Origin: an uncultured Candidatus Peribacteria bacterium | Lineage (GTDB): Bacteria; Patescibacteriota; Gracilibacteria; UBA1369; 2-02-FULL-48-14 | Assembly: GCA_964359495.1 (NCBI GenBank) | Contig: CAYHTG010000002.1 | Location: 8,943-54,031 of the forward strand | DNA: 45,089 bases | Reading direction: 5' to 3' | Shown here: positions 1-45,089 of the stretch, in pieces | Position numbering within the stretch: the stretch's first letter is position 1 | How the letters are laid out: every line of letters starts with the position of its first letter | Notes under the pieces: model-generated | The model's database searches: none | The model's input: the letters and a program-made list of their open reading frames with translations, nothing else | Told to the model about the DNA's origin: nothing | Made by a program: the position numbers and the translations under genes

Positions 1-1371
1 AATGGGTTTGATACCGCTTTCTGGAATAAGTTCTTGAATGGCATCGGCAATATTTTTTAGGACAACGCTCGTTCTCGCCGTATCCAGAATTTGCTCCACT
101 CCATCAAGGAAGATGTCTTTATATTCTTCCGGATCAGCCATGGGAAGGCTTTCAGCATACCCCACTTGGGCTGCGAAGACACCATAAATGGGATCTGCCA
201 TTTGGCTCTCGATGAGGCTACGCAACGCGCTGGGTCGATGTGTTTGTTCATTGTAGTAGGAAAGATTTTGCTCCGAAACAAGTTCAGCAAGAAAGTCCCA
301 AGCTGCAGCAGAATTTTGACTGGTTCGACTGACCACAGGAACAAAATAACTGGCGTAGGCTTCGCGAGTTTCCGCAGAGGTTTGAGGGTCGTACACCTGA
401 GGTGTTTCTTGAATCTTGATGTTATTTATATCAATGGTGTTCTCGCCTTCGGCGGCTAAGGCATTGATCTCATTGATGATGTCTTCATACGTGTATGTAT
501 AACCCATAATCATAGAGACTTTCCCGTTCGCAAAAGTTTTAATTTCTTTTTCCCCGCTGTCGGCGTCCGCTAAGTATTTATTCCAGCTGTAATTTTTCTG
601 ACTTGGAAGGCCAAAGCTTGTGAAAAGTTCAAGAGCGGCAAGAGCGTTGGGATCAACAGCTAAGGTTGTTTCCATCAAATCATCGGTATAGAAGCTCACC
701 TTGTACTGGAGCATCATTAGCATGAGGATGTCGAAGGCACGCAAGATATTATCTGAACGCCCAAGCGCAATTCCCGTTCGTTCAAAACGTTCAAAACTTT
801 GATCTTCACGATTGAGTTGTACAACATCTTCTTTAATCCCTGACCATGTGCTCGAAGGTGTTCCCTGTGAAGGCAAAGCTTCCTCTATATGTTCATCGTT
901 GTAGTAGAGCGCCAAGGTGTCTATATAAAGCGGTAAGCCCCACACTTGCTCCTCATTGCTCGAATCAGGGATGATGAGTTCTTCTCCTGCAATCTCTACA
1001 AATAAAGACCGGAAAACATCCGGCGTGACGACTTCGGCCGGAGCGGGTGTTAATTTTTTGTAGTTCTTTGGGAACCACGTGTTGTGCATCATAAAAATAT
1101 CGGGACCCTCCCCTTCAGCGAGTTCATTGACGATGAGTTCCAAATAACTTTCCGGGTCTGTAAATTGCTTATAAATAATGGTCACATTGCTGTGCGCACT
1201 TTCATAAGCTTCGATCATGGGCTTATAGATGTCTTCGTTGTCAAAAAGTCCATAAAAGGTCAAAGTCACAGGCGGCAACTCGTCATATGTCACTTGGCCT
1301 TTTTCACGACACCCTGAAATGAGCAGAGTGAAGAGGAGGAAGAGAGTTAGAGTACGGTGTGGGGTGCGCAT
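1..1371 (-). CDS. ABC transporter extracellular solute-binding lipoprotein (sugar-type family 1), 3' end runs off the window
   Basis: Hand translation from the ATG (rc of CAT at 1369-1371) gives MRTPHRTLTLFLLFTLLISGCREKG..., a signal peptide plus an LISGC lipobox. It continues ...TLTFYGLFDNEDIYKPMIEAYESAHSNVTIIYKQF...GEGPDIFMMHNTWFPKNY, which is typical of solute-binding proteins. The frame stays open to position 1. It is absent from the ORF track because it is edge-truncated. Confidence 0.75.
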   Translation of the reverse strand, partial: MRTPHRTLTLFLLFTLLISGCREKGQVTYDELPPVTLTFYGLFDNEDIYKPMIEAYESAHSNVTIIYKQFTDPESYLELIVNELAEGEGPDIFMMHNTWFPKNYKKLTPAPAEVVTPDVFRSLFVEIAGEELIIPDSSNEEQVWGLPLYIDTLALYYNDEHIEEALPSQGTPSSTWSGIKEDVVQLNREDQSFERFERTGIALGRSDNILRAFDILMLMMLQYKVSFYTDDLMETTLAVDPNALAALELFTSFGLPSQKNYSWNKYLADADSGEKEIKTFANGKVSMIMGYTYTYEDIINEINALAAEGENTIDINNIKIQETPQVYDPQTSAETREAYASYFVPVVSRTSQNSAAAWDFLAELVSEQNLSYYNEQTHRPSALRSLIESQMADPIYGVFAAQVGYAESLPMADPEEYKDIFLDGVEQILDTARTSVVLKNIADAIQELIPESGIKPI

Positions 1372-1451
1372 AGATGTGGTTTATAGGTGTCCCACCGACG
1401 GCGGGACGGCTTTAATACTCTGCACTACGTGCAGTATTATATTGTTAAGTT

Positions 1452-2363
1452 TTAAATCCGTCGAGCCAGTCCTTCAAAAAAGTATCTTTTAGATAAGATG
1501 TACCAGTATTTTCTTTGCGCTACAGAGGGGAAGAGTCTTTTTGCCAGCCAAAAGAGTACAAGTACCGGAAGACTGCTTCCCAGCTTTAATAAGAGTCTTT
1601 TCATTCCTTGAGGGATAACTTTTAGTTCCGGTGCTTTCTTTTGAAAAATATGTGCGCTCTCGCCTATACTGTGCATCCGTTTTTTCAGAGAAGTTTCTTC
1701 CATGGGATGATCGTGAAGGGCTAGAGCCTCGGGCTGATAAATCAGTTTTAACCCTTTCTTGGAGAGACGGTAGCCAAGTTCAACATCCTCAAAACCGTAG
1801 GCTTTGAAATCGGCGTCGAATCTCTCCTTCCCCAATAAGTCCTTTTTGAGAGAAAGGTTGGAGGTGTAAAAATACCAAAAACTTGCCTCCTCATGTGGAT
1901 TCAAATGATGATAAGCAAACTGAGGTCCTCCACTTGTGAGCCAATCCATAAAGGGTGAAATGGGCTGGGAGGAGTCCCAAACTGTTAAGCCCAAGCACGC
2001 GTAGGATTGATCGGGATTCTCCTGATGGAATTGAATGTGTTTTTCCAAGAATTCAGGAGTCCCATAAATGTCATCTCCAATGAAGAGGATAATTTGACCC
2101 TGCGCCTGCTGAATCGCTTTGTTCCGAGCAACACCTTGACCTGAGTTCTTTTGAGTGAGAAATCTAAGATTAGGCCATTGCTCGGAACATGATTTTAAGA
2201 AATGAGGAGTGTCATCAGTGCTGCCATCATCCACAGCTATCACTTCGAAACTGTCTTGAGAGAGGCTTTGCTTTTTTAAAGCATTCAAGCACTTCTCCAA
2301 CTTTTCGAGACGATTGTAAGTCGGAATGATGACGGAAAGGTATGGACTCAGCATCCCTTTCAC
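1452..2363 (-). CDS. family 2 glycosyltransferase
   Basis: The N-terminus LSVIIPTYNRLEKLEKCLNALKKQ and the motif VIAVDDGSTDDT are classic GT2 (GT-A fold, DxD-type) signatures. The ORF is 303 aa. Confidence 0.85.
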   Translation of the reverse strand: MKGMLSPYLSVIIPTYNRLEKLEKCLNALKKQSLSQDSFEVIAVDDGSTDDTPHFLKSCSEQWPNLRFLTQKNSGQGVARNKAIQQAQGQIILFIGDDIYGTPEFLEKHIQFHQENPDQSYACLGLTVWDSSQPISPFMDWLTSGGPQFAYHHLNPHEEASFWYFYTSNLSLKKDLLGKERFDADFKAYGFEDVELGYRLSKKGLKLIYQPEALALHDHPMEETSLKKRMHSIGESAHIFQKKAPELKVIPQGMKRLLLKLGSSLPVLVLFWLAKRLFPSVAQRKYWYILSKRYFFEGLARRI

Positions 2364-2375
2364 TGTAGCGAGTTT

Positions 2376-2807
2376 TTAAACGGCGGCAAGCTCCTTTTCA
2401 GCGACGACTTCTTGTTGTCCGACAGGCTGAACGACTTGTTCAGCCAAGTCCTGAGTGTTTACAGTTTTTCGATCCTGCTCAAAGCGAAGAATATGAAGAT
2501 CACTGAGCACCACTTCGGTGATGTAGTGGGTGTTTTTATCGGCACCTTCATAGGAGCGATTGGTCAAGCGGCCTTCAACAAAGACGGGGCTTCCCTTGCG
2601 AAGATGCCGGACGCAAAGCTCGGCAAGTTTCCCCCAGGAAACAATGCGGTGAAAATCGGCACTTTTTTTCACCTCTCCTTCTGAGTCGTACCACTCGTTG
2701 TTGGTGGCAACGGCGAAGCTGGAAACGGACTTGCCACTCTTGGTGACCTTGATTTCGGGGTCCGCCACAACGTGGCCTAAAATACTAACTCTATTGATGC
2801 TTTTCAT
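2376..2807 (-). CDS. ssb: single-stranded DNA-binding protein
   Basis: Starting at the internal Met, MKSINRVSILGHVVADPEIKVTKSGKSVSSFAVATNNEWYD...HRIVSWGKLAE is an OB-fold SSB. The longer ORF-track start (2954) would overlap the ribE start at 2917, so I use the ATG at 2807. Confidence 0.9.
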   Translation of the reverse strand: MKSINRVSILGHVVADPEIKVTKSGKSVSSFAVATNNEWYDSEGEVKKSADFHRIVSWGKLAELCVRHLRKGSPVFVEGRLTNRSYEGADKNTHYITEVVLSDLHILRFEQDRKTVNTQDLAEQVVQPVGQQEVVAEKELAAV

Positions 2808-2865
2808 ATAAATGGGGTAAAAATGTAAAAGCATCTCTGTTATAGACCCTCGACCTTGATGAAAT

Positions 2866-2909
2866 CCTGAACTTTTCCTGAAACTTTCCTGAAATAAACC
2901 TGAACACTT
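2866..2909. repeat. four tandem 11-bp units, each starting with an exact CCTGAA (2866, 2877, 2888, 2899), in the ssb/ribE divergent intergenic region
   Basis: Read directly from the sequence: cctgaactttt / cctgaaacttt / cctgaaataaa / cctgaacactt. A degenerate unit (ccttgatgaaat) precedes them and the ribE ATG follows at 2917. Confidence 0.85.
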
Positions 2910-2916
2910 TCCTTCT

Positions 2917-3495
2917 ATGTTTACAGGCATTGTGCAAAACTTAGGGCAAATCAAAAAAATCCAGCACCATGGAGCTTTATTAACTCTCAGTATTCAGAGT
3001 CGACTCCCTTCCAAGGATCTAAAACGAGGAACAAGCGTGCTGGTGGATGGAGTTTGTCTGACCGTTGAAAAAAATAATTCTAAAACGAAAACTTTTATAG
3101 TTACCCTGGTCTCTGAAACTCTTAAAAAAACTTTTTTCTCCAAAAGCATCCTCGGGCAAAAAGTGAATTTGGAAGCTTCTTTACGTGTGGGCGATCCTAT
3201 TGCCGGCCATTTTGTACTTGGACATGTGGATTTCCTTGGAAAGATTATTCAGGAGGCTCCAGAGCTTCGAGTCCAGCTCCCCTTAGACAGCCTGAAATTC
3301 TTTCCTGCTAAAGGATCTGTGACTATCAATGGAGTGAGTTTAACCATTGCCGCTCAAAGAAAAAATCATATTGAAGTCGCCTTAATCCCTGAGACACTTA
3401 AGAAAACTAATTTAAAGCTTCTCAGGAAGAGTGACCCTGTTCACATTGAAATTGACGCTTTGGCGCGCTATATTTGTGCTTTACAATCTTCCTAA
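2917..3495 (+). CDS. ribE: riboflavin synthase alpha chain
   Basis: MFTGIVQNLGQI... is the canonical N-terminus. An internal duplicated barrel is visible (GTSVLVDGVCLTV and GSVTINGVSLTI). The stop overlaps the ribH start as TAATG. Confidence 0.9.
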   Translation: MFTGIVQNLGQIKKIQHHGALLTLSIQSRLPSKDLKRGTSVLVDGVCLTVEKNNSKTKTFIVTLVSETLKKTFFSKSILGQKVNLEASLRVGDPIAGHFVLGHVDFLGKIIQEAPELRVQLPLDSLKFFPAKGSVTINGVSLTIAAQRKNHIEVALIPETLKKTNLKLLRKSDPVHIEIDALARYICALQSS

Positions 3496-3866
3496 TGAAA
3501 TTTGGAATCGTCGTTTCTGAGTTTAATCCACAACTCAGCGAGGCCCTGCTAGAATCTTGTCTCAGAGGTTTCGAAGAGCAAGGCATTAAGCCCGATGTTT
3601 ATAAGGTTCACGGAGCATTGGAAATTCCTCTGATGATTCAAGACTATATCCAGCAAAAACATCCGAAAGCGGTTGTGGCTTTGGGTTGTATTATTAAAGG
3701 AGAAACCGATCATTATGAGGCGATTTGTCAAATGTGTTCACAAGGAGTCATGGAGGTGATGCTTAAAACCCATACCCCAATTATTTTTGAGATTTTAATG
3801 GTGGACGACATAAAGAAAGCGAAAGCTCGTACTCAAAAAGGTTACGAGGCTGCTTTTACTCAGTAA
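3495..3866 (+). CDS. ribH: 6,7-dimethyl-8-ribityllumazine synthase (short form, 123 aa)
   Basis: MKFGIVVSEFN..., HGALEIPL and VVALGCIIKGETDHYEAIC match lumazine synthase motifs. I chose the ATG at 3495, which overlaps the ribE stop. Confidence 0.85.
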   Translation: MKFGIVVSEFNPQLSEALLESCLRGFEEQGIKPDVYKVHGALEIPLMIQDYIQQKHPKAVVALGCIIKGETDHYEAICQMCSQGVMEVMLKTHTPIIFEILMVDDIKKAKARTQKGYEAAFTQ

Positions 3867-3878
3867 AAATGTCAAAAC

Positions 3879-4157
3879 TTATTCGAAATATTTTGTAATG
3901 AAATGCCACCAGTGTTTTAAAGCTGAACGGGCTATAAACCAGTTTAATGTCATGAGAGCCCAAGGAGCGGCACCACTCGAAACCGTAAGCGAATCGGAAT
4001 AGAGAACTGACGTGGTGTAGTTATTCGTAAATACGGTGTCTTCCAAAGTACTGTTGTAGAGCTTAAATGAAATCCCAACAGCTAAAACTAAAATTAGACC
4101 ACATCCCGCAACACGGGTAAGCGATTTTAGCCAGGTTTTAATTTGTTGGTTTTTCAT
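3879..4157 (-). CDS. hypothetical small membrane protein
   Basis: A 92-aa ORF with one N-terminal hydrophobic helix (VAGCGLILVLAVGISF). I recognise no family. Confidence 0.35.
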   Translation of the reverse strand: MKNQQIKTWLKSLTRVAGCGLILVLAVGISFKLYNSTLEDTVFTNNYTTSVLYSDSLTVSSGAAPWALMTLNWFIARSALKHWWHFITKYFE

Positions 4158-4310
4158 ATAATCATGTTATTTTAACATAAAATGGGGAGTTAGTCACGTC
4201 CTTATTGCCTGGTTTTTTATTCCCTTATCCTTAAAATAGATTAAATAGTACACAGTCGTTGTGGCCTTCAGCCACGTTATTGCTTAGCCTTCGTTTCACT
4301 ACGGCTTACC

Positions 4311-5480
4311 ATGAGCCTCCGTACACTTTCCACTGCAGACCTAAAAGGAAAAAAAGTCCTCGTTCGAGTGGATTTCAATGTTCCGATCTCAAATGGAATA
4401 GTTCAAGATCTAACTCGAATTGAAGAAACACTTCCAACCTTAAACTACTTAAAGGGACAGGGTGCGAAAATTATTTTAATCAGTCACTTGGGTAGACCTG
4501 ATGGGAAGCCTGTGCCTGATTTAAAAATGGATATGCTCGCTAAAACCTTAAGTACAATGATGGGGCAAGAAGTTAGAAAGTTGGACGATTGTATCGGACC
4601 TTCTGTTCGGAAAGCCATTGAAGCGATGAAACCCGGTGAGATCCTTCTTTTGGAGAATGTTCGCTTCCATCCGGAGGAGGAAAAGAATGACCCTCTTTTC
4701 GCAGCTGCTTTGGCAAAACTCGCCGAAGTTTATGTGGATGATGCATTTGGTACCGCTCACAGGGCTCATGCGAGTACCGAGGGGGTGGCTCACCTCCTCC
4801 CCTCTTACGCCGGCCTTCTTGTTGAAAAGGAGGTTCGGATTCTAAGTTCGCTCATAGAAAATGCTATGCACCCCGTCGCTTTGGTGGTGGGTGGAGCAAA
4901 AATCGATACAAAAATCGGTCTACTTGAGAAACTCCTTCCTTTGGCGGATGTTTTTATTATTGGAGGAGCCTTAGCAAATACTTTTCTTGCGGCTCAAGGT
5001 TATGCCATTGGTGCTTCTCTCTACGAACCGGAGAAAATTGGCGTTGCACTTAAGTTTCTAGAAGAGGCGCGTGGCAAAACCTTACTTCTTCCCGTAGATG
5101 CAATTACTGCATTTTCACCCGATGCCCAGCCCAAGTTAAGAGCTTTACCCGACATCAGCTCTGATGAGAATATTTTAGATATAGGGCCTCAAACGCTACA
5201 AAGCTTTCATGAGACCTTAAAGACTTGTAAAACTGTTCTGTGGAATGGGCCGATGGGACTTTACGAAAAAGATGCTTTTGCAGAAGGAACGCGGAAAATG
5301 GCACAAATTTTAGCCGAGCTCAGCGCCACTACCGTGATTGGGGGTGGTGATACAATTGACGCTCTTCATCATTTTGGAATTGACACGAAAAAGTTCAGCC
5401 ATATCTCTACAGGCGGCGGAGCGATGCTCGAGTTTCTTGAAGGGAAAACTTTACCCGGAATAGAGGTGCTTAAAGTTTAG
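4311..5480 (+). CDS. pgk: phosphoglycerate kinase
   Basis: VLVRVDFNVP, ILISHLGRP, LLENVRFHPEEEKND and STGGGAMLEFLEGK are signature PGK segments. The ORF is 389 aa. Confidence 0.95.
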   Translation: MSLRTLSTADLKGKKVLVRVDFNVPISNGIVQDLTRIEETLPTLNYLKGQGAKIILISHLGRPDGKPVPDLKMDMLAKTLSTMMGQEVRKLDDCIGPSVRKAIEAMKPGEILLLENVRFHPEEEKNDPLFAAALAKLAEVYVDDAFGTAHRAHASTEGVAHLLPSYAGLLVEKEVRILSSLIENAMHPVALVVGGAKIDTKIGLLEKLLPLADVFIIGGALANTFLAAQGYAIGASLYEPEKIGVALKFLEEARGKTLLLPVDAITAFSPDAQPKLRALPDISSDENILDIGPQTLQSFHETLKTCKTVLWNGPMGLYEKDAFAEGTRKMAQILAELSATTVIGGGDTIDALHHFGIDTKKFSHISTGGGAMLEFLEGKTLPGIEVLKV

Positions 5481-5865
5481 TTCTTATGAAGTTTTCTAAA
5501 AGGATTTGAGCGGCTCTACTGTCAACAATTTTCATTTTTGGTGCAAACGCTTCTTCCGTGCTTAAGCGTTCATCAATCGTTTGAATGGGCAAGTTTAAAG
5601 ATTTTAGTTTCTCTATCTGATTTAAAACGCGCTCTGTTTGTTCGCTTCGCTGTCCATTCATGTGGAGAGGGAGTCCTGCCAATATACCCACAACATCGTC
5701 CGCTTCAGTAAGCTTTTTCAAATGAGCGAGAAGCTCGCCCACGGAAGTGTGCTCAAGCTCGTCTCTTAAAAAAGCGATTTTTTGATCCGCATCTGAAATT
5801 GAAACTCCGGTGCGTCGGGTCCCTAGGTCGAGCGCAAGAATTTTCCCTTTAAGCGGCAGTGACAT
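5470..5865 (-). CDS. ruvX: Holliday-junction-resolvase-like nuclease YqgF/RuvX
   Basis: ILALDLGTRRTGVSISD is the N-terminal RNase H-fold motif. The ORF is 131 aa and its 3' end overlaps pgk convergently by 11 nt. Confidence 0.85.
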   Translation of the reverse strand: MSLPLKGKILALDLGTRRTGVSISDADQKIAFLRDELEHTSVGELLAHLKKLTEADDVVGILAGLPLHMNGQRSEQTERVLNQIEKLKSLNLPIQTIDERLSTEEAFAPKMKIVDSRAAQILLENFIRTKL

Positions 5866-6295
5866 GGATATGGAGTTCAGCGTTTAAGTCTTTATAAAGC
5901 TTTAAAACGACAGGAAACACTCCAATGCTTTTTATGGGGCCAGTCATCTCAATGTTTTTTTCGGGAATTTCAACCTTTAGTTGCTCACTCATCGCAGCGG
6001 CAATTTCTTTGACGCTCACAGAGGCATAAAGCTTCCCACTTTCGCTTGTCTTTTCAGTAAGATTCACCGATTTCCCATTTACTTTTGCAAAAATAGCCTG
6101 TGCGCTTTCCTTCACTGTTTCGAGCCGTTCCACAGCTTTTGCTTGCTGAGCGTGAATATGGTTCACCTGAGAAGCACTTGCAGGACGAGCGAGATTACGA
6201 GGTGCAAGAAAATTCTGAAAATACCCATTGGAGACTTCTTTCACGTCCCCTTTTTGACCTAGGCTGCGAATGTGTTCGAGTAGAATAACTTTCAT
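5849..6295 (-). CDS. rplI: 50S ribosomal protein L9
   Basis: From the internal Met: MKVILLEHIRSLGQKGDVKEVSNGYFQNFLAPRNLA. The ATG is at 6295 (CAT at 6293-6295). Confidence 0.9.
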   Translation of the reverse strand: MKVILLEHIRSLGQKGDVKEVSNGYFQNFLAPRNLARPASASQVNHIHAQQAKAVERLETVKESAQAIFAKVNGKSVNLTEKTSESGKLYASVSVKEIAAAMSEQLKVEIPEKNIEMTGPIKSIGVFPVVLKLYKDLNAELHIHVTAA

Positions 6296-6306
6296 ATTGT
6301 TCTGGC

Positions 6307-7953
6307 TTAGTTGAAACTCCACGAACCAATTGTGGTGAATCGATCCTTAAGAAGCAAGAGTTTTTTGAAGTCGACTCCGGTTAACTTGGTGTCTACCACA
6401 TAATAGTAACTTGGAGTATAGAGGAAAACGGCAGGAACATCATCGGCGAGCGTGGCTCCCAAATCTTCCAAAAAGGACTGTTTTTCAGCGAGATCAAAAG
6501 TCGATCGTATTTTTTCAATGAGTACATCGGCATTCGGATTTTTGTAGTTTGATAAGTTGAGACCCGTTTCACTCACTTGGCTGGAATGCCAATAGGCAAA
6601 GGTGTCTAAGTTGTAGCCGAGACTCTGTCCGTACAAAAGCATGTCGTAGTCTCGTGTTTTGATGATTTCACTGAGTTCGCTCAAAGTATACTTTTCTATT
6701 GTGACTTCCACACCCACTTCAGCCAACTGAGCCTTTATAAGGTCGGCGGTAATTTGGTTCACTTCCTCCTGAAGTTCATTTTCTCCGGCAAAATCTCTTC
6801 GAATGAGCCTTAAAGAGTAGGAGAGCCCGTCTTCATTGCTTCGAACGCTTGCGCCTTCCGCTAGGGTCCAGCCCGCATCAAATAGAGCTCCTTGAGCTTC
6901 TTCAATGTTGGCCTCGTAAAGCCATTCGGTCTGACTGAGCTCAAGCAAAGGTGTATCGATGCGTACTTTGTAATCAATCGCATCTAAAATTTCATCCTTA
7001 TCAATGGCTTTTGAGATTCCCAATCGTTCCTTCTTTTTTTGAAGAAAAGCGGAGTCTGTGTTAAAAAAGAGTGCCGTGTATTGGGGCAACTCATACTGAT
7101 AAGTGATGAGATTTGTTAAGTCCATTTCCTCTAATAAACTTTGACGAATTCGAGCCGCCCCATTCCACACCGAACGATTTTCCGCCAAAGCCGTGCTTGT
7201 GGCGTAGGCAACGAAGCGAATTTTATCAATGTTTGGGACTTCCCCGTAATACTGTGGAAAAATCGAAAGGACGACAGAAGCTGAGCCATCATCATGTAGT
7301 TCATAAGACTCCGCTACCTGATAAGGTCCGGTCCCTACCGGAATCTGATTGAAGGGATGAACATCGAGCTCCGAAACAGTGACACCACTCAAAACATGTT
7401 CAGGTAAAAGTCCCACAGTTAAGGCTGAGAAAAAAAATGAATTTTGCGAATTTAGAGTGAAAGTGACAGTTCGAGAATCGACTTGTTCAATTTTGACGCC
7501 ATCAAAATTTGACTTTAAAATTGGATTACTAAAGTCAGGTGATTGAATGACCGTTGCAAAGGTAAAAAAGATGTCGTCCGCCGACACTTCCTCTCCATCA
7601 TGCCAAAAAAGTTTGTTTTTTAGAGTAAAGGTGTAGGTGAGCTGATCGTCGCTTAGGGTATGAGTGGCCATGTCTTCATCGAACTCCCCTGTAACCGAGT
7701 TGTATTTCACCAGACCGGAGAAAAGTAAACTGCTGATGTCCGCGTCCGCTTCACTAAATTCAGTGAAAACAGGGTTTAAATGTGTGATTTCTCCAACTAG
7801 GCCTTCCGTATACACTCTTCCTTCGCTTCCAAAAAAACCTTTGCCTGAAAATAGGATGGAAGAGAGGCTGAAAAGAAAGAGAGCAGTCAAAACAAAAGCC
7901 AGCACCTTTTCCTTTCCATTCAAGGATTTGAGTGTGCGAAAAAAAAGTTTCAT
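6307..7953 (-). CDS. ABC transporter substrate-binding protein, family 5 (peptide/nickel type), N-terminally membrane-anchored
   Basis: 548 aa with an N-terminal TM segment (VLAFVLTALFLFSLSSILF). The layout is SBP_bac_5-like (TYTFTLKNKLFWHDGEEVSADDI, GTGPYQV). Confidence 0.8.
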   Translation of the reverse strand: MKLFFRTLKSLNGKEKVLAFVLTALFLFSLSSILFSGKGFFGSEGRVYTEGLVGEITHLNPVFTEFSEADADISSLLFSGLVKYNSVTGEFDEDMATHTLSDDQLTYTFTLKNKLFWHDGEEVSADDIFFTFATVIQSPDFSNPILKSNFDGVKIEQVDSRTVTFTLNSQNSFFFSALTVGLLPEHVLSGVTVSELDVHPFNQIPVGTGPYQVAESYELHDDGSASVVLSIFPQYYGEVPNIDKIRFVAYATSTALAENRSVWNGAARIRQSLLEEMDLTNLITYQYELPQYTALFFNTDSAFLQKKKERLGISKAIDKDEILDAIDYKVRIDTPLLELSQTEWLYEANIEEAQGALFDAGWTLAEGASVRSNEDGLSYSLRLIRRDFAGENELQEEVNQITADLIKAQLAEVGVEVTIEKYTLSELSEIIKTRDYDMLLYGQSLGYNLDTFAYWHSSQVSETGLNLSNYKNPNADVLIEKIRSTFDLAEKQSFLEDLGATLADDVPAVFLYTPSYYYVVDTKLTGVDFKKLLLLKDRFTTIGSWSFN

Positions 7954-8174
7954 TGAATGAAATTGAGAGCTAAGGAGAGTCCTAAGAAAAGTGTCACCAA
8001 AACGATGGTACTTTGAGCAAGAATTTTTTCAGCTCCCCTTTTCTGTGTTTGGATGGGAGACCCCCCTATCCCTGAAATAGCTTCTCCAAGTCCACTCCCC
8101 CTTTCCTGGACAAGAATGAGGAGCACTAGGAGAACGGCCAGTACAAGTTGTGTAATGAGGAGTGTGGTTTGCAT
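7950..8174 (-). CDS. secG: preprotein translocase subunit SecG
   Basis: 74 aa with two TM helices. LLVLLILVQERGSGLGEAISG matches the SecG signature. It overlaps the downstream gene by 4 nt. Confidence 0.8.
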   Translation of the reverse strand: MQTTLLITQLVLAVLLVLLILVQERGSGLGEAISGIGGSPIQTQKRGAEKILAQSTIVLVTLFLGLSLALNFIQ

Positions 8175-8186
8175 ATTATAAACGGC

Positions 8187-8552
8187 TTAATTATCTTTTA
8201 AAAACCAATGGATCAGCCAGTTGGCTATGCCAAAGATAAGGGCTGCCAGAAGATAAGTCAAGAAGCCGTCCACGGCCAGGTCTACACCCTCAAAATCCAT
8301 AACCGCTAAAAGGTAATCGGCCAGATAGAGCATGAGGGCATTCAAGACAATCAAAAAAAGACCTCCCGTAAGAAAAACCAAGGGAAAAGAAAGGATTTTT
8401 AAGATGGGTTTTAAAATGAAATTCAGTACGGTTAAAATGAGGCCTACAATAATAGGTGCCACTACGCCCCCTTCAAAAACGAAACCTTCCAAAACGCGAC
8501 TGACAAGGAAAAGTGCAAGGGCGTTGGCGAGGATGGTGGCGATGATACGCAT
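8187..8552 (-). CDS. small polytopic membrane protein (DUF360/YvlD, phage-holin-4-like family; recalled from memory)
   Basis: 121 aa and almost entirely hydrophobic, with about 4 TM segments. Its N-terminus is MRIIATILANALALFLVSRVL. Confidence 0.55.
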   Translation of the reverse strand: MRIIATILANALALFLVSRVLEGFVFEGGVVAPIIVGLILTVLNFILKPILKILSFPLVFLTGGLFLIVLNALMLYLADYLLAVMDFEGVDLAVDGFLTYLLAALIFGIANWLIHWFLKDN

Positions 8553-8575
8553 GGATTGTTGGTTTGGATAAAAAT

Positions 8576-11500
8576 TTAGGCCTTTCTTACGGCAAGTTTA
8601 GCTGAGAACCCTTCGATATTGAAATCTTTTTCTAAATCCCACTCAAAATTACCCCCTTGCATCAGTTCCTCCGCCAAGGTTTCTTCGCGAATGATCCCGG
8701 CAAATTGAGTCACCGCAGCTTCCAACTTACCTTCACTTTTGACTTGAGCATGGATACGATCGCTCACTTGGTAACCTGCTTCTTTGCGCAGATCTTGAAG
8801 ATGACGTACCACTTCCCGCATGAGACCTTCGAGCTCGAGCTCTTCCGTGAGATTTAAATCAAGAGAAACCACCGTGCCATCCTCAGACTCAATATCTATG
8901 CCTTCCTTCCCTTTATAAGCCATCTCGACTTCATTGGGTTCTAAAGTGAAACCGGCCACCACCACTTTTCCGTTTTCCAAAACCTTAAAATTTCCACTTT
9001 TTGCTTCCCGTATGATTTTTTGAACTTCTTTCCCATATTTTGGACCCAAGAGTTTTGCGTTCGGCAGGGCGACGAAATCGGCCAAGTCTCCCGCATTTTC
9101 CAATATTTCGAGTTCTTTAACATTCAGTTCTTCAAGAATCACTTCTTTTTGAAGGGTTACTTTTTCGGGATTCACGGATTTAGGAAGTCCGATGATCACT
9201 TTTTGCAAAGGCTGACGAACGCGAATTTTTTTCTTTCCACGAATGGCGTGACCTAAGTTCACAATTTGCCTAGCCAAATGGATTTCCTCATTAAGTCCCT
9301 GATCAATTTTTTCTTCTTCGGCTTTGGGCCAGTCAGAGAGGTGCACCGATTCTTGCTCCGTTAGATTTCTGTAGATTTCATCAGCGAGAAAAGGCATAAA
9401 GGGAGCCAGGAGCTGTGAAAATTTTACTAAAACTTCGTATAAAGTGCTGTAAGCGCAGAGTTTATCTCCATCATTTTCCGATTTCCAGAAACGACGACGA
9501 CTACGCCTGACGTACCAGTTTGAAAGGTCGTCTACAAAATCCAGCATGGGACGGGTTGCTTTGGTGAGGTTGTAGTTGTCCATGTTTTCCGTGACTTCTT
9601 TAATCAAGTCATTGAGACGAGAAAGAATCCAAAGGTCGAGTTTGTGAGTACTGTCTATTTTTAAGCTCGGCTGCGCCGAGTAACCATCAATATTCGCGTA
9701 AGTCACAAAAAAGCTATAGGTGTTCCAAAGGGTAAGAGTGAATTTCTTAACAAGTTCATCTACATGTTGTTCGGAAAAACGCACATCTTCCGCAAGAGGC
9801 GCTGTGGAGGTGTAAAGAAACATGCGGGTGGAATCCACACCCTTCTCTTCGAAAAGGAATTTGGGGTCGGGATAGTTTTTCTTTCGTTTGGAAAGTTTTT
9901 CTCCGTCAGCGGCAAGGAGAATCCCGTTCACAATGACGTTTTTAAAGGCCGGTTTGTCGAACAAAATGGTCGCGAGCACATGAAGGGTGTAAAACCATCC
10001 CCGAGTTTGATCGACTCCTTCGGCAATGAAGTTGGCCGGAAAATTATTTTCAAATTCTTCTTTGTTCTCGAAAGGATAGTGGAGCTGAGCGTAAGGCATG
10101 GCTCCCGATTCAAACCAACAATCGAGGACTTCAGGGATGCGCTGCATCATCCCGCCGCATTTTGTACAAGGAAACGTGACTTCATCAATATAGGGTTTAT
10201 GCAAATCGACTTCCCCCTCCCGCATGGGAACTTTTCCACTGCGCGCTTTCAGTTCTTCAATGGAACCAAGGCACTCTTGCGCCTCGCACTGTTCGCACTC
10301 CCAAATTGGAAGAGGCGTCCCCCAAAAACGATTCCTTGAAATATTCCAATCACGAACGTTTTCGAGCCATTTCCCAAAACGGCCTTCTTTAATATGATCG
10401 GGCTGCCAATGAATTTTTTTGTTGTTGGCGATGAGTTTATCCTTAATATCCGTCACTCGAATGAACCAAGCTTTGGTGGCATAATTGAGAAGCGGCGTGT
10501 CGCAACGCCAGCAATGAGGGTAGCTGTGACGAATATTTTCTTTTTTAAACAATTTCTCGCGTACCTCCATATCCTCGGCGAGGTTTTGGTCTTGAGTTTT
10601 TGCAAATTTACCCGAAAAATTTCCTACCGTTGCATCATAAAGCCCATCCATGGAAACATTAAGAATGAGCGGAAGATTGTGCAGTTTTGCGGCTTCCATG
10701 TCGATTTCTCCAAAAGCGCCGTTGATGGTCGCAATTCCCGTTCCATCTTCATCGCTCACATAATCGGTGGCGACGGTGTGAAAAGCTTTTTCTGATTTCT
10801 GAACCTCGGGATGAGAATTGTAATAATCAAAAACATGTTTGTATTTTTTCCCAATAATTTTCTCGCCTTTGAAGTGCTCAATGATCTCATACTCTGCAGG
10901 GGGCAGATGAGCGAAGGCCCAAGGAACTCGTTTTTCCGCAAGTATGAAATTTCCACGGGGTGTCCGAACCTTAACGTAATCGATGTCTTTTTTTACGGCC
11001 AGCCCCATGGTTGAAGGGATGCTCCATGGGGTCGTGGTCCAAGCAATGAAAAAAGTACCCGGCTCTTCTTCAAGTTCAAATTGTGCGATCACTGAAAGGT
11101 CCGTGACATCTTTGTAGCCGAGAGAAACTTCGAAATTCGAAAGCGGCGTGACGCAACGAGGGCAAACGTGCATGGCTTTAAAATCCTGATACATCATTCC
11201 TTTGTCCCAAATCTGCTTGAAGACCCACCAAATCGATTCCATGTAGTTCGCGTTCAAAGTCGCATAGCCATGCTCAATATCCACCCAACGAGCCAAGCGC
11301 TCCAGGAGTTCATTCCACTGCTCGGTATAACGAAAAACACTTTCGCGACATTTACCATTAAAAGTTTCAATGCCCATGGCTTCGATGTCTTTCCGTCCGT
11401 TTAAGCCCAAGGCTTTTTCAATTTCGTATTCCACGGGAAGCCCATGACAATCCCAGCCGTTCACACGAGGGACATAGTAGCCCCGCATAGTGAAATACCG

Positions 11501-11707
11501 CGTCACCGCATCTTTAAGCGATTGCGCAAGAATATGACCGTAATGAGGAAGCCCATTGGCAAAAGGAGGACCATCGAAAAAAACGAACTTGGGTTTTCCT
11601 TTTCTTTGCTCCACGGATTTCTCAAAAATTCCTTTTCGTTTCCAGTATTCAATGTGTTTATGCTCGATTTCGGGGAGCTGAGTTTTGGGATCGACGGGAC
11701 GAAACAT
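8576..11707 (-). CDS. ileS: isoleucyl-tRNA synthetase
   Basis: HIGH-type motif PHYGHIL, KMSKS-type motif KLSKRKKN, an editing-domain region and Cys-rich clusters (CPRC, CEQCEAQEC, CTKCGG). I chose the start at MFRPVDPKTQ (ATG at 11707), giving 1043 aa. Confidence 0.95.
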   Translation of the reverse strand: MFRPVDPKTQLPEIEHKHIEYWKRKGIFEKSVEQRKGKPKFVFFDGPPFANGLPHYGHILAQSLKDAVTRYFTMRGYYVPRVNGWDCHGLPVEYEIEKALGLNGRKDIEAMGIETFNGKCRESVFRYTEQWNELLERLARWVDIEHGYATLNANYMESIWWVFKQIWDKGMMYQDFKAMHVCPRCVTPLSNFEVSLGYKDVTDLSVIAQFELEEEPGTFFIAWTTTPWSIPSTMGLAVKKDIDYVKVRTPRGNFILAEKRVPWAFAHLPPAEYEIIEHFKGEKIIGKKYKHVFDYYNSHPEVQKSEKAFHTVATDYVSDEDGTGIATINGAFGEIDMEAAKLHNLPLILNVSMDGLYDATVGNFSGKFAKTQDQNLAEDMEVREKLFKKENIRHSYPHCWRCDTPLLNYATKAWFIRVTDIKDKLIANNKKIHWQPDHIKEGRFGKWLENVRDWNISRNRFWGTPLPIWECEQCEAQECLGSIEELKARSGKVPMREGEVDLHKPYIDEVTFPCTKCGGMMQRIPEVLDCWFESGAMPYAQLHYPFENKEEFENNFPANFIAEGVDQTRGWFYTLHVLATILFDKPAFKNVIVNGILLAADGEKLSKRKKNYPDPKFLFEEKGVDSTRMFLYTSTAPLAEDVRFSEQHVDELVKKFTLTLWNTYSFFVTYANIDGYSAQPSLKIDSTHKLDLWILSRLNDLIKEVTENMDNYNLTKATRPMLDFVDDLSNWYVRRSRRRFWKSENDGDKLCAYSTLYEVLVKFSQLLAPFMPFLADEIYRNLTEQESVHLSDWPKAEEEKIDQGLNEEIHLARQIVNLGHAIRGKKKIRVRQPLQKVIIGLPKSVNPEKVTLQKEVILEELNVKELEILENAGDLADFVALPNAKLLGPKYGKEVQKIIREAKSGNFKVLENGKVVVAGFTLEPNEVEMAYKGKEGIDIESEDGTVVSLDLNLTEELELEGLMREVVRHLQDLRKEAGYQVSDRIHAQVKSEGKLEAAVTQFAGIIREETLAEELMQGGNFEWDLEKDFNIEGFSAKLAVRKA

Positions 11708-11749
11708 AAAAAGGGATGAATTTTTACTCTCGCATGTTATCATCACGTT

Positions 11750-12742
11750 ATGAAAAAACCAAAAATTTGTCTCCTCTTCTGTGGTGGAACCATTGGGATG
11801 GTGCGCAATTCAAAGACAGGAGTCCTGGAACCGGCGCAAGACGCGTCCGAGATTTTACGGCTTTTTCCGGAACTGCAGAAAATCCTCCAGTTTGATTTTA
11901 AGGTTTTAGTGAATATTGACAGTTCGAACATGGATCCTGAGATTTGGACGCAAATTGCAAAGAAAATTCACAGTCTTTACGATCAGTATGATGGATTTGT
12001 AGTGGCTCATGGAACGGATACCATGGCCTACACGGCAAGTGCGATGTCTTTCGCTTTGCAAAATTTAAATAAACCAATAGTTTTTACCGGGTCTTTGGTC
12101 CCTTTGAGTGAAATTGGTTCAGACGGAAGGAATAATTTGATTTACGCTTGTCTCACCGCCACCCTGGATATTGCTGAGGTTTGCATCGTTCTTTCGAATC
12201 ATATTATTCGAGGGAATCGAGCTAAAAAATTCCATGAATCGTTCTCGGCTTTGTTCCACTCCCCCAACTACCCTGTTCTTGGCGAACTCGGTCGTCCGAT
12301 TAAACTGAATGATTGGAGACTCAAACGACGCGACAGAAAACTACACTACCAGCCTTTATTCGACACTAAAATCTCTGTCTTAAAACTTTTCCCCGGTTTT
12401 GATCCTGAAATTATAGACAAAGTGTTGGAACGAAAAGCTCATGGCATTATTTTAGAGGGATTTGGTCCCGGGAACGTCCCCTCCAATATTATTTCAAAAA
12501 TTGAAAAATGTACCAAGCAAGGCGTGCCCTTAGTCTTGGCCAACCAAATGGAGAATGGAGTGACTAACCTTGCCTCTTACGCCGTGGGTTATCAAGCGGA
12601 GCAAGCCGGCGCACTGAGTTCCAAGGACATGACTACCGAATCCACCGTGAGCAAACTCATGTGGGTTTTAGCTCAAACACGAAAACTTTCTGAAATTCGT
12701 AGCCTCATGGAAAGCGATTTGGCCGGAGAAATGAGTGCATAA
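11750..12742 (+). CDS. type I L-asparaginase family protein
   Basis: ICLLFCGGTIGM (catalytic Thr motif) and VVAHGTDTMAYTA (second Thr motif). The ORF is 330 aa and lies divergent from ileS across a 42-bp spacer. Confidence 0.85.
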   Translation: MKKPKICLLFCGGTIGMVRNSKTGVLEPAQDASEILRLFPELQKILQFDFKVLVNIDSSNMDPEIWTQIAKKIHSLYDQYDGFVVAHGTDTMAYTASAMSFALQNLNKPIVFTGSLVPLSEIGSDGRNNLIYACLTATLDIAEVCIVLSNHIIRGNRAKKFHESFSALFHSPNYPVLGELGRPIKLNDWRLKRRDRKLHYQPLFDTKISVLKLFPGFDPEIIDKVLERKAHGIILEGFGPGNVPSNIISKIEKCTKQGVPLVLANQMENGVTNLASYAVGYQAEQAGALSSKDMTTESTVSKLMWVLAQTRKLSEIRSLMESDLAGEMSA

Positions 12743-12818
12743 AAAGATCGCTTGGGTCTATCTTTCGGCTTGTTTGAGCTAAAATATACGCTTCGGAAAA
12801 CTTCGCAAGTCCATATTT

Positions 12819-12847
12819 TTGTCAAGGACGCGGCTTTCACTTATCAT
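12819..12847 (+). promoter_or_regulatory. candidate sigma-70-type promoter for the small-ORF/giant-ORF unit
   Basis: TTGTCA (12819-12824), a 17-nt spacer, then TATCAT (12842-12847). This is read by eye and has no experimental support. Confidence 0.3.
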
Positions 12848-12878
12848 TCGGCACTATTTAATGTTTCACTTGTGCTTT

Positions 12879-13121
12879 ATGGAAAAAATAATCTCTTTTC
12901 AAAGATTTATTATCGAACTGCTGGCCGTGCAGTTGCCCAAACTCAACTTGAGCGAGCTTGAGGTTTTAGGCACTCAGGTGGCGATTTACTCTTATTTTGA
13001 GAACAACAATTCGCTCGAAAAAATTTATTTTGAGATTTTGGATTATTGCGATGAGAACGAAAAATTGAGTGTTTTGCTCCCTAAAATTGAAGACTTTTAC
13101 TCTCAAACCCTCGATTCATGA
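12879..13121 (+). CDS. hypothetical small acidic protein, translationally coupled to the giant ORF
   Basis: The ORF ends in ATGA, overlapping the giant-ORF start at 13118. I chose the ATG at 12879 (MEKIISFQRF..., 80 aa). ATG 12861 and the track start 12819 remain possible. I recognise no family. Confidence 0.4.
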   Translation: MEKIISFQRFIIELLAVQLPKLNLSELEVLGTQVAIYSYFENNNSLEKIYFEILDYCDENEKLSVLLPKIEDFYSQTLDS

Positions 13122-16100
13122 GCGCCAATTCGAGTGTTTCATTGGATTACTACCACGATCTGGAAGGAGAGATCGCTCAGCTTAAAGCTTTTGCCGAGCC
13201 TTTGATGGAGGAAGTGAAAGTAACGCCCCTCATGCCGGTTATTAATCGTATCATTAACCTGAAGGATAGGCTCCTCGGCCTCAGCGAAGGAGAGCTTCAA
13301 TATGTGCAGGCCGAAGTGGCGGAGTGCAAGCGTTTGCTCGATGATATTTCCTACGAATACATCAAACAAATCATCACCAAACCCATTCCTTCGGATGTGT
13401 TTGGAGTCCTTTCCAGCGGCACAGAGTTCGAGAAAACCTTACGATCGGCAATTGGGAAAAAGATTTCTACCGGTAAGGGTGACCCTGAAGTTGCCATCAC
13501 ACCCGACCTGGTTGACGCTCTCACTCGCTACCGATTTTCGCTCGGAACTCCTCCCGTCACGCCCAAAGGGATCCAAACGGTTGAGAAAATTGTTTTTGGT
13601 GGAACTTTGCAAAATATTTATGCCTTTCGAGATCTCATCCGTTGCGATAGAGGGGTTTTTGATCGTTTCTTGGGTGCCGTCGATAGGCTCAATGAGCAAA
13701 GTACTCATTACACGACGGAAGCTGAAAAGCGAGATTTCAAAAAAAAGGCAATTGAGTTCCCCAATTTGGAAGGAGCTCGCGGTCTCACCAAAGCCATTGT
13801 GAGCGGAACGTCCGAAACCGCTCTTCGTTTGGTTAGGGAGCAGCTCTTCAGCAAACATGCGAATGGAAATTGTCCGGTACGAGTGATGGAAGAGGCGGAG
13901 CCTTTTACTCCTCATTTGATGCAAGAAATGAAAGCGGATAAACGATCCATGTTTATCGTGAAGGCAAGCTCCATTCCACATCACATTTTTACGGATGACG
14001 TTCTAAAAGAAGAATGGAAAGGACTTATCGGTCGTTTGGTTGTTATTGATGATTCCGACGCCGCAAAAAGATCGGGTACCGTTTTGGTTTACTCTCTTAT
14101 TCCGGAGGTCACCAGGTATTTGGAGCAATTCCATGTGAAAGATTCCGGAACGCCCGCCAACACGCAAATGAACCTTCGTCTGATTCTGGAGAATTTTAAA
14201 AATGGCGATATTGATCAACTCATTCAAAGTGTAAACGAAAAGGCCGCCCTCTTGGAAGCGGAAGGTGTGCATTTGCTTCCGCACGGAGAAGTTCGAAAAA
14301 AAGAATGGCAAAAAACAGGACAATTGGATTATATGAATTTGAAGAAATTCAAGCGCTTTTTGGAATTTGTGAAAAAAATGAAGTCGGGTGATTTTTCTGA
14401 AATTGGGGAAAATAATCGTCGTCTTGAGAGACGAACCGGTGAGCTCACGATGGATTATTTCTTCAAAGACTTAAAAGGTAAAGGGTATCGTGCCATTACT
14501 GTTCCTCAAGGTGGCGGTCGTCGTGAAATCGGACTTCCGGGACGCTTTCATTTGAAGGGTCACAATAAAAAAGTTGCCGACTTTAAAGGGCAAAAACTCC
14601 AGGCATGCAGAGAAAAACTCCTTGCATTAAAAAGAGATCTTGGAATACCCGAGGAGACCACGGCGGCGGAAGCGGCGGCTTTACAGCGCGCCTTGGACGC
14701 TCGAAGAAGTCCTCACCTTCCCCCTGAGGGAGAAGCCGTCAGTCGTATTGGCGCCAAAGTAAAAACCCGCGTCACGGAAGCCATTCATGAATCGGCGCTT
14801 CGATCGGACGTCGTTGTGAATGCCGTGATTGCCCGTATGGATGAGGTGCTTGGCGCCAATATTCCGGGTTTTATGAAAGGAAAAGTCACGAAACTTCTTC
14901 GAAGTGGTGGGATTGAAGCGGCGGCAAAAATGTTTGACCGTGGACAATTCAGAGCTGCGGCAAACCGTCTCAGAGCCTTGGGAGGGCGCATCAGAGTCGG
15001 GGCCGCCCATCTTGCCGAAAAAATTCAAACCCCTTTGGAAATAATTCGGTCTCGTTTGGAACCGGCTGATCTGGACTTGGTGGAACGTCTTCTGAATGAC
15101 ATTGAGAACGGGTCGTTTGAGCCGAGTCTTGCCTTGTCTGAGGTAAGCTGGACGGTGGGAGATGTTTTACGCGAAGAAGATTTCCCCAAAAAGAACTTTA
15201 TTAAAATTGAGTTGAACGGCGACGGATCGCAAAATCCCGATTCTCTTGAAAGACAATTGGAAGAAAAACGCCGAGCACTCGCCGAGTTTCCGGAACTCTT
15301 TGAGCTGTATTGCTCCAGTATATTGATTTACTTCAATGATCCGCACAATCCGACCTCTCAAGTGGCCAGCCCCCAAGTAAAGCTGAAACTGTTGGATCTT
15401 GCCTCCCGATACAACTTGGCTATTTTGGCCGATGAACCTTATCACAAACAAGTTTCCAAGAAAGTAAAAGACCGACAAGGCGATCCTTCTTTTGCCGAGT
15501 TTTACGAACGATACCGACCTCGTTTCCCCAATCCGGTTCGCATCTACGGCTCCATCTCAACGACGAAGTGGGCCATGGGAGCCGGGCGGCGCACGGGAGT
15601 GCTTCTGACGAATGACAACTCCGTGATGGAAGACGGAAAGAATTTTGAAGATTTTGTGGCCGAGAATATTGATGGCTGCAATGCCATGTCTCTGTACATG
15701 GACCAAGAAACTTTACTCATCGGTCTCCTGGTAAAAAGAGTTTGCAAACCCATTGAGGCTTACATTGATGTGACGAATCCTTACAATATCCTCAGTAATG
15801 CTCTTAATCCTTACGGTAATACTTGTGAGTTGCTTGATCAAATTCTCCATGAGAATTTTTCCGATCTAAACGCGGAAGATTTTAACGCTGCCATGTATTC
15901 ACTTCTTCTTGACTCTCGAAACAAGCTCGATCGACTTCAAGCACGTGGCGCTGAGCCTATGGATTACTATCAATTTTTGAGCGATCTTGTTTCAAAACTT
16001 AAAGAATTCCGGCTCGATAAACAAACTCAAAAAGACTCCGCGCAAAGGAGCCAGGCCGCATGGGAAGCCGTGAAGCGTTTGTCCGCAGAATTTCCAGGCC

Positions 16101-19100
16101 TTGAAGAACGGTGCATCGAGCCACAAGGTCCTTTTTATTTCTTGGTGGGTCTTGATCAAACGACCAATGATCCCGCGCTGCGGCCTTTTCTTTTGGCTCT
16201 GGCACGTGCTCGAAAAATTGAAGTTGTTCCACAGGCCAAAGGGTATGCTCGTTTTGCTTTCGGAGGTTTGGTGGATGGAACCGAGGAAGGATACAAGGAT
16301 TTTAGTTTGGGTATTGAAACGGATCTTCGTTTGCTTCTCAAATATTGGGATGAGTTCCAAGCCATTCGTGCTCGCTTGAACAAAGAAAAAGACCTGGATC
16401 CCATTAACAATGCGCTCAAGGAACTCTTCCCCGGCGGTGAAATTGATTTGGCGCGAACGATACAAGATAAAAGTGTGCTTCTTGAGCGTTTGCGCTCGAA
16501 CCCACGCACCGGAAAAGACAGACTCACCAATCGTTTTTCTCCGGCTGGTTCACAATACATGTCCAGCATTGAACCAGGCTCTCCGACCACCATTGTCACC
16601 ATTCGTGACGTCCAATGTCGAACGGCGGAAGATTTTATAAACAGCGAAGCTTTCCGTGATTTGTTCAATATTTTCTTGCTTCAAGTGAAAGGTCAAATTT
16701 CGGGCTTGGAGCAAATGGAAGACAGTGCCATTATCGCTCAATATGGCGCCGATGAATTTGCGAAACGCTTCGAATCCCGCAACTTCCAAAATGTTCGCCG
16801 TGATATTTTTGAAGAAATCGCCATTCGCGTCGCGAATTTGTGGTTTAACCCGAGTATGATCAAGATTTTGGGACTCAAAATTCCCGACGGTCTTTCAGCC
16901 TCGGACCAAGGAGATCTTTTGAGAGGAGCAGAAGTGAGAATTTCAGACTTTATCCAGACGATTATTCAAGCTTTTGTTAGTCCGGAGAAGGAGGCTCAAG
17001 TTCTCCAAGAAAGAATTGAAATGATCATTAAGGGCTTAAATCAAAAACTTCCTCAAGAAGATAGAGAAAAACTTCTGGTATACACTCGTGATTACGAATT
17101 GTTTTCAGCTTTTTTGAACAGTCTCGACGAAGATTTGGTTCCTCTGCATACGAAAGAAAGATTATTGGCTCTGACTCGAAAAGTCAGTTACCCTGCAAGT
17201 TTTCAAGCCGCTTATCCCACGGTTCGCGGCATCAAGGCCGATTCCGGTTTACAAGCATGGGCTCAAAAATTTATAGGCCGTGCGGAATTCGCCGGACAAA
17301 GCGTGGCTACCGATAGGTCCCCCGCCATGGTTACTCCCGGCACGGCTCGAGTGGCCGGTTATGAGCGAGGTATTTATCGCCGCGACGGAGACGGTAGTTC
17401 CGCTCCCGGGAAAGATTTTTTTAGAAAACGCTTGGGTGAATTTGCCGAAGTTATGAATCCCAAAGACTACGTGTGCAAAATGGTTCAAGTGGGTCCTACG
17501 CGACTCATGCTCGTAATGCACCGATCCTACAGCCACTACATGGTTCATGAACTTCAACTTTTCCCTCAATTCGATGTCTCTTTGGCCGAAATGCAAAATT
17601 TGAAGCCGGACGCCATCTGTTTTATGGGTATTCCCACTAAAACGATCGGGGAAGATTACAGAATCGGTAACTTTTTGGATGAAGATTCCGATGGAACTTC
17701 CATTCCGGTTTCCTGGGTTGATGCTGAGGACATTACCGATTACATGGGCTATTTTAAAAAACCCGTACTGACGGTGGCCAATGAACGGGTAAAAGCCGTC
17801 GGCGGAATGCCCGTTCATGGTTCAGCGCTCACCATTACGGCAAAGAACGGACTTCGTAAAACAGTGGTTATGGGAGGTGACAGCGGAACGGGTAAGTCGG
17901 AAACCATCATCGCGATGACCAATCAAATTATTGAGGGCCTTGGCGGTGCAGAAAATATTGAATCGGTGGAATTGCTCTCGGGAGACATGTTGTCTCTTTT
18001 CGAAGGTGAAGATGGGGAAATGTACATGATGGGAACCGAATCGGGAGATTTTATGCGTTTAACCGATATTCCCAAGGAGTGGCAGGAAAGGATGAGAGAC
18101 TGGATCAGTAGTTCAAGTAAAACCAACCTTGACGACAAAACCAATCCGAGAGCGACCATTAACGGTATCTGCGATCCCAATGTTTTTTTGAGTCCGGTTC
18201 GAGTGAATATCTTCGCCAATATCAATAATTTTGAAAAACCCGAAGGCGCGGCTTTTCAAGAGGACCGAGACCCTGCGAACTTGCTGCTCGATACTTATGT
18301 AAAAGGCTATCGCTGTGAAAAAGGTACCAGTGGAGATCAGCCCAATCTTTTTGCCAGCATCGAGCAGAGTAAAGTGCCTGACCGTGAGACATTGCTCACC
18401 AAATATAAGGAGGATTTGGATCGGCTTCTGGGTTGGAACCTTATTCTGGCAAAGACTGGAAAAGTAAAAACATCCATTCTTTCTTTCAAAGACGTTCCCG
18501 GTGAAGTGTTTAAGGCCAGTCAAATGGTGAAGGATCTTTTTGTCGGGAAGCATTGTGACTATAAAGACAAAGAGAAAAAGGAAGAAAAAAACTATACGAT
18601 TTTAGACGCTCGGTATGCAGTGCGCGAAAATCGTTTTTATGTCACGGTCAAAGATGAAGATACGGGTGCGACGGAGGAAAAACCTTTGGATCGAAACATT
18701 TTCGATGGAGTTTACAATCCCATTGCCAGCACCTATTGCGGAAATCCATTTGTTGATCCGCGCGGTATGGATTCCGTCTTGCGAAGATTTGCAGGGGTAA
18801 TGAAGAAAGCAGGCGTCATTACGGGTAACTTGTACACGGAGTTAGGTGTTGAAGGGGAAGAGCGCAGCGGTCCCGCACGAGCCGCTCAAGCGTTGATTGA
18901 GTTTATTGAAGAAGATCCTCGCATCAATGAACGTTTCCAGCGCAATAAAGATCGTGTTTCACGGGCGCTCACCACAAAATACGGAGCCGCCATTTTGGGG
19001 CAAGGCAGTATTCCTCAAGAAGTGGAGGCTCATAATCTTTATCTTCTGGAAAGACAGGAAAGCGATGCCGTTCATTTGGTGGACAGCGCGAGAAAAACCG

Positions 19101-19444
19101 TTCCCATTCGAACGCCTCACTACGAAAATGTCTCTGGAAGGTCTAAAAAAGAATTTGCGCCTTCTCTTGTTCGCCCGGAAATCGCAAAAATCATCAATGC
19201 GGTTTGTGAGGGTCCCGACGGCAAGGCTATCAATCTGGAGCATTTCGACCCTCCTCTAGAACGTTATGATTCCATTCAAACTTGGGACAACAAAGCCGAG
19301 CTCATTTATCAAATTTTGCTCATCAATGGTGTAATGCGGCTCGGGTACATCGAAGGCATTGTTCATCACCAAATCGCTGAAGTCAAAAAAGCTGAAAAGA
19401 TCGCTGAGGAATTAATGCGAAGTAGAAGTGTAAGTGCGGCCTAA
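13118..19444 (+). CDS. giant 2108-aa multidomain protein: central split aminotransferase class I/II-like fold plus an HprK/PEPCK-like P-loop kinase domain; the rest is unassigned
   Basis: A single uninterrupted ORF. Aminotransferase-like motifs: ITVPQGGGRRE (aa 460), FNDPHNPTSQV (aa 740), LADEPYHKQV (aa 772), SISTTKWAMGAGRRTGVLL (Lys817) and PQGPFYFLVG (aa 1002). Kinase-like motifs: VHGSALTI...VVMGGDSGTGKSETIIAM (aa 1566-1600). Confidence 0.85.
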   Translation: MSANSSVSLDYYHDLEGEIAQLKAFAEPLMEEVKVTPLMPVINRIINLKDRLLGLSEGELQYVQAEVAECKRLLDDISYEYIKQIITKPIPSDVFGVLSSGTEFEKTLRSAIGKKISTGKGDPEVAITPDLVDALTRYRFSLGTPPVTPKGIQTVEKIVFGGTLQNIYAFRDLIRCDRGVFDRFLGAVDRLNEQSTHYTTEAEKRDFKKKAIEFPNLEGARGLTKAIVSGTSETALRLVREQLFSKHANGNCPVRVMEEAEPFTPHLMQEMKADKRSMFIVKASSIPHHIFTDDVLKEEWKGLIGRLVVIDDSDAAKRSGTVLVYSLIPEVTRYLEQFHVKDSGTPANTQMNLRLILENFKNGDIDQLIQSVNEKAALLEAEGVHLLPHGEVRKKEWQKTGQLDYMNLKKFKRFLEFVKKMKSGDFSEIGENNRRLERRTGELTMDYFFKDLKGKGYRAITVPQGGGRREIGLPGRFHLKGHNKKVADFKGQKLQACREKLLALKRDLGIPEETTAAEAAALQRALDARRSPHLPPEGEAVSRIGAKVKTRVTEAIHESALRSDVVVNAVIARMDEVLGANIPGFMKGKVTKLLRSGGIEAAAKMFDRGQFRAAANRLRALGGRIRVGAAHLAEKIQTPLEIIRSRLEPADLDLVERLLNDIENGSFEPSLALSEVSWTVGDVLREEDFPKKNFIKIELNGDGSQNPDSLERQLEEKRRALAEFPELFELYCSSILIYFNDPHNPTSQVASPQVKLKLLDLASRYNLAILADEPYHKQVSKKVKDRQGDPSFAEFYERYRPRFPNPVRIYGSISTTKWAMGAGRRTGVLLTNDNSVMEDGKNFEDFVAENIDGCNAMSLYMDQETLLIGLLVKRVCKPIEAYIDVTNPYNILSNALNPYGNTCELLDQILHENFSDLNAEDFNAAMYSLLLDSRNKLDRLQARGAEPMDYYQFLSDLVSKLKEFRLDKQTQKDSAQRSQAAWEAVKRLSAEFPGLEERCIEPQGPFYFLVGLDQTTNDPALRPFLLALARARKIEVVPQAKGYARFAFGGLVDGTEEGYKDFSLGIETDLRLLLKYWDEFQAIRARLNKEKDLDPINNALKELFPGGEIDLARTIQDKSVLLERLRSNPRTGKDRLTNRFSPAGSQYMSSIEPGSPTTIVTIRDVQCRTAEDFINSEAFRDLFNIFLLQVKGQISGLEQMEDSAIIAQYGADEFAKRFESRNFQNVRRDIFEEIAIRVANLWFNPSMIKILGLKIPDGLSASDQGDLLRGAEVRISDFIQTIIQAFVSPEKEAQVLQERIEMIIKGLNQKLPQEDREKLLVYTRDYELFSAFLNSLDEDLVPLHTKERLLALTRKVSYPASFQAAYPTVRGIKADSGLQAWAQKFIGRAEFAGQSVATDRSPAMVTPGTARVAGYERGIYRRDGDGSSAPGKDFFRKRLGEFAEVMNPKDYVCKMVQVGPTRLMLVMHRSYSHYMVHELQLFPQFDVSLAEMQNLKPDAICFMGIPTKTIGEDYRIGNFLDEDSDGTSIPVSWVDAEDITDYMGYFKKPVLTVANERVKAVGGMPVHGSALTITAKNGLRKTVVMGGDSGTGKSETIIAMTNQIIEGLGGAENIESVELLSGDMLSLFEGEDGEMYMMGTESGDFMRLTDIPKEWQERMRDWISSSSKTNLDDKTNPRATINGICDPNVFLSPVRVNIFANINNFEKPEGAAFQEDRDPANLLLDTYVKGYRCEKGTSGDQPNLFASIEQSKVPDRETLLTKYKEDLDRLLGWNLILAKTGKVKTSILSFKDVPGEVFKASQMVKDLFVGKHCDYKDKEKKEEKNYTILDARYAVRENRFYVTVKDEDTGATEEKPLDRNIFDGVYNPIASTYCGNPFVDPRGMDSVLRRFAGVMKKAGVITGNLYTELGVEGEERSGPARAAQALIEFIEEDPRINERFQRNKDRVSRALTTKYGAAILGQGSIPQEVEAHNLYLLERQESDAVHLVDSARKTVPIRTPHYENVSGRSKKEFAPSLVRPEIAKIINAVCEGPDGKAINLEHFDPPLERYDSIQTWDNKAELIYQILLINGVMRLGYIEGIVHHQIAEVKKAEKIAEELMRSRSVSAA

Positions 19445-19465
19445 ACGCTCAAGGCGGCTTTCTAG

Positions 19466-20086
19466 TCAACTCGGTTGGCTTTTCTGTAGGGCTTCCGCTA
19501 TTTTCACAAACTCCGGATCCAAATTGAGGCGACTTTCTTCCGGAAATTCCTGACCCTGGTATTTGGAGCTTTTCTTCATGTTATAAGGGACGTCGGCCGG
19601 CGAACTCATGGGCTCGAACGCAAGCTGGCACACGCGCATTCCCGGGTAGAGGGCGACCGGCATCCTGTTGATGTTGGTGATTTCGAGCGTGATGTTTCCT
19701 TCAAAACCCGCGTCCACGAAACCGGCGGTGGAATGGATAATAATGCCGAGGCGACCGAGGGAGCTGCGACCTTCCACGCGAGCCACAATATTATTGGGGA
19801 GTTTTACTTTTTCAACGGTGACACCGAGCACAAAGTCGCCAGGGTGTACGATGAACGGTTCCGCGATATCCGTGACTTCAATTTGTTTGGTCATACCTTC
19901 GAAGGAGCGCATTTTCAGAGGATCAAGAACGGGAAATTTGCTGTGTTCATAGACTTTAAAAAATCTCCCCAAACGAAGGTCGAGGCTCGATGCATGGATG
20001 TTATCCATGTGGTCGTTTTCCGGAGAAGTTATAACAATTTCTCCAGCTTTTATGAGTCGTTTGATATCGCGGTCGGAGTAAATCAT
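19466..20086 (-). CDS. dcd: dCTP deaminase
   Basis: MIYSDRDIKRLIKAGEIVI..., ASSLDLRLG, VEGRSSLGRLGIIIHSTAGFVDAGFEG and ITLEI are dCTP deaminase/dUTPase-fold motifs. The ATG is at 20086. Confidence 0.9.
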   Translation of the reverse strand: MIYSDRDIKRLIKAGEIVITSPENDHMDNIHASSLDLRLGRFFKVYEHSKFPVLDPLKMRSFEGMTKQIEVTDIAEPFIVHPGDFVLGVTVEKVKLPNNIVARVEGRSSLGRLGIIIHSTAGFVDAGFEGNITLEITNINRMPVALYPGMRVCQLAFEPMSSPADVPYNMKKSSKYQGQEFPEESRLNLDPEFVKIAEALQKSQPS

Positions 20087-20102
20087 CACGCGAAGCGTTA
20101 AT

Positions 20103-21443
20103 CTATAAACTAGCGGCCAGTCCAATGTACCCTTCCGGAGTGAGCTTCAGCAAGCGCTTTTTAGCGTCTTCGGGAATGTCGAGTTCATCAACAAAGTTAG
20201 CGATTTTTTTCTGACTTACTTTCTCACCGCGTGTTAGTTCTTTTAACTGCTCGTAGGCATTTTGAATTCCGTAGCGTCGCATCACGGTTTGAATGGCTTC
20301 CCCCAAAAGTTCCCAGTTTTCGTCGAGGTCACTACGAAGCTTTGCTTCATTTACTTCGAGTTTACCGAGTCCCTTTTGAATGCTTTTGTAAGCAAGGAGG
20401 GAATACCCGAGAGCGGTTCCTATGTTTCGGAGCACCGTGCTATCGGTGAGGTCGCGCTGCATGCGGGAGATGGGAAGTTTTTCGCTGAAATGAGTGAATA
20501 AGGCGTTGGCAAGTCCCAAGTTCCCTTCGGCATTTTCAAAATCAATGGGATTCACTTTGTGCGGCATGGTGGATGAACCCACCTCTCCTTTCACTGTCTT
20601 TTGGTTGAAGTAACCCATGGAGATGTAAGTCCAACTGTCACGGCAAAAATCGATCAAAATGGTGTTTGTGCGGCGCAAATTATCAAAAATTTCCGCCATG
20701 TAATCGTGGGGTTCAATTTGCGTGGTGTAGCGTTGCCACTCGAGGCCCAAATCTTCGACAAATTGACGAGAAGCCGCCGCCCAATCCACCTCCGGGTATG
20801 CCACTGTATGCGCATTGAAATTACCCGTTGCTCCATTCATTTTTCCTAAAAACTGAGTTTTTGAAAGTTGTTCATACTGACGGTAAAGACGGGATCCCAC
20901 ATTTTTGAATTCTTTCCCCACCGTGGTTGGCGAGGCCGCTTGGCCGTGCGTGTGGCTCATCATGGGCACTTTTCGATAGGTCTCCGCAAAGTCTTTAAAT
21001 CCGGCTAAAACTTTTTCCAGGTTGGGCAGGAGAATGGTATGTACTCCGCCTTTCAGCATTTGAGCGTAAGCCAAATTATTGATGTCCTCCGAGGTGCAGC
21101 CGAAATGAACAAAAGAAATGAGGTCTCCGCGTTTTAGAACCTTGAGTGCTTTTTGTAAAAAATATTCCACGGCCTTTACATCATGGTTCGTGGTTTTTTC
21201 GATTTCTTTCACCTCCTCGGCAAAGGCATCTTGAAAATCGGTATAGAGCTTTCGGAGGGCGGCCACTTCTTTCTCATGTAGACGTTCAGTCCCTTTCAGT
21301 TTGAGTGTATTGACAAGAAAAATGAGCCATTCCACTTCCACTGCAATACGACTTCGAATGAGTGCGGCTTCGGAAAAAAATCGAGCGAGTTCGCCCACTT
21401 TTTCAACGTAGCGTCCGTCCAATGGAGAGAGTGCTTTGTTCAT
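20103..21443 (-). CDS. purB: adenylosuccinate lyase
   Basis: LSPLDGRY at the N-terminus, the HxxxTSxD-like FGCTSEDINN, and the signature loop GSSTMPHKVNP. I chose the ATG at 21443. The alternative GTG at 21455 would abut purE. Confidence 0.95.
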   Translation of the reverse strand: MNKALSPLDGRYVEKVGELARFFSEAALIRSRIAVEVEWLIFLVNTLKLKGTERLHEKEVAALRKLYTDFQDAFAEEVKEIEKTTNHDVKAVEYFLQKALKVLKRGDLISFVHFGCTSEDINNLAYAQMLKGGVHTILLPNLEKVLAGFKDFAETYRKVPMMSHTHGQAASPTTVGKEFKNVGSRLYRQYEQLSKTQFLGKMNGATGNFNAHTVAYPEVDWAAASRQFVEDLGLEWQRYTTQIEPHDYMAEIFDNLRRTNTILIDFCRDSWTYISMGYFNQKTVKGEVGSSTMPHKVNPIDFENAEGNLGLANALFTHFSEKLPISRMQRDLTDSTVLRNIGTALGYSLLAYKSIQKGLGKLEVNEAKLRSDLDENWELLGEAIQTVMRRYGIQNAYEQLKELTRGEKVSQKKIANFVDELDIPEDAKKRLLKLTPEGYIGLAASL

Positions 21444-21454
21444 TTTTATACGCA

Positions 21455-21925
21455 CTAAAGTGTGCAGGGTTTAGTATCAAATAAATTTTGAACCACTTTG
21501 GTATGATTACGAACTTTTTTTGCGAGATCCTTGTCGGTCAAAGCTAAAATGCGAGCCACCGCTTGACCGGCATTTTTCGGATCCACTACTGTAAGAGCCG
21601 GAGTTTCACTGGGCATTTGCAAGGAGGAATGAATGTTGGCCAAGTAATCGGCGTAGTCTTTAAAGGGGGGACAAGCCAAAACCGGAAAATGCGTATTGGC
21701 GGAAACCAATCCACTGAGGGCGTTGGATCGACCGGCTATGGTCACAAAAACCACACTTTCTTTTTTTTCATTAAAATGTTTAATGATTTCCAGCGTTTTT
21801 TCAGGAACTTTGTGCGCGGAGGAAATATAAATTTCATGTTTCACACCGTAATCGTCCAAAATTTTGGCGATTTCCTTAGCGTGATCGAGGTCGGATTTTG
21901 AGCCGAGTATAAAAGGGACAATCAT
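21455..21925 (-). CDS. purE: 5-(carboxyamino)imidazole ribonucleotide mutase / AIR carboxylase catalytic subunit
   Basis: ILGSKSDLDHAKEIAKILDDYGV...ISSAHKVPEKT and IAGRSNALSGLVSA are PurE motifs. The ORF is 156 aa. Confidence 0.9.
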   Translation of the reverse strand: MIVPFILGSKSDLDHAKEIAKILDDYGVKHEIYISSAHKVPEKTLEIIKHFNEKKESVVFVTIAGRSNALSGLVSANTHFPVLACPPFKDYADYLANIHSSLQMPSETPALTVVDPKNAGQAVARILALTDKDLAKKVRNHTKVVQNLFDTKPCTL

Positions 21926-22890
21926 AGGAAATAAGGTTTAAGATTAGTTTCAATGCGAGAAAGAACGTCGCCGGGCTCGGCCGTGAAGCTTTGTCCCGTG
22001 ATCATTTCATAAGCTTGAATGTATTTCTCGGCAGTTTCACAAATAACCTCCTGTGGAATTTCCGGGATTTCCCCTTCCCCGGTATAGCCTTTGTTGGCGA
22101 GCCAGAGTCGCAAAAATTCTTTATTGATGTTATCGGGTTCTTGGCTGGTGGCCATTTTTTCTTCGTAAGTCGCGGCAATCCAGAACCGTGAAGAGTCGGG
22201 CGTGTGGATTTCATCGATCACCACAATGTCCCCTTCCGGGGTGAAGCCGAATTCGTATTTGGTGTCCACCAGAATCACTCCTTGGCGAGCGGCCACTTCC
22301 ACTCCTCTGGCGTAGAGCATCAGCGCATAATTGGAGAGTTTTTCCCATTGCTCGGCGGTGAGCAAGCCTTGCTTCAGAATCTCTTCGGGCGTGAGGTTGG
22401 CATCGTGATCGCCGTGTGCCGCTTTGCTGGTTGGGGTGATGATAGGAGCGCGCAAGCGCTCGTTCTTCTTGAGCCCCTCCTGTAAAATATTACCTCCGAT
22501 ATTCCTTCCCCCGTTCGCATAAATCGTCCACGCAGAAGTTGAGGTGGAGCCGGTGATGTAACCGCGCACAATCATCTCCACCATGATGGGTTTGCACTCC
22601 TTCCCCACAATCACTTGCGGATCGGGATAGGATTCGATGTAATTCGGGCAAATGTCCTTCGTATTTTCAAACCAAAACTTCGTGAGCGCGTTGAGCACTT
22701 GACCCTTGAACGGAATGAGCGCGATGACTCGGTCGAAGGCGGAAAGGCGGTCACTGGTTATGAGGATGCGGCGCTTGCCTTGAGTGTAGTTGTCACGAAC
22801 CTTCCCCTCGTAATAGCTTCCGAGATTTGTAAAACTCGTGCCTTTCAAAACATGAGGGATTTGAGAGGCAATGACGTCGCGAGGGATCAT
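21922..22890 (-). CDS. purC: SAICAR synthetase (long form)
   Basis: YEGKVRDNY, LITSDRLSAFD, ILVDTKYEFG and EIHTPDSSRFW are PurC motifs. It overlaps purE by 4 nt. Confidence 0.9.
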   Translation of the reverse strand: MIPRDVIASQIPHVLKGTSFTNLGSYYEGKVRDNYTQGKRRILITSDRLSAFDRVIALIPFKGQVLNALTKFWFENTKDICPNYIESYPDPQVIVGKECKPIMVEMIVRGYITGSTSTSAWTIYANGGRNIGGNILQEGLKKNERLRAPIITPTSKAAHGDHDANLTPEEILKQGLLTAEQWEKLSNYALMLYARGVEVAARQGVILVDTKYEFGFTPEGDIVVIDEIHTPDSSRFWIAATYEEKMATSQEPDNINKEFLRLWLANKGYTGEGEIPEIPQEVICETAEKYIQAYEMITGQSFTAEPGDVLSRIETNLKPYFL

Positions 22891-23034
22891 TTCGGGGGAT
22901 GGGTTAAGGTGTGAGTGTAGTTTAAAGGAAAAGTGCGGGGGTGGGAAGAGGGAGATTTAACTATAATTAGACATTTGCTTGAGTTATGATTTTCGTATAA
23001 CAAAACTTGATTAAATCTCAACTTAATTTCCCTT

Positions 23035-24201
23035 ATGAAAAGAGCCTTCAAAGTTAACCGTTTTCCATTTGCTTGTCACCCCAAGCTGCTTTTCGACCTT
23101 GCAAATAAAGAATATCTAACGAGATTCCCTATTCAATCTCTGCCATTTTCACACTGCATCGTATATGTAGTCGTGAGCGAAGACAAAAAGATTTCGTTAA
23201 AATTTTGTTTTCCCCAGGATGTCGATTTAATTTTGAGTTTCATACATAAGAGACCTGGCGGAGCGCATGCAGGTGAAGATACCTTAAACACAGACATTCG
23301 AGAGGTTACAGATATCCACATTCCAAATTTTGAGGAAAAATATTTTTTTGACTTTGCTTTTTTCATTTTTGATTTTAACACTGGAAAATATTGGTCTACG
23401 TTATTTTTAACCCAAGAGATATGTCCGGACTTAAGATTTTACTTGTCAAAAAAAAGAAAGGATCGGTATAAAAAAATTGGCAAGGATTTGGCAAAAAAAT
23501 ATAATACCACCCTTATCTTAGGACACACGAATCTTGCCTCTGGCAAACTACGCAGATCGAACGGCATCTCCAAATTGATTAGTAGTGGTTGGATCCCCAC
23601 AATCTCTCTTTTCCCACAACCCTACGGTGAGATGATAAATGTGATTGAAAAAGAAAACGATTTAGAGAAAGTGAACACGTTGATTTGTAAGGTTTTCCGA
23701 GAGAATCAATTTTTAGAAAAAATCTTAGAAAGATGGCTGGCCTCTAGTTTAACGAAAAAGAGAATCAGAGCTCTTCTGGCTATCGTTGATGATTTTAAAA
23801 GAGAAGACTATCTCTCCTGTATTTATGTCCTTTTACCTCAGGTAGAGGGGTTAATTACTGATCATATTAAAAGAAGGGGTCAAATACCTGGTGCAAAAAT
23901 CGAAGACCGGTTTAAGCAATTTGGCGATATCATTAATTCTGAAACTTATAACACGAAAATGACAAAATATTTAACTATGATTTTCATTCGTAGTCTTAAA
24001 AAGACTTTCTATAAAACTTGGTACCCTTACATCTATAGAGGAAAGGCATACCGTGGAGCTCACATAGTACCACAGAGGCACTTACTGCTTCATGGTGAAT
24101 TTAAACTGGGTTACTTTACAGAAGCAAATTGTATAAAACTCATGTGTATTCTTGATAATATTATTTTGTTGTCTCTCAGGGACAGAGAACTGACTCGCTA
24201 A
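23035..24201 (+). CDS. hypothetical protein with a C-terminal HEPN-like domain (putative Abi-type RNase)
   Basis: 388 aa and AT-rich. The C-terminal helical region contains PQRHLLLHGE, that is R348-x4-H353, which matches the HEPN Rx4-6H motif. It is preceded by ALLAIVDDFKREDYLSCIYVLLPQVEGLI. I do not recognise the N-terminal ~230 aa. Confidence 0.55.
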   Translation: MKRAFKVNRFPFACHPKLLFDLANKEYLTRFPIQSLPFSHCIVYVVVSEDKKISLKFCFPQDVDLILSFIHKRPGGAHAGEDTLNTDIREVTDIHIPNFEEKYFFDFAFFIFDFNTGKYWSTLFLTQEICPDLRFYLSKKRKDRYKKIGKDLAKKYNTTLILGHTNLASGKLRRSNGISKLISSGWIPTISLFPQPYGEMINVIEKENDLEKVNTLICKVFRENQFLEKILERWLASSLTKKRIRALLAIVDDFKREDYLSCIYVLLPQVEGLITDHIKRRGQIPGAKIEDRFKQFGDIINSETYNTKMTKYLTMIFIRSLKKTFYKTWYPYIYRGKAYRGAHIVPQRHLLLHGEFKLGYFTEANCIKLMCILDNIILLSLRDRELTR

Positions 24202-24292
24202 AACTTTCCAGCAAACCTCCACTTTTTCTTGGCCCACTCCCCTGCGTAGTCGACTCCGAGGCGGTGGCTTTGATCTTGCCTACTTTGTCGCC
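24198..24292 (-). pseudogene. decayed remnant of the mpg 3' end (about the last 26 codons, frameshifted)
   Basis: The reverse strand reads ...GDKVGKIKA[frameshift][19 protein letters not shown]. The intact mpg reads [31 protein letters not shown]. There is no start codon, and there are 4 fewer nt than the intact copy in my hand alignment. Confidence 0.7.
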
Positions 24293-24801
24293 TAACGAAA
24301 TAGTTCCAGGTTGGCTTCCAAAAAGTAGTAGTACTGGGTGCATTTGTGTCCTCGGCCCTTTTTGTATTCAAGTGATTTTACTTCGGTTTCTTTGAAAAAA
24401 GGTCTTGGATAGTCGTTGAAATCTGCAGTGAGAAGTAAGGGGGCTGAATCCGTGAAAACCAGTGAACCGATAAATACATCCATGTCGGAAATGGAGTTCA
24501 AAACAGATTTGATGCTGCCTTCCTTCAAGTAGGCGGAATAGAGCAAAGTAGCTCTTTCCAGGCGATCAGCACTTTGTGGGATTTTTTCGTAGTGATCTAA
24601 TTCTTCTAGAACCTTCGCTTTATTTTCTGTGCTTGCGCTTCTCAAAAGCTCGTAATAGCTGAATTCGCTCACATAAAGCTTGTTGTCGTTTTGAATGAGT
24701 TCCTCGATCAAATCAACCGTAGCTTTTAGAAGGCCCTTTTCTTTGCTGAGTGAGTATTGGATGACACAGCTGTCTAACAATATGGCTTTTCCTTTGATCA
24801 T
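24292..24801 (-). CDS. PIN-domain toxin (VapC-like)
   Basis: 169 aa with acidic PIN positions in the expected order: AILLDSCVI (D), VSEFSYYEL (E), SDMDVFIGS (D) and LTADFNDY (D). Confidence 0.75.
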   Translation of the reverse strand: MIKGKAILLDSCVIQYSLSKEKGLLKATVDLIEELIQNDNKLYVSEFSYYELLRSASTENKAKVLEELDHYEKIPQSADRLERATLLYSAYLKEGSIKSVLNSISDMDVFIGSLVFTDSAPLLLTADFNDYPRPFFKETEVKSLEYKKGRGHKCTQYYYFLEANLELFR

Positions 24802-24806
24802 CGTCC

Positions 24807-24962
24807 CTATCTCGTTAAGGCTTCTCTATCTTCGTGATTTTCCGTTTCAAATAGCCCAACTCTTGAAGTTTTTCGTAAAGCTTTAAGTAAGGCCTCTCTA
24901 TCCTTTTTGGACTGTTCAGGCCATTTGTCATTCAGTAATCGTTGGCGTTCTTTTACAGACAT
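24807..24962 (-). CDS. putative small antitoxin partner of the PIN toxin
   Basis: A 51-aa ORF (MSVKERQRLLNDKWPEQSKKDREALLKAL...) ending 6 nt upstream of the PIN start, in the typical antitoxin-first arrangement. I recognise no family. The track start at 25031 is less likely. Confidence 0.4.
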   Translation of the reverse strand: MSVKERQRLLNDKWPEQSKKDREALLKALRKTSRVGLFETENHEDREALTR

Positions 24963-25062
24963 AAATTTTAGCGTTAACTGACGGTGAAATAGTACTCCGA
25001 TGAAGTAGTGCAAGCAACTTTTGGTGCTCAAAAATGTGTTGTCAGAGCAGTGACAACAGGCA

Positions 25063-25245
25063 CTAGTCTATCATAAATCTCCACTTCTTCTTCGCCCACT
25101 CCCCCGCATAGTCCACTCCAATCCTCGGAGTTGTTTTAATCTTCCCTACTGTGTCCCCTCGGTCTTCGAACCAGAGGCCGGAATCTTCAGTAGCGGAGAG
25201 GGTGTTTAGGGTGAGGTCGATCTTCACTTCTATATTTGCCAGCGA
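25063..25245 (-). pseudogene. remnant of the mpg 3' end (last ~57 codons, in frame, no start codon)
   Basis: The reverse strand reads [60 protein letters not shown]. By my hand count, 41 of 55 aligned residues are identical to the intact mpg C-terminus. It shares an exact 20-mer, TCTTCGAACCAGAGGCCGGA (25163-25182 versus 26073-26092). Confidence 0.8.
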
Positions 25246-25261
25246 TTACTTCTTTGTAAAA

Positions 25262-25561
25262 CTATACTGCAAACTCAAAAATCTTAATTTTCTTCGAAAT
25301 GGTTTTTTCGAAAATCTCTTCTTCAATTTCTAAATCATAGTAAGACTGCAAATTTACCCAAAACTCTGCAGATGTATTAAAAAATTTCCCCAGCCTTAAA
25401 GCAGTATCTACGCTAATAGATCTTTTACCGTGAATTATTTCACTGATACGAATTGCAGATACATCAATATCTTTAGCAAGTTTATACTGACTGATTCCTA
25501 GAGGTACAAGGAATTCTTCTGCAAGTATTTCACCGGGATGTATAGGCTTTAATGTTTTCAT
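25262..25561 (-). CDS. higA: HigA-family antitoxin (XRE-type HTH)
   Basis: KPIHPGEILAEEFLVPLGISQYKLAKDIDVSAIRISEIIHGKRSISVDTALRLGKFF is the canonical HigA/VapI HTH sequence. Confidence 0.9.
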   Translation of the reverse strand: MKTLKPIHPGEILAEEFLVPLGISQYKLAKDIDVSAIRISEIIHGKRSISVDTALRLGKFFNTSAEFWVNLQSYYDLEIEEEIFEKTISKKIKIFEFAV

Positions 25562-25610
25562 ACTTACTAACTTACTAGGGTTACGTTTTTTTGTTATTTA
25601 TTTTTAAGTA

Positions 25611-25889
25611 TCAATGGTAGTCAATAATTTCTACGTCGTAAGCATCTCCATCGTTCCATCTAAAGCATATTCTCCACTGATCGTTGATTCTGATACTGTG
25701 TTCTCCATCTCTGTCTTTACGTAATTTTTCTAGATGATTTCCGGGCGGTACCTTTAGATCGTTCAGCTCCTTTGCTGCATGTAACATCCTGAGTTTCCTT
25801 AGAGCTAGCTTTTGAATGTTGGCGAACCGTTTGGAGCCTTCTCGGGTGTGTATTTTCTCCGTTTCCTTGCAGTTGAAGCTCTTGATCAT
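25611..25889 (-). CDS. higB: HigB-family (RelE-fold) toxin, plasmid-maintenance killer type
   Basis: MIKSF...L..LHAAKELNDLKVPPGNHLEKLRKDRDGEHSIRINDQWRICFRWNDGDAYDVEIIDYH is the classic HigB pattern. The toxin lies upstream of the antitoxin, as in higBA. Confidence 0.9.
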   Translation of the reverse strand: MIKSFNCKETEKIHTREGSKRFANIQKLALRKLRMLHAAKELNDLKVPPGNHLEKLRKDRDGEHSIRINDQWRICFRWNDGDAYDVEIIDYH

Positions 25890-25921
25890 TTCGGAGGAGA
25901 GGTAGGTTCATATCTGACCTA

Positions 25922-25950
25922 ATAGTACACCGTGACTTTAGTGTCGTCAA
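25922..25950 (-). promoter_or_regulatory. candidate promoter for higBA
   Basis: On the minus strand: TTGACG (rc of 25945-25950), a 17-nt spacer, then TACTAT (rc of 25922-25927). It lies about 35 nt upstream of the higB ATG. Confidence 0.3.
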
Positions 25951-25972
25951 GCGATAGTATTGTCAAACGTTA

Positions 25973-26482
25973 CTATATGGTCACAAACCTCCATTTCTTC
26001 TTGCTCCACTCCCCCGCGTAATCCACTCCAATCCGAGGAGTGGCTTTGATTTTCCCTACTTTCTCGCCGCGATCTTCGAACCAGAGGCCGGAGGATTCGG
26101 CGGCGGGGAGAGTGTTCAAGGAGCCATCAATCTTCAGAGCTTTCGTGAGGCGGGCGGGGCCATTACCTCCTTCTACGCCGCGGATGAGGATGGCGGCGGG
26201 GTAATCTTTGGGGCCTGTGACGATGTTGAGCATCCAGTGGAGGCCGTAGCAGAGGTAGACGTAGAAGTGGCCGGGTTCACCGAACATGACTTCGGTGCGA
26301 GGAGTGCGGCCTTTGGAGGCGTGGGAGGCTTTGTCATCGGGGCCGTCGTAGGCTTCCACTTCCGTGATGCGGAGGGCGGTTTCGGTTCCGTCGGAGAAGC
26401 GGCGTACGAGGAATTTGCCGAGGAGGTCACGGGCGACTTCCAAGGTGGGGCGGTTGAAAAAAGAGGGTGGGAGGATTTTCAT
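25973..26482 (-). CDS. mpg: DNA-3-methyladenine glycosylase (Mpg/AAG family)
   Basis: MKILPPSFFNRPTLEVARDLLGKFLV..., ITEVEAYDGPDDKASHA, GHFYVYLCYGLHWMLNIV and AAILIRG are Mpg family motifs. I chose the ATG at 26482. The 96-nt upstream extension in the track has no homology-like content. Confidence 0.9.
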   Translation of the reverse strand: MKILPPSFFNRPTLEVARDLLGKFLVRRFSDGTETALRITEVEAYDGPDDKASHASKGRTPRTEVMFGEPGHFYVYLCYGLHWMLNIVTGPKDYPAAILIRGVEGGNGPARLTKALKIDGSLNTLPAAESSGLWFEDRGEKVGKIKATPRIGVDYAGEWSKKKWRFVTI

Positions 26483-26565
26483 GTTTGTAATATTACAGGG
26501 TTTTGTGATATTCTTTAAATAGTCGGGTGCTGTAATAAAGTTACAGTTTCTCTCGGATGACGCAG

Positions 26566-26598
26566 AAACTCCTCCCAACGGAAGGAGTTTTTTGTTTT
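26566..26598 (+). terminator. intrinsic-terminator-like hairpin plus T-tract, oriented on the + strand
   Basis: AAACTCCTCC - CAAC - GGAAGGAGTTT forms 8+2 bp with one bulge and is followed by TTTGTTTT. It sits in the 230-bp gap between thpR and mpg, which are both minus-strand genes. Confidence 0.35.
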
Positions 26599-26713
26599 AA
26601 AAAATGCCTGGTGTTGGTGGTGTCATTATATCATTTGCACTAATAGATCAAAAACATGTTGTCGAAGCTCCAACAACAACCCCTGGATTTAAGTTTTTCG
26701 GCTTCGCTAAGTA

Positions 26714-27265
26714 TTAAACAGCATAAGGAAAATTTTCGATGAGGGTATAAACGGGACCCTCTGGAGTGAGGTCGGACTCGTAAAGATGGCACTCTTTGAT
26801 TTGGAGAGGTGACATTTTGTAGGCTTTGAAGGCAAACCTACGTGAATCAATAGGAGTTTTTAATCGAGCTAAAGTGAGGTGAGGAATGCTCTCCTTCTCA
26901 TCTTCGTCTTCCTGTATGTAAGGGGAAAGAAATTTGCGAAGTTCCGCGTTGAGTTCCGTGAAGGAATAGTTCTTATAAAAACGAGCCCAGACCATTTTAG
27001 GCAACTTACCCGGAAAAAGAAAAATGCCTTCAAATTGGAGCTCAAAGGGTGGGATGTGTGCAAAAAATCCGCGTAAAATTTGTCGCATTTCAGGAATCAT
27101 CATTCCTTGGACCTCCCCTAAAAACAAAGTTGTGATATGAAGATTTTGAAGTTGAGCCCACTTCGCATCTTTGAAATTAGGATCCGAGCGATAAGGTGTG
27201 AGGTAGGAGTCTAATCGTTCAATTTCTTCCGCCGGTAAGGGCAAAGCCAGGAAAAGTCGTTTCAT
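26714..27265 (-). CDS. thpR: RNA 2',3'-cyclic phosphodiesterase / 2'-5' RNA ligase (2H phosphoesterase)
   Basis: Two HxT motifs are present: NLHITTLFLG and IPHLTLARL. The ORF is 183 aa. Confidence 0.85.
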   Translation of the reverse strand: MKRLFLALPLPAEEIERLDSYLTPYRSDPNFKDAKWAQLQNLHITTLFLGEVQGMMIPEMRQILRGFFAHIPPFELQFEGIFLFPGKLPKMVWARFYKNYSFTELNAELRKFLSPYIQEDEDEKESIPHLTLARLKTPIDSRRFAFKAYKMSPLQIKECHLYESDLTPEGPVYTLIENFPYAV

Positions 27266-27531
27266 TGGATTTTGAAGTCGGTAAAGTTTTTGAGATCGTC
27301 ATCGTAAAGATACTCCACATTTTCTACGTGGGACATGCGTGGGCCACTTTTGCACCATTCTAAGAATTTTTCTAAAACCGCTTCGGGACCTTCCGCTTCG
27401 ATGGAGACGCTCCCATCGGGTTCATTACGAGCAAAACCCGTTAGTCCCAGTTCAAGTGCGCGTTCTTTTGCTTCCGCCCGGTAGAATACTCCTTGGACGC
27501 GTCCAGAGACGGTGATGGAAAGGTGTTTCAT
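27262..27531 (-). CDS. acyP: acylphosphatase
   Basis: VSGRVQGVFYRAEAKERALELGLTGFARNEPDGSVSIEAEG is the acylphosphatase signature. The ORF is 89 aa. Confidence 0.9.
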   Translation of the reverse strand: MKHLSITVSGRVQGVFYRAEAKERALELGLTGFARNEPDGSVSIEAEGPEAVLEKFLEWCKSGPRMSHVENVEYLYDDDLKNFTDFKIQ

Positions 27532-27579
27532 CTTTTCATTTAATAGCCTCCCAGTACAGTTGCGAGATGGAAAATGCCG

Positions 27580-27603
27580 GAGAGAGAGAGAGAGAGAGAG
27601 AGA
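27580..27603. repeat. (GA)12 dinucleotide microsatellite
   Basis: Counted directly: 12 consecutive GA units. It lies in the 118-bp gap downstream of the PEBP gene and upstream of acyP. Confidence 0.95.
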
Positions 27604-27649
27604 AGACTCCAGTGGACTTGAGCGACTGTTTGAATAGATTTGGCATGGT

Positions 27650-28078
27650 TTATTTGCGTGAATAAATAGAAATGAGTTCGGTTTGCTGGAGGATGTGCCC
27701 TTGCATGGCAGATTCCAAGTCAGCTTTTTTGGCCGTGGTTGGAAGGTTTACCCGTATGTTGAGTGCATAAAGTTTAAAATAGTAACGATGGGTTCCCGAA
27801 GGCGGACAGGGACCTCCCCATGCGGCGGTTCCAAAATCCGTGGTGCCTTGGATTCCGGGGATAGAGTTTTCAGCAATCTCAGTCGCTGCGGGGTCAATGT
27901 TCCACACGAGCCAGTGAACCCAATCTCCGGAAGGAGCGTCGGGATCGTCCACGATGAGAGCAAGGCTTTTTGCTTCCCTTGAAACTTCAGAAATGCTTAA
28001 AGGTGGATTTACATTTTTGCCATCACAAGTGTAGACGGCGGGAATTTCGGTGGTGAAAGCGGAGGAGTTGAGTCTCAT
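27650..28078 (-). CDS. YbhB/YbcL-family phosphatidylethanolamine-binding protein (PEBP)
   Basis: LALIVDDPDAPSGDWVHWLVWNI and GGPCPPSGTHRYYFKLYALN are PEBP signature blocks. Confidence 0.85.
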   Translation of the reverse strand: MRLNSSAFTTEIPAVYTCDGKNVNPPLSISEVSREAKSLALIVDDPDAPSGDWVHWLVWNIDPAATEIAENSIPGIQGTTDFGTAAWGGPCPPSGTHRYYFKLYALNIRVNLPTTAKKADLESAMQGHILQQTELISIYSRK

Positions 28079-28149
28079 AGAAGAAGAACTGGTAAAAGTA
28101 GAAGTTTTCTCATATAGTGAGCTTGTGCATTATCTTATTATGATTTCCT

Positions 28150-29433
28150 ATGTTTGACCAGAAAAATCTCACGGTGGTTTTAGGGGCACAATGGGGCGAT
28201 GAAGGAAAAGGCAAATTGGTGGATATTCTCACTAAGGATTTTGATATTGTGGCGCGCGCAACAGGTGGAGCAAATGCGGGACATACCGTTTATATTAAAG
28301 ACGGCGAGACGACCAAAAAGTACGTTTTTCATCTTCTGCCCAGTGGAATGCTTTACCCTCATGTCACTTGCGTGATTGGGAATGGCGTGGTCCTTCACAT
28401 TGAGACTCTTTTTGAGGAACTTGAACTCTTAAAAAAGGAAGGTTACGACGTGGAATCGCGCTTAAAGATTTCCGACCGGGTGGCGCTTTTGTTTGATTAC
28501 CACAAACTCATGGATGGGGCGCAGGAAGATTCCAAGGGCAAGCATCAAGTGGGTACAACACGAAGAGGAATTGGACCCGCCTACTCGGATAAAATCAATC
28601 GAAAAGGACTCAGGCTTTGCGACCTTGCGCACTGGGAAACTTTTGAAGAACAGTATCGGAAAAATTTGGCTCGTCACCAAGAAGTGTATGGTTTTGACTA
28701 TATACCCGTTGGTGAATTGGCGGTTTTGAAGCAATATAAAGATCGACTCTTGGCCATGATGACGGACACCGGCCTTTTCTTGGCCGAGGCTATTCGAAGC
28801 GGGAAAAAAGTTCTTGTGGAAGGCGCCAATGCCACTTTGCTGGATATTGACCACGGCACTTACCCTTATGTAACTTCCTCGAATCCGAGCATTGGGGGTG
28901 TTTTCACCGGAACCGGACTAAACCCATTTCAACTGAAAGAAAGCATTGGCGTAGTAAAAGCCTATATGACTCGCGTGGGTGCCGGCCCTTTCCCCACAGA
29001 ACTCACCGCTGCTTTAGGGGACTCCATCCGTGAAGCGGGCGGCGAATATGGCTCCACCACGGGCAGGCCTCGACGTTGTGGTTGGTTCGATGTGCCCCTA
29101 ACCGCCTACTCGCTTCGAGTGAACGGGTTCTCAGCTCTCAACCTGACTAAGCTCGATGTGCTCGATGAGCTTGATGAAATTCAAATTGCCGTGGGCTACA
29201 GCCTCCATGGTAAAAAAATAAAGAGCATTCCGGCCTCGCTTGAAGACCTCGCGGAAGTGGAAGTGGAGTATGAAGTTTTGCCGGGCTGGAAAACTTCTTT
29301 AAAAGAAATGAATAATTGGGATGAACTCCCTGAAAACGCAAAAAAATATGTTTTGCGCCTTGAAGAGCTCCTGGATTGCCCAATAAAATATGTAGGCGTC
29401 GGGCAAAGACGCGACCAATACATTGTTCGCTAA
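28150..29433 (+). CDS. purA: adenylosuccinate synthetase
   Basis: GAQWGDEGKGKLVD, GTTRRGIGPAY, EGANATLLDIDHGTYPYVTSSN and GSTTGRPRRCGW. The ORF is 427 aa. Confidence 0.95.
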   Translation: MFDQKNLTVVLGAQWGDEGKGKLVDILTKDFDIVARATGGANAGHTVYIKDGETTKKYVFHLLPSGMLYPHVTCVIGNGVVLHIETLFEELELLKKEGYDVESRLKISDRVALLFDYHKLMDGAQEDSKGKHQVGTTRRGIGPAYSDKINRKGLRLCDLAHWETFEEQYRKNLARHQEVYGFDYIPVGELAVLKQYKDRLLAMMTDTGLFLAEAIRSGKKVLVEGANATLLDIDHGTYPYVTSSNPSIGGVFTGTGLNPFQLKESIGVVKAYMTRVGAGPFPTELTAALGDSIREAGGEYGSTTGRPRRCGWFDVPLTAYSLRVNGFSALNLTKLDVLDELDEIQIAVGYSLHGKKIKSIPASLEDLAEVEVEYEVLPGWKTSLKEMNNWDELPENAKKYVLRLEELLDCPIKYVGVGQRRDQYIVR

Positions 29434-30023
29434 ATTGTAATAAACTTATCCTTGTGTTCCTTGTATTCCGCTTTTAATGCGGGAAGCACTTCTTGATAGT
29501 ACTTTTCGAGTTCCTTGTTCATTTGTTCATCCAGCAGCGACTCCGCATGCGCGAGTAAACGTAAAAATGTTTTATTCTCCGAGTCTTGATCTAAAATTTC
29601 AAAAGAAGCCTGAATGGCGGCCTCATAGTTCGTTTTTTGAATCATTTCTTCAATTTGTTTTTTGGCGTTCCGGTAATACGTTTGTGTTTCAGTTTCATGT
29701 CCTTCTTGAATTTTTTTTCTTGCTTTTTGAAGTGATTTTTTCAAGTGTTTGGACTCCGGAAAAATGCTCAATAATTTAAGATAAACTTGAGCGAGTGAGA
29801 CGTAGTCTTCTTTTTCTTCGAGCTGCATCACAATTTGCGATTTGAGTTTCTCGTTCACATAGTGGGCCTGCGCATAATGCAGGAGTTCCCAAATTTTCGC
29901 GTCCTCGGTGTAAGCCATAGTTGCTTTCTGTGCGGTGGCAAGCATGGCATCGTAAGACCCCTCAGACTTCAGTCGTTTGAGCTCTTTAATCGTCTCGTCT
30001 CGGGTTGGATTCGGCGTTGCCAT
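29430..30023 (-). CDS. hypothetical all-helical protein
   Basis: A 197-aa ORF rich in Lys, Glu and Ala, predicted helical (TPR-like feel). I recognise no family. Its stop overlaps the purA stop (CTAA). Confidence 0.45.
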   Translation of the reverse strand: MATPNPTRDETIKELKRLKSEGSYDAMLATAQKATMAYTEDAKIWELLHYAQAHYVNEKLKSQIVMQLEEKEDYVSLAQVYLKLLSIFPESKHLKKSLQKARKKIQEGHETETQTYYRNAKKQIEEMIQKTNYEAAIQASFEILDQDSENKTFLRLLAHAESLLDEQMNKELEKYYQEVLPALKAEYKEHKDKFITI

Positions 30024-30071
30024 CTCACCATTATACCTGAAAACGGGTGGTTTTCCAACAGCTAAACTGTT

Positions 30072-32744
30072 TTAAGCACTGAGCTGCTCAAACTGGTTTT
30101 TCAATTTCGCTAACCTGTTAATGGTTTCTTTTAACTTTTTCTTTTCGATATCAACCACTTCTTTTGGTGCATTTTGAAGAAATTTTTTGTTGCCTAGTTT
30201 CTGCTCAAGTGAACCAACATAAACTTCTAATTGACTAATCTCTTTGCTGAGGCGCTTTCTCTCCTCCTCAAAATCAATAAGATCGGCGAGGGGTAGATAG
30301 ATTTCGATGTCCCCTACAAAAGTCGTGAGAGCTTTGTCGATTTTTTCCCCATTTTCAAGAATTTCCAGATTTCCCAGGTTGGCTAGTCGCTTGATGATTT
30401 CCGCTTTGTCCAGAACAAGGGCTATTTCTTCGTGCGCATAGATGATGGCGTGAATTTTTTTGGTAGCGTCAACGTTGGATTCCGCTCTTAGCACACGAAT
30501 GCCGGAAATGAGTTCCATGACGCGGGACATTTCGTCGCTTTCAGATGGGAAATTCCATTTGGGATTGGCTTTGGGCCAGTCAGCGGAGATGAGCATACCG
30601 TCACTGACTTCTTGCCAAATTGTTTCCGTAACAAAAGGCATGAAGGGATGCATGAGCACGAGAGAGGTTTTGAGCACATGTTTAAGAACGGCAGGATTTT
30701 TCTTCACTTTGCTCATTTCAAGGTACCAGTCACAATATTCGCCCCAGAAAAAGTCATAAACGCTTAGGCCAGCTTCGGAAAGTTGGTATGCCTCCAATTG
30801 AGCCGTTACTTTTTCAATTATTTCGTTTAAACGCGTGAGAATCCATTTGTCTGAACGGGAAAAGGAGGACGAACTCGGCTCCGCCGAGTGGCCGTCCAAA
30901 TTCGTAATAACAAAGCGGGCCCCGTTCCAAATTTTATTCACAAAGTTGCGGTAGCCGGCGATTTTTTCCTCGTAGAGGCGCATGTCGTTACCTGGCGTTC
31001 CACCAATCACGAGGCTAAGTCGTACCGCGTCCGTTCCGTATTTATCGATCATGTCGAGCGGATCGATGCAGGTTTCCGGGTTGGATTTGCTCATCTTTTT
31101 CCCACGAATGTCGCGAATGAGTCCGTGTAAATACACATTCTTAAAAGGAATGGATTTATCTTCGCTGAAGCCGGATTTTCGGAGGGCGTAGGTAGTTCCG
31201 AGTATCATTCGTGCAACCCAGAAAAAGAGGATGTCGTAGCCGGTCTCAAGAACGCTGGAAGGTGCGTAGCGCAAAAGATCGGGTGTCTTTTCCGGCCATC
31301 CTAAAGTAGAAAATGTCCAAAGTTGCGCACTGAACCATGTGTCGAGGGTGTCTTCGTCTTGACGAAGTTTAGTAGTCCCACAATGAGGACATTTTTCCAC
31401 GGAATTTACACTCACAATTGGATTTTTACACTCCAACTTACAAGCCTCTCCACCCACGCAATACCAAACAGGAATGCGATGTCCCCACCAAATTTGACGG
31501 GAAATACACCAGTCACGAAGGTTGTCGATCCAGTGAAAATAATCTTTTTCAAAACGATCCGGAATAATGTGAATCATTTTACTGCGCACCGTGTCTTGGA
31601 GAACTTCTTTAATGCTGCACTTTTTCTTTTTCCATAGAATGACAGGCTTGTTCACGTCCACAAACCACTGTTTCATGATTTGAGGTTCCACAATGCCCTT
31701 GCCTCGATAATTCACGGATACATTGTGTACATAGTTTTCATCAATATGATCCACGAGTCCTTTCTTCTCCAAGATTTCCACCACTTTTTCACGTGCGGTT
31801 AAAAGGTCCAACCCTCCACATGACTTAGACCACTCGGGAAGAATTTTTCCATTAAAATCAATGATTTGAGGATGCTCTAAATTGTACTTTTGAGCCAATT
31901 CAAAATCGATGACGCTATGTGCGGGAGTGATGGTCATGGCACCGGTACCGAGTTCCCTATCGATGCATTCGTCCGCAATCACTTTCGCTCGAATCGTCCC
32001 CTCAATCCACTCCACATCAAACTCTTGACCAATCAGGTGCTTGTAACGTTTGTCTTTAGGGTGAACCACGATCACTTTGTCCCCGAACTTAGTTTCCGGG
32101 CGAGCCGTGCCAATGACGACCGGTCCGTATTTGAAATAGTAAAAAGGTGCTTTTTCTTCGACGTATTCCAGTTCATCATCCGCTACGGTGGTTTGCATTT
32201 TGGGGTCCCAGTTTACTATTCGGCCTCCTCGGTAAATGAGACCGTCTTCGTACATCATTCGGAAAAGTTCGTTCACGGCGACGTTCATTTCATCACTGAA
32301 AGTGTAGCGCTCGCGGCTCCAATCACAGCTGGTTCCCATCTTTCGTATTTGCTTGCGAATTGTGGATTTACTCACATCGACGAATTTTCGAATTTCCTGA
32401 AGGAGCTTTTCGCGTCCAAGTTCTTCACGAGGATTTTTAATGCCTTCGGATTGCAATTTCTTTTCGACCACACTTTGTGTGGCAATGGCCGCGTGGTCGG
32501 TTCCGGGCAGGTAAAGCGTGGAAAAACCTTGCATGCGCTTAAAGCGAATTAAAATATCCTCAATGGCGAGCATGGTAGCGTGTCCCAAATGCAGAGTGCC
32601 CGTAGCATTGGGCGGCGGCATCATGATGGAATAAGGTTCCTTTTTTGGATTTGGGTCAGGCGCGAAGGCACCCGACTGTTCCCACATCTTGTAAATTCGA
32701 TCTTCGTGATCTTTTGCCGAGTATGCTTTTGGAATTTCTTTCAT
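30072..32744 (-). CDS. valS: valyl-tRNA synthetase
   Basis: PPPNATGTLHLGH (HIGH), KMSKSNPE (KMSKS) and a C-terminal coiled coil. The ORF is 890 aa. Confidence 0.95.
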   Translation of the reverse strand: MKEIPKAYSAKDHEDRIYKMWEQSGAFAPDPNPKKEPYSIMMPPPNATGTLHLGHATMLAIEDILIRFKRMQGFSTLYLPGTDHAAIATQSVVEKKLQSEGIKNPREELGREKLLQEIRKFVDVSKSTIRKQIRKMGTSCDWSRERYTFSDEMNVAVNELFRMMYEDGLIYRGGRIVNWDPKMQTTVADDELEYVEEKAPFYYFKYGPVVIGTARPETKFGDKVIVVHPKDKRYKHLIGQEFDVEWIEGTIRAKVIADECIDRELGTGAMTITPAHSVIDFELAQKYNLEHPQIIDFNGKILPEWSKSCGGLDLLTAREKVVEILEKKGLVDHIDENYVHNVSVNYRGKGIVEPQIMKQWFVDVNKPVILWKKKKCSIKEVLQDTVRSKMIHIIPDRFEKDYFHWIDNLRDWCISRQIWWGHRIPVWYCVGGEACKLECKNPIVSVNSVEKCPHCGTTKLRQDEDTLDTWFSAQLWTFSTLGWPEKTPDLLRYAPSSVLETGYDILFFWVARMILGTTYALRKSGFSEDKSIPFKNVYLHGLIRDIRGKKMSKSNPETCIDPLDMIDKYGTDAVRLSLVIGGTPGNDMRLYEEKIAGYRNFVNKIWNGARFVITNLDGHSAEPSSSSFSRSDKWILTRLNEIIEKVTAQLEAYQLSEAGLSVYDFFWGEYCDWYLEMSKVKKNPAVLKHVLKTSLVLMHPFMPFVTETIWQEVSDGMLISADWPKANPKWNFPSESDEMSRVMELISGIRVLRAESNVDATKKIHAIIYAHEEIALVLDKAEIIKRLANLGNLEILENGEKIDKALTTFVGDIEIYLPLADLIDFEEERKRLSKEISQLEVYVGSLEQKLGNKKFLQNAPKEVVDIEKKKLKETINRLAKLKNQFEQLSA

Positions 32745-32862
32745 CTTTGTATAATTTGCGCCAATCTCTATTTTTTATCAAGGTTTCGCTGACGCGACTA
32801 CTTTTATATGCTCACCTTTGGTGAGTGGTAAAATTGACCGATCTTCAGCTTTAAAGTATAAT

Positions 32863-33366
32863 ATGGATGCTATGGACCCCTTTAAAACCCACAAAAACTC
32901 GGCTGAAAATGAACCGGTGGAAACATCGGAGGATTTAGATATTGTTGAAATTTCTGAAGATGATTTGGATTCGGAAACAGATATGGTGGAAGGGCGTGTG
33001 AGTGAAGTGGCTCAAGAAAAAGCTTCCGAGCAAAGTGCACAAAGCAGCGGGAAAAAGGCTAAAACCGATGATAAGAAAAAAGTACCTGTGGCGGATTTGA
33101 GTGACCGAAAGGCGCTTCGTGAAAAGCTCTTGGAAGCGGCACCTGCGGCGCAAGTCATGCGTTCACAAGTAAAGAAAATTCTTGTGGCGAGAAAAGAAAA
33201 CCTGGAATCGGCTGTGGCCAAGCATCGTCGAAAGAAAAATTATCGCTTACTCAGCATGGCCATTATGGAGCTTCGACTTGTTGTTCGCCAAATTGAAGAA
33301 CTCGCCCGAGCCAGTTACGACGCACTCAAGGAGATTTGGCTGAATGTCGTGCATCGGTTTGCTTAG
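32863..33366 (+). CDS. hypothetical protein (acidic N-terminus, basic helical C-terminus)
   Basis: I chose the ATG at 32863 over the TTG at 32818. I recognise no family. Confidence 0.45.
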   Translation: MDAMDPFKTHKNSAENEPVETSEDLDIVEISEDDLDSETDMVEGRVSEVAQEKASEQSAQSSGKKAKTDDKKKVPVADLSDRKALREKLLEAAPAAQVMRSQVKKILVARKENLESAVAKHRRKKNYRLLSMAIMELRLVVRQIEELARASYDALKEIWLNVVHRFA

Positions 33367-33389
33367 AGGGAAAGTCCGAAACTAGGATT

Positions 33390-33719
33390 TCATCCTGTTT
33401 CGGATGCCCAGCCCATCATGTGGAGGTGCAGGTGAAAAATCACTTGGCCGCCTTTTTCACCGACGTTGAATTGGAGACGGTAGCCTTCGCAATTGTAATT
33501 TCTGGCGAGTTGGCGGCCGACAAAGATGAGATGAGCAACGAGATCTCGGTCCTCTTCTTGCAAGTCTTCCACGCTTGGAATGGCTTTACGGGGAATCACT
33601 AAAAAGTGAATTGGAGCTTTGGGATAAATATCCTTAATGGCGATGCAGCGTTCATCTTCAAAGACAAACTCCGCCGGAATTTCCTTATCAATAATTTTTT
33701 GAAAAAGAGTTTTTTCCAT
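33390..33719 (-). CDS. HIT-family (histidine triad) nucleotide hydrolase
   Basis: FQKIIDKEIPA... and the triad HLHLHMMG. The ORF is 109 aa. Confidence 0.9.
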   Translation of the reverse strand: MEKTLFQKIIDKEIPAEFVFEDERCIAIKDIYPKAPIHFLVIPRKAIPSVEDLQEEDRDLVAHLIFVGRQLARNYNCEGYRLQFNVGEKGGQVIFHLHLHMMGWASETG

Positions 33720-33755
33720 AGTGGAGGAAAAGTAGCTTAGCCTAAGTTAGGAAAA

Positions 33756-34844
33756 CTACTTCGTAGACTTTTTAGAAAGATCAAGGGCGTAAACCGCGCG
33801 GCCCACGCGAACAAACTGAGGATTCTTCTGAAGATTGAGAGAAATGGTTCCCTTTTTCACACGTCGTTGTTTGAGGACCCCTTTAATAATGTCCTGTTTG
33901 CTGAGAGGGCTCTTTTTTTGAAGAAGAGATTGAATGATGTCGGTCACCGTGCCATCTTCAAAACCCCATTCTTTGAGTGCGTAAAGTCCACGGCCAACCA
34001 ATACAAATTGAGGGTAACGAATGAGCTCGTTGTGTACCGCTTGAACGGTCACACGTTTCATATCGAACTTCGCATCGGTGATTTTCTTGGCAATTTCCAC
34101 AAAGTGCATGGGTTTGTTTTCAAGGCGCAGCACAATAAGGGCTTTATCGCGTATGCTCTTCGGATTGATGTGTCTCCAAGTCATGAGGCCATACCCTTGC
34201 TCTAAAAGTTTAATACGTTCATCAATTTTCAAGAGAGATGCAAAGAATTGTTCTGAGAGATCATGACTACTATTTTGTTTAGAGTTCATTAACTCTTTCA
34301 CCAGGGCTTCTTCCTCAATAACTTCTTTATTAGAACCCAAAATGTTTTGCGTGTGTTCAAGCAAATCTTGAATCAAGATGGCAGGAATGCTCGTAAGGTG
34401 CCAAGACAAACGGTAAAGATTGTTTTTTTCGATGTAAGTAATATTGGGACAAATGGTGAGGGACAAGCGAACAATGTGTTGATCAATGTCGATGGTCTTC
34501 TCAATCATGTTGAGGATCTTCCGAAGGAGCTCTTCTTCCAAAAGTAAGCCTCCGTTCTCTCGTAAAATGGCCTCGGCCACCTCATGAATGAAGCGGAGTT
34601 TAGAGCTATTCACGGTTCGTTTCAGCTTTCCAAGCGCAATTTTTTCAATCTGACGAACACGTTCACGGGTTACATTGAAGGTGCGTCCTATACTTTCCAA
34701 GGTTCTTCGTTCTTTATTGTCGAGGGAAAATCGTTGAACCACCACTTCCCTTTCCTTTTCGGAGAGGACCATAAAGATATCTTCAATGATCTCCGTCAGG
34801 TTCAACTTGAGGATAGGAGTATTTAGTTTCGAGAGTGTAGACAT
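33756..34844 (-). CDS. sigma-70 region-4-like HTH protein with two C-terminal HARE-HTH-like repeats
   Basis: The N-terminus LSEKEREVVVQRFSL...RTLESIGRTFNVTRERVRQIEKIALGKLKR is sigma-70 region 4. The C-terminus has two copies of a PQFV.VGRG.YAL motif (YPQFVLVGRGLYALKEWG and NPQFVRVGRAVYALD). No region 2 is visible. Confidence 0.7.
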   Translation of the reverse strand: MSTLSKLNTPILKLNLTEIIEDIFMVLSEKEREVVVQRFSLDNKERRTLESIGRTFNVTRERVRQIEKIALGKLKRTVNSSKLRFIHEVAEAILRENGGLLLEEELLRKILNMIEKTIDIDQHIVRLSLTICPNITYIEKNNLYRLSWHLTSIPAILIQDLLEHTQNILGSNKEVIEEEALVKELMNSKQNSSHDLSEQFFASLLKIDERIKLLEQGYGLMTWRHINPKSIRDKALIVLRLENKPMHFVEIAKKITDAKFDMKRVTVQAVHNELIRYPQFVLVGRGLYALKEWGFEDGTVTDIIQSLLQKKSPLSKQDIIKGVLKQRRVKKGTISLNLQKNPQFVRVGRAVYALDLSKKSTK

Positions 34845-34991
34845 AGTCCTACTTTCGTTAGATTTTCGGTGTTGCCAAGGTGGTTCTTAGATTATTCATC
34901 ATACTCCAGAGCGTCAATAGAATATTCTTTAATTCCCTGTAAACCTTGCCTGGAATGTAATTTAGGACTTTTTATAAGTTTTGTCAATAGC

Positions 34992-35021
34992 TTGCTAAAC
35001 TAATTGTAAATTAGCTAGAAT
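34992..35021 (+). promoter_or_regulatory. candidate promoter for tRNA-Leu
   Basis: TTGCTA (34992-34997), an 18-nt spacer, then TAGAAT (35016-35021), ending 9 nt before tRNA position 1. The spacer contains the perfect inverted repeat CTAATT-GTA-AATTAG. Confidence 0.35.
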
Positions 35022-35030
35022 CCTCCTAGC

Positions 35031-35114
35031 GCTTGGGTGGCGGAATGGTAGACGCGCTGGTCTTAGGAACCAGTTCCGAAAGGATTGAGAGTTCGAGTCT
35101 CTCCCCGAGCACCA
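35031..35114 (+). tRNA. tRNA-Leu, anticodon TAG (UAG), type II with a long variable arm, CCA encoded
   Basis: Hand-folded. Acceptor GCTTGGG/CCCGAGC (one G-U pair), 3-bp D stem, anticodon stem CTGGT/ACCAG with loop CTTAGGA, variable arm TTCCGAAAGGATT, T arm GAGAG-TTCGAGT-CTCTC, discriminator A, then CCA. Confidence 0.9.
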
Positions 35115-35172
35115 TACTCGGCGTAGCCGAGCTTAAAAAAGCCGTCCGCAGGACTCATTATCTTTCCCTCTT

Positions 35173-35490
35173 ATGAGAAAACCATCACTCTCTAAAAAGC
35201 AAACCCTGACTGGTCCGCCTGCCCCCCGCATCGCCCACATTGATTTCTATGTGAACAAGGAAACGGCTTTCTTGCGCTACGTGAATTATCTTTCCAACCC
35301 TTTGCATATTGCGTGGAGAAACTTCTTAGCGGGAACCTTTCATGGCGTTGGCTTCATCTTAGGAAGCGCCATTCTTTTGACGATTGTGGGGTCCTTGCTC
35401 AATTGGATGACAGGAGAAATCCCCTTTTTCACGGATTTCAATCAAGCCTTGAACATTTGGTTCGAAGAAACTCTTGAAAATACGCGATGA
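35173..35490 (+). CDS. small membrane protein (DUF5665-like; recalled from memory), translationally coupled to dnaE
   Basis: 105 aa with one clear TM segment (GVGFILGSAILLTIVGSLL). Its stop overlaps the dnaE ATG (ATGA at 35487). Confidence 0.55.
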   Translation: MRKPSLSKKQTLTGPPAPRIAHIDFYVNKETAFLRYVNYLSNPLHIAWRNFLAGTFHGVGFILGSAILLTIVGSLLNWMTGEIPFFTDFNQALNIWFEETLENTR

Positions 35491-38400
35491 GCTTTGTCCA
35501 TCTCCATAATCATAGTCACTACAGCATTCTCACTGCGCTGGCCAAGCCCCAGCAGTACGTTCAAATTGCAAAAAATCAGGGGAGTCCTGCGCTTGCTCTC
35601 ACGGATAGCGGCGTGATGTATGGAGCTCTTGAGTTTTACAAAGCGGCAAAGGCGGCCGGGATTAAACCTATTTTAGGGGTAGAAATGTACGTCGCCCCCC
35701 TGGGAATGGCGATTAAGACACCGGAAAATCGTTATTCTTCTTTGGTTTTACTCGCACGAAATAACGTCGGCTATCACAATTTATTAAAACTCAGCACCCT
35801 CGCGGCTTTGGAGGGTTTTTACTACAAACCTCGTATTGACGATGAGGTTCTTGCGCAGCACGCCGAAGGACTTATTGCACTTAGCGGCAGTCTGAACGGA
35901 GTAGTTCCTAAAGCAATTTTAGATAACAATCTTGTGGGTGCCAAAGAAGCCATTGAGAAATATCAGAACATTTTTGGGAAGGAATTTTTCTTTTTGGAAT
36001 TACAGCATCATCCGGAAATTGCCAACTGGAGCATTGTAAATAGCAAGCTCCTGACCCTCGCTCAAGAAACAGGGGCTCCTTTGGTGGCGGCCAACGATTG
36101 CCACTACGCGTATCCCGAAGATTCGGAAGCCCACGACGTACTCATCTGTGTGCAAACTCAAAAGACCGTGGACGATGAACATCGCTTTAAATTTGTGGGT
36201 AATTATTCCATGCGCTCGCCGGAGGATATGATTGAGTCGTTTCAGTTTTGCCCGGAAGCCGTAAAAAATACCGTGAAAATTGCGGAGATGTGCAATGTGG
36301 AGATTGAGTTTGGGCAGCAACAAATTCCCAGTTTCGACACCGGGACGCAAAAACCCGAAGATTTCTTGCGTGAGCTTTGTGAGACCGGGTTTGTGGAGAG
36401 GTATGGGGAGGGCGCGAGCGAGAAAGCTCGCGAGCGCCTGGAATTCGAGCTTGAAACCATCCATAAAATGGGCTTCGACACCTATTTTTTGATCGTTCAT
36501 GACTTTATTCGTCATGCGAAAGAAAGTGGCGTGATCGTGGGCCCGGGACGTGGAAGTGCAGCGGGTTCTATCATCGCCTATTGCCTTCGCATTACTGAGC
36601 TCGATCCCCTAAAATATGGCCTTCTTTTTGAACGATTCTTGAATCCGGAACGTATCAGCATGCCGGATATTGACGTGGACTTTGCGGACGACAGGCGTGA
36701 TGAAGTGCTGGATTACGTTACAAAAAAATATGGAGCGGATCATGTGGCTCAAATCATCACCTTTGGTACGCTCGCGGCAAAAGCGGCTATTCGCGACGCC
36801 GGGCGAGCCCTCGGTTTTAGCTATTCCGAAGTCGATGCGGTTGCCAAGAAAGTACCACTCGCTATTTTAGGGAAATACGCCCCTTTGCAGGAATCCTCCC
36901 TTCATGATCCCGAGCTTTCAAAACTCTATAAGGAAGACGTTAATGCCAAGGAAATTTTGGACACCGCCATTAAATTGGAAGGCACCATTCGCCAAGTTGG
37001 GACTCACGCGTGTGCGGTCATTATTTCTCGCGACCCCCTCACCGAACACACGGCTCTTCAGAAAGCGGCGGGCGATCAAGAAGGAATTGTCACTCAGTAT
37101 TCCATGAAACCCTGCGAGGAATTGGGACTTCTCAAAATGGATTTTCTCGGTCTAAAAAACCTCAGCATCATTGAAACAACTTTGGGAATTTTGAAACGAA
37201 CGAGACCTGAAGTGCTTGTGGATCTTGCGAAGCTCCCCATGGATGATGCAAAAACCTACGAGCTTTTAAAACGAGGGGAAACAACGGGGGTGTTCCAATT
37301 GGAATCCGCAGGGATGAAACGCTATTTGCGTGAACTTAAACCCACGGAGTTTGGGGACCTCATTGCCATGGTTTCGCTCTATCGTCCGGGTCCTATGCAA
37401 TTCATTTCCACTTATATTGATGGAAAGCATGGAAAAAAGAAGGTGACTTATTTACATCCTTCGCTTGAGGAAGTGTTGAAGGAAACTTATGGAATCGCCA
37501 TTTATCAGGAGCAGATTTTGGAAATTGCCAAACTTTTTGCTGATTTCACTCTCGGCGAGGCGGATCTTCTTCGTCGCGCAATTGGGAAAAAGATTGCGAA
37601 AGAACTTGCTGCGCAACGAGAAAAATTCCTTGAAGGTGCGGTAAAACATGGAAACCAAAAAAAATTGGCCGAAAAAATCTTCGATGAAGTGATCGAGCCC
37701 TTTGCCGGTTACGGATTCAACAAATCTCACGCGGCTTGTTACGCGCTCATCGCTTATCAAACGGCCTATCTCAAAGCTCACTTCCCTGCTGAATTCATGG
37801 CGGCTCTCCTCACTTCGGATGCGGATAATACCGATCGAGTTGTGGTGGAAATTGAAGAATGTAGAAACATGAACATCGCTGTTTTGCCTCCTAATATCAA
37901 TGAATCGCGAGCGCACTTTACCGTTGTGGACGAAAAAACCATTCGCTTCGGGCTCATGGCTGTGAAAGGGATGGGAGAAGGTCCGGTTCGGGAAATCATT
38001 CATGTGCGTGAGAAGGAAGGTCCCTTTAGCAACTTGGAAAATTTGGCGAGACGAGTCCCTGCAAAAATGCTGAATAAAAAGATCATCGAATGTTTGGCCT
38101 TATCCGGCACGCTCGACGACCTCGGTGAACGCGCTCAAATGGCCGCGAACTATGAAGAAATTTCAAATTACGCGAAAAGTATTCAATCTTCCTTGTCTGA
38201 AGGTCAGACCGATATTTTTGGGATGCTGCCCGGATCAGAAATCCAAAATCTCAAACTTACCCCCGTGAAAGAAGCCGATGCTCATCAGCGTTTTCGTTGG
38301 GAAAAGGAATACTTGGGTCTTTCCGTCAGTGGCCACCCTCTCCAAGGCATGAAGGATTACCTCCAAGGCAAAGGGAAACTCATAGCCACATTGAACGAAA

Positions 38401-38990
38401 AATGGGTGGATAAAAAAATCAAAATCACAGGGCTTGTGGCGCAAATTCGCAGGGTGATGACCAAGGCCGGAAAATACATGGCCATGGGCGAACTGGAAGA
38501 TCCCACCGCTCGTGTTTCCTTCGTTTTATTTCCCCGAGCCTATGACAGTTTCGGTGCCATGCTGGAAGAAGATCACGTTTATTCTTTCGAGGGACGTCTG
38601 GACCTGCGCAGTGAAGACTTTCAAGTGGTCGTGGACCAGGTTCATCCTCTTTCTTTGGAAAACATGGTCGCGTCCGCCAAAGAGAAAAAACTTTTCGATC
38701 CCGATGATAGGATTGTGGGGGTCCCTTCCCTTCGAGCAGCCGAACCTGAAGTCAACGTAGAAAAAGATGAGGAAACTGAAACCGGCCCTTACGTGATTGA
38801 ACTCGAAGCCAGCACTAAGCCGGATGTTCTGAATAAGCTCAAACCTCTGCTCGAAAGCTATAAGGGGGAAACCACCGTGGAGATCCACATCCCCGGCGAA
38901 CATTCTCTGAAGCGCGTTAAAGTTCCTTTTGGCGTGGATGTGGCCAACCCCCAACTCCAAAGTGAACTAAAAATGCTTTTGGCTGCTTAA
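35487..38990 (+). CDS. dnaE: DNA polymerase III alpha subunit
   Basis: PHP domain FVHLHNHSHYSIL, polymerase core GPGRGSAAGS and PDIDVDF, plus an OB fold near the C-terminus. The ORF is 1167 aa. Confidence 0.95.
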   Translation: MSFVHLHNHSHYSILTALAKPQQYVQIAKNQGSPALALTDSGVMYGALEFYKAAKAAGIKPILGVEMYVAPLGMAIKTPENRYSSLVLLARNNVGYHNLLKLSTLAALEGFYYKPRIDDEVLAQHAEGLIALSGSLNGVVPKAILDNNLVGAKEAIEKYQNIFGKEFFFLELQHHPEIANWSIVNSKLLTLAQETGAPLVAANDCHYAYPEDSEAHDVLICVQTQKTVDDEHRFKFVGNYSMRSPEDMIESFQFCPEAVKNTVKIAEMCNVEIEFGQQQIPSFDTGTQKPEDFLRELCETGFVERYGEGASEKARERLEFELETIHKMGFDTYFLIVHDFIRHAKESGVIVGPGRGSAAGSIIAYCLRITELDPLKYGLLFERFLNPERISMPDIDVDFADDRRDEVLDYVTKKYGADHVAQIITFGTLAAKAAIRDAGRALGFSYSEVDAVAKKVPLAILGKYAPLQESSLHDPELSKLYKEDVNAKEILDTAIKLEGTIRQVGTHACAVIISRDPLTEHTALQKAAGDQEGIVTQYSMKPCEELGLLKMDFLGLKNLSIIETTLGILKRTRPEVLVDLAKLPMDDAKTYELLKRGETTGVFQLESAGMKRYLRELKPTEFGDLIAMVSLYRPGPMQFISTYIDGKHGKKKVTYLHPSLEEVLKETYGIAIYQEQILEIAKLFADFTLGEADLLRRAIGKKIAKELAAQREKFLEGAVKHGNQKKLAEKIFDEVIEPFAGYGFNKSHAACYALIAYQTAYLKAHFPAEFMAALLTSDADNTDRVVVEIEECRNMNIAVLPPNINESRAHFTVVDEKTIRFGLMAVKGMGEGPVREIIHVREKEGPFSNLENLARRVPAKMLNKKIIECLALSGTLDDLGERAQMAANYEEISNYAKSIQSSLSEGQTDIFGMLPGSEIQNLKLTPVKEADAHQRFRWEKEYLGLSVSGHPLQGMKDYLQGKGKLIATLNEKWVDKKIKITGLVAQIRRVMTKAGKYMAMGELEDPTARVSFVLFPRAYDSFGAMLEEDHVYSFEGRLDLRSEDFQVVVDQVHPLSLENMVASAKEKKLFDPDDRIVGVPSLRAAEPEVNVEKDEETETGPYVIELEASTKPDVLNKLKPLLESYKGETTVEIHIPGEHSLKRVKVPFGVDVANPQLQSELKMLLAA

Positions 38991-39065
38991 AATTCAGAAA
39001 AATTTCAGGTTTTTGTCAGGACAAGGCGGCTTAGGGGTCTTTATAATGGAGATTCATTGTTTTTT

Positions 39066-39290
39066 ATGTATACAAAACATTTCCAGGAATGGATAATTCT
39101 AAAAGAAAGGCTCGAGTTAAGGATTGACGCTGCTCCCTTCGTAAATGAAGGTGAAATATGGTGGGCAAGTATTGGGGAAAATGTAGGCTTTGAGATTAGT
39201 GGAAAGAGTGAACGGTTCTCAAGACCCGTACTTATATTCAGAAAATTAAGGTTCTGTGATCGGCAGAACGTCCCTATTTTATCAATTTGA
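39066..39290 (+). pseudogene. truncated PemK/MazF-family toxin remnant
   Basis: ...FVNEGEIWWASIGENVGFEISGKSERFSRPVLIFRKL... matches the N-terminal half of MazF/PemK-type toxins (GEIWW..lG.N.G.E..G....RPVLI). The ORF stops after about 74 aa, roughly half the normal length, 47 nt before aspS. No antitoxin ORF is adjacent. Confidence 0.45.
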
Positions 39291-39337
39291 TTCTTAAGAT
39301 CAAGCACATTACAATGCACTCACCTTAATTTGAAGCT

Positions 39338-41101
39338 ATGTACCGAACCCACACTTGCGGTGAACTCCGCCCTTCGCACGATGGCCAAACTGTCACTTTG
39401 AGCGGCTGGGTGCATCGTCGCCGAGATCATGGAGATTTGATTTTCGTGGATTTGCGTGACCGTTACGGGCTGACTCAGATTGTTTTCAACCCTGCGGAGA
39501 ATAAAGAATCGCACGCTCTGGCGAACGACCTTCGCTCCGAGTTTGTCGTGACTATTGTTGGAAAGGTGCGGGTTCGTCCGGCCGGACTTCAGAACAAGGA
39601 CCTGGCAACGGGTGAAATCGAAGTGGCCACCGAAAAGTTGGAAATTTTGAACAAGGCTAAAACGCCGCCTTTCGAAATCGATCAGGATAAAGAGGTGAAC
39701 GAGGAAATGCGTCTCAAATACCGCTACCTCGACCTGCGTAAAGATCGCATTAAGAATAATATTTTGTTCCGCCACAAGTTTATCAAACGATTGCGCGACC
39801 TTATGGATGAGCGCGGATTCTGCGAAGTGGAAACCCCGATGCTTATGAAAGGCACTCCCGAGGGTTCCCGTGAATTTATTGTGCCGGCGCGTCTTTACCC
39901 CGGAACTTTTTACGTGTTGCCTCAGTCGCCGCAACAGCTCAAACAACTTTTGATGGTGGCCGGCATGGATAAATATTTTCAAATCGCCCGCTGCTTCCGC
40001 GATGAAGATTCCCGTGGCGACCGCCAGCCCGAATTCACCCAGCTCGACCTTGAAATGTCTTTTGTGGAGGAAGAGGATGTGATTTCGCTGAACGAAGAAG
40101 TGCTTACGATTTTGCTGAAGGAACTCGTGCCCGAAAAAGAAATCCTGCAAACGCCGTTTCCCCGTCTCACTTGGCACGAAGCTATGAGTCGCTATGGAAC
40201 CGACAAGCCCGACCTCCGTTTTGGAATGGAAATTCGCGACGTCAGCGAACTCGTGAAAGACTGCGGATTCCAGGTCTTTGCCGACGCCGTGAAAAAAGGT
40301 GGGTTCGTGAAGTGTCTCACCGTTCCCGGCGGGGCCGAATTCAGCCGAAAGGATATTGATGATTTTACCGAAATCGCGAAAGTGTATGGAGCCAAGGGTC
40401 TCGCCTACATTGTGATGGAAACCGAAGGACCCAAGGCGCCGATTGCGAAATTCTTCAAACCTGAGGAGCTCACTGCTTTGATTGAAGCTGCCGGAGCCAA
40501 AACCGGCGACATCATTTTCTTTGCCGCCGACCAGTTCGAAGTGGCCTGCAACTCCCTCGGTTACGTCCGCCTCGCTTGTGGCGACCGCTTCAAGCTCCGC
40601 GACCCCAAGAAACTCGCTCTGCTCTGGGTCACCGACTTCCCTTTGTTCGAATACAGCGCCGAAGAAAACCGCTTGGTCTCCGCCCACCACCCTTTCACTG
40701 CTCCCAAGAACGAAGAAATCGATAAACTCGACACCGATCCTAAGAATGTTTTGGCCAAGGCCTATGATATTGCGATGAACGGCAGCGAAATTGGAGGAGG
40801 ATCCATTCGTATCCACTCCCCCATTGTCCAAGAAAAAATCTTCAAAACTTTAGGAATTAGCGACGTGGAAATTGAACGCCGCTTCGGTCACATTTTGGAA
40901 GCATTTTCGTATGGAGCGCCTCCACACGGAGGAATTGCCTGGGGCCTTGACCGCATCATTATGTTGTTAAGGGATGAACCGAATATTCGTGAAGTGATTG
41001 CGTTTCCAAAAGATTCAAAAGCGAAAGATTTGCTCACGGGTGCGCCCAGCGCGTTGCCTGATGCGACGCTGAAAGAGATGCACGTGAAGTGTGTGGAGTA
41101 A
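39338..41101 (+). CDS. aspS: aspartyl-tRNA synthetase (bacterial type with GAD insertion)
   Basis: YRTHTCGELR, FVDLRDRYG, class II motifs (FRDEDSRGDRQPEFTQLD and GGGSIRIH; GLDRIIMLL). The ORF is 587 aa. Confidence 0.95.
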   Translation: MYRTHTCGELRPSHDGQTVTLSGWVHRRRDHGDLIFVDLRDRYGLTQIVFNPAENKESHALANDLRSEFVVTIVGKVRVRPAGLQNKDLATGEIEVATEKLEILNKAKTPPFEIDQDKEVNEEMRLKYRYLDLRKDRIKNNILFRHKFIKRLRDLMDERGFCEVETPMLMKGTPEGSREFIVPARLYPGTFYVLPQSPQQLKQLLMVAGMDKYFQIARCFRDEDSRGDRQPEFTQLDLEMSFVEEEDVISLNEEVLTILLKELVPEKEILQTPFPRLTWHEAMSRYGTDKPDLRFGMEIRDVSELVKDCGFQVFADAVKKGGFVKCLTVPGGAEFSRKDIDDFTEIAKVYGAKGLAYIVMETEGPKAPIAKFFKPEELTALIEAAGAKTGDIIFFAADQFEVACNSLGYVRLACGDRFKLRDPKKLALLWVTDFPLFEYSAEENRLVSAHHPFTAPKNEEIDKLDTDPKNVLAKAYDIAMNGSEIGGGSIRIHSPIVQEKIFKTLGISDVEIERRFGHILEAFSYGAPPHGGIAWGLDRIIMLLRDEPNIREVIAFPKDSKAKDLLTGAPSALPDATLKEMHVKCVE

Positions 41102-41121
41102 GAGGAAGCGTAAAAATTTAA

Positions 41122-41826
41122 ATGGAATCTATGAACGATGATGACAAAAAAGCAGTATTAATCCAGGTCCAGTTCGGCATATTTTTCAGTAATCCCATCG
41201 CTAGGCCTGACTTACTAACAAGAAAGATATCCGACGATTATAGTAGCTACTTTGATTCCCCTCCAATTAACTTACCAGTTCCAGCAGAGCTTATTGATTT
41301 TCCATCAGCTCAACTCCAATCTTCAAACAATTACTGGCAAATTAATGTTTCAAGATTGCGGGCAGACATTATCATTATCTTTAAACCAGAAGACGATAAA
41401 ACGTATGATGACATCATAGATGAACTACAAAAGATTGAAGAAATATTGAAGAAGCTGAGTAAGGAGGCAAGGGATCAAAAAGTCGATATTTCAAGAGTCA
41501 CCAGTATAGGCAATTTCATAATGGTAGTGGAGGATCCAGTACAGTATTTACAAGATACATTTTTAAAAACACCTGTAGCGGATAGAAAGGAGGTTGTTAT
41601 TAAGTTTAATGACCCTATAACTGAAGAAGATCTGACTTGCAATAATCTTATTCAGTACGTAAATGGTATATCAACAAAAATAGCAGATCAATCTGAGTAC
41701 CAATCAATACTCATAACCAGGGATTTCAACACTGATCCAAAGAAAAAAATGAAATTTACAGACGACGAATTGGCCAAATTTTTCAAAATAGCTAAAAAAA
41801 ATGCCTTTAATCCTGGAATTAAATAA
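41122..41826 (+). CDS. hypothetical soluble protein (234 aa)
   Basis: An AT-rich ORF starting 20 nt after aspS. I cannot assign a family with confidence. The next ORF follows after 7 nt. Confidence 0.6.
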   Translation: MESMNDDDKKAVLIQVQFGIFFSNPIARPDLLTRKISDDYSSYFDSPPINLPVPAELIDFPSAQLQSSNNYWQINVSRLRADIIIIFKPEDDKTYDDIIDELQKIEEILKKLSKEARDQKVDISRVTSIGNFIMVVEDPVQYLQDTFLKTPVADRKEVVIKFNDPITEEDLTCNNLIQYVNGISTKIADQSEYQSILITRDFNTDPKKKMKFTDDELAKFFKIAKKNAFNPGIK

Positions 41827-41833
41827 ATAGTTT

Positions 41834-42427
41834 ATGGATCAAGACAAAACAACAACCGAAAGTGATCAACCAAAAGGAAGCTCAACAGCTGGAACCCATA
41901 GCGACGGCAGTTTTACACCCGAACAGTTTTTCAATTACTCTCAGGAAATTGTAAAAAAAGCAGCTGAAGAATGGAAAAAAGTTGCAGAGGAGTATGGAAA
42001 AGAAAACCAGGGAATTAGGGACGATCTAGAGAAATTAAAAAAAGATAATGACAAGAATAAAGATGAGATAGTGAAACAAGGCTCAAGAAACATTGAAATT
42101 ATTGGAATATTTTCGGCCGTCTTGGCACTTCTGATTATAGATGTCAACATTGTTAAAGCAGCGCCAAATTTTCTTGCGGCTATATTACTGATAGTTGGAC
42201 TAACAGCTTCATTGCTAATATTTGCTAGTTTAATCCATTCTTTATTTGCACATGATACTAAAAAGCAAAGTGTTAACACCAAATGCTTTTGGACGGGAGT
42301 CGCTCTTCTCGGTATTCTAATTGTTGTGGGTATTCTATTTCACATCTTTGGCTGGGATTTGTACAATTCTGAAACTCTTAGTACCCCGAAGCAGGAAACG
42401 CCCATTGAAAGCCCCCAAGAAGATTGA
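41834..42427 (+). CDS. hypothetical membrane protein: charged coiled-coil N-terminus plus 3 predicted TM helices
   Basis: 197 aa. The N-terminal ~85 aa are Lys/Glu/Asp-rich (AAEEWKKVAEEYGKENQGIRDDLEKLKKDNDKNKDEI). Hydrophobic segments follow: IEIIGIFSAVLALLIIDV, FLAAILLIVGLTASLLIFASLI and WTGVALLGILIVVGILFHIF. Confidence 0.6.
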   Translation: MDQDKTTTESDQPKGSSTAGTHSDGSFTPEQFFNYSQEIVKKAAEEWKKVAEEYGKENQGIRDDLEKLKKDNDKNKDEIVKQGSRNIEIIGIFSAVLALLIIDVNIVKAAPNFLAAILLIVGLTASLLIFASLIHSLFAHDTKKQSVNTKCFWTGVALLGILIVVGILFHIFGWDLYNSETLSTPKQETPIESPQED

Positions 42428-42443
42428 ATGTAATTATTTCTTT

Positions 42444-42857
42444 ATGGATGTACTTAGTCAGGAACAAAGAAGTTACTGTATGTCCCGTGTAAAGAATAAA
42501 AATACTAAAATTGAAGATATATTTAAAAACTACATACGTAATAAAGGAATAAGAGGTTATAGGATCGGCAGAAAAAATGTGACAGGGAAACCTGATTTAT
42601 TTTTTGGAAAGGCTAAAGTGGCGGTTTTCATTGATGGCTGTTTTTGGCATAAGTGTCCTGTTTGTTTAAGTATTCCAAGCAGTAACTATCAATTTTGGGA
42701 TGAGAAACTAAGTAAAAATGTTGCCAGGGATTCAAAAGTAAACGATACTTTAGAGGTGATGGGGATTACAGTGTTAAGGTTCTGGGGACATGAGATTAAA
42801 AAGAATGTTGAAAAATGTTACACAAGGCTGCGAAAAGAGTTGAAAGTCAAAGCATAA
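42444..42857 (+). CDS. vsr: very-short-patch repair endonuclease
   Basis: SYCMSRVKNKNTKIE, GKPDLFF, VAVFIDGCFWHKCP, NYQFWDEKLSKNVARD and VLRFWGHEI match Vsr family blocks. I chose the ATG at 42444 over the track start at 42321. Confidence 0.85.
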   Translation: MDVLSQEQRSYCMSRVKNKNTKIEDIFKNYIRNKGIRGYRIGRKNVTGKPDLFFGKAKVAVFIDGCFWHKCPVCLSIPSSNYQFWDEKLSKNVARDSKVNDTLEVMGITVLRFWGHEIKKNVEKCYTRLRKELKVKA

Positions 42858-42870
42858 AGCAGATTCACGA

Positions 42871-42899
42871 TTGACGGTGTACGTGTACTCACATAATAT
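42871..42899 (+). promoter_or_regulatory. candidate promoter for dcm
   Basis: TTGACG (42871-42876), a 17-nt spacer, then TAATAT (42894-42899). The spacer contains the tandem GTGTAC GTGTAC. Confidence 0.3.
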
Positions 42900-42923
42900 A
42901 GGTTCACACGCTATAAAAAATCT

Positions 42924-43916
42924 ATGAAGAAAATCCGAAAACTTAAGTTTATTGATTTGTTTGCAGGCATCGGTGGCTTTCACCTGGCATTTCACAACGC
43001 AGGTGCAGAATGTGTTTTTTCATCTGAGTGGGATGATGCTGCAAGGAAAACTTACGAACACAATTTTAAAAAGATATCCCCCGAGATATTTGAAAATGGT
43101 AACTTTATCGGAGATATTAATTCTATCAAGGATATTGAAAGCGAAATGCCTGACTTTGATATTTTGACAGGCGGCTTCCCTTGTCAGCCATTTAGTAATG
43201 CGGGGCATAAATTGGGATTTGAAGATACAAGGGGTACTTTATTCTTTAATATTGCAGAAATTTTAAGGGTTAAACAGCCAAAGGCTTTTTTCCTGGAAAA
43301 CGTAAACGGATTACTAAACCATAACAACGGTGAAACTTTTGCCAAAATAAGAAAAGTTCTAGAGGAGGATCTTGGATACTCTTTTAATTTTTTTAGAGTG
43401 AAAGCCTGTGATTACGGATTGCCGCAACTAAGGCCAAGGGTTTTCATGATCGGATTCAAAGATAAAAGTATTAAATTTGATGCGCCTGCAAAGAAACCTT
43501 TGCAACTCACGATGTCTGAAGTCTTCGGTGGGGTGTGCCCAAGAAAAATAGGGTTCACGCTTAGGTGTGGCGGTAGAAGATCACCAATAGATGATAGGAG
43601 GAATTGGGACGGCTATATTGTGGATGGTGAGGTTAAGCGTGTAACTTCTAAAGAAGGGAAGAAAATGCAGGGATTTCCCGATAGTTTTGAGTTCCCTGTA
43701 AATGAAACCTACGCAATGAAGCAGTTGGGCAATAGCGTTGCAGTTCCGGCAATTCAGGCTTTTGCTGAAGTAATTGTACGAACTCTTACGAGCGTACATG
43801 AAGAGCACCTTTTGGAAACTTCGCCTCGTCGGATCTATATTCCACCCATGGTGCCAGCATTGGGTACTTTGCAGATGAATACAAATCCACAAGTTGACCT
43901 GCAACCTTCTTTGTAG
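42924..43916 (+). CDS. dcm: DNA (cytosine-5)-methyltransferase
   Basis: Motif I FIDLFAGIGGF, motif IV GGFPCQPFSNAG, motif VI FFLENV, motif VIII QLRPRVFMIG and motif X QLGNSVAVP. The target recognition domain is short, so specificity cannot be read off. Confidence 0.9.
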   Translation: MKKIRKLKFIDLFAGIGGFHLAFHNAGAECVFSSEWDDAARKTYEHNFKKISPEIFENGNFIGDINSIKDIESEMPDFDILTGGFPCQPFSNAGHKLGFEDTRGTLFFNIAEILRVKQPKAFFLENVNGLLNHNNGETFAKIRKVLEEDLGYSFNFFRVKACDYGLPQLRPRVFMIGFKDKSIKFDAPAKKPLQLTMSEVFGGVCPRKIGFTLRCGGRRSPIDDRRNWDGYIVDGEVKRVTSKEGKKMQGFPDSFEFPVNETYAMKQLGNSVAVPAIQAFAEVIVRTLTSVHEEHLLETSPRRIYIPPMVPALGTLQMNTNPQVDLQPSL

Positions 43917-44610
43917 GCATACCTTTTTTGCTTCTCATTGAGAATGTCAGGTTGTCCCAAACCGAGTCAACCGCTTCATCAAGGCTAATAATCTTGTAAG
44001 TTGAGGGGTCAAATGCATTTTTAAAAATCAACAATTTGTCTGCAGGAAAATCCGAGTCGCCTCTCTTCCCTGTACCTTTGAAAAAGAAATACTCAAGAAT
44101 CGGCTTCAAATATTCTTTATGTTTTTTGAATGGTGATAGCTGAGAACTGTTCGTAATGTCTTCGGTAATTTTTCCTGATTTCCTTAAACTCCAATATTCT
44201 CGGATCATTTCATCAAGAGGAGCAATATCTATATTTAGCCTCTTGCAAACATTTATAAAGCCATCTCTTGAAGTATGGTTTATCATGGCTGCTTTTGCGG
44301 AGTTACCGAACTTTACACTATAATTAACACCGTTAATTCCTATGTCTGCTTTGAAGGATGTTTTGGCTTTTCCGAAAACTTTTTTTAATTTTACATAATC
44401 TCTATTGTCCAACCATTCGTCGTACTCTGTTAACCAAACGGGAATATTTATATCGGGCCCAAAATTGAGCTGAGTGATTTTTCTAAATTCTTCAGGTCCA
44501 TCCTTCATCTCAACGCCACCATGAACATATTGGAAGTGACATTTTGCTAAAAATGCTTTCAATACTACTTCGTTCTCTTCGCCTTTATTTGTCATAAGTT
44601 TGATTTCCAT
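43786..44610 (-). CDS. probable type II restriction endonuclease partner of dcm
   Basis: It is convergent with and adjacent to dcm. It carries a possible PD-(D/E)XK-like catalytic pattern in FKADIGINGVNYSVKFGNSA (D...S-x-K). The overall layout is loosely reminiscent of MspI-type enzymes, from memory only. I chose the ATG at 44610, since the track start at 44613 is a TTG. Confidence 0.5.
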   Translation of the reverse strand: MEIKLMTNKGEENEVVLKAFLAKCHFQYVHGGVEMKDGPEEFRKITQLNFGPDINIPVWLTEYDEWLDNRDYVKLKKVFGKAKTSFKADIGINGVNYSVKFGNSAKAAMINHTSRDGFINVCKRLNIDIAPLDEMIREYWSLRKSGKITEDITNSSQLSPFKKHKEYLKPILEYFFFKGTGKRGDSDFPADKLLIFKNAFDPSTYKIISLDEAVDSVWDNLTFSMRSKKGMPTKKVAGQLVDLYSSAKYPMLAPWVEYRSDEAKFPKGALHVRS

Positions 44611-44680
44611 CAAGATAGCATTTTTTTAAAAAACTATGCAAAGTTAATCGGAAAATCTTGATAAGTGCTACAATCTCCCC

Positions 44681-45089
44681 ATGTCCAAATACTACCATCC
44701 CCATCGCACGCGTAACCTCTACGACCCCAAATCGAAGGAGCCGTTTCGAATCAGCCGCTCCAAGATCGATCTCTTCATTAAGTGCCCGCGGTGCTTCTAC
44801 CTGGATCGCAGGCTCGGTGTGGGGCAGCCGCCGGGGTATCCGTTTTCGCTCAATTCGGCGGTGGATACGTTGCTGAAGAAAGAGTTTGATGGGCATAGGG
44901 CGAAAGGGACGGCGCATCCGCTGATGAAGGCGTATGGGCTGGATGCCGTGCCGCTGGTGGATGAGCGAATGGATGAGTGGAGGGATTCGCTGCGGAGAGG
45001 TGTTACCTATGCCTTCCCCGGGACGAATCTTGTGCTGACGGGAGGAGTGGATGATGTGTGGGTGAAGCCGGACGGAGAACTCCTGATTG
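44681..45089 (+). CDS. PD-(D/E)XK nuclease superfamily (RecB/Cas4-like) protein, 3' end runs off the window
   Basis: Hand translation gives MSKYYHPHRTRNLYDPKSKEPFRISRSKIDLFIKCPRCFYLDRRLGV...LTGGVDDVWVKPDGELLI. The FRISRSKI..F..CPRCFYL opening and G.VDDVW...DGEL are typical of this family. GC is higher than in the island to its left. It is not in the ORF track because it is open-ended. Confidence 0.6.
   Translation, partial: MSKYYHPHRTRNLYDPKSKEPFRISRSKIDLFIKCPRCFYLDRRLGVGQPPGYPFSLNSAVDTLLKKEFDGHRAKGTAHPLMKAYGLDAVPLVDERMDEWRDSLRRGVTYAFPGTNLVLTGGVDDVWVKPDGELLI

Follow-up and report, generated by a model that had tools for sequence, protein, structure and literature searches.

The 45,089-nucleotide stretch analysed here (the window), from an uncultured Candidatus Peribacteria bacterium, encodes a protein of 2108 amino acid residues (hereafter the giant), and raises the question of which reactions such a polypeptide would carry out and whether the short open reading frame preceding it belongs to the same unit. 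A first-pass annotation had described a PLP fold fused to an HprK/PEPCK-type kinase. The giant ORF was confirmed in the window, and the fusion of an aminotransferase fold with a P-loop module of the PEPCK/HprK superfamily proved real, with no specific name for this architecture in the libraries (Pfam, NCBIfam) or sources searched. Sequence comparisons and structural models indicate that the giant comprises a complete PLP aminotransferase, a complete, very divergent PEPCK-like enzyme, and a domain not found outside this family (Table 1). Relatives occur, among others, in human-gut Bacteroidales. With a probability of about 0.45, we tentatively propose that aspartate, oxaloacetate and PEP are interconverted on this single polypeptide.

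Table 1. Features of the giant locus (coordinates in the window)
Feature	Position	Strand	Basis or remark
Type I L-asparaginase, 330 aa	11750..12742	+	Pfam Asparaginase and Asparaginase_C; NCBIfam TIGR00519
Sigma-70-like promoter candidate, TTGTCA-17-TATCAT	12819..12847	+	Best-scoring site (10/12) in 11500-20500
Small acidic protein, 80 aa, pI 4.4	12879..13121	+	Start common to homologues; TGA stop overlaps the giant's ATG (ATGA)
Giant ORF, 2108 aa	13118..19444	+	Homologues spanning the whole protein (2000-2240 aa) in Peregrinibacteria and Bacteroidota
N-terminal domain, aa 1-395, family-specific, alpha/beta	13118..14302	+	Model with pLDDT ~85-95; invariant residues
Predicted fold-type-I (class I/II) aminotransferase domain, aa ~396-1075	14303..16342	+	Pfam, PDB profile, Foldseek
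Helical insertion of ~200 aa in aminotransferase domain, aa ~468-664	14519..15109	+	DSSP on AF2 model
K817 codon, predicted PLP Schiff-base lysine	15566..15568	+	Invariant in 58 sequences; aligns with K of 'SSSK' in 3g0t
Predicted complete PEPCK-like module, aa 1159-1930	16592..18907	+	hhalign, AF2, Foldseek, PDB profile
Putative PEPCK-type active-site string	17741..18151	+	Invariant in 58 giants; aligned with E. coli PCK
C-terminal helical tail, aa 1931-2108	18908..19441	+	Helical in AF2 model
Terminator-like hairpin, weak candidate	19464..19480	+	From a consensus scan; stem of 7 bp with 3 G-C pairs, and a T-rich tail

The giant gene lies among housekeeping genes (IleRS, asparaginase, dCTP deaminase and purB/E/C), and the window as a whole carries purA, purB, purC and AspRS. 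Its GC content (0.46-0.485) is close to that of the adjoining 1-kb bins on both sides (0.43-0.47), so that there is no break in composition and the earlier view of a 6.3-kb ORF without compositional signs of recent transfer stands. The promoter candidate proposed in the first pass is kept in L005 and reads TTGAGT-17-TATCAT in L001, and comparison of these loci revealed the conserved flank TC(G/A)GCACTATTTAA. The hairpin starts 20 nt past the giant's stop codon.

Domains of the giant

The region previously recognised as aminotransferase-like does have the class I/II fold, but it extends beyond aa 440-1060 to the boundaries given in Table 1. Pfam Aminotran_1_2 (PF00155) produced a local match of 26 bits (GA 19.7), and the family profile matched T. 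maritima AspAT (1o4s) in the PDB at 7.9e-9. The AF2 model of the N-terminal half is confident (pLDDT 87.9), and its best 50 Foldseek matches were class I/II aminotransferases only, over ~420 columns. Among 58 giant sequences from two phyla, with 24-25% overall identity, GGGR465-468, N740-D-P-x-N-P(-T), D772/Y775, T816-K817, G823/G827 and R1045 are invariant, while R825 is present in at least 90%; the motif register was checked against aminotransferase 3g0t. R1045 is the counterpart of the alpha-carboxylate-binding arginine of ordinary amino-acid transaminases. The domain holds the complete PLP-binding motif set, and it has the whole fold in common with 1o4s, Thermus AspAT 1bjw, KAT II and LysN. 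Unlike these enzymes, it is fused on both sides, its small domain is larger by ~100 residues, and a helical insertion follows the phosphate-binding loop. This insertion runs from long helix H468-492 through H652-664, shows lower pLDDT around aa 530-560 and is poorly conserved among giants. The distance from GGGR to NDPxNPT is 276 aa, compared with typically ~75 aa in AspATs. The likeness to AspATs is limited to generic PLP motifs, from which substrate specificity is not readable.

The kinase had been placed at aa 1400-1800, behind an unrecognised linker (aa ~1060-1400). According to hhalign and Foldseek the module is considerably longer, because most of the supposed linker corresponds to the N-terminal part of a PEPCK-like protein. 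Residues 3-557 of a family of stand-alone proteins aligned with giant residues 1159-1930 at a probability of 99.94% (E 1.5e-36), with insertions in the giant at aa ~1240-1330 and ~1745-1865. The AF2 model of this half reached a pLDDT of 89.5, its best 50 Foldseek matches were PEPCKs without exception (370-583 columns, lowest E 5.6e-12), and the A6 profile matched PDB PEPCKs at 2.4e-13. The two-domain fold is that of PckA (PF01293; E. coli 1aq2/1k3c, T. thermophilus 1j3b; Foldseek E ~1e-11, up to 583 columns).

The active-site string consists of Y1542, K1547, K1548, H1567, G1587-DSGTGKSE-1595, D1623, E1641..R1647 and N1676-P-R1678, and aligns to E. coli PCK Y207, K212, K213, H232, 248-255, D269, K288 and N331-R333; most of these residues are also invariant in the stand-alone proteins and in two bona fide PEPCKs. 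The PDB titles R65Q, Y207F, K212I, K213S and D269N mark studied PCK active-site residues, with an ambiguous counterpart for R65 (R1411 or R1438). Y207, K212, K213, H232, GxSGTGK(T/S), D269, K288/R, N-x-R333 and the NTG motif are common to ATP-dependent PckA and the giant. In contrast to PckA, the giant's putative carboxykinase module has GDSGTGKSE instead of GLSGTGKTT as its P-loop, contains two large insertions and forms part of a much longer chain of 2108 aa; its family shows 12-15% identity to solved PEPCKs and falls under the Pfam (PEPCK_ATP) and NCBIfam PEPCK thresholds. HprK/P belongs to the same P-loop superfamily and has a similar Walker A (GDSGxGKSE), but has neither the N-terminal domain of PEPCK nor the Y-x-G-x-x-KK...H motif for metal and oxaloacetate that the giant shows. 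Since the PEPCK fold is present in full and the residues that bind oxaloacetate/PEP and Mn2+ have been kept, the kinase part is, as judged from sequence and model, PEPCK-type; the superfamily assignment of the first pass stood, its HprK alternative did not.

The stand-alone proteins (~550-640 aa, at least 3285 clusters) occur in Thermotogae, Halanaerobiales, archaea and others and are annotated as 'ATPase / hypothetical protein'. The giant's module is a full-length member with the same invariant motifs, whereas the stand-alone proteins are single-module; as this family is itself uncharacterised, membership gives no function. In two genomes the stand-alone gene adjoins a bona fide PEPCK gene, which suggests that the paralogue has an activity other than plain PEPCK chemistry.

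The terminal regions, described earlier as ~440 and ~300 aa unlike known folds, likewise received no assignment here, although they shrink to ~395 and ~180 aa. The N-terminal domain has no Pfam, NCBIfam or PDB sequence match, nor any similarity to the aminotransferase domain or the asparaginase in direct comparison; its invariant residues are S141, G143, P145, P146, R171, Q194-S195, Y198-T199-T200, E203, R306, G344, N348 and Q350. With phmmer it matched 56 clusters among 1.84 billion representatives: every long match with a single matched stretch was a giant of 2000-2240 aa, and the others were short, except one repeat protein (P0229), so this domain appears to be confined to the giant family. 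The C-terminal tail shows no similarity to the stand-alone PEPCK-like family or the small protein. Together these regions comprise ~575 residues with many invariant positions, which counts against the aspartate/oxaloacetate/PEP model; they could mediate regulated oligomerisation if one module were a sensor and not a catalyst. The aminotransferase fold would then bind PLP and an amino acid and control the PEPCK-like enzyme allosterically, or the reverse, making the giant a metabolite-gated carboxykinase. In the MocR/GabR family, aminotransferase-fold domains with intact PLP residues serve as effector-binding domains, a MocR-like model is among the weak matches to the L037 aminotransferase, and the insertion and extra small-domain residues described above also fit this reading. 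We nevertheless consider it improbable: neither module varies at any catalytic position across the two phyla despite the low identity, a degree of conservation that exceeds the needs of binding, and Pfam/NCBIfam searches revealed no DNA-binding or signalling output domain.

The small acidic protein and gene neighbourhood

The ORF lister started the small ORF at a TTG (12819..13121, 100 codons), while the ATG shared by homologues, at 12879, gives the protein listed in Table 1, confirming the acidic ORF that was reported to end in ATGA on the giant's start. Comparison with L005 shows 22 synonymous and 8 non-synonymous codon changes, which, together with its retention at 26 of the 29 Peregrinibacteria-type loci, argues that it is a real gene. 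Copies from 22 loci are 77-84 aa long (pI 4.1-5.5). The 80-aa protein has no Pfam or NCBIfam match; only 10 clusters were found in 5.8 billion proteins, on contigs sized as those of the giants. The ORF is absent at all ~85 Bacteroidota-type loci and at L004; within its lineage it is a conserved partner of the giant, as proposed earlier, and our best model treats its product as an accessory dedicated to the giant and restricted to that lineage.

It had also been suggested to be a substrate or carrier, in which case an HprK-like protein or peptide kinase would phosphorylate it for later processing by the PLP domain. The tight coupling of this dedicated ORF to the giant agrees with that idea, as do the P-loop GDSGTGKSE, which resembles the HprK/P signature, and a weak Hpr_kinase_C match seen for L037 only (E 0.062). 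Among 15 unique copies, however, F40 is the sole invariant residue and no Ser, Thr, Lys or Cys is invariant, and the protein is missing both from the loci named above and alongside the stand-alone family of more than 3000 clusters, whose kinase sites are equally conserved; a substrate or carrier role is thus unlikely. Furthermore, HprK entries number 0 among the best 50 structural matches, the family profile ranks PEPCK (E 0.028) above HprK (E 0.88), and the module has the whole two-domain fold with the PEPCK-specific Y/KK/H/D/R residues. This kinase reading is therefore largely refuted and retains only a very slight probability.

A type I asparaginase (321 bits against TIGR00519, cut-off 260.5) precedes the giant's start by ~360-500 nt at 27 of 29 Peregrinibacteria-type loci (52-87% identity), and the order asparaginase, small ORF, giant is kept at 26-27 of them. 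The place of the asparaginase in this conserved unit had been missed by the first-pass annotation. At L004, AsnC and an AsnA-like gene are found upstream of the giant; no informative neighbours were found at the Bacteroidota-type giant loci. Stand-alone homologues neighbour asparagine synthetase A (L044), aspartate ammonia-lyase and PEPCK (L041), PEPCK (L038), an AspC/TyrB-like aminotransferase (L037) and arginine-pathway genes (L042, L043). In each of five unrelated lineages the neighbours act on aspartate or oxaloacetate, in a handful of loci and not a statistical census, and the gene context points to these two metabolites; purA, purB, purC and AspRS in the window agree with this.

Proposed function

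With a PEPCK-type kinase, the simplest coupling would run through oxaloacetate, aminotransferase first and carboxykinase second, in place of the earlier idea of a kinase preparing a phospho-ester for the PLP enzyme. PduX/CobD, PSTK/SepSecS and ThrB/ThrC, like the giant, bring a phosphotransferase and a fold-type-I PLP enzyme into one pathway; their kinases, however, are of GHMP or other P-loop type and supply the PLP enzyme with phospho-esters, whereas in the giant the PLP enzyme would itself produce the likely common intermediate, a keto acid. The two reactions proposed for the giant occur in sequence in animal gluconeogenesis from aspartate (cytosolic AspAT and PEPCK) and in PEPCK-driven oxaloacetate/aspartate formation in anaerobes, there with separate canonical enzymes; we know of no described AspAT-PEPCK fusion.

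Less probable is that the same folds act on a different substrate pair. Either another amino acid would yield a beta-keto acid that is then phosphorylated and decarboxylated, or, following the three enzyme pairs above, the kinase would form a phospho-ester or acyl/enol-phosphate on which the PLP domain performs elimination, replacement or decarboxylation. The class I/II fold includes non-transaminases: structure and sequence searches returned ACC synthase and C-S lyases, and a CobD-type decarboxylase was among the family models matched; the sub-threshold PEPCK scores, the true PEPCK beside the stand-alone gene and the arginine-pathway contexts are also in keeping with other chemistry. Against it stand the invariance of the PEPCK residues for Mn2+, oxaloacetate/PEP and the transferred phosphate, the retention of R1045 and the neighbours shared by five lineages.

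On the aspartate/oxaloacetate/PEP reading, the giant would be a cytoplasmic multi-domain enzyme whose PLP domain converts L-aspartate to oxaloacetate by transamination, or the reverse, and whose PEPCK-like module, using a nucleotide and a divalent metal, interconverts oxaloacetate and PEP. The fusion would hand oxaloacetate, which is unstable and scarce, directly from one site to the other. Besides the unassigned terminal regions, points against this reading are the generic nature of the AspAT similarity, the strong divergence of the PEPCK-like family and its occurrence beside a true PEPCK, the ambiguous R65 counterpart, the uninformative neighbours of the Bacteroidota-type genes and the small number of loci behind the context evidence. 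In Peregrinibacteria the conserved unit also includes the asparaginase (Asn to Asp) and the 80-aa protein. The latter may be co-transcribed with the giant from a separate promoter and probably has an accessory role without catalysis, such as that of an assembly or regulatory subunit. The pathway may run from asparagine and aspartate catabolism to PEP, or from PEP and CO2 through oxaloacetate to aspartate, in which case it would supply the nearby aspartate-consuming genes for purine, asparagine and aminoacylation.

A conserved unit of asparaginase, small protein and giant protein

A promoter candidate, a small acidic ORF whose TGA overlaps the ATG of the next gene (ATGA), and an uninterrupted ORF for a 2108-residue protein, hereafter the giant, were all found as the first-pass annotation had described them. 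An ORF lister alternatively calls the small ORF from a TTG (12819..13121). Compared with the related locus L005, its codon differences are 22 synonymous and 8 non-synonymous, which identifies it as a real gene. The promoter candidate is retained in two relatives, L005 and, with TTGAGT as first hexamer, L001. Verified housekeeping flanks (IleRS, type I asparaginase, dCTP deaminase and purB/purE/purC) and continuous GC agree with the earlier statement that the unit bears no compositional sign of recent transfer; with GC unbroken and synteny kept with relatives, recent horizontal transfer into the window was rejected. An assembly artefact or fused gene call was also dismissed, as the 2000-2240-aa architecture recurs in over 200 independent loci, isolate genomes included.

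Features of the window and of related loci in other genomes
Locus	Feature	Position	Strand	Remarks
Window	Phage_holin_4_2 membrane protein gene	8187-8552	-	beside IleRS
Window	Type I asparaginase	11750-12742
Window	Promoter candidate TTGTCA-17-TATCAT	12819-12847		top promoter-like site, 10/12, in 9-kb scan
Window	Small ORF	12879..13121	+	ATG common to homologues; 80 residues, acidic, pI 4.4
Window	Giant ORF	13118..19444	+	2108 codons
Window	Terminator-like hairpin, weak	19464-19480		after giant stop codon
Window	purB/purC region	20103-22890
Window	Low-GC stretch	23000-26000		GC 0.35-0.41
Window	ORF without Pfam match	23035-24201		388 aa
Window	purA region	28150-29433
Window	Sigma70 region-4 + HARE-HTH ORF	33756-34844	-	362 aa
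Window	tRNA-Leu	35031-35114
Window	AspRS region	39338-41101
Window	Low-GC stretch	41000-43916		GC 0.36-0.37 vs ~0.45
Window	ORF without Pfam match	41122-41826
Window	ORF	41834-42427
Window	C-5 cytosine DNA methylase	42924-43916
L004	Giant			AsnC-type regulator and AsnA-like truncated class-II aaRS homologue, both upstream
L004	Peptidase_C39 ABC exporter and LanM-like gene (DUF4135 + LANC_like)	12579-16273		after giant
L007	93-codon ORF upstream of giant	7687-7968		21% identical to small protein
L037 (Thomasclavelia)	Stand-alone PEPCK-like gene	6063-7748		neighbour AspC/TyrB-like aminotransferase
L038 (Thermotoga)	Stand-alone PEPCK-like gene	7311-8993		neighbour true PEPCK, 423 bits vs 369
L039	Stand-alone PEPCK-like gene	13-1788
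L040 (archaeon)	Stand-alone PEPCK-like gene	5291-7048		neighbour AsnC-type regulator
L041 (FCPU426)	Stand-alone PEPCK-like gene	7134-9056		neighbours true PEPCK and aspartate ammonia-lyase (628 bits vs 510)
L042 (Halothermothrix orenii)	Stand-alone PEPCK-like gene	locus at CP001098: 283379-297154		within argC-argJ-argB-argD ... carA-carB
L043 (Fervidobacterium)	Stand-alone PEPCK-like gene			neighbour ornithine carbamoyltransferase, convergent
L044 (Kosmotoga)	Stand-alone PEPCK-like gene			neighbour asparagine synthetase A, 398 bits vs 309

Full-length homologues of the Peregrinibacteria/Peribacteria type share 35-88% identity with the query, and those of the Bacteroidota type (Rikenellaceae, Alistipes hominis, Marinilabilia salmonicolor, Anaerophaga thermohalophila, Paludibacter and one Ignavibacteriales genome) ~24-25%; many contigs of the latter come from human-gut metagenomes. 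In a tblastn census of every locus with upstream DNA, the small ORF lay directly upstream of the giant gene in 26 of the 29 Peregrinibacteria-type loci, overlapping its start or ending ~100 nt or less away, and a type I asparaginase, which passes the NCBIfam threshold (321 bits vs 260.5), stood just before the small ORF in 27/29, even with wholly different outer flanks. This conserved upstream partner had been overlooked in the first-pass annotation. The exceptions were L007, L061 (asparaginase alone) and L004, the GC-rich and most divergent locus of this type. L007, from Peribacteria, has no asparaginase, IleRS abutting directly; its upstream ORF is either a highly diverged copy of the small gene or a replacement. 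The exporter and LanM-like genes of L004 form a class II lanthipeptide cluster, which is probably a chance neighbour. By the same tblastn search, neither asparaginase nor small ORF was found in any of about 85 Bacteroidota-type loci, so the expectation that orthologues keep the small ORF held for most loci of one type and for none of the other. Among 12 dereplicated Bacteroidota-type groups, no neighbour was shared by more than two, and fusion of the small protein or the asparaginase into the giants of this type was rejected (hhalign probabilities <3%).

The small protein is always acidic and 77-84 aa long, with F40 as its sole invariant residue and no conserved Ser, Thr, Lys or Cys. Its profile retrieved 10 clusters from 5.8 billion proteins, on contigs sized like those of the giants, and it is missing from most of the giant family. 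From this restricted distribution and the lack of such conserved residues, it appears to be a dedicated accessory, in line with the coupled partner of the first-pass annotation, but lineage-restricted rather than a universal component, and is not plausible as a phospho-acceptor or covalent carrier, against the substrate or carrier role suggested there.

Several other features of the window were recorded. The Phage_holin_4_2 gene is kept beside IleRS here and in L001, L005 and L007, which marks it as a stable chromosomal gene and not prophage cargo. The low-GC stretch with the methylase gene is probably a restriction-modification or mobile island. The sigma-like ORF carries an unusual domain pairing and adjoins the tRNA-Leu, the single hit of Rfam and tRNA scans of the window and unrelated to the giant.

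Two enzyme folds on one chain

Sequence libraries returned two weak local matches alone for the giant, to Aminotran_1_2 and PEPCK_ATP. The first (PF00155; 26 bits vs a Pfam threshold of 19.7) is local, covering 62 residues (aa 722-783), and PF00155 is precomputed on most giant homologues. When 58 full-length homologues from two phyla (24-88% identity) are aligned, invariant positions appear over the entire chain. From this family alignment, AlphaFold2 modelled both halves confidently (pLDDT 87.9 / pTM 0.87 and pLDDT 89.5 / pTM 0.84). The best 50 PDB matches of the N-terminal half in Foldseek are all class I/II aminotransferase-fold enzymes, over ~420 columns, including TM1131, KAT II, Thermus AspAT, LysN, MppQ and ACC synthase. 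Every canonical PLP position is kept within aa ~396-1075: the GGGR phosphate loop (465-468), N740-D-P-x-N744-P-T, D772, Y775 and the predicted Schiff-base lysine K817 (T816-K817), which aligns with the 'SSSK' of 3g0t. The counterparts for the PLP lysine (K817), pyridine nitrogen (D772), O3' (N744/Y775) and alpha-carboxylate (R1045) are invariant, and that of the phosphate-binding arginine, R825, is present in at least 90% of sequences. An insertion of ~200 aa (aa ~468-664), helical and poorly conserved, interrupts the domain. By score, modelled fold and residues, the giant thus qualifies as a member of Aminotran_1_2. The top sequence matches of the domain are AspATs, yet the likeness is confined to generic motifs, and support for aspartate as substrate comes from gene context.

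The second module extends over aa 1159-1930. PEPCK_ATP (PF01293) matches the giant at 15.4 bits (aa 1540-1594), below the GA of 26.5, and the NCBIfam PckA models reach 17 bits against a threshold of 369. The best 50 Foldseek matches of the C-terminal half, in turn, are all phosphoenolpyruvate carboxykinases of the ATP and GTP types (E 5.6e-12 to 1e-9; TM(target) 0.34-0.54), aligned over 370-583 columns, far more than an HprK-sized subdomain. A profile combining giants, single-module relatives and two neighbouring true PEPCKs matched solved ATP-PEPCKs at 2.4e-13. In the register of the printed profile alignment, the Mn2+ ligands of E. coli PCK (K213, H232, D269) correspond to K1548, H1567 and D1623, its substrate residues (Y207, K212, R333) to Y1542, K1547 and R1678, and its P-loop G248-T255, with K254/T255, to G1587-S1594, with K1593/S1594; K288 and N331 correspond to R1647 and N1676, and the NTG motif to T1907. 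All these counterparts are invariant in the 58 giants and most also across the single-module relatives and true PEPCKs; PDB titles (R65Q, Y207F, K212I, K213S, D269N) show that the matched residues are the studied catalytic ones. The counterpart of R65 is ambiguous, MAFFT pointing to R1438 and hhalign to R1411. The curated threshold leaves the giant outside PEPCK_ATP, though predicted fold and catalytic residues agree with that family.

Of the two folds in the first-pass annotation, class I/II aminotransferase and HprK/PEPCK-type kinase, the first stands and the second is upheld as a whole PEPCK-type fold, without its HprK flavour: in the ranking by family profile, HprK (E 0.88, 1jb1) falls far behind PEPCK (E 0.028), Pfam gave no HprK match, and no HprK entry occurs among the Foldseek top 50 of the C-terminal half. 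Sequence and model thus place the module among PEPCK homologues, as a divergent one whose active site for small molecules seems intact, and not among protein kinases of the HprK type. The giant has neither an Hpr_kinase_C match nor an HprK-like fold as its best structural neighbour, and the small protein offers no invariant Ser or Thr as phospho-acceptor. An HprK-like kinase acting on the small protein, discarded on fold, residues, the lacking acceptor residue and phyletic pattern, is extremely improbable.

A stand-alone PEPCK-like family and an orphan N-terminal domain

A genome scan found stand-alone proteins of 560-640 aa matching aa ~1437-1932 in Thermotoga, Thomasclavelia, a planctomycete, an archaeon and FCPU426. 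Aligned by hhalign, stand-alone residues 3-557 correspond to giant aa 1159-1930 (probability 99.94%, E 1.5e-36), so that the 'linker' in which nothing had been recognised is for the most part the module's N-terminal portion; in the giant, the module has two insertions (aa ~1240-1330 and ~1745-1865). By these alignments the giant contains a complete member of a PEPCK-like family that is unnamed and uncharacterised. Also exposed in this way is the family itself (P0076-P0195 among its proteins), with at least 3285 clusters of ~550-640 aa, catalytic residues intact and function not assigned, ranging over Thermotogae, Halothermothrix, Firmicutes, Planctomycetes, archaea and FCPU426 and labelled 'hypothetical', 'ATPase' or, automatically, 'PEPCK (ATP)'. 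Its members keep the PEPCK catalytic residues, yet score under the PEPCK family thresholds (25.2 bits with PEPCK_ATP, GA 26.5).

The stand-alone gene adjoins a true PEPCK gene in two genomes. Together with the strong divergence of the family, this coexistence hints at a different reaction, and hence at a different substrate pair for the giant, a reading that would include the kinase-then-PLP order of the first-pass annotation; the counterparts of the PEPCK substrate and Mn2+ residues, however, are unchanged in all 58 giants, and we consider it unlikely, though not negligible. The specific phospho-ester logic, a kinase making the substrate of the PLP enzyme, is not supported, the kinase module being of PEPCK type. 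Apart from AsnC-type regulators, and outside L042 and L043, the neighbours all make or use aspartate or oxaloacetate. The arginine-pathway association of L042 and L043 has no direct explanation in an oxaloacetate model.

The N-terminal domain (~395 residues) has a confident alpha/beta AlphaFold2 model and invariant S141, G143, P145-P146, R171, QST(H)YTT194-200, E203, R306 and G344..N348..Q350, and no relative was found in Pfam, NCBIfam or PDB sequences. Searched exhaustively with phmmer, 1.84 billion representatives gave just 56 clusters, in which the long single-stretch matches were all 2000-2240-aa giants and the rest short, except for a repeat protein, so that the domain looks exclusive to the giant family. 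That repeat protein, P0229 (1963 aa), matches query residues 108-200 in 10 separate stretches. Two candidate identities were rejected by hhalign: a degenerate second aminotransferase forming an intramolecular pseudo-dimer, suggested by a beta-alpha-beta pattern (probability 0.1%), and a fused asparaginase (<3%). The C-terminal tail (~180 residues), likewise unassigned, is helical in the model, and hhalign comparison detected no relation to the small protein or the stand-alone family.

A possible aspartate-oxaloacetate-PEP route and its meaning

Taken together, sequence and models indicate that the giant combines two enzyme folds, both with their catalytic residues intact, and belongs to a conserved asparaginase/small-protein/giant unit; that one module instead serves as a sensor, in the manner of MocR/GabR, seems improbable. 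In its predicted working the giant resembles a PEPCK and an aspartate-family aminotransferase combined. The PLP domain would interconvert L-aspartate and oxaloacetate, the PEPCK-like module would interconvert oxaloacetate and PEP with nucleotide and Mn2+/Mg2+, and the fusion would hand labile oxaloacetate from one site to the other. We give a probability of roughly 0.45 to this reading, in which aspartate, oxaloacetate and PEP would be linked on one polypeptide in either direction. In Peregrinibacteria, asparaginase could feed aspartate into the route Asn -> Asp -> oxaloacetate -> PEP; alternatively, Asn hydrolysis plus PEP + CO2 -> oxaloacetate -> Asp could supply nearby aspartate-consuming pathways. 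Genes whose products form or consume aspartate, or work on its adducts, are frequent in the window (asparaginase, purB/purC, purA and AspRS) and lend soft support to an aspartate-supply role.

The aspartate-oxaloacetate-PEP model leaves about 575 conserved residues unaccounted for. A bolder and rather doubtful version makes the giant a self-contained machine with three activities. Its N-terminal domain, with about 17 invariant polar/glycine positions, would have a new fold that serves catalysis or ligand binding, and the 80-aa subunit would tune the giant in Peregrinibacteria. The PEPCK-like module would form with the PLP domain an undescribed aspartate/oxaloacetate route and, as would the stand-alone proteins, catalyse a non-canonical reaction. 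Such a reaction would account for those genomes in which a PEPCK-like gene neighbours a true PEPCK.

Database names and family libraries hold no specific name for the fused architecture, the N-terminal domain or the small protein. As the first-pass annotation had anticipated, and provisionally as regards the literature, the giant represents a new multi-domain architecture of partly known folds, joined by an orphan domain of 400 residues and an orphan subunit of 80, both without relatives outside the giant system. The same protein occurs in cultured Bacteroidota (Alistipes hominis, Marinilabilia, Anaerophaga, Paludibacter) and on gut contigs, and a 2200-residue enzyme carried by common gut bacteria is therefore still annotated just as an 'aminotransferase class I/II-fold enzyme'. 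Although the function is an inference, specialists in central metabolism, PLP enzymes or PEPCK would be surprised by the fusion, by its occurrence in CPR bacteria as well as gut Bacteroidales, and by the large PEPCK-like family. Peregrinibacteria are a candidate-phyla-radiation lineage not known to possess a TCA cycle. If the model is true, the giant would be a natural fusion channelling oxaloacetate between aminotransferase and carboxykinase, a compact solution for a labile, low-abundance intermediate, and could be the way in which Peregrinibacteria make or burn aspartate.

What the first reader, a model, noticed from the sequence alone, without database searches (positions are those of the whole stretch)
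14435..16300. Aminotransferase class I/II fold split by a large Ala/Arg-rich insert, with the PLP-lysine signature retained
All landmark motifs of class I/II aminotransferases appear in the canonical order:
- ITVPQGGGRRE (the V.T.G...A region)
- FNDPHNPTSQV (N-P-x-N-P-T)
- ILADEPYHKQV (the D-E-x-Y region)
- SISTTKWAMGAGRRTGVLL (the S-x-S-K...G-x-R-x-G region, with Lys817)
- PQGPFYFLVG
- ARFAFGG

About 270 residues separate the first motif from the second. Part of that stretch (nt ~14650-15040) is strikingly Ala/Arg/Gly-rich and GC-rich. This is visible in the ORF track as two long antisense ORFs (14681-15028 and 14785-14991), which arise only because of the local GC skew. Retention of the Lys and Asp positions suggests that PLP is still bound. 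The insert would sit near the large-domain/small-domain junction.
Basis: partly seen in the sequence, partly recalled or inferred. Interest (0 to 1): 0.7.

Follow-up and report, generated by a model that had tools for sequence, protein, structure and literature searches.

The report
Insert-bearing aminotransferase fused to PEPCK-like enzyme
The flagged stretch does encode a vitamin-B6 (PLP) aminotransferase fold interrupted by helical insertions, but it is only one module of a conserved 2,108-residue protein that also carries a PEP-carboxykinase-like module, a fusion I found no description of, which may link aspartate to phosphoenolpyruvate in bacteria reported to lack PEPCK.

Summary
All six motifs are at the stated positions in one intact ORF (13118-19444, 2108 aa). 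Every canonical fold-type I ligand position is invariant in 73 homologues.

Three results confirm a class I/II aminotransferase fold:
- Pfam PF00155 scores above its curated threshold.
- Profile alignments place the ligand residues on their canonical counterparts.
- A confident AlphaFold model gives 493 PDB matches, and the 50 listed are all class I/II aminotransferases or ACC synthases.

There are two all-helical insertions, not one:
- Insert 1 (aa ~493-663) lies in the large domain, after the phosphate-loop helix.
- Insert 2 (aa ~885-965) lies at the large-to-small domain transition.

Insert 1 is family-wide, fast-evolving and under purifying selection. Its Ala/Arg richness is specific to the Peregrinibacteria clade.

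The module sits between an N-terminal domain private to this family and a C-terminal module with a PEPCK fold that keeps the PEPCK catalytic motifs. The roughly 2,000-2,250-aa family occurs in Peregrinibacteria and Bacteroidota, and databases label it only generically.

My best inference is an aminotransferase coupled to PEPCK-like chemistry (Asp↔oxaloacetate↔PEP). The function is untested. Novelty: new variant of a known kind. Interest: 0.6.

The parts
13118..19444 (+). Single intact ORF of 2108 aa (stop codon included) that contains the finding. It belongs to a conserved family of ~2000-2250-aa proteins.
   Evidence: ORF list. 75 homologues, 28-88% identical, most covering 97-100% of the query. 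All segments are conserved across two clades.
13118..14308 (+). N-terminal domain (aa 1-397) of unknown function, private to this family. Invariant motifs include SxGxPP (141-146), QST(H)YTTxxE (194-203) and GxxAN(T)Q (344-350), where residues in parentheses are conserved in at least 90% of members.
   Evidence: No Pfam or NCBIfam hit. Exhaustive phmmer against 1.84 billion representatives finds only 56 hits; about half are 1,960-2,240 aa and the shorter ones look like truncated gene calls. hhalign shows no relation to the other modules. Invariant columns.
14309..16402 (+). Aminotransferase (fold-type I PLP) module, aa 398-1095, including two helical insertions.
   Evidence: AF2 pLDDT 87.7, pTM 0.86, with all seven large-domain strands present. 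Foldseek top hits are all class I/II aminotransferases or ACC synthases. Pfam PF00155. Profile alignments.
14510..14521 (+). Invariant Gly-rich loop GGGR (aa 465-468) between strand 458-462 and helix 468-492. It is the presumed PLP-phosphate loop (canonical S/G-G-T/K position).
   Evidence: Invariant in 73 of 73 sequences. Position in the predicted secondary structure. Not alignable by sequence profile.
14594..15106 (+). Insert 1 (aa ~493-663): an all-helical insertion of seven helices within the large domain. It is Ala/Arg-rich in this lineage and is the fastest-evolving segment of the protein.
   Evidence: Helices in the AF2 model, pLDDT 53-88. Length 167-184 aa in the Peregrinibacteria clade and ~107 aa in the Bacteroidota clade; A+R+G 0.23-0.36 against 0.09-0.20 in the sequences listed. 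dN/dS 0.18 against ~0.05 for the core. No Pfam hit. The C-terminal edge is fixed by alignment of aa 670-678 to the canonical strand TILLPSIAW.
15335..15355 (+). N-D-P-H-N-P-T (aa 740-746). N744 corresponds to Asn194 of AspAT numbering (the PLP O3' ligand; numbering from textbook knowledge).
   Evidence: N740, D741, P742, N744 and P745 are invariant. Aligned to NSPNNPTG of 1o4s and to the canonical family.
15431..15442 (+). D772-E-P-Y775, the D-E-x-Y motif (Asp to pyridine N1; Tyr to O3').
   Evidence: D772 and Y775 are invariant. Aligned to DEVY of 1o4s and DEMY of the canonical family.
15563..15598 (+). T816-K817 (Schiff-base lysine) through G823-x-R825-x-G827 (phosphate-binding Arg).
   Evidence: T816, K817, G823 and G827 are invariant; R825 is present in 72 of 73. 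K817 aligns to the SK lysine, and R825 to the Arg of the GxRxG motif (GWRVG, GLRIG).
15770..16012 (+). Insert 2 (aa ~885-965): a helical insertion after the long interdomain helix, at the large-to-small domain transition.
   Evidence: Extra helices in the AF2 model. Removing it extends the Pfam match from profile positions 145-197 to 145-314. In the insert-spliced alignment, 13 residues of 1o4s span the place where ~120 residues lie in the native protein. Length 62-89 aa across the family.
16241..16264 (+). G1042-Y-A-R1045-F-A-F-G1049. R1045 is the equivalent of the substrate alpha-carboxylate Arg (Arg386 in AspAT numbering).
   Evidence: R1045 and G1049 are invariant. Aligned to GFVRLSF of 1o4s and the RIGLG motif of the canonical family.
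16403..17203 (+). Mostly helical linker region (aa 1096-1362) of unknown function.
   Evidence: AF2 secondary structure. No Pfam or NCBIfam hit. No profile relation to the other modules.
17204..19441 (+). PEPCK-like module (aa ~1363-2108), with an internal insertion (~aa 1770-1870) and a C-terminal extension (~aa 1935-2108) relative to the stand-alone homologues.
   Evidence: AF2 pLDDT 89.0, pTM 0.86. The top 50 Foldseek PDB hits are all ATP- or GTP-PEPCK, E down to 3.8e-11, 370-540 aligned columns. The core profile hits Thermus ATP-PEPCK at E 3.2e-4. 30% identity to ~560-aa stand-alone proteins.
17741..17902 (+). PEPCK-type catalytic block: Y1542-x-G-x-x-K1547-K1548 ... H1567 ... P-loop G1587-D-S-G-T-G-K1593-S1594-E1595.
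   Evidence: All invariant in the family. Aligned to YAGEIKK...H...GLSGTGKT of Thermus PEPCK and to a canonical PEPCK from L024. That alignment also maps D1623 onto the second Asp of the kinase-2 'DD' motif, and maps E1641 and R1647.
12819..13121 (+). Small conserved upstream ORF (up to 100 aa; probably ~79 aa from the ATG at 12882). Its stop codon overlaps the start of the giant ORF (ATGA), so it may be a translationally coupled partner in Peregrinibacteria.
   Evidence: ORF list. tblastn: 80% identity in L001 and 42% in L002 (E 4e-12), absent from L003. No Pfam hit.
14681..15028 (-). Antisense shadow ORF (115 aa), with a nested one at 14785-14991 (68 aa). Neither is a gene.
   Evidence: The sense frame is under purifying selection. 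Comparable antisense open stretches occur eight times along the gene.

Best explanation
**Shown.** Nucleotides ~14309-16402 encode the PLP-dependent, fold-type I (class I/II) aminotransferase module of a conserved 2108-aa cytoplasmic multidomain protein. The canonical fold is complete: seven large-domain strands plus the small domain. Every canonical ligand position is conserved:
- N744, D772, Y775, K817, R825 (PLP ligands)
- R1045 (substrate alpha-carboxylate)

The fold carries two all-helical insertions. Insert 1 (~170 aa) sits between the phosphate-loop helix and strand 2. Insert 2 (~80 aa) follows the interdomain helix. The same chain carries a PEPCK-fold module that keeps the PEPCK signature residues Y, KK, H, the P-loop Lys/Ser, the metal-binding Asp and an Arg. 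It also carries an N-terminal domain found nowhere else.

**Inferred.**
- The module binds PLP and is catalytically competent, presumably as the usual homodimer.
- It transaminates an alpha-amino acid, most plausibly aspartate to oxaloacetate.
- The 2-oxo acid is made for, or taken from, the PEPCK-like module: oxaloacetate + NTP <-> PEP + CO2 + NDP. The protein would thus couple Asp <-> OAA <-> PEP in one polypeptide and protect the labile oxaloacetate.
- The helical inserts are structural arms that dock the aminotransferase core to the other modules or shape a shared substrate path. They are not catalytic elements.

**Sub-confidences.** Functional PLP aminotransferase-fold module with inserts: ~0.85. 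Functional coupling to the PEPCK-like module: ~0.5. Asp/OAA/PEP as the actual substrates: ~0.35.
For: **Fold and ligands.**
- Pfam PF00155 above its curated threshold, and matched in 22 of 22 members.
- Invariant ligand columns.
- Residue-level alignments to solved aminotransferases and to a canonical aminotransferase family (hhalign 98%).
- AF2 pLDDT 87.7, and full-length Foldseek matches to class I/II aminotransferases.

**Inserts.**
- Helical in the model and present in the whole family.
- Under purifying selection, dN/dS 0.18.
- Removing them lengthens the Pfam match.

**PEPCK-like module.**
- AF2 pLDDT 89.0.
- All 50 top Foldseek hits are PEPCK.
- Profile hit to Thermus PEPCK at E 3.2e-4, aligning Y-x-G-x-x-K-K, H and the P-loop. 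The alignment extends to D1623, E1641 and R1647. All these residues are invariant.

**Asp/OAA/PEP link (circumstantial).**
- The best solved matches of the aminotransferase module are aspartate aminotransferases.
- An asparaginase lies immediately upstream on the same strand in the window, L001 and L002.
- The window also encodes purC, purB, purA and AspRS.
- Stand-alone homologues of the PEPCK-like module lie beside an AspC-like aminotransferase (L023), canonical PEPCK genes (L024, L029), a fumarase/aspartase-family lyase (L029) and aspartate 1-decarboxylase (L033).
- The Peribacter genome paper reports asparaginase and aspartate aminotransferase producing oxaloacetate, with 'scant opportunities for use' and no PEPCK identified (PMC4736985).
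Against: - No activity, cofactor binding or substrate has been tested.
- The PEPCK-like module fails the curated thresholds: Pfam PEPCK_ATP 15-19 bits against 26.5, and NCBIfam scores far below cutoff.
- The first Asp of the kinase-2 'DD' pair is Gly in the giant family.
- The equivalent of the oxaloacetate-binding Arg65 was not mapped.
- Stand-alone relatives co-occur with a canonical PEPCK. From general knowledge, Bacteroidota usually have pckA. The module is therefore probably not just a redundant PEPCK and may use another substrate or phosphoryl donor.
- No neighbouring gene is conserved across the family. The asparaginase adjacency is restricted to close relatives.
- The context survey of stand-alone relatives is small and uncontrolled: 4 of 11 loci have direct Asp/OAA/PEP-node neighbours, 4 have looser links and 3 have none.
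- The N-terminal third of the aminotransferase module, including GGGR, could not be aligned by sequence profile.
- The role of the private N-terminal domain is unknown.
- I could not inspect model coordinates. The spatial position of the inserts and any channel are therefore inferred, not shown.
Confidence: 0.45

Rival explanations
1. The aminotransferase-fold module binds PLP and an amino-acid ligand, but acts as a sensor, allosteric or dimerisation domain that controls the PEPCK-like module. It would not be a transaminase that feeds it. Precedents are the aminotransferase-fold domain of MocR/GabR regulators and the inactive PTA domain fused to malic enzyme.
For: Fused metabolic domains can be purely regulatory; the PTA domain of malic enzyme is an example (review PMC8100219). 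Retained PLP ligands are equally expected for a ligand-sensing aminotransferase domain. The large surface inserts and the private N-terminal domain fit a scaffold or regulatory assembly. The stand-alone PEPCK-like proteins function without any fused aminotransferase.
Against: All catalytic and substrate-binding positions are conserved across clades that are only ~21-25% identical, not only the PLP-anchoring ones: N744, Y775, R1045 and the Gly loop. dN/dS of the core is as low as that of the PEPCK-like module. No HTH or other regulatory output domain was found.
Confidence: 0.2
2. Both modules are catalytic but act on substrates other than Asp/OAA/PEP. For example, the PLP module could perform a different class I reaction (C-S lyase, ACC-synthase-like, or another amino acid), and the PEPCK-like module could phosphorylate or decarboxylate a different carboxylate or enol compound. 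The private N-terminal domain could contribute a third step of an unknown pathway.
For: The aminotransferase profile also matches ACC synthases, C-S lyases and Ala/Tyr/aromatic aminotransferases. The best NCBIfam hit is a cyclodehydratase, GntC. The PEPCK-like family is distant from true PEPCK and co-occurs with it. Its Halothermothrix member sits at the end of an argCJBD operon next to carAB. The N-terminal domain has invariant polar motifs that suggest an active site.
Against: The PEPCK-specific residues for enolate/CO2 and Mn chemistry (Y, KK, H) are invariant. Among common amino acids, only aspartate gives a beta-keto acid that PEPCK-type chemistry can decarboxylate (textbook chemistry). 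The contextual hints cluster around aspartate.
Confidence: 0.25
3. The insert is non-functional filler: a disordered low-complexity linker, an assembly artefact, or a decaying or foreign segment. Alternatively, the antisense ORFs are the real genes.
For: Insert 1 is compositionally biased and has the lowest conservation and the lowest pLDDT (53-88) of the module. Antisense ORFs of 115 and 68 aa exist.
Against: The reading frame is intact. The insert is present in all 73 homologues at a clade-typical length and is predicted as packed helices within a pTM 0.86 model. It is under purifying selection, dN/dS 0.18. GC3 equals that of the rest of the gene, so there is no sign of foreign origin. Shadow ORFs occur all along the gene.
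Confidence: 0.03

Closest known systems
Class I (AspAT-like, Pfam PF00155) aminotransferases, e.g. Thermotoga maritima AspAT 1o4s, Pyrococcus 1dju/1gd9, Thermus AspAT 1bjw, KAT II/LysN/Aro8
   Same: Same fold by Foldseek: roughly full-length alignment, TM ~0.5 on target length. Same order and identity of PLP and substrate ligands: NPxNPT, DExY, S/T-K, GxRxG and the C-terminal Arg. The Pfam gathering score is passed.
   Different: About 650 aa instead of ~390, because of two helical insertions of ~170 and ~80 aa. Only 11-16% identity. The N-terminal third is unrecognisable by sequence profile. It is embedded in a 2108-aa chain rather than being a free ~45-kDa dimer. Substrate unknown.
ATP- and GTP-dependent PEP carboxykinases (PckA; e.g. 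1j3b Thermus, 6at3 E. coli, 4r43 M. tuberculosis, rat cPEPCK)
   Same: The C-terminal module has the PEPCK fold. It keeps the Y-x-G-x-x-K-K, His, P-loop Lys/Ser-Thr, metal Asp and downstream Arg/Lys positions.
   Different: Below the Pfam and NCBIfam family thresholds. 11-14% identity. Its HprK-type P-loop is GDSGxGKSE. The first Asp of the DD pair is Gly. It has extra insertions and a ~170-aa C-terminal extension. It is fused to an aminotransferase. No activity is known.
Uncharacterised stand-alone 'PEPCK-like ATPase' family (~550-610 aa) of Thermotogota, Halothermothrix and others (e.g. L024:9311-10993; P0174 of H. orenii)
   Same: These are the closest sequence relatives of the C-terminal module: 30% identity over ~320 aa, BLASTP 1e-30. 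They share the motifs YFGYxKK, PxHG, GDSGTGKSE, GTExGxFxR and NPFG...TxLGxxGxExxGP.
   Different: They have no aminotransferase module and no private N-terminal domain. They keep the DD pair. More than 3,000 members carry inconsistent names: hypothetical protein, ATPase, PEPCK (ATP). Their function is also unknown.
HPr kinase/phosphorylase
   Same: The P-loop sequence GDSGxGKSE is identical in type, and HprK/P belongs to the same P-loop superfamily as PEPCK. Profile hit at E 0.013.
   Different: The match is limited to the P-loop and kinase-2 region. The PEPCK-specific N-terminal domain fold and the Y/KK/His block are present here but are not part of the HprK match. Only 2 of 22 members touch Pfam Hpr_kinase_C, at E 0.004.
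MocR/GabR-type proteins and other fusions in which an enzyme-fold domain is regulatory (e.g. the PTA domain of malic enzyme)
   Same: An aminotransferase-fold, PLP-binding domain fused to another functional module in one chain.
   Different: No wHTH/GntR domain and no other output domain. The partner is an enzyme-fold module. All substrate-binding residues are conserved.

Membership tests
Class I/II aminotransferases (Pfam PF00155, fold-type I PLP enzymes) | Significant match to the family HMM above the curated gathering score | tested here: met
   26.0 bits against a cutoff of 19.7, E 6.5e-6. 22 of 22 family members match, best E 3.8e-11. The match covers only profile positions 145-196, extending to 145-314 when the inserts are removed.
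Class I/II aminotransferases (Pfam PF00155, fold-type I PLP enzymes) | Schiff-base lysine in the S-x-x-K motif, correctly aligned | tested here: met
   K817 is invariant. It aligns to the SK lysine of 3g0t, 1o4s and a canonical family profile.
Class I/II aminotransferases (Pfam PF00155, fold-type I PLP enzymes) | Asp to pyridine N1, Asn and Tyr to O3', Arg to phosphate, and the C-terminal Arg to the substrate alpha-carboxylate | tested here: met
   D772, N744, Y775 and R1045 are invariant; R825 is present in 72 of 73. Each is aligned to the canonical DExY, NPxNPT, GxRxG and vRls positions.
Class I/II aminotransferases (Pfam PF00155, fold-type I PLP enzymes) | Gly-rich PLP-phosphate loop at the N-terminus of a helix after the first sheet strand | tested here: inconclusive
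   The invariant GGGR465-468 lies between the predicted strand 458-462 and helix 468-492, and the Foldseek alignments span the whole targets. No sequence-profile alignment reaches this region, and model coordinates could not be inspected.
Class I/II aminotransferases (Pfam PF00155, fold-type I PLP enzymes) | Two-domain fold-type I architecture (seven-stranded large-domain sheet plus a small domain) | tested here: met
   AF2 pLDDT 87.7, pTM 0.86, with seven large-domain strands and C-terminal small-domain strands. 493 PDB matches at E<=1e-3; the 50 listed are all class I/II aminotransferases or ACC synthases.
Class I/II aminotransferases (Pfam PF00155, fold-type I PLP enzymes) | PLP binding, homodimer formation and transaminase (or related) activity | not testable with these tools
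   Requires expression, spectroscopy and enzymology.
ATP/GTP-dependent PEP carboxykinase (Pfam PF01293 / PF00821) | Match to the family HMM above the curated threshold | tested here: not met
   PEPCK_ATP scores 15.4-19.2 bits against a cutoff of 26.5. NCBIfam PEPCK models score 11-17 bits against cutoffs of 369-806. Only 5 of 22 members reach E<=0.01.
ATP/GTP-dependent PEP carboxykinase (Pfam PF01293 / PF00821) | PEPCK two-domain fold | tested here: met
   AF2 pLDDT 89.0. The top 50 Foldseek hits are all PEPCK, E 3.8e-11 to 2e-9, 370-540 aligned columns, TM 0.35-0.46 on target length.
ATP/GTP-dependent PEP carboxykinase (Pfam PF01293 / PF00821) | Catalytic constellation: Tyr, Lys-Lys, His (Mn), P-loop Lys/Thr, kinase-2 Asp-Asp, downstream Lys and Arg | tested here: met
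   Y1542, K1547, K1548, H1567, K1593, S1594, D1623, E1641 and R1647 are invariant. They are aligned to Thermus PEPCK (E 3.2e-4) and to a canonical PEPCK. Exception: the first Asp of the DD pair is Gly1622. R1678 as the Arg333 equivalent is by eye only.
ATP/GTP-dependent PEP carboxykinase (Pfam PF01293 / PF00821) | N-domain Arg that binds oxaloacetate/PEP (Arg65 in E. coli numbering), and OAA <-> PEP activity | not tested
   The candidate, invariant R1411, was not mapped by any alignment. Activity needs experiments.
HPr kinase/phosphorylase | Hpr_kinase_C domain match and an HprK-type architecture | tested here: not met
   Only the P-loop and kinase-2 stretch aligns, E 0.013. Pfam Hpr_kinase_C is touched by 2 of 22 members at E 0.004. 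The structural hits are PEPCK, not HprK.
MocR/GabR-type aminotransferase-fold regulators | N-terminal GntR-type winged-helix DNA-binding domain fused to the aminotransferase-fold domain | tested here: not met
   No HTH or GntR Pfam hit anywhere in the protein, or in 22 family members. The N-terminal domain has no known relatives.

The most novel reading that the evidence does not exclude
The family is a previously unrecognised single-chain aspartate-oxaloacetate-PEP machine. An insert-decorated transaminase hands labile oxaloacetate directly to a divergent PEPCK-type module, with the helical inserts and the private N-terminal domain building the assembly or channel. This would supply the 'missing' PEPCK step of Peregrinibacteria/Peribacteria, which are reported to make oxaloacetate from Asn/Asp with no known use for it. 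It would also assign a first function to the family of more than 3,000 stand-alone PEPCK-like 'ATPases'.
Probability: 0.3. Interest if true: 0.75.

Novelty: new variant of a known kind. Interest (0 to 1): 0.6.

Why it matters
1. It shows how far the fold-type I aminotransferase scaffold can be decorated, with about 250 extra helical residues at two surface points, while every catalytic ligand stays invariant.
2. Databases label this ~2,100-aa family only as 'aminotransferase class I/II-fold PLP-dependent enzyme'. That label hides a PEPCK-fold module and a domain with no relatives among 1.84 billion protein representatives.
3. If the two modules are coupled, the protein would be a new type of bifunctional enzyme at the PEP-pyruvate-oxaloacetate node. 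A detailed review of that node mentions no such fusion (PMC8100219).
4. It would also make a published puzzle testable: why Peribacteria make oxaloacetate from Asn/Asp yet appear to lack PEPCK (PMC4736985).
5. Cultured carriers make experiments feasible: Alistipes hominis, Marinilabilia salmonicolor, Anaerophaga thermohalophila, and Ancylomarina isolates with RefSeq entries. Paludibacter propionicigenes is represented here only by a metagenome-assembled genome.

Tried and rejected
- **Operon partner.** I looked for a conserved partner across 26 loci carrying the giant gene and found none. Synteny holds only among close relatives, and the asparaginase adjacency occurs only in the window, L001 and L002.
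- **Internal duplication.** hhalign of the N-terminal domain, linker and insert 1 against the aminotransferase and PEPCK-like modules gave all probabilities at or below 1.1%.
- **Family searches on unexplained parts.** Pfam and NCBIfam searches on insert 1, the N-terminal domain and the linker found nothing.
- **N-terminal domain.** Exhaustive phmmer found only the same family and apparent fragments.
- **GGGR motif.** Sequence-profile mapping failed with the spliced Pfam scan, hhalign to an AspC-like aminotransferase and hhalign to a canonical aminotransferase family. None of these reaches the N-terminal third.
- **A failed alignment.** hhalign of the PEPCK-like core against a single canonical PEPCK sequence gave a spurious result and was discarded. 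It was replaced by the HMMER alignments.
- **Rosetta-stone BLAST.** Searching the other modules against the neighbours of stand-alone PEPCK-like genes gave no hits. Pfam then revealed canonical aminotransferase and PEPCK neighbours.
- **Literature.** Five full-text searches found no description of an aminotransferase-PEPCK fusion or of this family.
- **Rejected readings.** The antisense ORFs are not genes. The insert is not of foreign origin, because GC3 is unchanged. HprK, MocR and canonical PEPCK membership are rejected (see the membership table).
- **Untested lead from memory.** Subgroup Ib AspATs use a Lys in the 'G-A/G-K' loop (Lys109) to bind the distal carboxylate. The invariant R468 of GGGR would occupy that position, which would favour a dicarboxylic substrate.

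Full report
**1. The observation**

The finding lies inside one uninterrupted ORF, window 13118-19444 (+), 2108 aa.
- ITVPQGGGRRE, aa 460-470
- FNDPHNPTSQV, aa 739-749
- ILADEPYHKQV, aa 769-779
- SISTTK817...GAGRRTG, aa 812-830
- PQGPFYFLVG, aa 1002-1011
- ARFAFGG, aa 1044-1050

R468 and N740 are 272 residues apart. The two antisense ORFs also exist.

Insert 1 is enriched in Ala (15.8% against 7.0% in the rest of the protein) and Arg (11.1% against 6.5%). The richest 60-aa window is reached in 85 of 2000 shuffles for A+R and 10 of 2000 for A+R+G. GC in the insert is only moderately raised, 0.528 against 0.460. The excess lies at codon positions 1 and 2, while GC3 is unchanged (0.462 against 0.455). 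It therefore reflects Ala/Arg codons and not a foreign origin.

Long antisense open stretches are not special to this segment. One antisense frame has eight stretches of at least 100 aa along the gene.

**2. Is it an aminotransferase fold with retained PLP ligands?**

Yes.
- **Pfam.** PF00155 is matched above its gathering score (26 bits against 19.7, E 6.5e-6), but only over aa 722-783, which correspond to profile positions 145-196 of 361.
- **Homologues.** A search returned 75 proteins of ~2000-2240 aa (apart from three shorter, partial entries), in a Peregrinibacteria clade (35-88% identity) and a Bacteroidota-type clade (~30%). All 22 members scanned hit PF00155, best E 3.8e-11.
- **Conservation.** In a 73-sequence alignment these positions are invariant: GGGR465-468, N740, D741, P742, N744, P745, D772, Y775, T816, K817, G823, G827, G1004, R1045 and G1049. 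R825 is present in 72 of 73.
- **Profile alignment to solved structures.** A family profile of the module with both inserts spliced out hits Thermotoga AspAT 1o4s at E 1.3e-11. It hits 39 distinct PDB sequences at E<=1e-3, all of them class I/II aminotransferases, ACC synthases or C-S lyases. The printed alignments place NPxNPT, DExY, the Schiff-base Lys, the GxRxG Arg and the C-terminal Arg on their canonical counterparts.
- **Profile-profile alignment.** Alignment to a canonical aminotransferase family gives 98% probability, E 1.8e-13, over the same landmarks.
- **Structure.** An AlphaFold2 model of aa 398-1150 is confident (pLDDT 87.7, pTM 0.86) and contains all seven large-domain strands and the small-domain strands. 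Foldseek finds 493 PDB matches at E<=1e-3. The 50 listed are all class I/II aminotransferases (KAT II, LysN, Aro8/9, MppQ, Thermus AspAT) or ACC synthases, aligned over roughly full target length.

One caveat remains. The N-terminal third of the module, including GGGR, is not reached by any sequence-profile alignment. Its assignment as the phosphate loop rests on the predicted secondary-structure order and on the full-length structural matches.

**3. The inserts**

There are two.

*Insert 1 (aa ~493-663)* is predicted as seven helices. Its C-terminal edge is fixed by alignment. Strand aa 670-678 (SLALSEVSW) aligns to TILLPSIAW of a canonical enzyme, where that strand follows the Gly loop after ~15 residues. 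Here it follows after ~200. Insert 1 therefore lies inside the large domain, between the phosphate-loop helix and strand 2. It is not at the domain junction.

*Insert 2 (aa ~885-965, helical)* follows the long interdomain helix. Removing both inserts extends the Pfam match from profile positions 145-197 to 145-314.

Insert 1 is present in every homologue, at 167-184 aa in the Peregrinibacteria clade and ~107 aa in the Bacteroidota clade. Its A+R+G content in the sequences listed is 0.23-0.36 in the first clade and 0.09-0.20 in the second. The Ala/Arg richness is therefore lineage-specific. Insert 1 is the least conserved segment but is under purifying selection: dN/dS is 0.18 against ~0.05 for the core, in a comparison with the 82-85% identical relative L001. 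It matches no Pfam family.

**4.

The aminotransferase module is flanked by three other regions.

*N-terminal domain (aa 1-397).* It has invariant polar motifs and no Pfam or NCBIfam match. Only 56 relatives exist among 1.84 billion representative proteins. About half are 1,960-2,240 aa, and the shorter ones look like truncated gene calls.

*Helical linker (aa ~1096-1362).*

*C-terminal module.* Its AF2 model (pLDDT 89.0, pTM 0.86) matches only PEP carboxykinases among the top 50 PDB hits. These include both ATP and GTP types, with E down to 3.8e-11 and 370-540 aligned columns.

A profile of this core hits Thermus ATP-PEPCK at E 3.2e-4. The alignment covers Y-x-G-x-x-K-K, the His and the P-loop. 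HprK/P comes second (E 0.013) and aligns only at the P-loop. An HMM alignment to a canonical PEPCK extends the mapping to D1623, E1641 and R1647. All these residues are invariant.

The module nevertheless fails the curated PEPCK thresholds, and the first Asp of the DD pair is Gly. I therefore call it PEPCK-like and not a PEPCK.

Its nearest sequence relatives are stand-alone proteins of ~550-610 aa: more than 3,000 in Thermotogota, Halothermothrix and others. They are named inconsistently as 'hypothetical protein', 'ATPase' or 'PEPCK (ATP)'.

**5. Distribution and context**

A scan of GTDB species representatives finds the giant gene in these groups:
- Peregrinibacteria/Peribacteria. The window is closest to RIFCSPLOWO2_01_FULL_48_20.
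- Many Bacteroidota, including genome records of Alistipes hominis, Marinilabilia salmonicolor and Anaerophaga thermohalophila, and a MAG assigned to Paludibacter propionicigenes.
- Ignavibacteriales.

RefSeq names it only 'aminotransferase class I/II-fold PLP-dependent enzyme', for example WP_125031293.1.

No neighbouring gene is conserved across the family. In the window, an asparaginase lies immediately upstream on the same strand; this is also true in L001 and L002. A small conserved ORF overlaps the start codon. The window also encodes purC, purB, purE, purA and AspRS.

I examined eleven loci carrying stand-alone PEPCK-like genes:
- **Direct Asp/OAA/PEP-node neighbours (4 loci):** an AspC-like aminotransferase (L023), canonical PEPCK (L024, L029), a fumarase/aspartase-family lyase (L029) and aspartate 1-decarboxylase (L033).
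- **Looser links (4 loci):** argCJBD with carAB, an OTCase-family gene, a shikimate operon and an AsnRS-like gene.
- **No link (3 loci).**

This survey is suggestive but uncontrolled.

**6. Mechanism**

*Shown.* The module has a complete fold-type I aminotransferase fold with all ligand positions conserved and two helical insertions. It is covalently linked to a PEPCK-fold module with a conserved PEPCK-type active-site constellation.

*Inferred.* The aminotransferase module binds PLP and transaminates an alpha-amino acid. Aspartate is the most economical guess, for three reasons:
- Its keto acid, oxaloacetate, is the PEPCK substrate.
- The best solved matches of the module are AspATs.
- The contextual hints centre on aspartate.

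On this view the protein couples Asp <-> OAA <-> PEP, and the inserts serve as docking or scaffold elements.

The Ca. Peribacter riflensis genome paper reported asparaginase and aspartate aminotransferase producing oxaloacetate. It noted 'scant opportunities for use' of that oxaloacetate, and PEP carboxykinase was 'not identified' (PMC4736985). A hidden PEPCK-like module would bear directly on that gap. A review of the PEP-pyruvate-oxaloacetate node mentions no such fusion (PMC8100219), and five literature searches found none.

*Against.* Nothing has been tested biochemically. The PEPCK-like family co-occurs with canonical PEPCK, so it may use another substrate or phosphoryl donor. The aminotransferase module could also be regulatory.

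**7. Verdict**

What is really there is the aminotransferase module of a conserved, undescribed giant fusion of an aminotransferase with a PEPCK-like enzyme. Novelty: new variant of a known kind. Interest: 0.6.

Noticed in passing
window 12819-13121 (+): A small ORF (probably ~79 aa from the ATG at 12882) ends in an ATGA overlap with the start of the giant ORF. It is conserved in L001 (80% identity) and L002 (42%, E 4e-12) but is absent from L003. It has no Pfam match. It may be a translationally coupled partner specific to Peregrinibacteria.
   Followed up: partly
window 11750-12742, 20103-22890, 28150-29433, 39338-41101: The window is rich in enzymes that make or use aspartate: asparaginase, purB/purE/purC, purA and AspRS, all within ~30 kb of the giant gene. 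This may be coincidence in a small genome, or a loose aspartate-related neighbourhood.
   Followed up: partly
L024:9311-10993, L023:6063-7745, L026:5291-7045, L029:9134-11053; L031-L037: A large family (more than 3,000 proteins, ~550-610 aa) of stand-alone PEPCK-like proteins occurs in Thermotogota, Halothermothrix and others. Its members are annotated inconsistently and often lie next to canonical PEPCK, AspC-like aminotransferase, aspartate decarboxylase, arg/carAB or OTCase-family genes. The family appears uncharacterised and deserves its own study.
   Followed up: partly
L027:1579-2748 (-): In a Porphyromonadaceae MAG, a canonical 390-aa class I aminotransferase lies divergently next to the giant gene (2886-9593). 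Homologues P0260 and P0299 come from contigs of the same length as those holding giant-family members P0045 and P0051, so the adjacency may recur.
   Followed up: no
L020:4854-4856: The Ignavibacteriales copy of the giant gene has a single in-frame TAA, aligned to window aa ~912, inside the variable insert 2. This could be a sequencing error, a pseudogene, or a natural split of the protein within the insert.
   Followed up: partly
window 23001-26000 and 41001-44000: These stretches have low GC (0.35-0.41 against ~0.45). The second contains a C-5 cytosine DNA methylase (42924-43916), so they may be acquired islands. ORFs 23035-24201 (388 aa) and 29430-30023 (196 aa) have no Pfam match.
   Followed up: no
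P0229 (1963 aa): This protein matches the N-terminal domain segment aa 108-200 in ten separate stretches. It appears to be a repetitive protein that reuses a piece of the otherwise family-private domain.
   Followed up: no

Follow-up and report, generated by a model that had tools for sequence, protein, structure and literature searches.

What is the role of a phosphate-binding loop in the C-terminal third of a giant protein whose 75 homologues (about 2,000–2,240 aa in length) are annotated in their source records only as 'aminotransferase class I/II-fold PLP-dependent enzyme' or 'hypothetical'? The protein is encoded in the window, by which we refer to the whole analysed stretch of 45,089 nucleotides, by an open reading frame (ORF) of 2,108 aa at positions 13118–19444 (ORF list and translation), which, like all features described below, is located on the + strand and combines an aminotransferase with a PEPCK-like part. 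Translation of positions 17780–18110 yields NERVKAVGGMPVHGSALTITAKNGLRKTVVMGGDSGTGKSETIIAM...LLSGDMLSLF in frame within this ORF, and the letters of the P-loop quoted in the original prediction match exactly, with Lys1593 encoded by the codon AAG at 17894–17896. The segment GGDSGTGKSE (aa 1586–1595; 17873–17902, defined by translation and family alignment) contains a canonical Walker A motif of the form GxxxxGK[ST], GDSGTGKS (aa 1587–1594). From the composition of the giant protein, this general form is expected 0.07 times by chance and the variant GxSGxGKSE 1.3e-5 times, and a single Walker A motif is thus weak evidence. It is the conservation in the family that decides: 74 of the 75 homologues carry GDSG[TAV]GKS at the corresponding site, the exception being a 1,238-aa fragment that does not include the region, and G-D-S-G-x-G-K-S-E is invariant in an alignment of 73 sequences whose identity falls as low as 27%. 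In the same alignment, the neighbouring motifs D-Y-x-G-x-x-K-K-P-x-L-T-x-x-N-E, P-x-H-G, G-D-M, E-x-G-D-F-x-R and N-x-R are all either invariant or at least 90% conserved, which at the level of sequence confirms the phosphate-binding loop as genuine.

Since a search of PDB sequences with the 110-aa P-loop segment alone gave no meaningful match, the assignment of a fold required profiles and a structure model. The AlphaFold2 model of aa 1381–2108 (pLDDT 91.1, pTM 0.91) was compared to the PDB with Foldseek, where the best 50 matches are all ATP- or GTP-dependent PEPCKs, with a probability of 1.00, E-values between 1.4e-12 and 8.5e-11 and 380–580 aligned columns. Profile comparisons with hhalign agree, with an E-value of 2.8e-8 (probability 95%, 388 columns) for the module family against an alignment of three PEPCK sequences and of 7.5e-5 against E. 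coli Pck, the latter improving to 4e-6 upon deletion of a 115-aa insertion, whereupon the aligned region lengthens as far as Pck residue 471 and covers Pck residues 62–471. The correspondence can be followed by eye in the comparison with Thermus PEPCK, where tDYlGylKKPlLtvaNe...PvHGs...GDSGtGKs of the family profile is paired with tKYAGEIKKSIFTVMNY...PMHASAN...GLSGTGKT. In a Pfam scan of 16 family members, PEPCK_ATP was the sole recurrent family (13 of 16), followed among related families by Hpr_kinase_C with sub-cut-off matches in three of the 16 (best E 4.2e-4). The scores of the giant protein for PF01293 (15.4 bits for the whole protein, 20.5 bits for the domain) remain below the cut-off of 26.5, as does its score of 17 bits for NCBIfam NF006821 (cut-off 369), which is the top-scoring PEPCK model for the giant protein and for its stand-alone relatives alike. 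The module, located at aa ~1395–1950 (17300–18967; AlphaFold2, Foldseek, hhalign) and including the P-loop, resembles PEPCK more than HPr kinase, with a similarity that runs along the entire PEPCK chain, N-terminal domain included, and because it lies below the Pfam cut-offs of both it constitutes a new family within the PEPCK/HprK superfamily.

Two parts of this region depart from the PEPCK template. A beta-rich insertion of ~115 aa (aa ~1750–1865; 18365–18712, strands 391–476 of the model) has no counterpart in PEPCK or the stand-alone relatives in the family alignment; it is placed right behind the lid loop, so that specificity may differ from that of PEPCK, a point against oxaloacetate and PEP as substrates. 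In the hhalign comparison, similarity to PEPCK stops at around aa 1940–1950, and the core is followed by a helical C-terminal extension of ~160 aa (aa ~1951–2108; 18968–19441, model helices 554–727).

The connectivity of the module leads to the same superfamily. The PEPCK/HprK topology group is defined by the order beta1 – P-loop – alpha1 – beta2 – Asp, with the Walker B aspartate directly following the strand after the P-loop helix instead of residing on beta3 or beta4 (PMC7758060). In the AlphaFold2 model we find the order strand(His) – strand – P-loop – helix – strand – Asp. In model numbering, where residue 187 corresponds to His1567 and residue 243 to Asp1623, DSSP assigns a strand at 200–206, the P-loop at 207–214, a helix at 213–226 and a strand at 234–241, succeeded by the invariant G242-D243-M244, thus placing Asp1623 of the SGDM motif (aa 1621–1624; 17978–17989) at the tip of the strand following the P-loop helix. 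A further strand (184–195) with the invariant His187 is joined to strand 200–206 by a four-residue turn, which implies a hairpin, as would be expected if it were the additional antiparallel His-bearing strand that precedes beta1 in this group. In light of its fold and connectivity, the module is almost certainly a phosphotransferase of the PEPCK/HprK fold.

In PEPCK, crystallography has assigned the coordination of Mn2+ to Lys213, His232 and Asp269, the interaction with nucleotide phosphates to Ser250, Lys254, Thr255 and Lys288, and the holding of the C4-acid, enolate and CO2 to Tyr207, Arg333 and Arg65. Several of these positions are mutated in PDB entries matched by Foldseek, whose titles name R65Q, Y207F, G209S/N, K212I, K213S, S250A and D269N. 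In the profile alignment, equivalents of Tyr207, Lys212/213, His232, Ser250, Lys254, Asp269 and Arg333 (E. coli numbering) are all kept. The motif DYMGYFKKP (aa 1541–1549; 17738–17764, HMMER and hhalign) matches Tyr207-Gly209-Lys212-Lys213 with Tyr1542, Lys1547 (Lys212) and Lys1548 (Lys213), and PVHGS (aa 1565–1569; 17810–17824), on the strand preceding that of the P-loop, aligns His1567 to His232. In the P-loop, Ser1588, Lys1593 and Ser1594 are equivalent to Ser250, Lys254 and Thr255. Further downstream, hhalign relates GTESGDFMR (aa 1639–1647; 18032–18058) to E-G-G-C-Y-A-K288, with its E, G, D, F and R invariant or at least 90% conserved, NPRAT (aa 1676–1680; 18143–18157) to the region of Arg333, represented by Arg1678, and EKGTSGDQP (aa 1734–1742; 18317–18343) to the lid-loop region T-E-R-G-I-T-E-P-T-P, where R, E, T, S, D and P are invariant in the family. 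Tyr1542, Lys1547, Lys1548, His1567 and Arg1678 are likewise invariant, as is the N of NPRAT, and the catalytic residues persist among clades with only 27% identity. Asp1623 is probably the equivalent of Asp269, with Asp268 replaced by Gly, a register chosen because the DDM of the stand-alone family aligns to DD(I/E) of PEPCK; the hhalign comparison to E. coli Pck alone placed Asp1623 at Asp268, which leaves an ambiguity of one residue. With this register, Lys1548, His1567 and Asp1623 make up the complete Mn2+ site. A probable counterpart of Arg65 is Arg1438, mapped where the alignment has low confidence.

The N-terminal 1,100 residues of the polypeptide form a complete class I, aspartate-type aminotransferase that appears to be active. 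Pfam Aminotran_1_2 matches the giant protein above its cut-off of 19.7 (26 bits, E 6.5e-6), and a profile search of the PDB retrieved the aspartate aminotransferase 1o4s (E 5.6e-9). The fold is assembled from two parts, at aa ~115–345 (13460–14152; AlphaFold2, Foldseek) and aa ~670–1080 (15125–16357; Pfam and PDB profile search), which are separated by an all-helical insertion of ~320 aa (aa ~348–665; 14159–15112) whose helices extend from 348–359 through 652–664 in the DSSP assignment and which is the least conserved region of the giant protein. Because the model of aa 1–1200 (pLDDT 86) aligns in Foldseek over 410–440 columns to full-length class I aminotransferase chains of ~400 residues, both halves flanking the insertion belong to one fold. 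The second part contains the invariant PLP-site residues NDPxNPT (740–746, with Asn744), D772, Y775, T816-K817, of which Lys817 is the Schiff-base lysine, and R1045, alongside R825, which is at least 90% conserved; the first part holds the VSGTSETA loop (aa 228–235), which we infer to bind the PLP phosphate. The best structural matches of this half include kynurenine/aminoadipate, MppQ and succinyl-DAP aminotransferases.

The module has relatives outside the fusion, a stand-alone PEPCK-like family of ~560 aa comprising P0099 and about 100 representatives from Firmicutes, Thermotogota, Planctomycetota, archaea and candidate division FCPU426. In profile comparisons this family acts as a bridge, matching the giant module with an E-value of 6e-50 and PEPCK with one of 1.4e-9, and it reaches no Pfam or NCBIfam family at cut-off. 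Its genes adjoin a bona fide PEPCK in Thermotoga and in FCPU426, where the latter is followed by an aspartate ammonia-lyase, and a class I aminotransferase in Thomasclavelia. The neighbourhoods are mostly housekeeping, with Aminotran_1_2 as commonest neighbour at a weak 4 of 110 genes in 75 metagenome loci that are not independent of each other. The location next to a true PEPCK suggests that these relatives catalyse a related but different reaction.

In Peregrinibacteria, the giant gene is usually preceded by an asparaginase and an ORF of 80 acidic residues. The asparaginase of the window (11750–12742; Pfam Asparaginase and Asparaginase_C), the first gene of this trio, is of type I (NCBIfam TIGR00519, 321 bits, cut-off 260.5), and at five independent Peregrinibacteria loci (L003, L004/L005, L010, L011 and that of P0025), whose remaining neighbours differ, a type I asparaginase gene precedes the giant gene. 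The 80-aa ORF (12879–13121), whose stop overlaps the start of the giant ORF in an ATGA, matched nothing in Pfam or PADLOC; homologues with 43–90% identity immediately precede the giant gene in L003, L004, L010 and L011, and L012 has a diverged copy (E 2e-6). In Bacteroidota, where the giant gene is carried by the cultured Alistipes hominis, Marinilabilia salmonicolor, Anaerophaga thermohalophila and Marinilabiliaceae bacterium ANBcel2 and by a metagenome-assembled genome assigned to Paludibacter propionicigenes, its loci have neither asparaginase nor small ORF and share no conserved neighbours. No HPr (ptsH) or PTS gene was detected among the ORFs of the window scanned against Pfam, the sole PTS-related signal being a sub-threshold PTS_EIIB match within the giant protein (E 0.014).

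The P-loop segment thus belongs, as Walker A motif, to a complete PEPCK-fold phosphotransferase module at the C-terminal end of the polypeptide. For its role we propose the following mechanism. The upstream asparaginase, at most of the Peregrinibacteria loci examined, would convert asparagine to aspartate, the aminotransferase half would convert aspartate to oxaloacetate, and the PEPCK-like half would generate PEP by decarboxylation and phosphorylation of the Mn2+-bound enolate by an NTP, with the reverse direction, from PEP and CO2 to aspartate, as alternative. The fusion would allow the unstable oxaloacetate to pass directly between the two active sites. The asparaginase, aspartate ammonia-lyase, PEPCK and aminotransferase genes found as neighbours were counted in favour of a role in aspartate and oxaloacetate metabolism. 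That the module is a kinase of a small molecule, either a 2-oxo acid or an enolate, rather than of a protein, appears fairly likely. For a fusion that proceeds from aspartate via oxaloacetate to PEP, where we infer activity, substrates, direction and channelling, the balance is even. A specific action of the module on oxaloacetate and PEP is a tentative assignment, and a self-contained aspartate-to-PEP machine, composed of a transaminase and a deeply divergent unrecognised class of PEPCK that possibly hand over oxaloacetate between their sites, is a possibility that we regard as rather doubtful.

Of the originally predicted HprK/PEPCK-type P-loop, the PEPCK side holds over ~390 columns, while the HprK side is confined to ~22 residues at the P-loop: HprK chains in the PDB align to the family profile over 22 residues around this motif (E 0.26), Hpr_kinase_C gave no match in the giant protein at E<=1 in the Pfam scan, and we found neither a score above cut-off nor a similarity over the whole C-terminal catalytic domain. 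The Ser-Glu after GK, taken at the time as a sign of HprK, is not diagnostic, since the stand-alone PEPCK-like family also has GxSGxGKSE; the placement of LLSGDM at the position of LvaDD in HprK was right. An HPr-kinase-like enzyme, which would transfer phosphate from ATP or PPi to a Ser or Thr in the 80-aa or another protein in a switch resembling that of HprK/P and HPr, would suit the shared P-loop, the weak Hpr_kinase_C matches in the family and the small ORF coupled to the giant gene and conserved in Peregrinibacteria, and it has a precedent in the peptide-phosphorylating HprK-like kinases of lasso-peptide clusters. It nevertheless appears improbable, given the disparity in the extent of both similarities, an N-terminal domain with Y-x-G-x-x-K-K that matched no HprK sequence or family searched and the gene content of the window. 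The idea that the 80-aa protein is the substrate has found no support, as Bacteroidota and the stand-alone relatives retain all catalytic motifs but have no homologue of it and as none of its Ser, Thr or Tyr residues is invariant, with the YS-x-FE motif lost in the L012 copy. The expectation of a phosphotransfer enzyme instead of a motor is borne out at the level of the fold, by structural matches that are exclusively to PEPCK and by the PEPCK/HprK order of strands. For a generic P-loop NTPase of the AAA+, ABC, RecA or STAND type, acting as motor or switch within the giant protein, one could invoke sub-threshold NACHT, AAA_16, AAA_29 and ABC_tran matches over the Walker A region only and the Rab and septin P-loops retrieved from the PDB by the family profile. 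These sequence matches span just 25–40 residues, neither ABC nor AAA+ nor RecA proteins came out as best match in the structure and profile comparisons, and the position of Asp1623 on the strand straight after the P-loop helix differs from canonical P-loop NTPases, so that this option is effectively refuted by the PEPCK-only best 50 structural matches and the location of the aspartate and retains a vanishingly small probability.

Two further explanations accept the PEPCK fold. In one, which is possible yet unlikely, the module would apply PEPCK-like chemistry to another 2-oxo acid or related small molecule, a product or substrate of the fused PLP domain, with decarboxylation being optional, or would phosphorylate an amino-acid side chain whose product the PLP domain processes, thus forming a two-step enzyme of a different pathway instead of an aspartate-to-PEP route. 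It draws on the same evidence of fold and motifs, and it would explain scores below the PEPCK cut-offs, the exchange of Asp268 to Gly, the insertion behind the lid loop, the Bacteroidota genes without aspartate-related neighbours, the varied specificity of the structural matches of the aminotransferase half and the coexistence of stand-alone relatives with true PEPCK genes, which suggests non-redundant functions. It is countered by the invariance of residues that interact with the C4-acid, CO2 and enolate, namely the equivalents of Tyr207, Lys212/213, Arg333 and probably Arg65, and by the recurrence of asparaginase, aspartate ammonia-lyase and PEPCK genes nearby. In the other, the module would serve as regulatory or scaffold domain that binds ATP/GTP or oxaloacetate/PEP without turnover and exerts allosteric control over the aminotransferase. 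The divergence of the family below thresholds, the large helical insertions and extensions, which would suit an assembly, and stand-alone relatives next to a true PEPCK, which could be regulatory paralogues, are all compatible with such a role. Pseudoenzymes, however, usually lose some catalytic residues, whereas here catalytic as well as binding residues are invariant across deeply diverged clades, the two metal-site residues and the lid-loop motif among them, which renders a purely regulatory function very improbable.

Whatever its substrate, a PEPCK-like module of ~700 residues has escaped annotation, as no Pfam or NCBIfam model picks it up at its cut-off. In its fused and stand-alone forms, the new family joins a P-loop topology group for which ECOD lists three families only (PMC7758060). 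The fusion of a class I aminotransferase with a PEPCK-type module, which we did not find described in annotations or the literature searched, points to a coupling of amino-acid and C3/C4 metabolism. The genome paper on Peregrinibacteria reports asparaginase and aspartate aminotransferase and no PEPCK, with oxaloacetate as a dead end without use (PMC4736985), a gap to which the proposed route from aspartate to PEP provides a testable candidate answer, as the fusion may supply groundwater Peregrinibacteria with the missing step to phosphoenolpyruvate. If true, the giant and stand-alone proteins would add a fourth lineage to the ATP-, GTP- and PPi-dependent PEPCK-type enzymes, and Peregrinibacteria could, despite their reduced genomes, ferment asparagine and aspartate. 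Bacteroidota usually carry a canonical pckA in addition, which would argue against a simple redundancy of the giant protein with PEPCK, and their cultured members make the hypothesis accessible to ordinary biochemistry and genetics without the requirement for a CPR culture.

Compared to known systems, the N-terminal 1,100 residues resemble class I aminotransferases (aspartate and kynurenine/aminoadipate aminotransferases and the TM1131 group; PF00155) in matching whole chains and in keeping all PLP-site residues, but differ in the ~320-aa helical interruption of the fold, a helical N-terminus of ~110 aa and the fused kinase-type module. The latter has in common with HprK/P (PF07475, TIGR00679) the P-loop variant G-x-S-G-x-G-K-S-E, the His on the preceding strand and the Asp at the tip of the following one, whereas its sequence similarity is restricted to the P-loop, the region upstream aligns to the N-terminal domain of PEPCK with nothing HprK-like, and nothing in it points to a protein substrate. 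The stand-alone relatives are the closest kin, sharing every motif, but they lack both the aminotransferase and the 115-aa insertion, show DDM in place of GDM and have an unrelated N-terminal region of ~220 aa. With respect to ATP-PEPCK (PckA, EC 4.1.1.49, PF01293), in particular its divergent Thermotoga-type form (NF006821), the module is only ~12–16% identical and under the family cut-offs, contains the beta insertion after the lid loop and the C-terminal helical extension, is placed behind an aminotransferase in a polypeptide of 2,108 aa and carries Gly for Asp268, Ser for Thr255 and the invariant Arg1647 for Lys288. Yet both share the two-domain fold (Foldseek E 1e-12), a collinear profile alignment and the same succession of motifs, from Y-x-G-x-x-K-K, H, G-x-S-G-T-G-K-[ST], the strand-tip D and E-x-G-x-[YF]-x-[KR] to N-x-R, the lid loop and the [FA]-S-x-C-[FG]-x-x-F segment.

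The peptide that carries the P-loop was reproduced by translating nucleotides 17780-18110 of the window, with GGDSGTGKSE occupying aa 1586-1595 of the 2,108-aa ORF at 13118-19444 (+) and its Walker lysine corresponding to Lys1593 (codon AAG, 17894-17896). By chance, a protein of such size and composition would contain a generic Walker A motif 0.07 times and the stricter GxSGxGKSE 1.3e-5 times. Among 5.8 billion proteins searched, 75 homologues of about 2,000-2,240 aa were identified, which comprise a clade from Peregrinibacteria, with identities of 35-88% in the search table, and a second clade of about 30% identity. The sequence GDSG[TAV]GKS is found in 74 of these 75, the sole exception being a fragment without the region, and in an alignment of 73 sequences G-D-S-G-x-G-K-S-E is invariant, as is the series of motifs flanking it. 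Because of this conservation across homologues, the motif is real beyond doubt.

The original prediction had ascribed the motif to a P-loop of the HprK/PEPCK type and, at the level of the fold, this assignment was right, as judged by Foldseek and hhalign. Since phmmer searches of PDB sequences with the whole protein or its 110-aa segment gave no useful match for the P-loop, the analysis had to rely on profiles and a structure model. With the single sequence, the matches to Pfam PEPCK_ATP (E 0.0077, aa 1540-1594, 15.4 bits at a cut-off of 26.5 bits) and to the NCBIfam PEPCK subfamily NF006821 (E 0.0018) are both sub-threshold. In a 16-sequence profile of aa 1400-1770, Thermus PEPCK is the top PDB sequence (E 0.02), with tDYlGylKKPlLtvaNe..PvHGs..GDSGtGKs of the profile facing tKYAGEIKKSIFTVMNY..PMHASAN..GLSGTGKT. 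Among the 16 members, Pfam PEPCK_ATP matches 13 and Hpr_kinase_C three, and the AAA, NACHT and ABC models give sporadic matches that are confined to Walker A. Alignment to E. coli Pck by hhalign resulted in E-values of 3e-4 with 16 sequences and 7.5e-5 with 68 effective sequences, and of 4e-6 after removal of a 115-aa insertion, then spanning Pck residues 62-471. Against a three-sequence PEPCK alignment that takes in two Thermotoga-type PEPCKs, the value reached 2.8e-8 (probability 95%, 388 columns).

An AlphaFold2 model of aa 1381-2108, obtained from the 73-sequence alignment, shows a pLDDT of 91.1 and a pTM of 0.91. Its top 50 Foldseek matches in the PDB are exclusively PEPCKs (E 1.4e-12 to 8.5e-11, probability 1.00; 380-580 aligned columns, TM normalised by target 0.35-0.54) and include ATP-type enzymes from E. 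coli, Thermus, Actinobacillus and Anaerobiospirillum and GTP-type enzymes from rat, chicken and Mycobacterium. In the model, a strand at 1564-1575 containing His1567 and a second at 1580-1586 precede the P-loop, which is followed by a helix (1593-1606), a strand (1614-1621) and the invariant Asp1623, so the predicted order is beta1 - P-loop - alpha1 - beta2 - Asp with an extra N-terminal strand. The profile and structure matches to PEPCK, together with this order of strands, therefore place the module outside the ABC, AAA+ and RecA-like classes, where best matches would have contradicted the predicted fold.

Two matches in the same region are of a different kind. The stretch GEMYMMGTESGDFMRL (18017-18064) is a trap for single-sequence searches, as it gives spurious phmmer matches to de novo designed beta-trefoils and the INI1 DNA-binding domain, with the designed proteins being the only PDB matches of the 110-aa segment. 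Just past the P-loop helix, Pfam PTS_EIIB matches TNQIIEGLGGAENIES (aa 1603-1618, nt ~17924-17971) below threshold (E 0.014; 0.0056 for the domain alone) in 2 of the 16 members, probably by chance.

In E. coli PEPCK, Mn2+ is coordinated by Lys213, His232 and Asp269, substrate and CO2 are contacted by Arg65, Tyr207 and Arg333, and phosphate by Ser250, Lys254, Thr255 and Lys288. The alignment places Tyr1542 on Tyr207, Gly1544 on Gly209, Lys1547 and Lys1548 on Lys212 and Lys213, His1567 on His232, Ser1588 on Ser250, Lys1593 on Lys254 and Ser1594 on Thr255. Equally, Glu1641-x-Gly-Asp-Phe-x-Arg1647 corresponds to Glu-Gly-Gly-Cys-Tyr-Ala-Lys288, Asn1676-x-Arg1678 to Asn331-x-Arg333, EKGTSGDQP to TERGITEPTP of the lid-loop region and ASTYCGNPF to FSACFGAAF. 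All of these residues of the giant protein are invariant or at least 90% conserved, and the PDB titles of the Foldseek matches refer to mutagenesis aimed at exactly such PEPCK positions. Arg1438, located in the at least 90% conserved FFxxRLxxF, is probably the equivalent of Arg65, in a low-confidence stretch of the alignment. With E. coli Pck alone, hhalign places GDM on G267-D268-D269. We have set this register aside and prefer one where Asp1623 would correspond to Asp269 and Gly1622 would replace Asp268, because the stand-alone relatives of the module contain DDM, which aligns to DD(I/E) of PEPCK, and because this alignment includes Thermotoga-type PEPCK.

The original prediction described the P-loop as embedded in the giant protein, which is correct but understates the case, as an entire PEPCK-like module is fused to a split aminotransferase. 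Aminotran_1_2 is detected at aa 722-783 above the Pfam cut-off and the family profile matches the aspartate aminotransferase 1o4s in two pieces (E 5.6e-9). Modelled by AlphaFold2 (pLDDT 86), aa 1-1200 align with entire class I aminotransferases in 410-440 columns, the structural matches including TM1131, MppQ, kynurenine aminotransferase II, Thermus AspAT and LysN. The fold extends over aa ~115-345 and aa ~670-1080, and is split by an insertion of about 320 aa, helical throughout (aa ~348-665; 14159-15112), which may constitute an oligomerisation or scaffold element. Of all parts of the giant protein, conservation is lowest in this insertion, which includes a stretch of low confidence (aa 533-542). 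Asn744, Asp772, Tyr775 and Lys817 of the PLP site and the carboxylate-binding Arg1045 are invariant and Arg825 is at least 90% conserved; judged from these residues, the transaminase half looks catalytically competent.

A HMMER search of 1.84 billion cluster representatives matched the C-terminal module in 169 proteins. Giant proteins aside, most of these stand alone, with lengths of about 540-600 aa and about 30% identity; they contain all motifs of the giant module and carry no family annotation. Their best model is the PEPCK family NF006821, sub-threshold with E-values down to 1e-7, and as a family they bridge the giant module (E 6e-50) and PEPCK (E 1.4e-9). The 718-aa protein P0078 was rejected as a stand-alone C-terminal module because a contig end has truncated it to a fragment. 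In species-level genomes, the giant gene is found in Peregrinibacteria/Peribacteria, Bacteroidota and Ignavibacteriales, including the cultured Bacteroidota Alistipes hominis, Marinilabilia salmonicolor, Anaerophaga thermohalophila and Marinilabiliaceae bacterium ANBcel2, and a MAG assigned to Paludibacter propionicigenes. In one Ignavibacteriales MAG (locus L029) it consists of two ORFs about 600 nt apart (2331-4853 and 5469-8969; 841 and 1,167 aa), which could mean that the gene is truly split, contains a frameshift or was misassembled. Literature searches turned up general papers on PEPCK, P-loops and Peribacteria, none of which described the family or fusion, and a search for RNA-seq runs containing the window sequence found none, all matches being groundwater and aquifer DNA metagenomes.

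In the window and five further Peregrinibacteria loci, whose remaining neighbours differ, a type I asparaginase gene is followed by an ORF of about 80 codons and the giant gene. One Peribacteria locus has kept a diverged small ORF (locus L012) without the asparaginase. The Bacteroidota loci contain neither gene and no conserved neighbour, and 21 Bacteroidota/Ignavibacteriales loci share no conserved partner (Band_7 in 6 of 67 neighbour genes, others scattered). The window itself, of groundwater metagenome origin, is an ordinary Peregrinibacteria chromosome segment encoding IleRS, ValRS, AspRS, DnaE, PGK and purine genes. Downstream of the giant gene, 19466-22890 (-) encodes dCTP deaminase, a purB-like adenylosuccinate lyase, purE and purC, and purA follows at 28150-29433 (+), an arrangement also present in the homologue locus L003 and absent from more distant ones; of these genes, purC and purA consume aspartate. 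Elsewhere, the window contains a C-5 cytosine DNA methylase gene (42924-43916, +), an ORF joining Sigma70 region 4 to a HARE-HTH domain (33756-34844, -), a single tRNA gene as its sole Rfam match (35031-35111, +) and three ORFs of 388, 234 and 197 aa (23035-24201, 41122-41826 and 41834-42427, all +) that match no Pfam family at E<=0.001.

In a Thermotoga MAG (L033), a stand-alone gene adjoins a bona fide PEPCK that exceeds the NF006821 cut-off, the two genes occupying 6398-7990 and 8122-9624. In a MAG of candidate division FCPU426 (L038), bona fide PEPCK, PEPCK-like and aspartate ammonia-lyase genes succeed each other on one strand (4416-5984, 6134-8053, 8120-9556), the lyase scoring 628 bits at a cut-off of 510, and in Thomasclavelia the relative adjoins a class I aminotransferase. 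Across 75 metagenome loci with 110 neighbour genes there is no dominant partner, the commonest families being Aminotran_1_2 (4), SAICAR synthetase (3), SIR2 (3) and OTCase/ATCase (2); the enrichment is weak and the 75 loci are not independent. The SIR2-family gene adjoins the stand-alone gene in 3 of the 75, and in L006 (2081-2845) lies immediately downstream, overlapping its end. A role in anti-phage defence was rejected, as PADLOC matched no window protein and gave weak 'mad8' matches for two relatives alone (P0057, E 4e-4; P0099, E 2e-3), which probably reflect the shared HprK/PEPCK-type P-loop and no defence role.

Collectively, a family hitherto annotated as aminotransferase and nothing else conceals a cryptic PEPCK-like enzyme. 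As predicted from alignment and model, a PEPCK-fold module whose constellation of metal, phosphate and substrate residues is intact, including a probable Arg65 and a putative Asp269 equivalent, is covalently joined to an apparently active aspartate-type aminotransferase, and its recurrent neighbours are enzymes producing or using aspartate, oxaloacetate or PEP. We tentatively propose that the PLP site would convert aspartate to oxaloacetate and the PEPCK-like site oxaloacetate to PEP and CO2, or that the whole route would run in reverse, with asparaginase feeding the aspartate step in Peregrinibacteria. A published Peribacteria reconstruction agrees with a route from aspartate via oxaloacetate to PEP (PMC4736985). 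However, the chief arguments against oxaloacetate and PEP as the specific reactants are that residues near the active site are substituted and a segment is inserted there, that Bacteroidota loci lack an aspartate-related context and that true PEPCK genes coexist with PEPCK-like ones; the assignment to these two compounds is possible but doubtful. That the module instead acts on a related small molecule appears somewhat unlikely.

The original prediction had also offered the 80-aa protein as a potential phosphorylation target. In Peregrinibacteria, its ORF (12879-13121, +) immediately precedes the giant gene, with a stop codon overlapping the giant ATG (ATGA). The protein is acidic (14 Asp+Glu versus 6 Lys+Arg), has no family match and contains a conserved [SNT]-[ED]-L-E-x-[LI]-G but no invariant Ser or Thr, and the small ORFs upstream of stand-alone genes are unrelated ordinary housekeeping genes. 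An HprK-style protein kinase acting on it appears improbable; the protein could be a subunit, chaperone or regulator. The idea that it corresponds to the additional N-terminal residues of the Bacteroidota proteins was rejected, as the small-ORF HMM matches no giant homologue. As a metabolic hypothesis for a candidate-phylum lineage, the proposed aspartate-oxaloacetate-PEP route is both specific and testable, and the cultured Bacteroidota allow such tests.

Within the superfamily, it is the PEPCK side of the predicted HprK/PEPCK relationship that was strengthened, with about 390 aligned columns, whereas the same 16-sequence profile aligns HprK chains over 22 residues round the P-loop and nothing more (E 0.26). 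Because the module aligns to the N-terminal domain of PEPCK too, and because Y-x-G-x-x-K-K matched no HprK sequence or family in PDB profile and Pfam searches, it qualifies as a full PEPCK homologue. Four features set it apart from PEPCK, namely a beta-rich insertion of about 115 aa immediately past the lid loop (aa ~1750-1865; 18365-18712), a helical extension of about 160 aa at the C terminus, the substitutions of Asp268 by Gly, Thr255 by Ser and Lys288 by Arg, and scores below every curated family cut-off. The insertion, present in the giant family and absent from PEPCK and the stand-alone relatives, could replace or gate the lid. In the PEPCK/HprK superfamily, the module is thus a new family outside PF01293 and PF07475, and its fusion represents a new architecture.

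Follow-up and report, generated by a model that had tools for sequence, protein, structure and literature searches.

Toxin-antitoxin cassettes stacked between copies of the mpg 3' end in a hypervariable ligT-purC interval of a Candidatus Peribacteria genome

In a Candidatus Peribacteria genome from a groundwater metagenome (Hainich), three copies of the 3' end of the DNA-repair gene mpg delimit stacked toxin-antitoxin (TA) cassettes. Our analysis confirms that this three-tail array, first noticed in an initial annotation, is a real feature. It resides between ligT and purC, an interval that is a hypervariable hotspot in related Peribacteria. Taken alone, the architecture very probably reflects successive insertions, each of which replaced the mpg 3' end. 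Our full proposal is that blocks of substitute tail plus cargo were added serially at this end and were joined by a position-specific recombinase acting in trans; we advance it tentatively, as somewhat short of probable. The array would then be a miniature, integrase-less form of a familiar route for collecting foreign genes.

The window (that is, the whole stretch of DNA analyzed) is 45,089 nucleotides long. Its relevant features are listed in the order in which they are met on the minus strand; C3 denotes the fraction of C at third codon positions.

26714..27265, minus strand: ligT-like 2'-5' RNA ligase (Pfam PF02834, E 2e-16); conserved left flank of the hotspot
26657..26678, minus strand: terminator-like palindrome TGTTGTTGGAGCTTCGACAACA plus T-run, downstream of ligT; related to the hairpin family member that follows copy B
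26482-25973, minus strand: intact mpg (PF02245, E 4e-54; TIGR00567, 176 bits, above cutoff)
26066..26482, minus strand: mpg body, codons 1-139 (C3 0.65; maximum-likelihood compositional changepoint at codon 139, 26065)
25973..26065, minus strand: tail A, the present mpg 3' end (C3 0.16; changepoint)
25257..25975, minus strand: higBA cassette (Pfam and NCBIfam, promoter scan, blastn homology)
25889-25611, minus strand: higB (PF05015, E 3e-17)
25561-25262, minus strand: higA (TIGR02607, above cutoff)
25063..25226, minus strand: copy B, an mpg relic that spans codons 116-169 and ends in a stop codon of its own (repeat search, tblastn, Pfam)
25037..25058, minus strand: terminator-like palindrome TGTTGTCACTGCTCTGACAACA with CATTTTT, at the left boundary of the PIN cassette
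24292..25059, minus strand: PIN cassette, comprising leader, 51-aa antitoxin, and PIN toxin
24962-24807, minus strand: 51-aa putative antitoxin
24801-24292, minus strand: PIN toxin (Pfam E 5e-4; NCBIfam VapC E 2e-4)
24198..24292, minus strand: copy C, frameshifted relic of mpg from codon 139 on (homology over 81 nt, 24292-24212, codons 139-166)
23035..24201, plus strand: convergent 388-aa gene, family unassigned (Rx4H motif QRHLLLHG, by eye)
21922..22890, minus strand: purC, which is conserved and borders the hotspot on the right

All three mpg 3' copies described in the initial annotation are present, as judged by repeat search, tblastn, and HMM. Repeat search aligns copy A (25956-26136) with copy B (25046-25226) over 181 nt at 75% identity and an offset of 910, and detects three-copy repeat families at 24212-24257 and 24264-24292. 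With intact Mpg as the tblastn query, copy B is found with an E value of 1e-22 (41/52 residues) and copy C with 2.7e-5; copy B by itself matches PF02245 (E 9e-7), and an HMM of the tail gives 1e-16 to 1e-19 for all three copies. The identical stretch previously reported at 25163 and 26073 corresponds to a 20-mer, TCTTCGAACCAGAGGCCGGA, that is exact at both positions and was matched in 0/100 shuffles. Copy C (24292-24212) is the equivalent of 26068-25984 in copy A, with a 4-nt deletion, and has its own tail (WRFAGKF, then stop) ending at 24198; this stop codon (24198-24200) overlaps the stop codon of the convergent 388-aa gene. Two details of copy B are revised here: it was said to lack a start codon, but an in-frame GTG is present (ORF 25063-25227), and its homologous part comprises 54 codons rather than 57.

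Given the metagenomic source and low coverage (cov 2-3 in related contigs), one might suspect that the mpg ends of coexisting strains had been misjoined in one contig. We regard such an artifact as extremely improbable, since the same array occurs in L081, L082, and L152, which are separate Hainich H52 assemblies of different replicates (four independent assemblies including the window), and since copies that are 75-85% identical are too diverged to mislead an assembler. The L152 array is 99.7% identical to the window over 2284 nt.

Tails A, B, and C are 80-84% identical pairwise, about equal to their likeness to the tails of other genomes, and match perfectly over at most 20 nt. Differences between A and B number 10, 4, and 20 at codon positions 1, 2, and 3, respectively (P = 0.002 for the excess at position 3), and those between B and L147F number 9, 1, and 14. 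Such coding-like differences imply that the tails diverged within working genes, that is, as different alleles, which upholds the earlier view that no recent local duplication is involved. Under the opposing explanation, mpg or its end was duplicated in tandem and decayed, and TA pairs were inserted independently between the copies; in its favor, the three tails of the window show a slightly higher mutual identity (80-84%) than between-genome pairs do on average. We nevertheless consider duplication very unlikely: the divergence does not resemble neutral decay, tail-plus-cargo blocks of identical type occur in other genomes, copy B is a chimera (a left third with the high C3 of the mpg body, followed by a tail-like remainder), and no genome among 157 loci carries several full-length mpg copies.

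The higBA cassette has the toxin-first order of type II HigB/HigA systems, with a RelE-fold HigB-like toxin (PF05015, 63 bits; cutoff 27) followed by an HTH HigA (TIGR02607, 110 bits; cutoff 47.7), and a promoter scan located a promoter-like TTGACG-17-TACTAT at 25950-25922. Positions 25891-25257 show 81% blastn identity to L150 and L151, in which the cassette is upstream of rnpA. Visual inspection adds a conserved leader, with which the similarity reaches as far as TAGTAACG, the stop codon of mpg in the window. The putative PIN toxin is a weak match to known families (Pfam, 21.2 bits, below the cutoff of 23.6; NCBIfam VapC, 21.7 bits, below 80), and PF01850 is present in some members of its family. 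The adjacent 51-aa ORF has no family match in Pfam or NCBIfam and is conserved beside the PIN toxin in L085, L086, L147, and L148.

As a unit, the PIN cassette is ~750-770 nt long (768 nt in the window; 751-753 nt aligned among L147, L148, and L149) and has the same ends in four contexts, with homology ending exactly at the PIN stop codon in L147, L148, and L149. The cassette of the window is 90% identical to that of L148 and L149, and 86.5% identical to that of L147. Across genomes, it is 90-98% identical, whereas purC-purB is only ~75% identical, which argues for recent horizontal movement. Versions of both TA cassettes that have fixed ends and lack an mpg tail are found as well (L148, L149, L085, and, upstream of rnpA, L150). 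Judging by how TA modules are known to behave, the pairs may persist because their loss is harmful (addiction).

Comparison of relatives' loci agrees with the earlier proposal of an integration hotspot, in that the flanks of ligT-purC are conserved, its cargo varies, and some sites are empty, as in core-gene-flanked hotspots for horizontal gene transfer and defense. ligT is syntenic in L003, L084, L089, L096, L107, L147, and L153, and empty intervals are found in L107 (ligT/purC) and L098 (acyP/purC). The cargo includes a DUF6602 nuclease in L084, RhuM in L095, DUF2971 in L147, HEPN-like DUF4145 in L148, and, in L153, a putative restriction-modification (R-M) pair composed of an N6_N4 methyltransferase gene (faint Pfam match) and an adjacent 288-aa ORF; further relatives carry TA pairs. 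The convergent 388-aa gene sits where relatives carry DUF6602 or HEPN-like genes. Its own previous label, "HEPN-like", is not retained: the gene has an Rx4H motif visible by eye and no match in Pfam, NCBIfam, or PADLOC.

The expectation that cargo brings a replacement mpg end is borne out in three relatives. Window positions 26089-25260 are contiguous with L089 4445-5246 (73% over 834 nt), which comprises tail and higBA, and this block is also present in L095. Positions 25182-24293 match L147 9641-10509 at 86.5%, which comprises tail and PIN-TA. The order in L095 is intact mpg, rhuM, tail relic, and higBA. In both the window and L095, mpg 3' ends flank the units as direct repeats and mpg is reconstituted (the window's mpg scores above the TIGR00567 cutoff). 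In L084, which is syntenic and cassette-free, 8 nt separate intact mpg from a convergent gene, and the end of mpg takes the place that copy C occupies in the window; copy C is presumably the native mpg end. Multi-tail arrays are found in only two species-level cases among the 157 loci.

All eight relics seen are 3'-terminal, and no 5' mpg fragments were found alongside them. Their left ends fall at several positions (codons 116, ~118, ~128, 139, 140, 142, and 75), one of which (L148) is a visible secondary deletion of the L147 version. Intact mpg genes are themselves compositional chimeras, with C3 dropping from 0.62-0.70 (body) to 0.03-0.25 (tail), and their changepoints at codons 139 (window and L084), 114 (L083 and L153), and ~128 (L095) match relic starts at 139 and 140, 116 and ~118, and ~128, respectively. 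Joints cluster at codons ~115, ~128, and ~139. At the finest scale, the L095 relic starts at the equivalent of 26066-26063 and copy C at that of 26068, 2-5 nt apart. Two pairs of nearly identical strains, L089/L095 and L083/L003, also part company within the tail, in keeping with successive replacement of the mpg 3' end.

In the scheme that we propose, small addiction or defense cassettes would enter the ligT-purC hotspot serially at the mpg 3' end, each as a block of substitute mpg tail and cargo. A crossover within the last ~55 codons would fuse the substitute tail to the resident body, so that mpg stays intact, and the former tail would be pushed downstream and kept as a relic. The native gene would have consisted of body and tail C, convergent with the 388-aa gene. 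A block of tail B, terminator, and antitoxin/PIN would have been joined to it at codon 139, and a block of codons 116-169 (tail A) and higBA would then have been joined at codon 116; this second joint would have displaced copy B, which would explain why copy B is part body-like and part tail-like. Tail A presumably came in with the higBA block. Cassettes might later be shuffled or deleted by homologous exchange, among relics as well as at the terminator palindromes.

As the initial annotation had stated for the window, we found no recombinase: Pfam recombinase or transposase domains are absent from window ORFs and from ~8 related islands, for which flanks up to 10 kb were read. Independent genomes share two or three joint positions, which, combined with the lack of a recombinase in cis, suggests a position-specific recombinase acting in trans, which might be encoded by the host or by a helper. 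The annotation's suggestion of an element that integrates into a gene 3' end is therefore sustained in part. Substitute tails and displaced relics agree with it; site specificity is less certain, given the several joint positions, the cassettes that lack tails, and the cargo/tail joints, at which no shared cargo-side half-site was seen. Tails beside the same cargo are not mutual closest relatives.

The same replacement-tail architecture could also arise without a dedicated enzyme, which we judge a substantial possibility, though a less probable one. DNA carrying mpg and cargo would be taken up from related strains. A homologous crossover, in mpg or in core genes upstream of it, would anchor this DNA, and its far end would be joined illegitimately inside the resident mpg, a course termed homology-facilitated illegitimate recombination; RecA exchange between tails and terminator palindromes would then move cassettes. 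Variable relic left ends and the failure to find a recombinase are consistent with this explanation, as are two breakpoints between relatives. To the right of a point inside the tail, L089 and L095 show ~99-100% identity, and to its left they are unrelated; the crossover is near the equivalent of 26018, away from any relic start. L083 and L003 match at 97% as far as codon 139 and diverge beyond it. Both breakpoints fall within, or border on, the blocks of highest nucleotide conservation, where homologous crossovers would be expected. Moreover, comparison with L147 reveals a short GGC microhomology at the PIN/copy C joint, and the cassette joint in L148 falls in a palindrome loop; L147 has this palindrome whole, with no cassette in it. 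Many core-gene-flanked hotspot intervals without mobile-element genes are also known (PMC10250203). However, the PIN and rhuM joints, so close together, lie on the changepoint of intact genes, whereas random joins should scatter; the PIN cassette ends are identical, and at the stop codon, across four different contexts; and tails with ~80% identity and such short perfect matches are poor RecA substrates. Between these two explanations, the recombinase acting in trans is slightly favored.

It is improbable, in our estimation, that the TA pairs are eroded stumps of larger, integrase-bearing islands that inserted site-specifically in the mpg 3' end and were reduced, by deletion in a streamlined genome, to an addictive TA pair and an att relic. 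Deletions within the island are evident (the tail in L148, higB in L095, and mpg in L003), and one report proposes that TA systems are acquired on mobile elements whose linked loci are then streamlined (PMC13617665). SGI1, which inserts at trmE, is one of the classical islands that target a gene 3' end and form tandem arrays (PMC8409611, PMC2297512). Nevertheless, none of ~15 island variants yielded a remnant of an integrase, and the L095 rhuM unit, which begins 12 nt past the mpg stop, is only ~1 kb. Also, a ~750-nt PIN cassette that keeps the same two ends across four contexts at 90-98% identity indicates that the small cassette is the moving unit and not an independently trimmed stump.

Like the mpg array, genomic islands, integrative mobilizable elements (IMEs), and cis-mobilizable elements (CIMEs) that enter the 3' end of a tRNA or protein gene bring a substitute for that end and so preserve their target. 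The ends that they displace persist as direct-repeat relics separating the stacked units, the oldest lying outermost. Integrase-less, helper-dependent members exist (CIMEs, MGIs). The mpg array differs in that no variant seen has a cis integrase, units are 0.75-1 kb and consist of a single operon, joints occupy two or three positions instead of one, and cargo cassettes are also found detached from the tail. In the literature searched, we found no report of mpg as an integration target.

Acinetobacter dif (pdif) modules, which are moved by the host's XerC/D, resemble the mpg cassettes in being small, lacking a recombinase of their own, and often carrying TA pairs; their order is shuffled between replicons, and their bounds are short and palindromic (PMC6449649, PMC13141974). 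The mpg array, in contrast, is chromosomal and in a candidate phyla radiation (CPR) bacterium. We rejected Xer-dependent dif modules, as no 11-6-11 dif-like (28-bp XerC-6-XerD) sites bound both sides; the palindrome of the PIN cassette is at its left end only, has a loop of 5-8 nt, and resembles a common terminator, and its motif recurs downstream of ligT and ahead of tRNA-Asp, in each case as a terminator-like hairpin. Integron arrays and attC clusters devoid of an integron-integrase (CALINs) share with the mpg array single-function cassettes of ~0.5-1 kb, often TA pairs, between site relics. An integron array or CALIN was likewise rejected, given that there is no IntI and no attC architecture of the R''-L''...L'-R' kind with a GTTRRRY core and that the repeats are coding mpg ends; antisense-strand RNA folds of the tails are no more stable than those of shuffles (z -1.0 to +1.2). 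In addition, integron cassettes are promoterless, whereas those of the mpg array carry their own promoters, such as the promoter-like site of higBA.

Core-gene hotspots (PMC10250203) and TA "spots" (PMC13617665) resemble ligT-purC in their varied defense and TA cargo and high turnover. Relative to both, the mpg array is set apart by ordered 3'-end scars of one gene whose end has been replaced repeatedly.

The array lies on the minus strand between ligT and purC and carries three copies of the 3' end of mpg, designated A, B and C. Copy A belongs to the intact gene, and copies B and C are relics, probably displaced 3' ends (tails); codons 1-139 of mpg are termed its body. Features are listed in forward-strand coordinates.

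27265-26714, minus: ligT
26678-26657, minus: terminator-like palindrome after ligT
26482-25973, minus: mpg, intact
25889-25611, minus: higB
25561-25262, minus: higA
25226-25063, minus: mpg end, copy B, in frame and closed by a TAG stop of its own
25058-25037, minus: second palindrome, of the family of the one after ligT
24962-24807, minus: 51-aa ORF
24801-24292, minus: PIN-domain ORF
24292-24212, minus: copy C, its own tail running to 24198
23035-24201: convergent 388-aa gene, its 3' end adjoining copy C
22890-21922, minus: purC

The order of mpg and two toxin-antitoxin (TA) pairs with three mpg ends, as read in the initial annotation, is borne out on the minus strand. The mpg-end repeats exceed chance by far. 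A repeat search aligned copies A and B with 75% identity over 181 nt (offset 910), and 24212-24292 is covered by three-copy repeat families. In tblastn comparisons with intact Mpg, E-values were 1e-22 for copy B and 2.7e-5 for copy C, and copy B on its own matches PF02245 in Pfam (E 9e-7). The counterpart of copy C within copy A is 26068-25984, and copy C has a 4-nt deletion. A 20-mer previously noted as shared is found exactly at 25163 and 26073, with 0 matches in 100 shuffles. This identical block was considered as an att core and rejected: it codes for the SGLWFED motif and is not diagnostic, because it is conserved at the nucleotide level in relatives without cassettes as well. Family searches uphold the identities of mpg, HigB and HigA; the PIN assignment of the toxin ORF is weak. 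Misassembly is disfavoured and does not account for the array, since it recurs in three other assemblies from Hainich well H52 (contigs L081, L082 and L152, the last with 99.7% identity).

Comparison with related loci indicates that older mpg ends were displaced outward, in agreement with the original proposal. Copy C is best read as the native mpg end, since its end overlaps the stop codon of the convergent gene and since 8 nt separate the intact mpg end from the convergent gene in L084, a cassette-free relative. Two alignments argue that the tail accompanies its cargo when moving. Window positions 26089-25260 (tail A, promoter, higB and higA) form a single aligned block with 4445-5246 of L089, in which the tail alone exists of mpg, and positions 25182-24293 (tail B, palindrome, antitoxin and PIN) align with 9641-10509 of L147 at 86.5%. 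A third cargo occurs in the same layout in L095, which has intact mpg, rhuM, a tail relic and higBA. There, rhuM starts 12 nt past the mpg stop, and the relic starts at AAAAGTAGG, equivalent to 26066-26063 and 2-5 nt from the start of copy C. L089 and L095 share ~99-100% identity over 1.6 kb rightward from inside the tail (after GGATTATGC) and are unrelated leftward of this breakpoint; L083 and L003 are 97% identical from a tRNA through mpg to GGACTCTGGTTTGAAGATAGAG and diverge from codon 139 on. All relics seen (8/8) are 3'-terminal, and no 5' mpg fragment was found among them.

Differences between copies A and B number 10, 4 and 20 at codon positions 1, 2 and 3, respectively (position-3 excess, P = 0.002), and those between copy B and the L147 tail number 9, 1 and 14. 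The window's three tails are 80-84% identical to each other, which is similar to their identity with tails of other genomes. These coding-like patterns argue that the tails are different mpg alleles, as had been suggested, and not decayed duplicates; local duplication is disfavoured. The 80 GTDB representatives whose mpg is most similar yielded no second mpg tail. Among 157 loci searched with a tail HMM, arrays with more than one tail are confined to L095 and the population of the window itself, amounting to two at the species level.

Intact mpg genes of this clade are compositional chimeras of body and tail. The fraction of C at third codon positions (C3) is 0.62-0.70 in the mpg body and 0.03-0.25 in the last 30-55 codons; other window genes have values of 0.19-0.36. 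Maximum likelihood places the changepoint at codon 139 in the window (coordinate 26065) and L084, at codon 114 in L083 and L153, and at codon ~128 in L095. Relics start at codon 139 (copy C), 140 (L095), 116 (copy B), ~118 (L089) and ~128 (L147). Relic starts and changepoints of intact genes therefore fall at the same places. Copy B is body-like in its first 23 codons and tail-like in the remainder; a cut at codon 116 in a gene already joined at codon 139 would produce this pattern.

The body itself (window 26066-26482, as well as L083, L084, L085, L003, L095 and L153) is an extreme compositional outlier, with G3 of about 0.1 and a GC content of 0.61 in genomes of about 45% GC. Its C3 bias is kept across proteins that are 72-87% identical, and therefore does not simply reflect recent transfer from a GC-rich donor. 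Long open antisense frames, such as 26237-26518 on the plus strand, are a by-product of this bias.

To examine the surrounding interval, we retrieved it from many relatives by using purC as the anchor, and read related contigs, mostly low-coverage metagenome contigs, over flanks of up to 10 kb. Proteins of the flanking purine genes are 80-97% identical to those of contigs labelled Candidatus Peribacteria and of unlabelled groundwater contigs. The content of the interval varies between genomes, as follows.

L107: 67 nt between ligT and purC
L098: purC directly adjoining acyP
L084: ogt, PD-(D/E)XK, MFS, tRNA-Asp, DUF2283, DUF1905, mpg and a convergent DUF6602 nuclease
L153: mpg, then a methyltransferase gene (faint N6_N4_Mtase match) and a 288-aa ORF, together a putative restriction-modification pair
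L095: mpg, RhuM, higBA
L147, L148: RelB, two genes without assignment, the PIN pair and a DUF2971 or DUF4145 (HEPN-like) gene

Because these contents differ by genome, mpg itself lies within a variable defence/addiction island. The variable hotspot first postulated around mpg is thus recovered, with differing cargo or none in each genome. The ligT-purC interval fits the definition of a hotspot flanked by core genes (PMC10250203). Moreover, mpg is damaged or missing in several relatives, with an internal deletion in L003 and remnants only in L089, L147, L148, L092 and L086/L096. The gene appears to be dispensable and often lost in this clade, the tail relic persisting. The L003 gene (5544-5969; 141 aa) lacks codons ~93-130, directly beside the codon-139 breakpoint, and is probably a pseudogene.

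Genes resembling tRNA-Asp lie closely upstream of mpg in L003 (5332-5409), L083 (two tandem copies, 1353-1430 and 1924-2001) and L084 (9007-9084). Some have an abnormal anticodon loop and are reported as tRNA-??? by ARAGORN. Integration within this island may thus have a second target in the tRNA; the window mpg has no tRNA nearby.

Cassettes also occur apart from tails. The PIN cassette (the 51-aa antitoxin and PIN toxin, about 750-770 nt) shows 90-98% identity between its copies in the window, L147, L148 and L149. The purC-purB region of these genomes is only about 75% identical, and this difference points to recent horizontal movement of the cassette. Both of its ends are the same in four contexts: the left end is the palindrome TGTTGTCA-N-TGACAACA, and the right end is exactly the PIN stop codon, past which lie copy C, a membrane-protein gene, a higA-like gene or other DNA. 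The left joint seen in L148 falls inside a palindrome loop; in L147, this palindrome is intact and carries no cassette. The PIN pair lies upstream of intact mpg in L085 and upstream of a longer, decayed mpg remnant in L086/L096. The higBA cassette occurs upstream of rnpA-yidC in another genome (GCA_964365765.1, Hainich H32; contigs L150/L151, L150 2600-3450), and no mpg tail is present there. Its HigB shares a 90% protein cluster with the window HigB (81% nucleotide identity), and blastn homology covers window positions 25891-25257, ending 5 nt past higA. A leader judged by eye to be conserved carries the similarity on to TAGTAACG, where mpg has its stop in the window.

The palindrome looks like a common terminator, since its family recurs after ligT and upstream of tRNA-Asp genes. 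Its lineage-wide form is TGTTGT(C/T)-N8-(G/A)ACAACA, usually followed by CATTTTT. Sites are window 26657-26678 and 25037-25058, L003 5220-5241 and 12247-12268, L083 1812-1833, L084 8905-8926, L092 202-222 and L148 602-622; they follow ligT and copy B, mark the left end of the PIN cassette, and precede tRNA-Asp genes by ~80-100 nt. This terminator may also act as a recombination joint.

Left ends of relics occupy several positions. The end in L148 arose from the L147 version by secondary loss of 36 nt, as judged from the left flank common to both. On the cargo side, the joints have no shared half-site, target duplication or terminal repeats, and the cassette ends have no GTTRRRY/attC, dif, target-site duplication or convincing terminal inverted repeats. 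That the TA pairs are what remains of larger, eroded islands bearing an integrase is improbable, the fixed ends of such small cassettes weakening this explanation. In L095, near-identical leaders of 15-16 nt, CCCAAAAA(A)CCTATGA, precede rhuM and higB (386-400 and 1545-1560), which hints that these cargo genes were swapped precisely at a common translation-start context.

The most probable history, in which we have considerable confidence, is that the mpg body received, one after another, blocks consisting of a substitute tail and cargo, each displacing the prior tail. Tail C would have been the native mpg end; tail B with the PIN pair would then have been joined at codon 139, and finally codons 116-169 with higBA at codon 116. 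As to how the blocks were joined, we slightly favour, with somewhat less than even confidence, a position-specific recombinase supplied in trans, because independent joints with different cargo agree to within a few nucleotides and match the changepoints of intact mpg genes. A possible but more doubtful route starts with DNA taken up from relatives: a homologous crossover would take place in mpg, the far end would be joined illegitimately, and RecA exchange between relics and palindromes would come later. Such uptake would explain the absent enzyme and the variable ends, but it leaves the recurring positions unexplained. The initial interpretation thus holds for the architecture (alleles, displaced ends, hotspot, no integrase), and its integration mechanism is unproven. 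The TA pairs may persist by addiction, which we infer from the behaviour of known TA modules (PMC13617665).

No recombinase or transposase domain was detected in window ORFs of at least 120 aa, and no recombinase in about eight related islands with inspectable genes (flanks up to 10 kb), in keeping with the early remark that no integrase was visible near the array. Scans of viral contigs with the tail peptide, full Mpg and PIN found no relatives. Retention of the tail as an antisense terminator for the convergent gene was considered and rejected, fold z-scores not being significant, and an Rfam search for known RNA families gave nothing near threshold.

Islands aimed at the 3' end of a gene, with tandem accretion, are exemplified by SGI1 at trmE (PMC8409611, PMC2297512). 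The mpg array works alike in outline but lacks an element-encoded integrase, and its joints, which cluster at a few positions, speak neither clearly for nor clearly against a single core. Acinetobacter dif modules (PMC6449649, PMC13141974) and integron arrays are similar to it in the size of their cassettes, in TA content, in shuffling and in having no recombinase in cis, but the mpg array has neither dif nor attC sites. None of the literature searched describes mpg as a target of integration, or such arrays in Peribacteria.

The mpg locus is an ordered, layer-like record of repeated gene gain at a single site, and related groundwater populations have the same modules in different orders. How candidate phyla radiation (CPR) bacteria, with their tiny genomes and few recognisable mobile elements, acquire and trade defence or addiction genes is, to our knowledge, poorly understood. 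Should a dedicated enzyme make the joints, the locus would be a compact system for capturing cassettes, with mpg as a new target and without a recombinase in cis; otherwise it would illustrate clearly how homology-anchored illegitimate recombination builds an island in nature. In both cases, the locus provides precise junction sequences. A more specific reading, which we regard as unlikely, is that cassettes dock at the mpg tail as part of a platform particular to this Peribacteria lineage. A recombinase encoded elsewhere in the genome would insert self-promoted 0.75-1 kb defence/addiction cassettes, each bringing its own replacement tail, and would do so at only two or three fixed nucleotides in the 3' end of mpg. 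Such a platform would work like an integron, with a gene's coding end in the role of attI/attC, and would explain the body/tail chimerism of every mpg gene in the clade.

A 1.84-billion-protein library contains many short matches to tail-only ORFs, among which contig-edge fragments are indistinguishable from relics, and some start with Met just ahead of the GLWxEDRG motif. Short ORFs of this kind from other lineages, partly GC-rich (P0294, P0284, P0305, P0308, P0335 and P0268), suggest that mpg tail relics may exist well beyond Peribacteria.

The PIN toxin (window 24292-24962) belongs to a very small family, with 15 proteins at E<=1e-5 in a 5.8-billion-protein search of limited sensitivity, and its 51-aa partner has no family match. 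The five closest placeable relatives (at least 64% identity) all lie within the ligT-purC island; the one 54%-identical member viewed in context is on two contigs, both of which lie elsewhere. The 388-aa gene (23035-24201) has no family match in Pfam, NCBIfam or PADLOC, and its first label, HEPN-like, is without support there. It is alone in its 90%-identity protein cluster, has an Rx4H motif (QRHLLLHG), and stands where relatives have nuclease or HEPN-like defence genes (DUF6602 in L084, DUF4145 in L148). Elsewhere in the window are a 2108-aa ORF (13118-19444) and, adjoining unannotated ORFs, a C-5 cytosine DNA methyltransferase gene (42924-43916; PF00145, E 7e-78).
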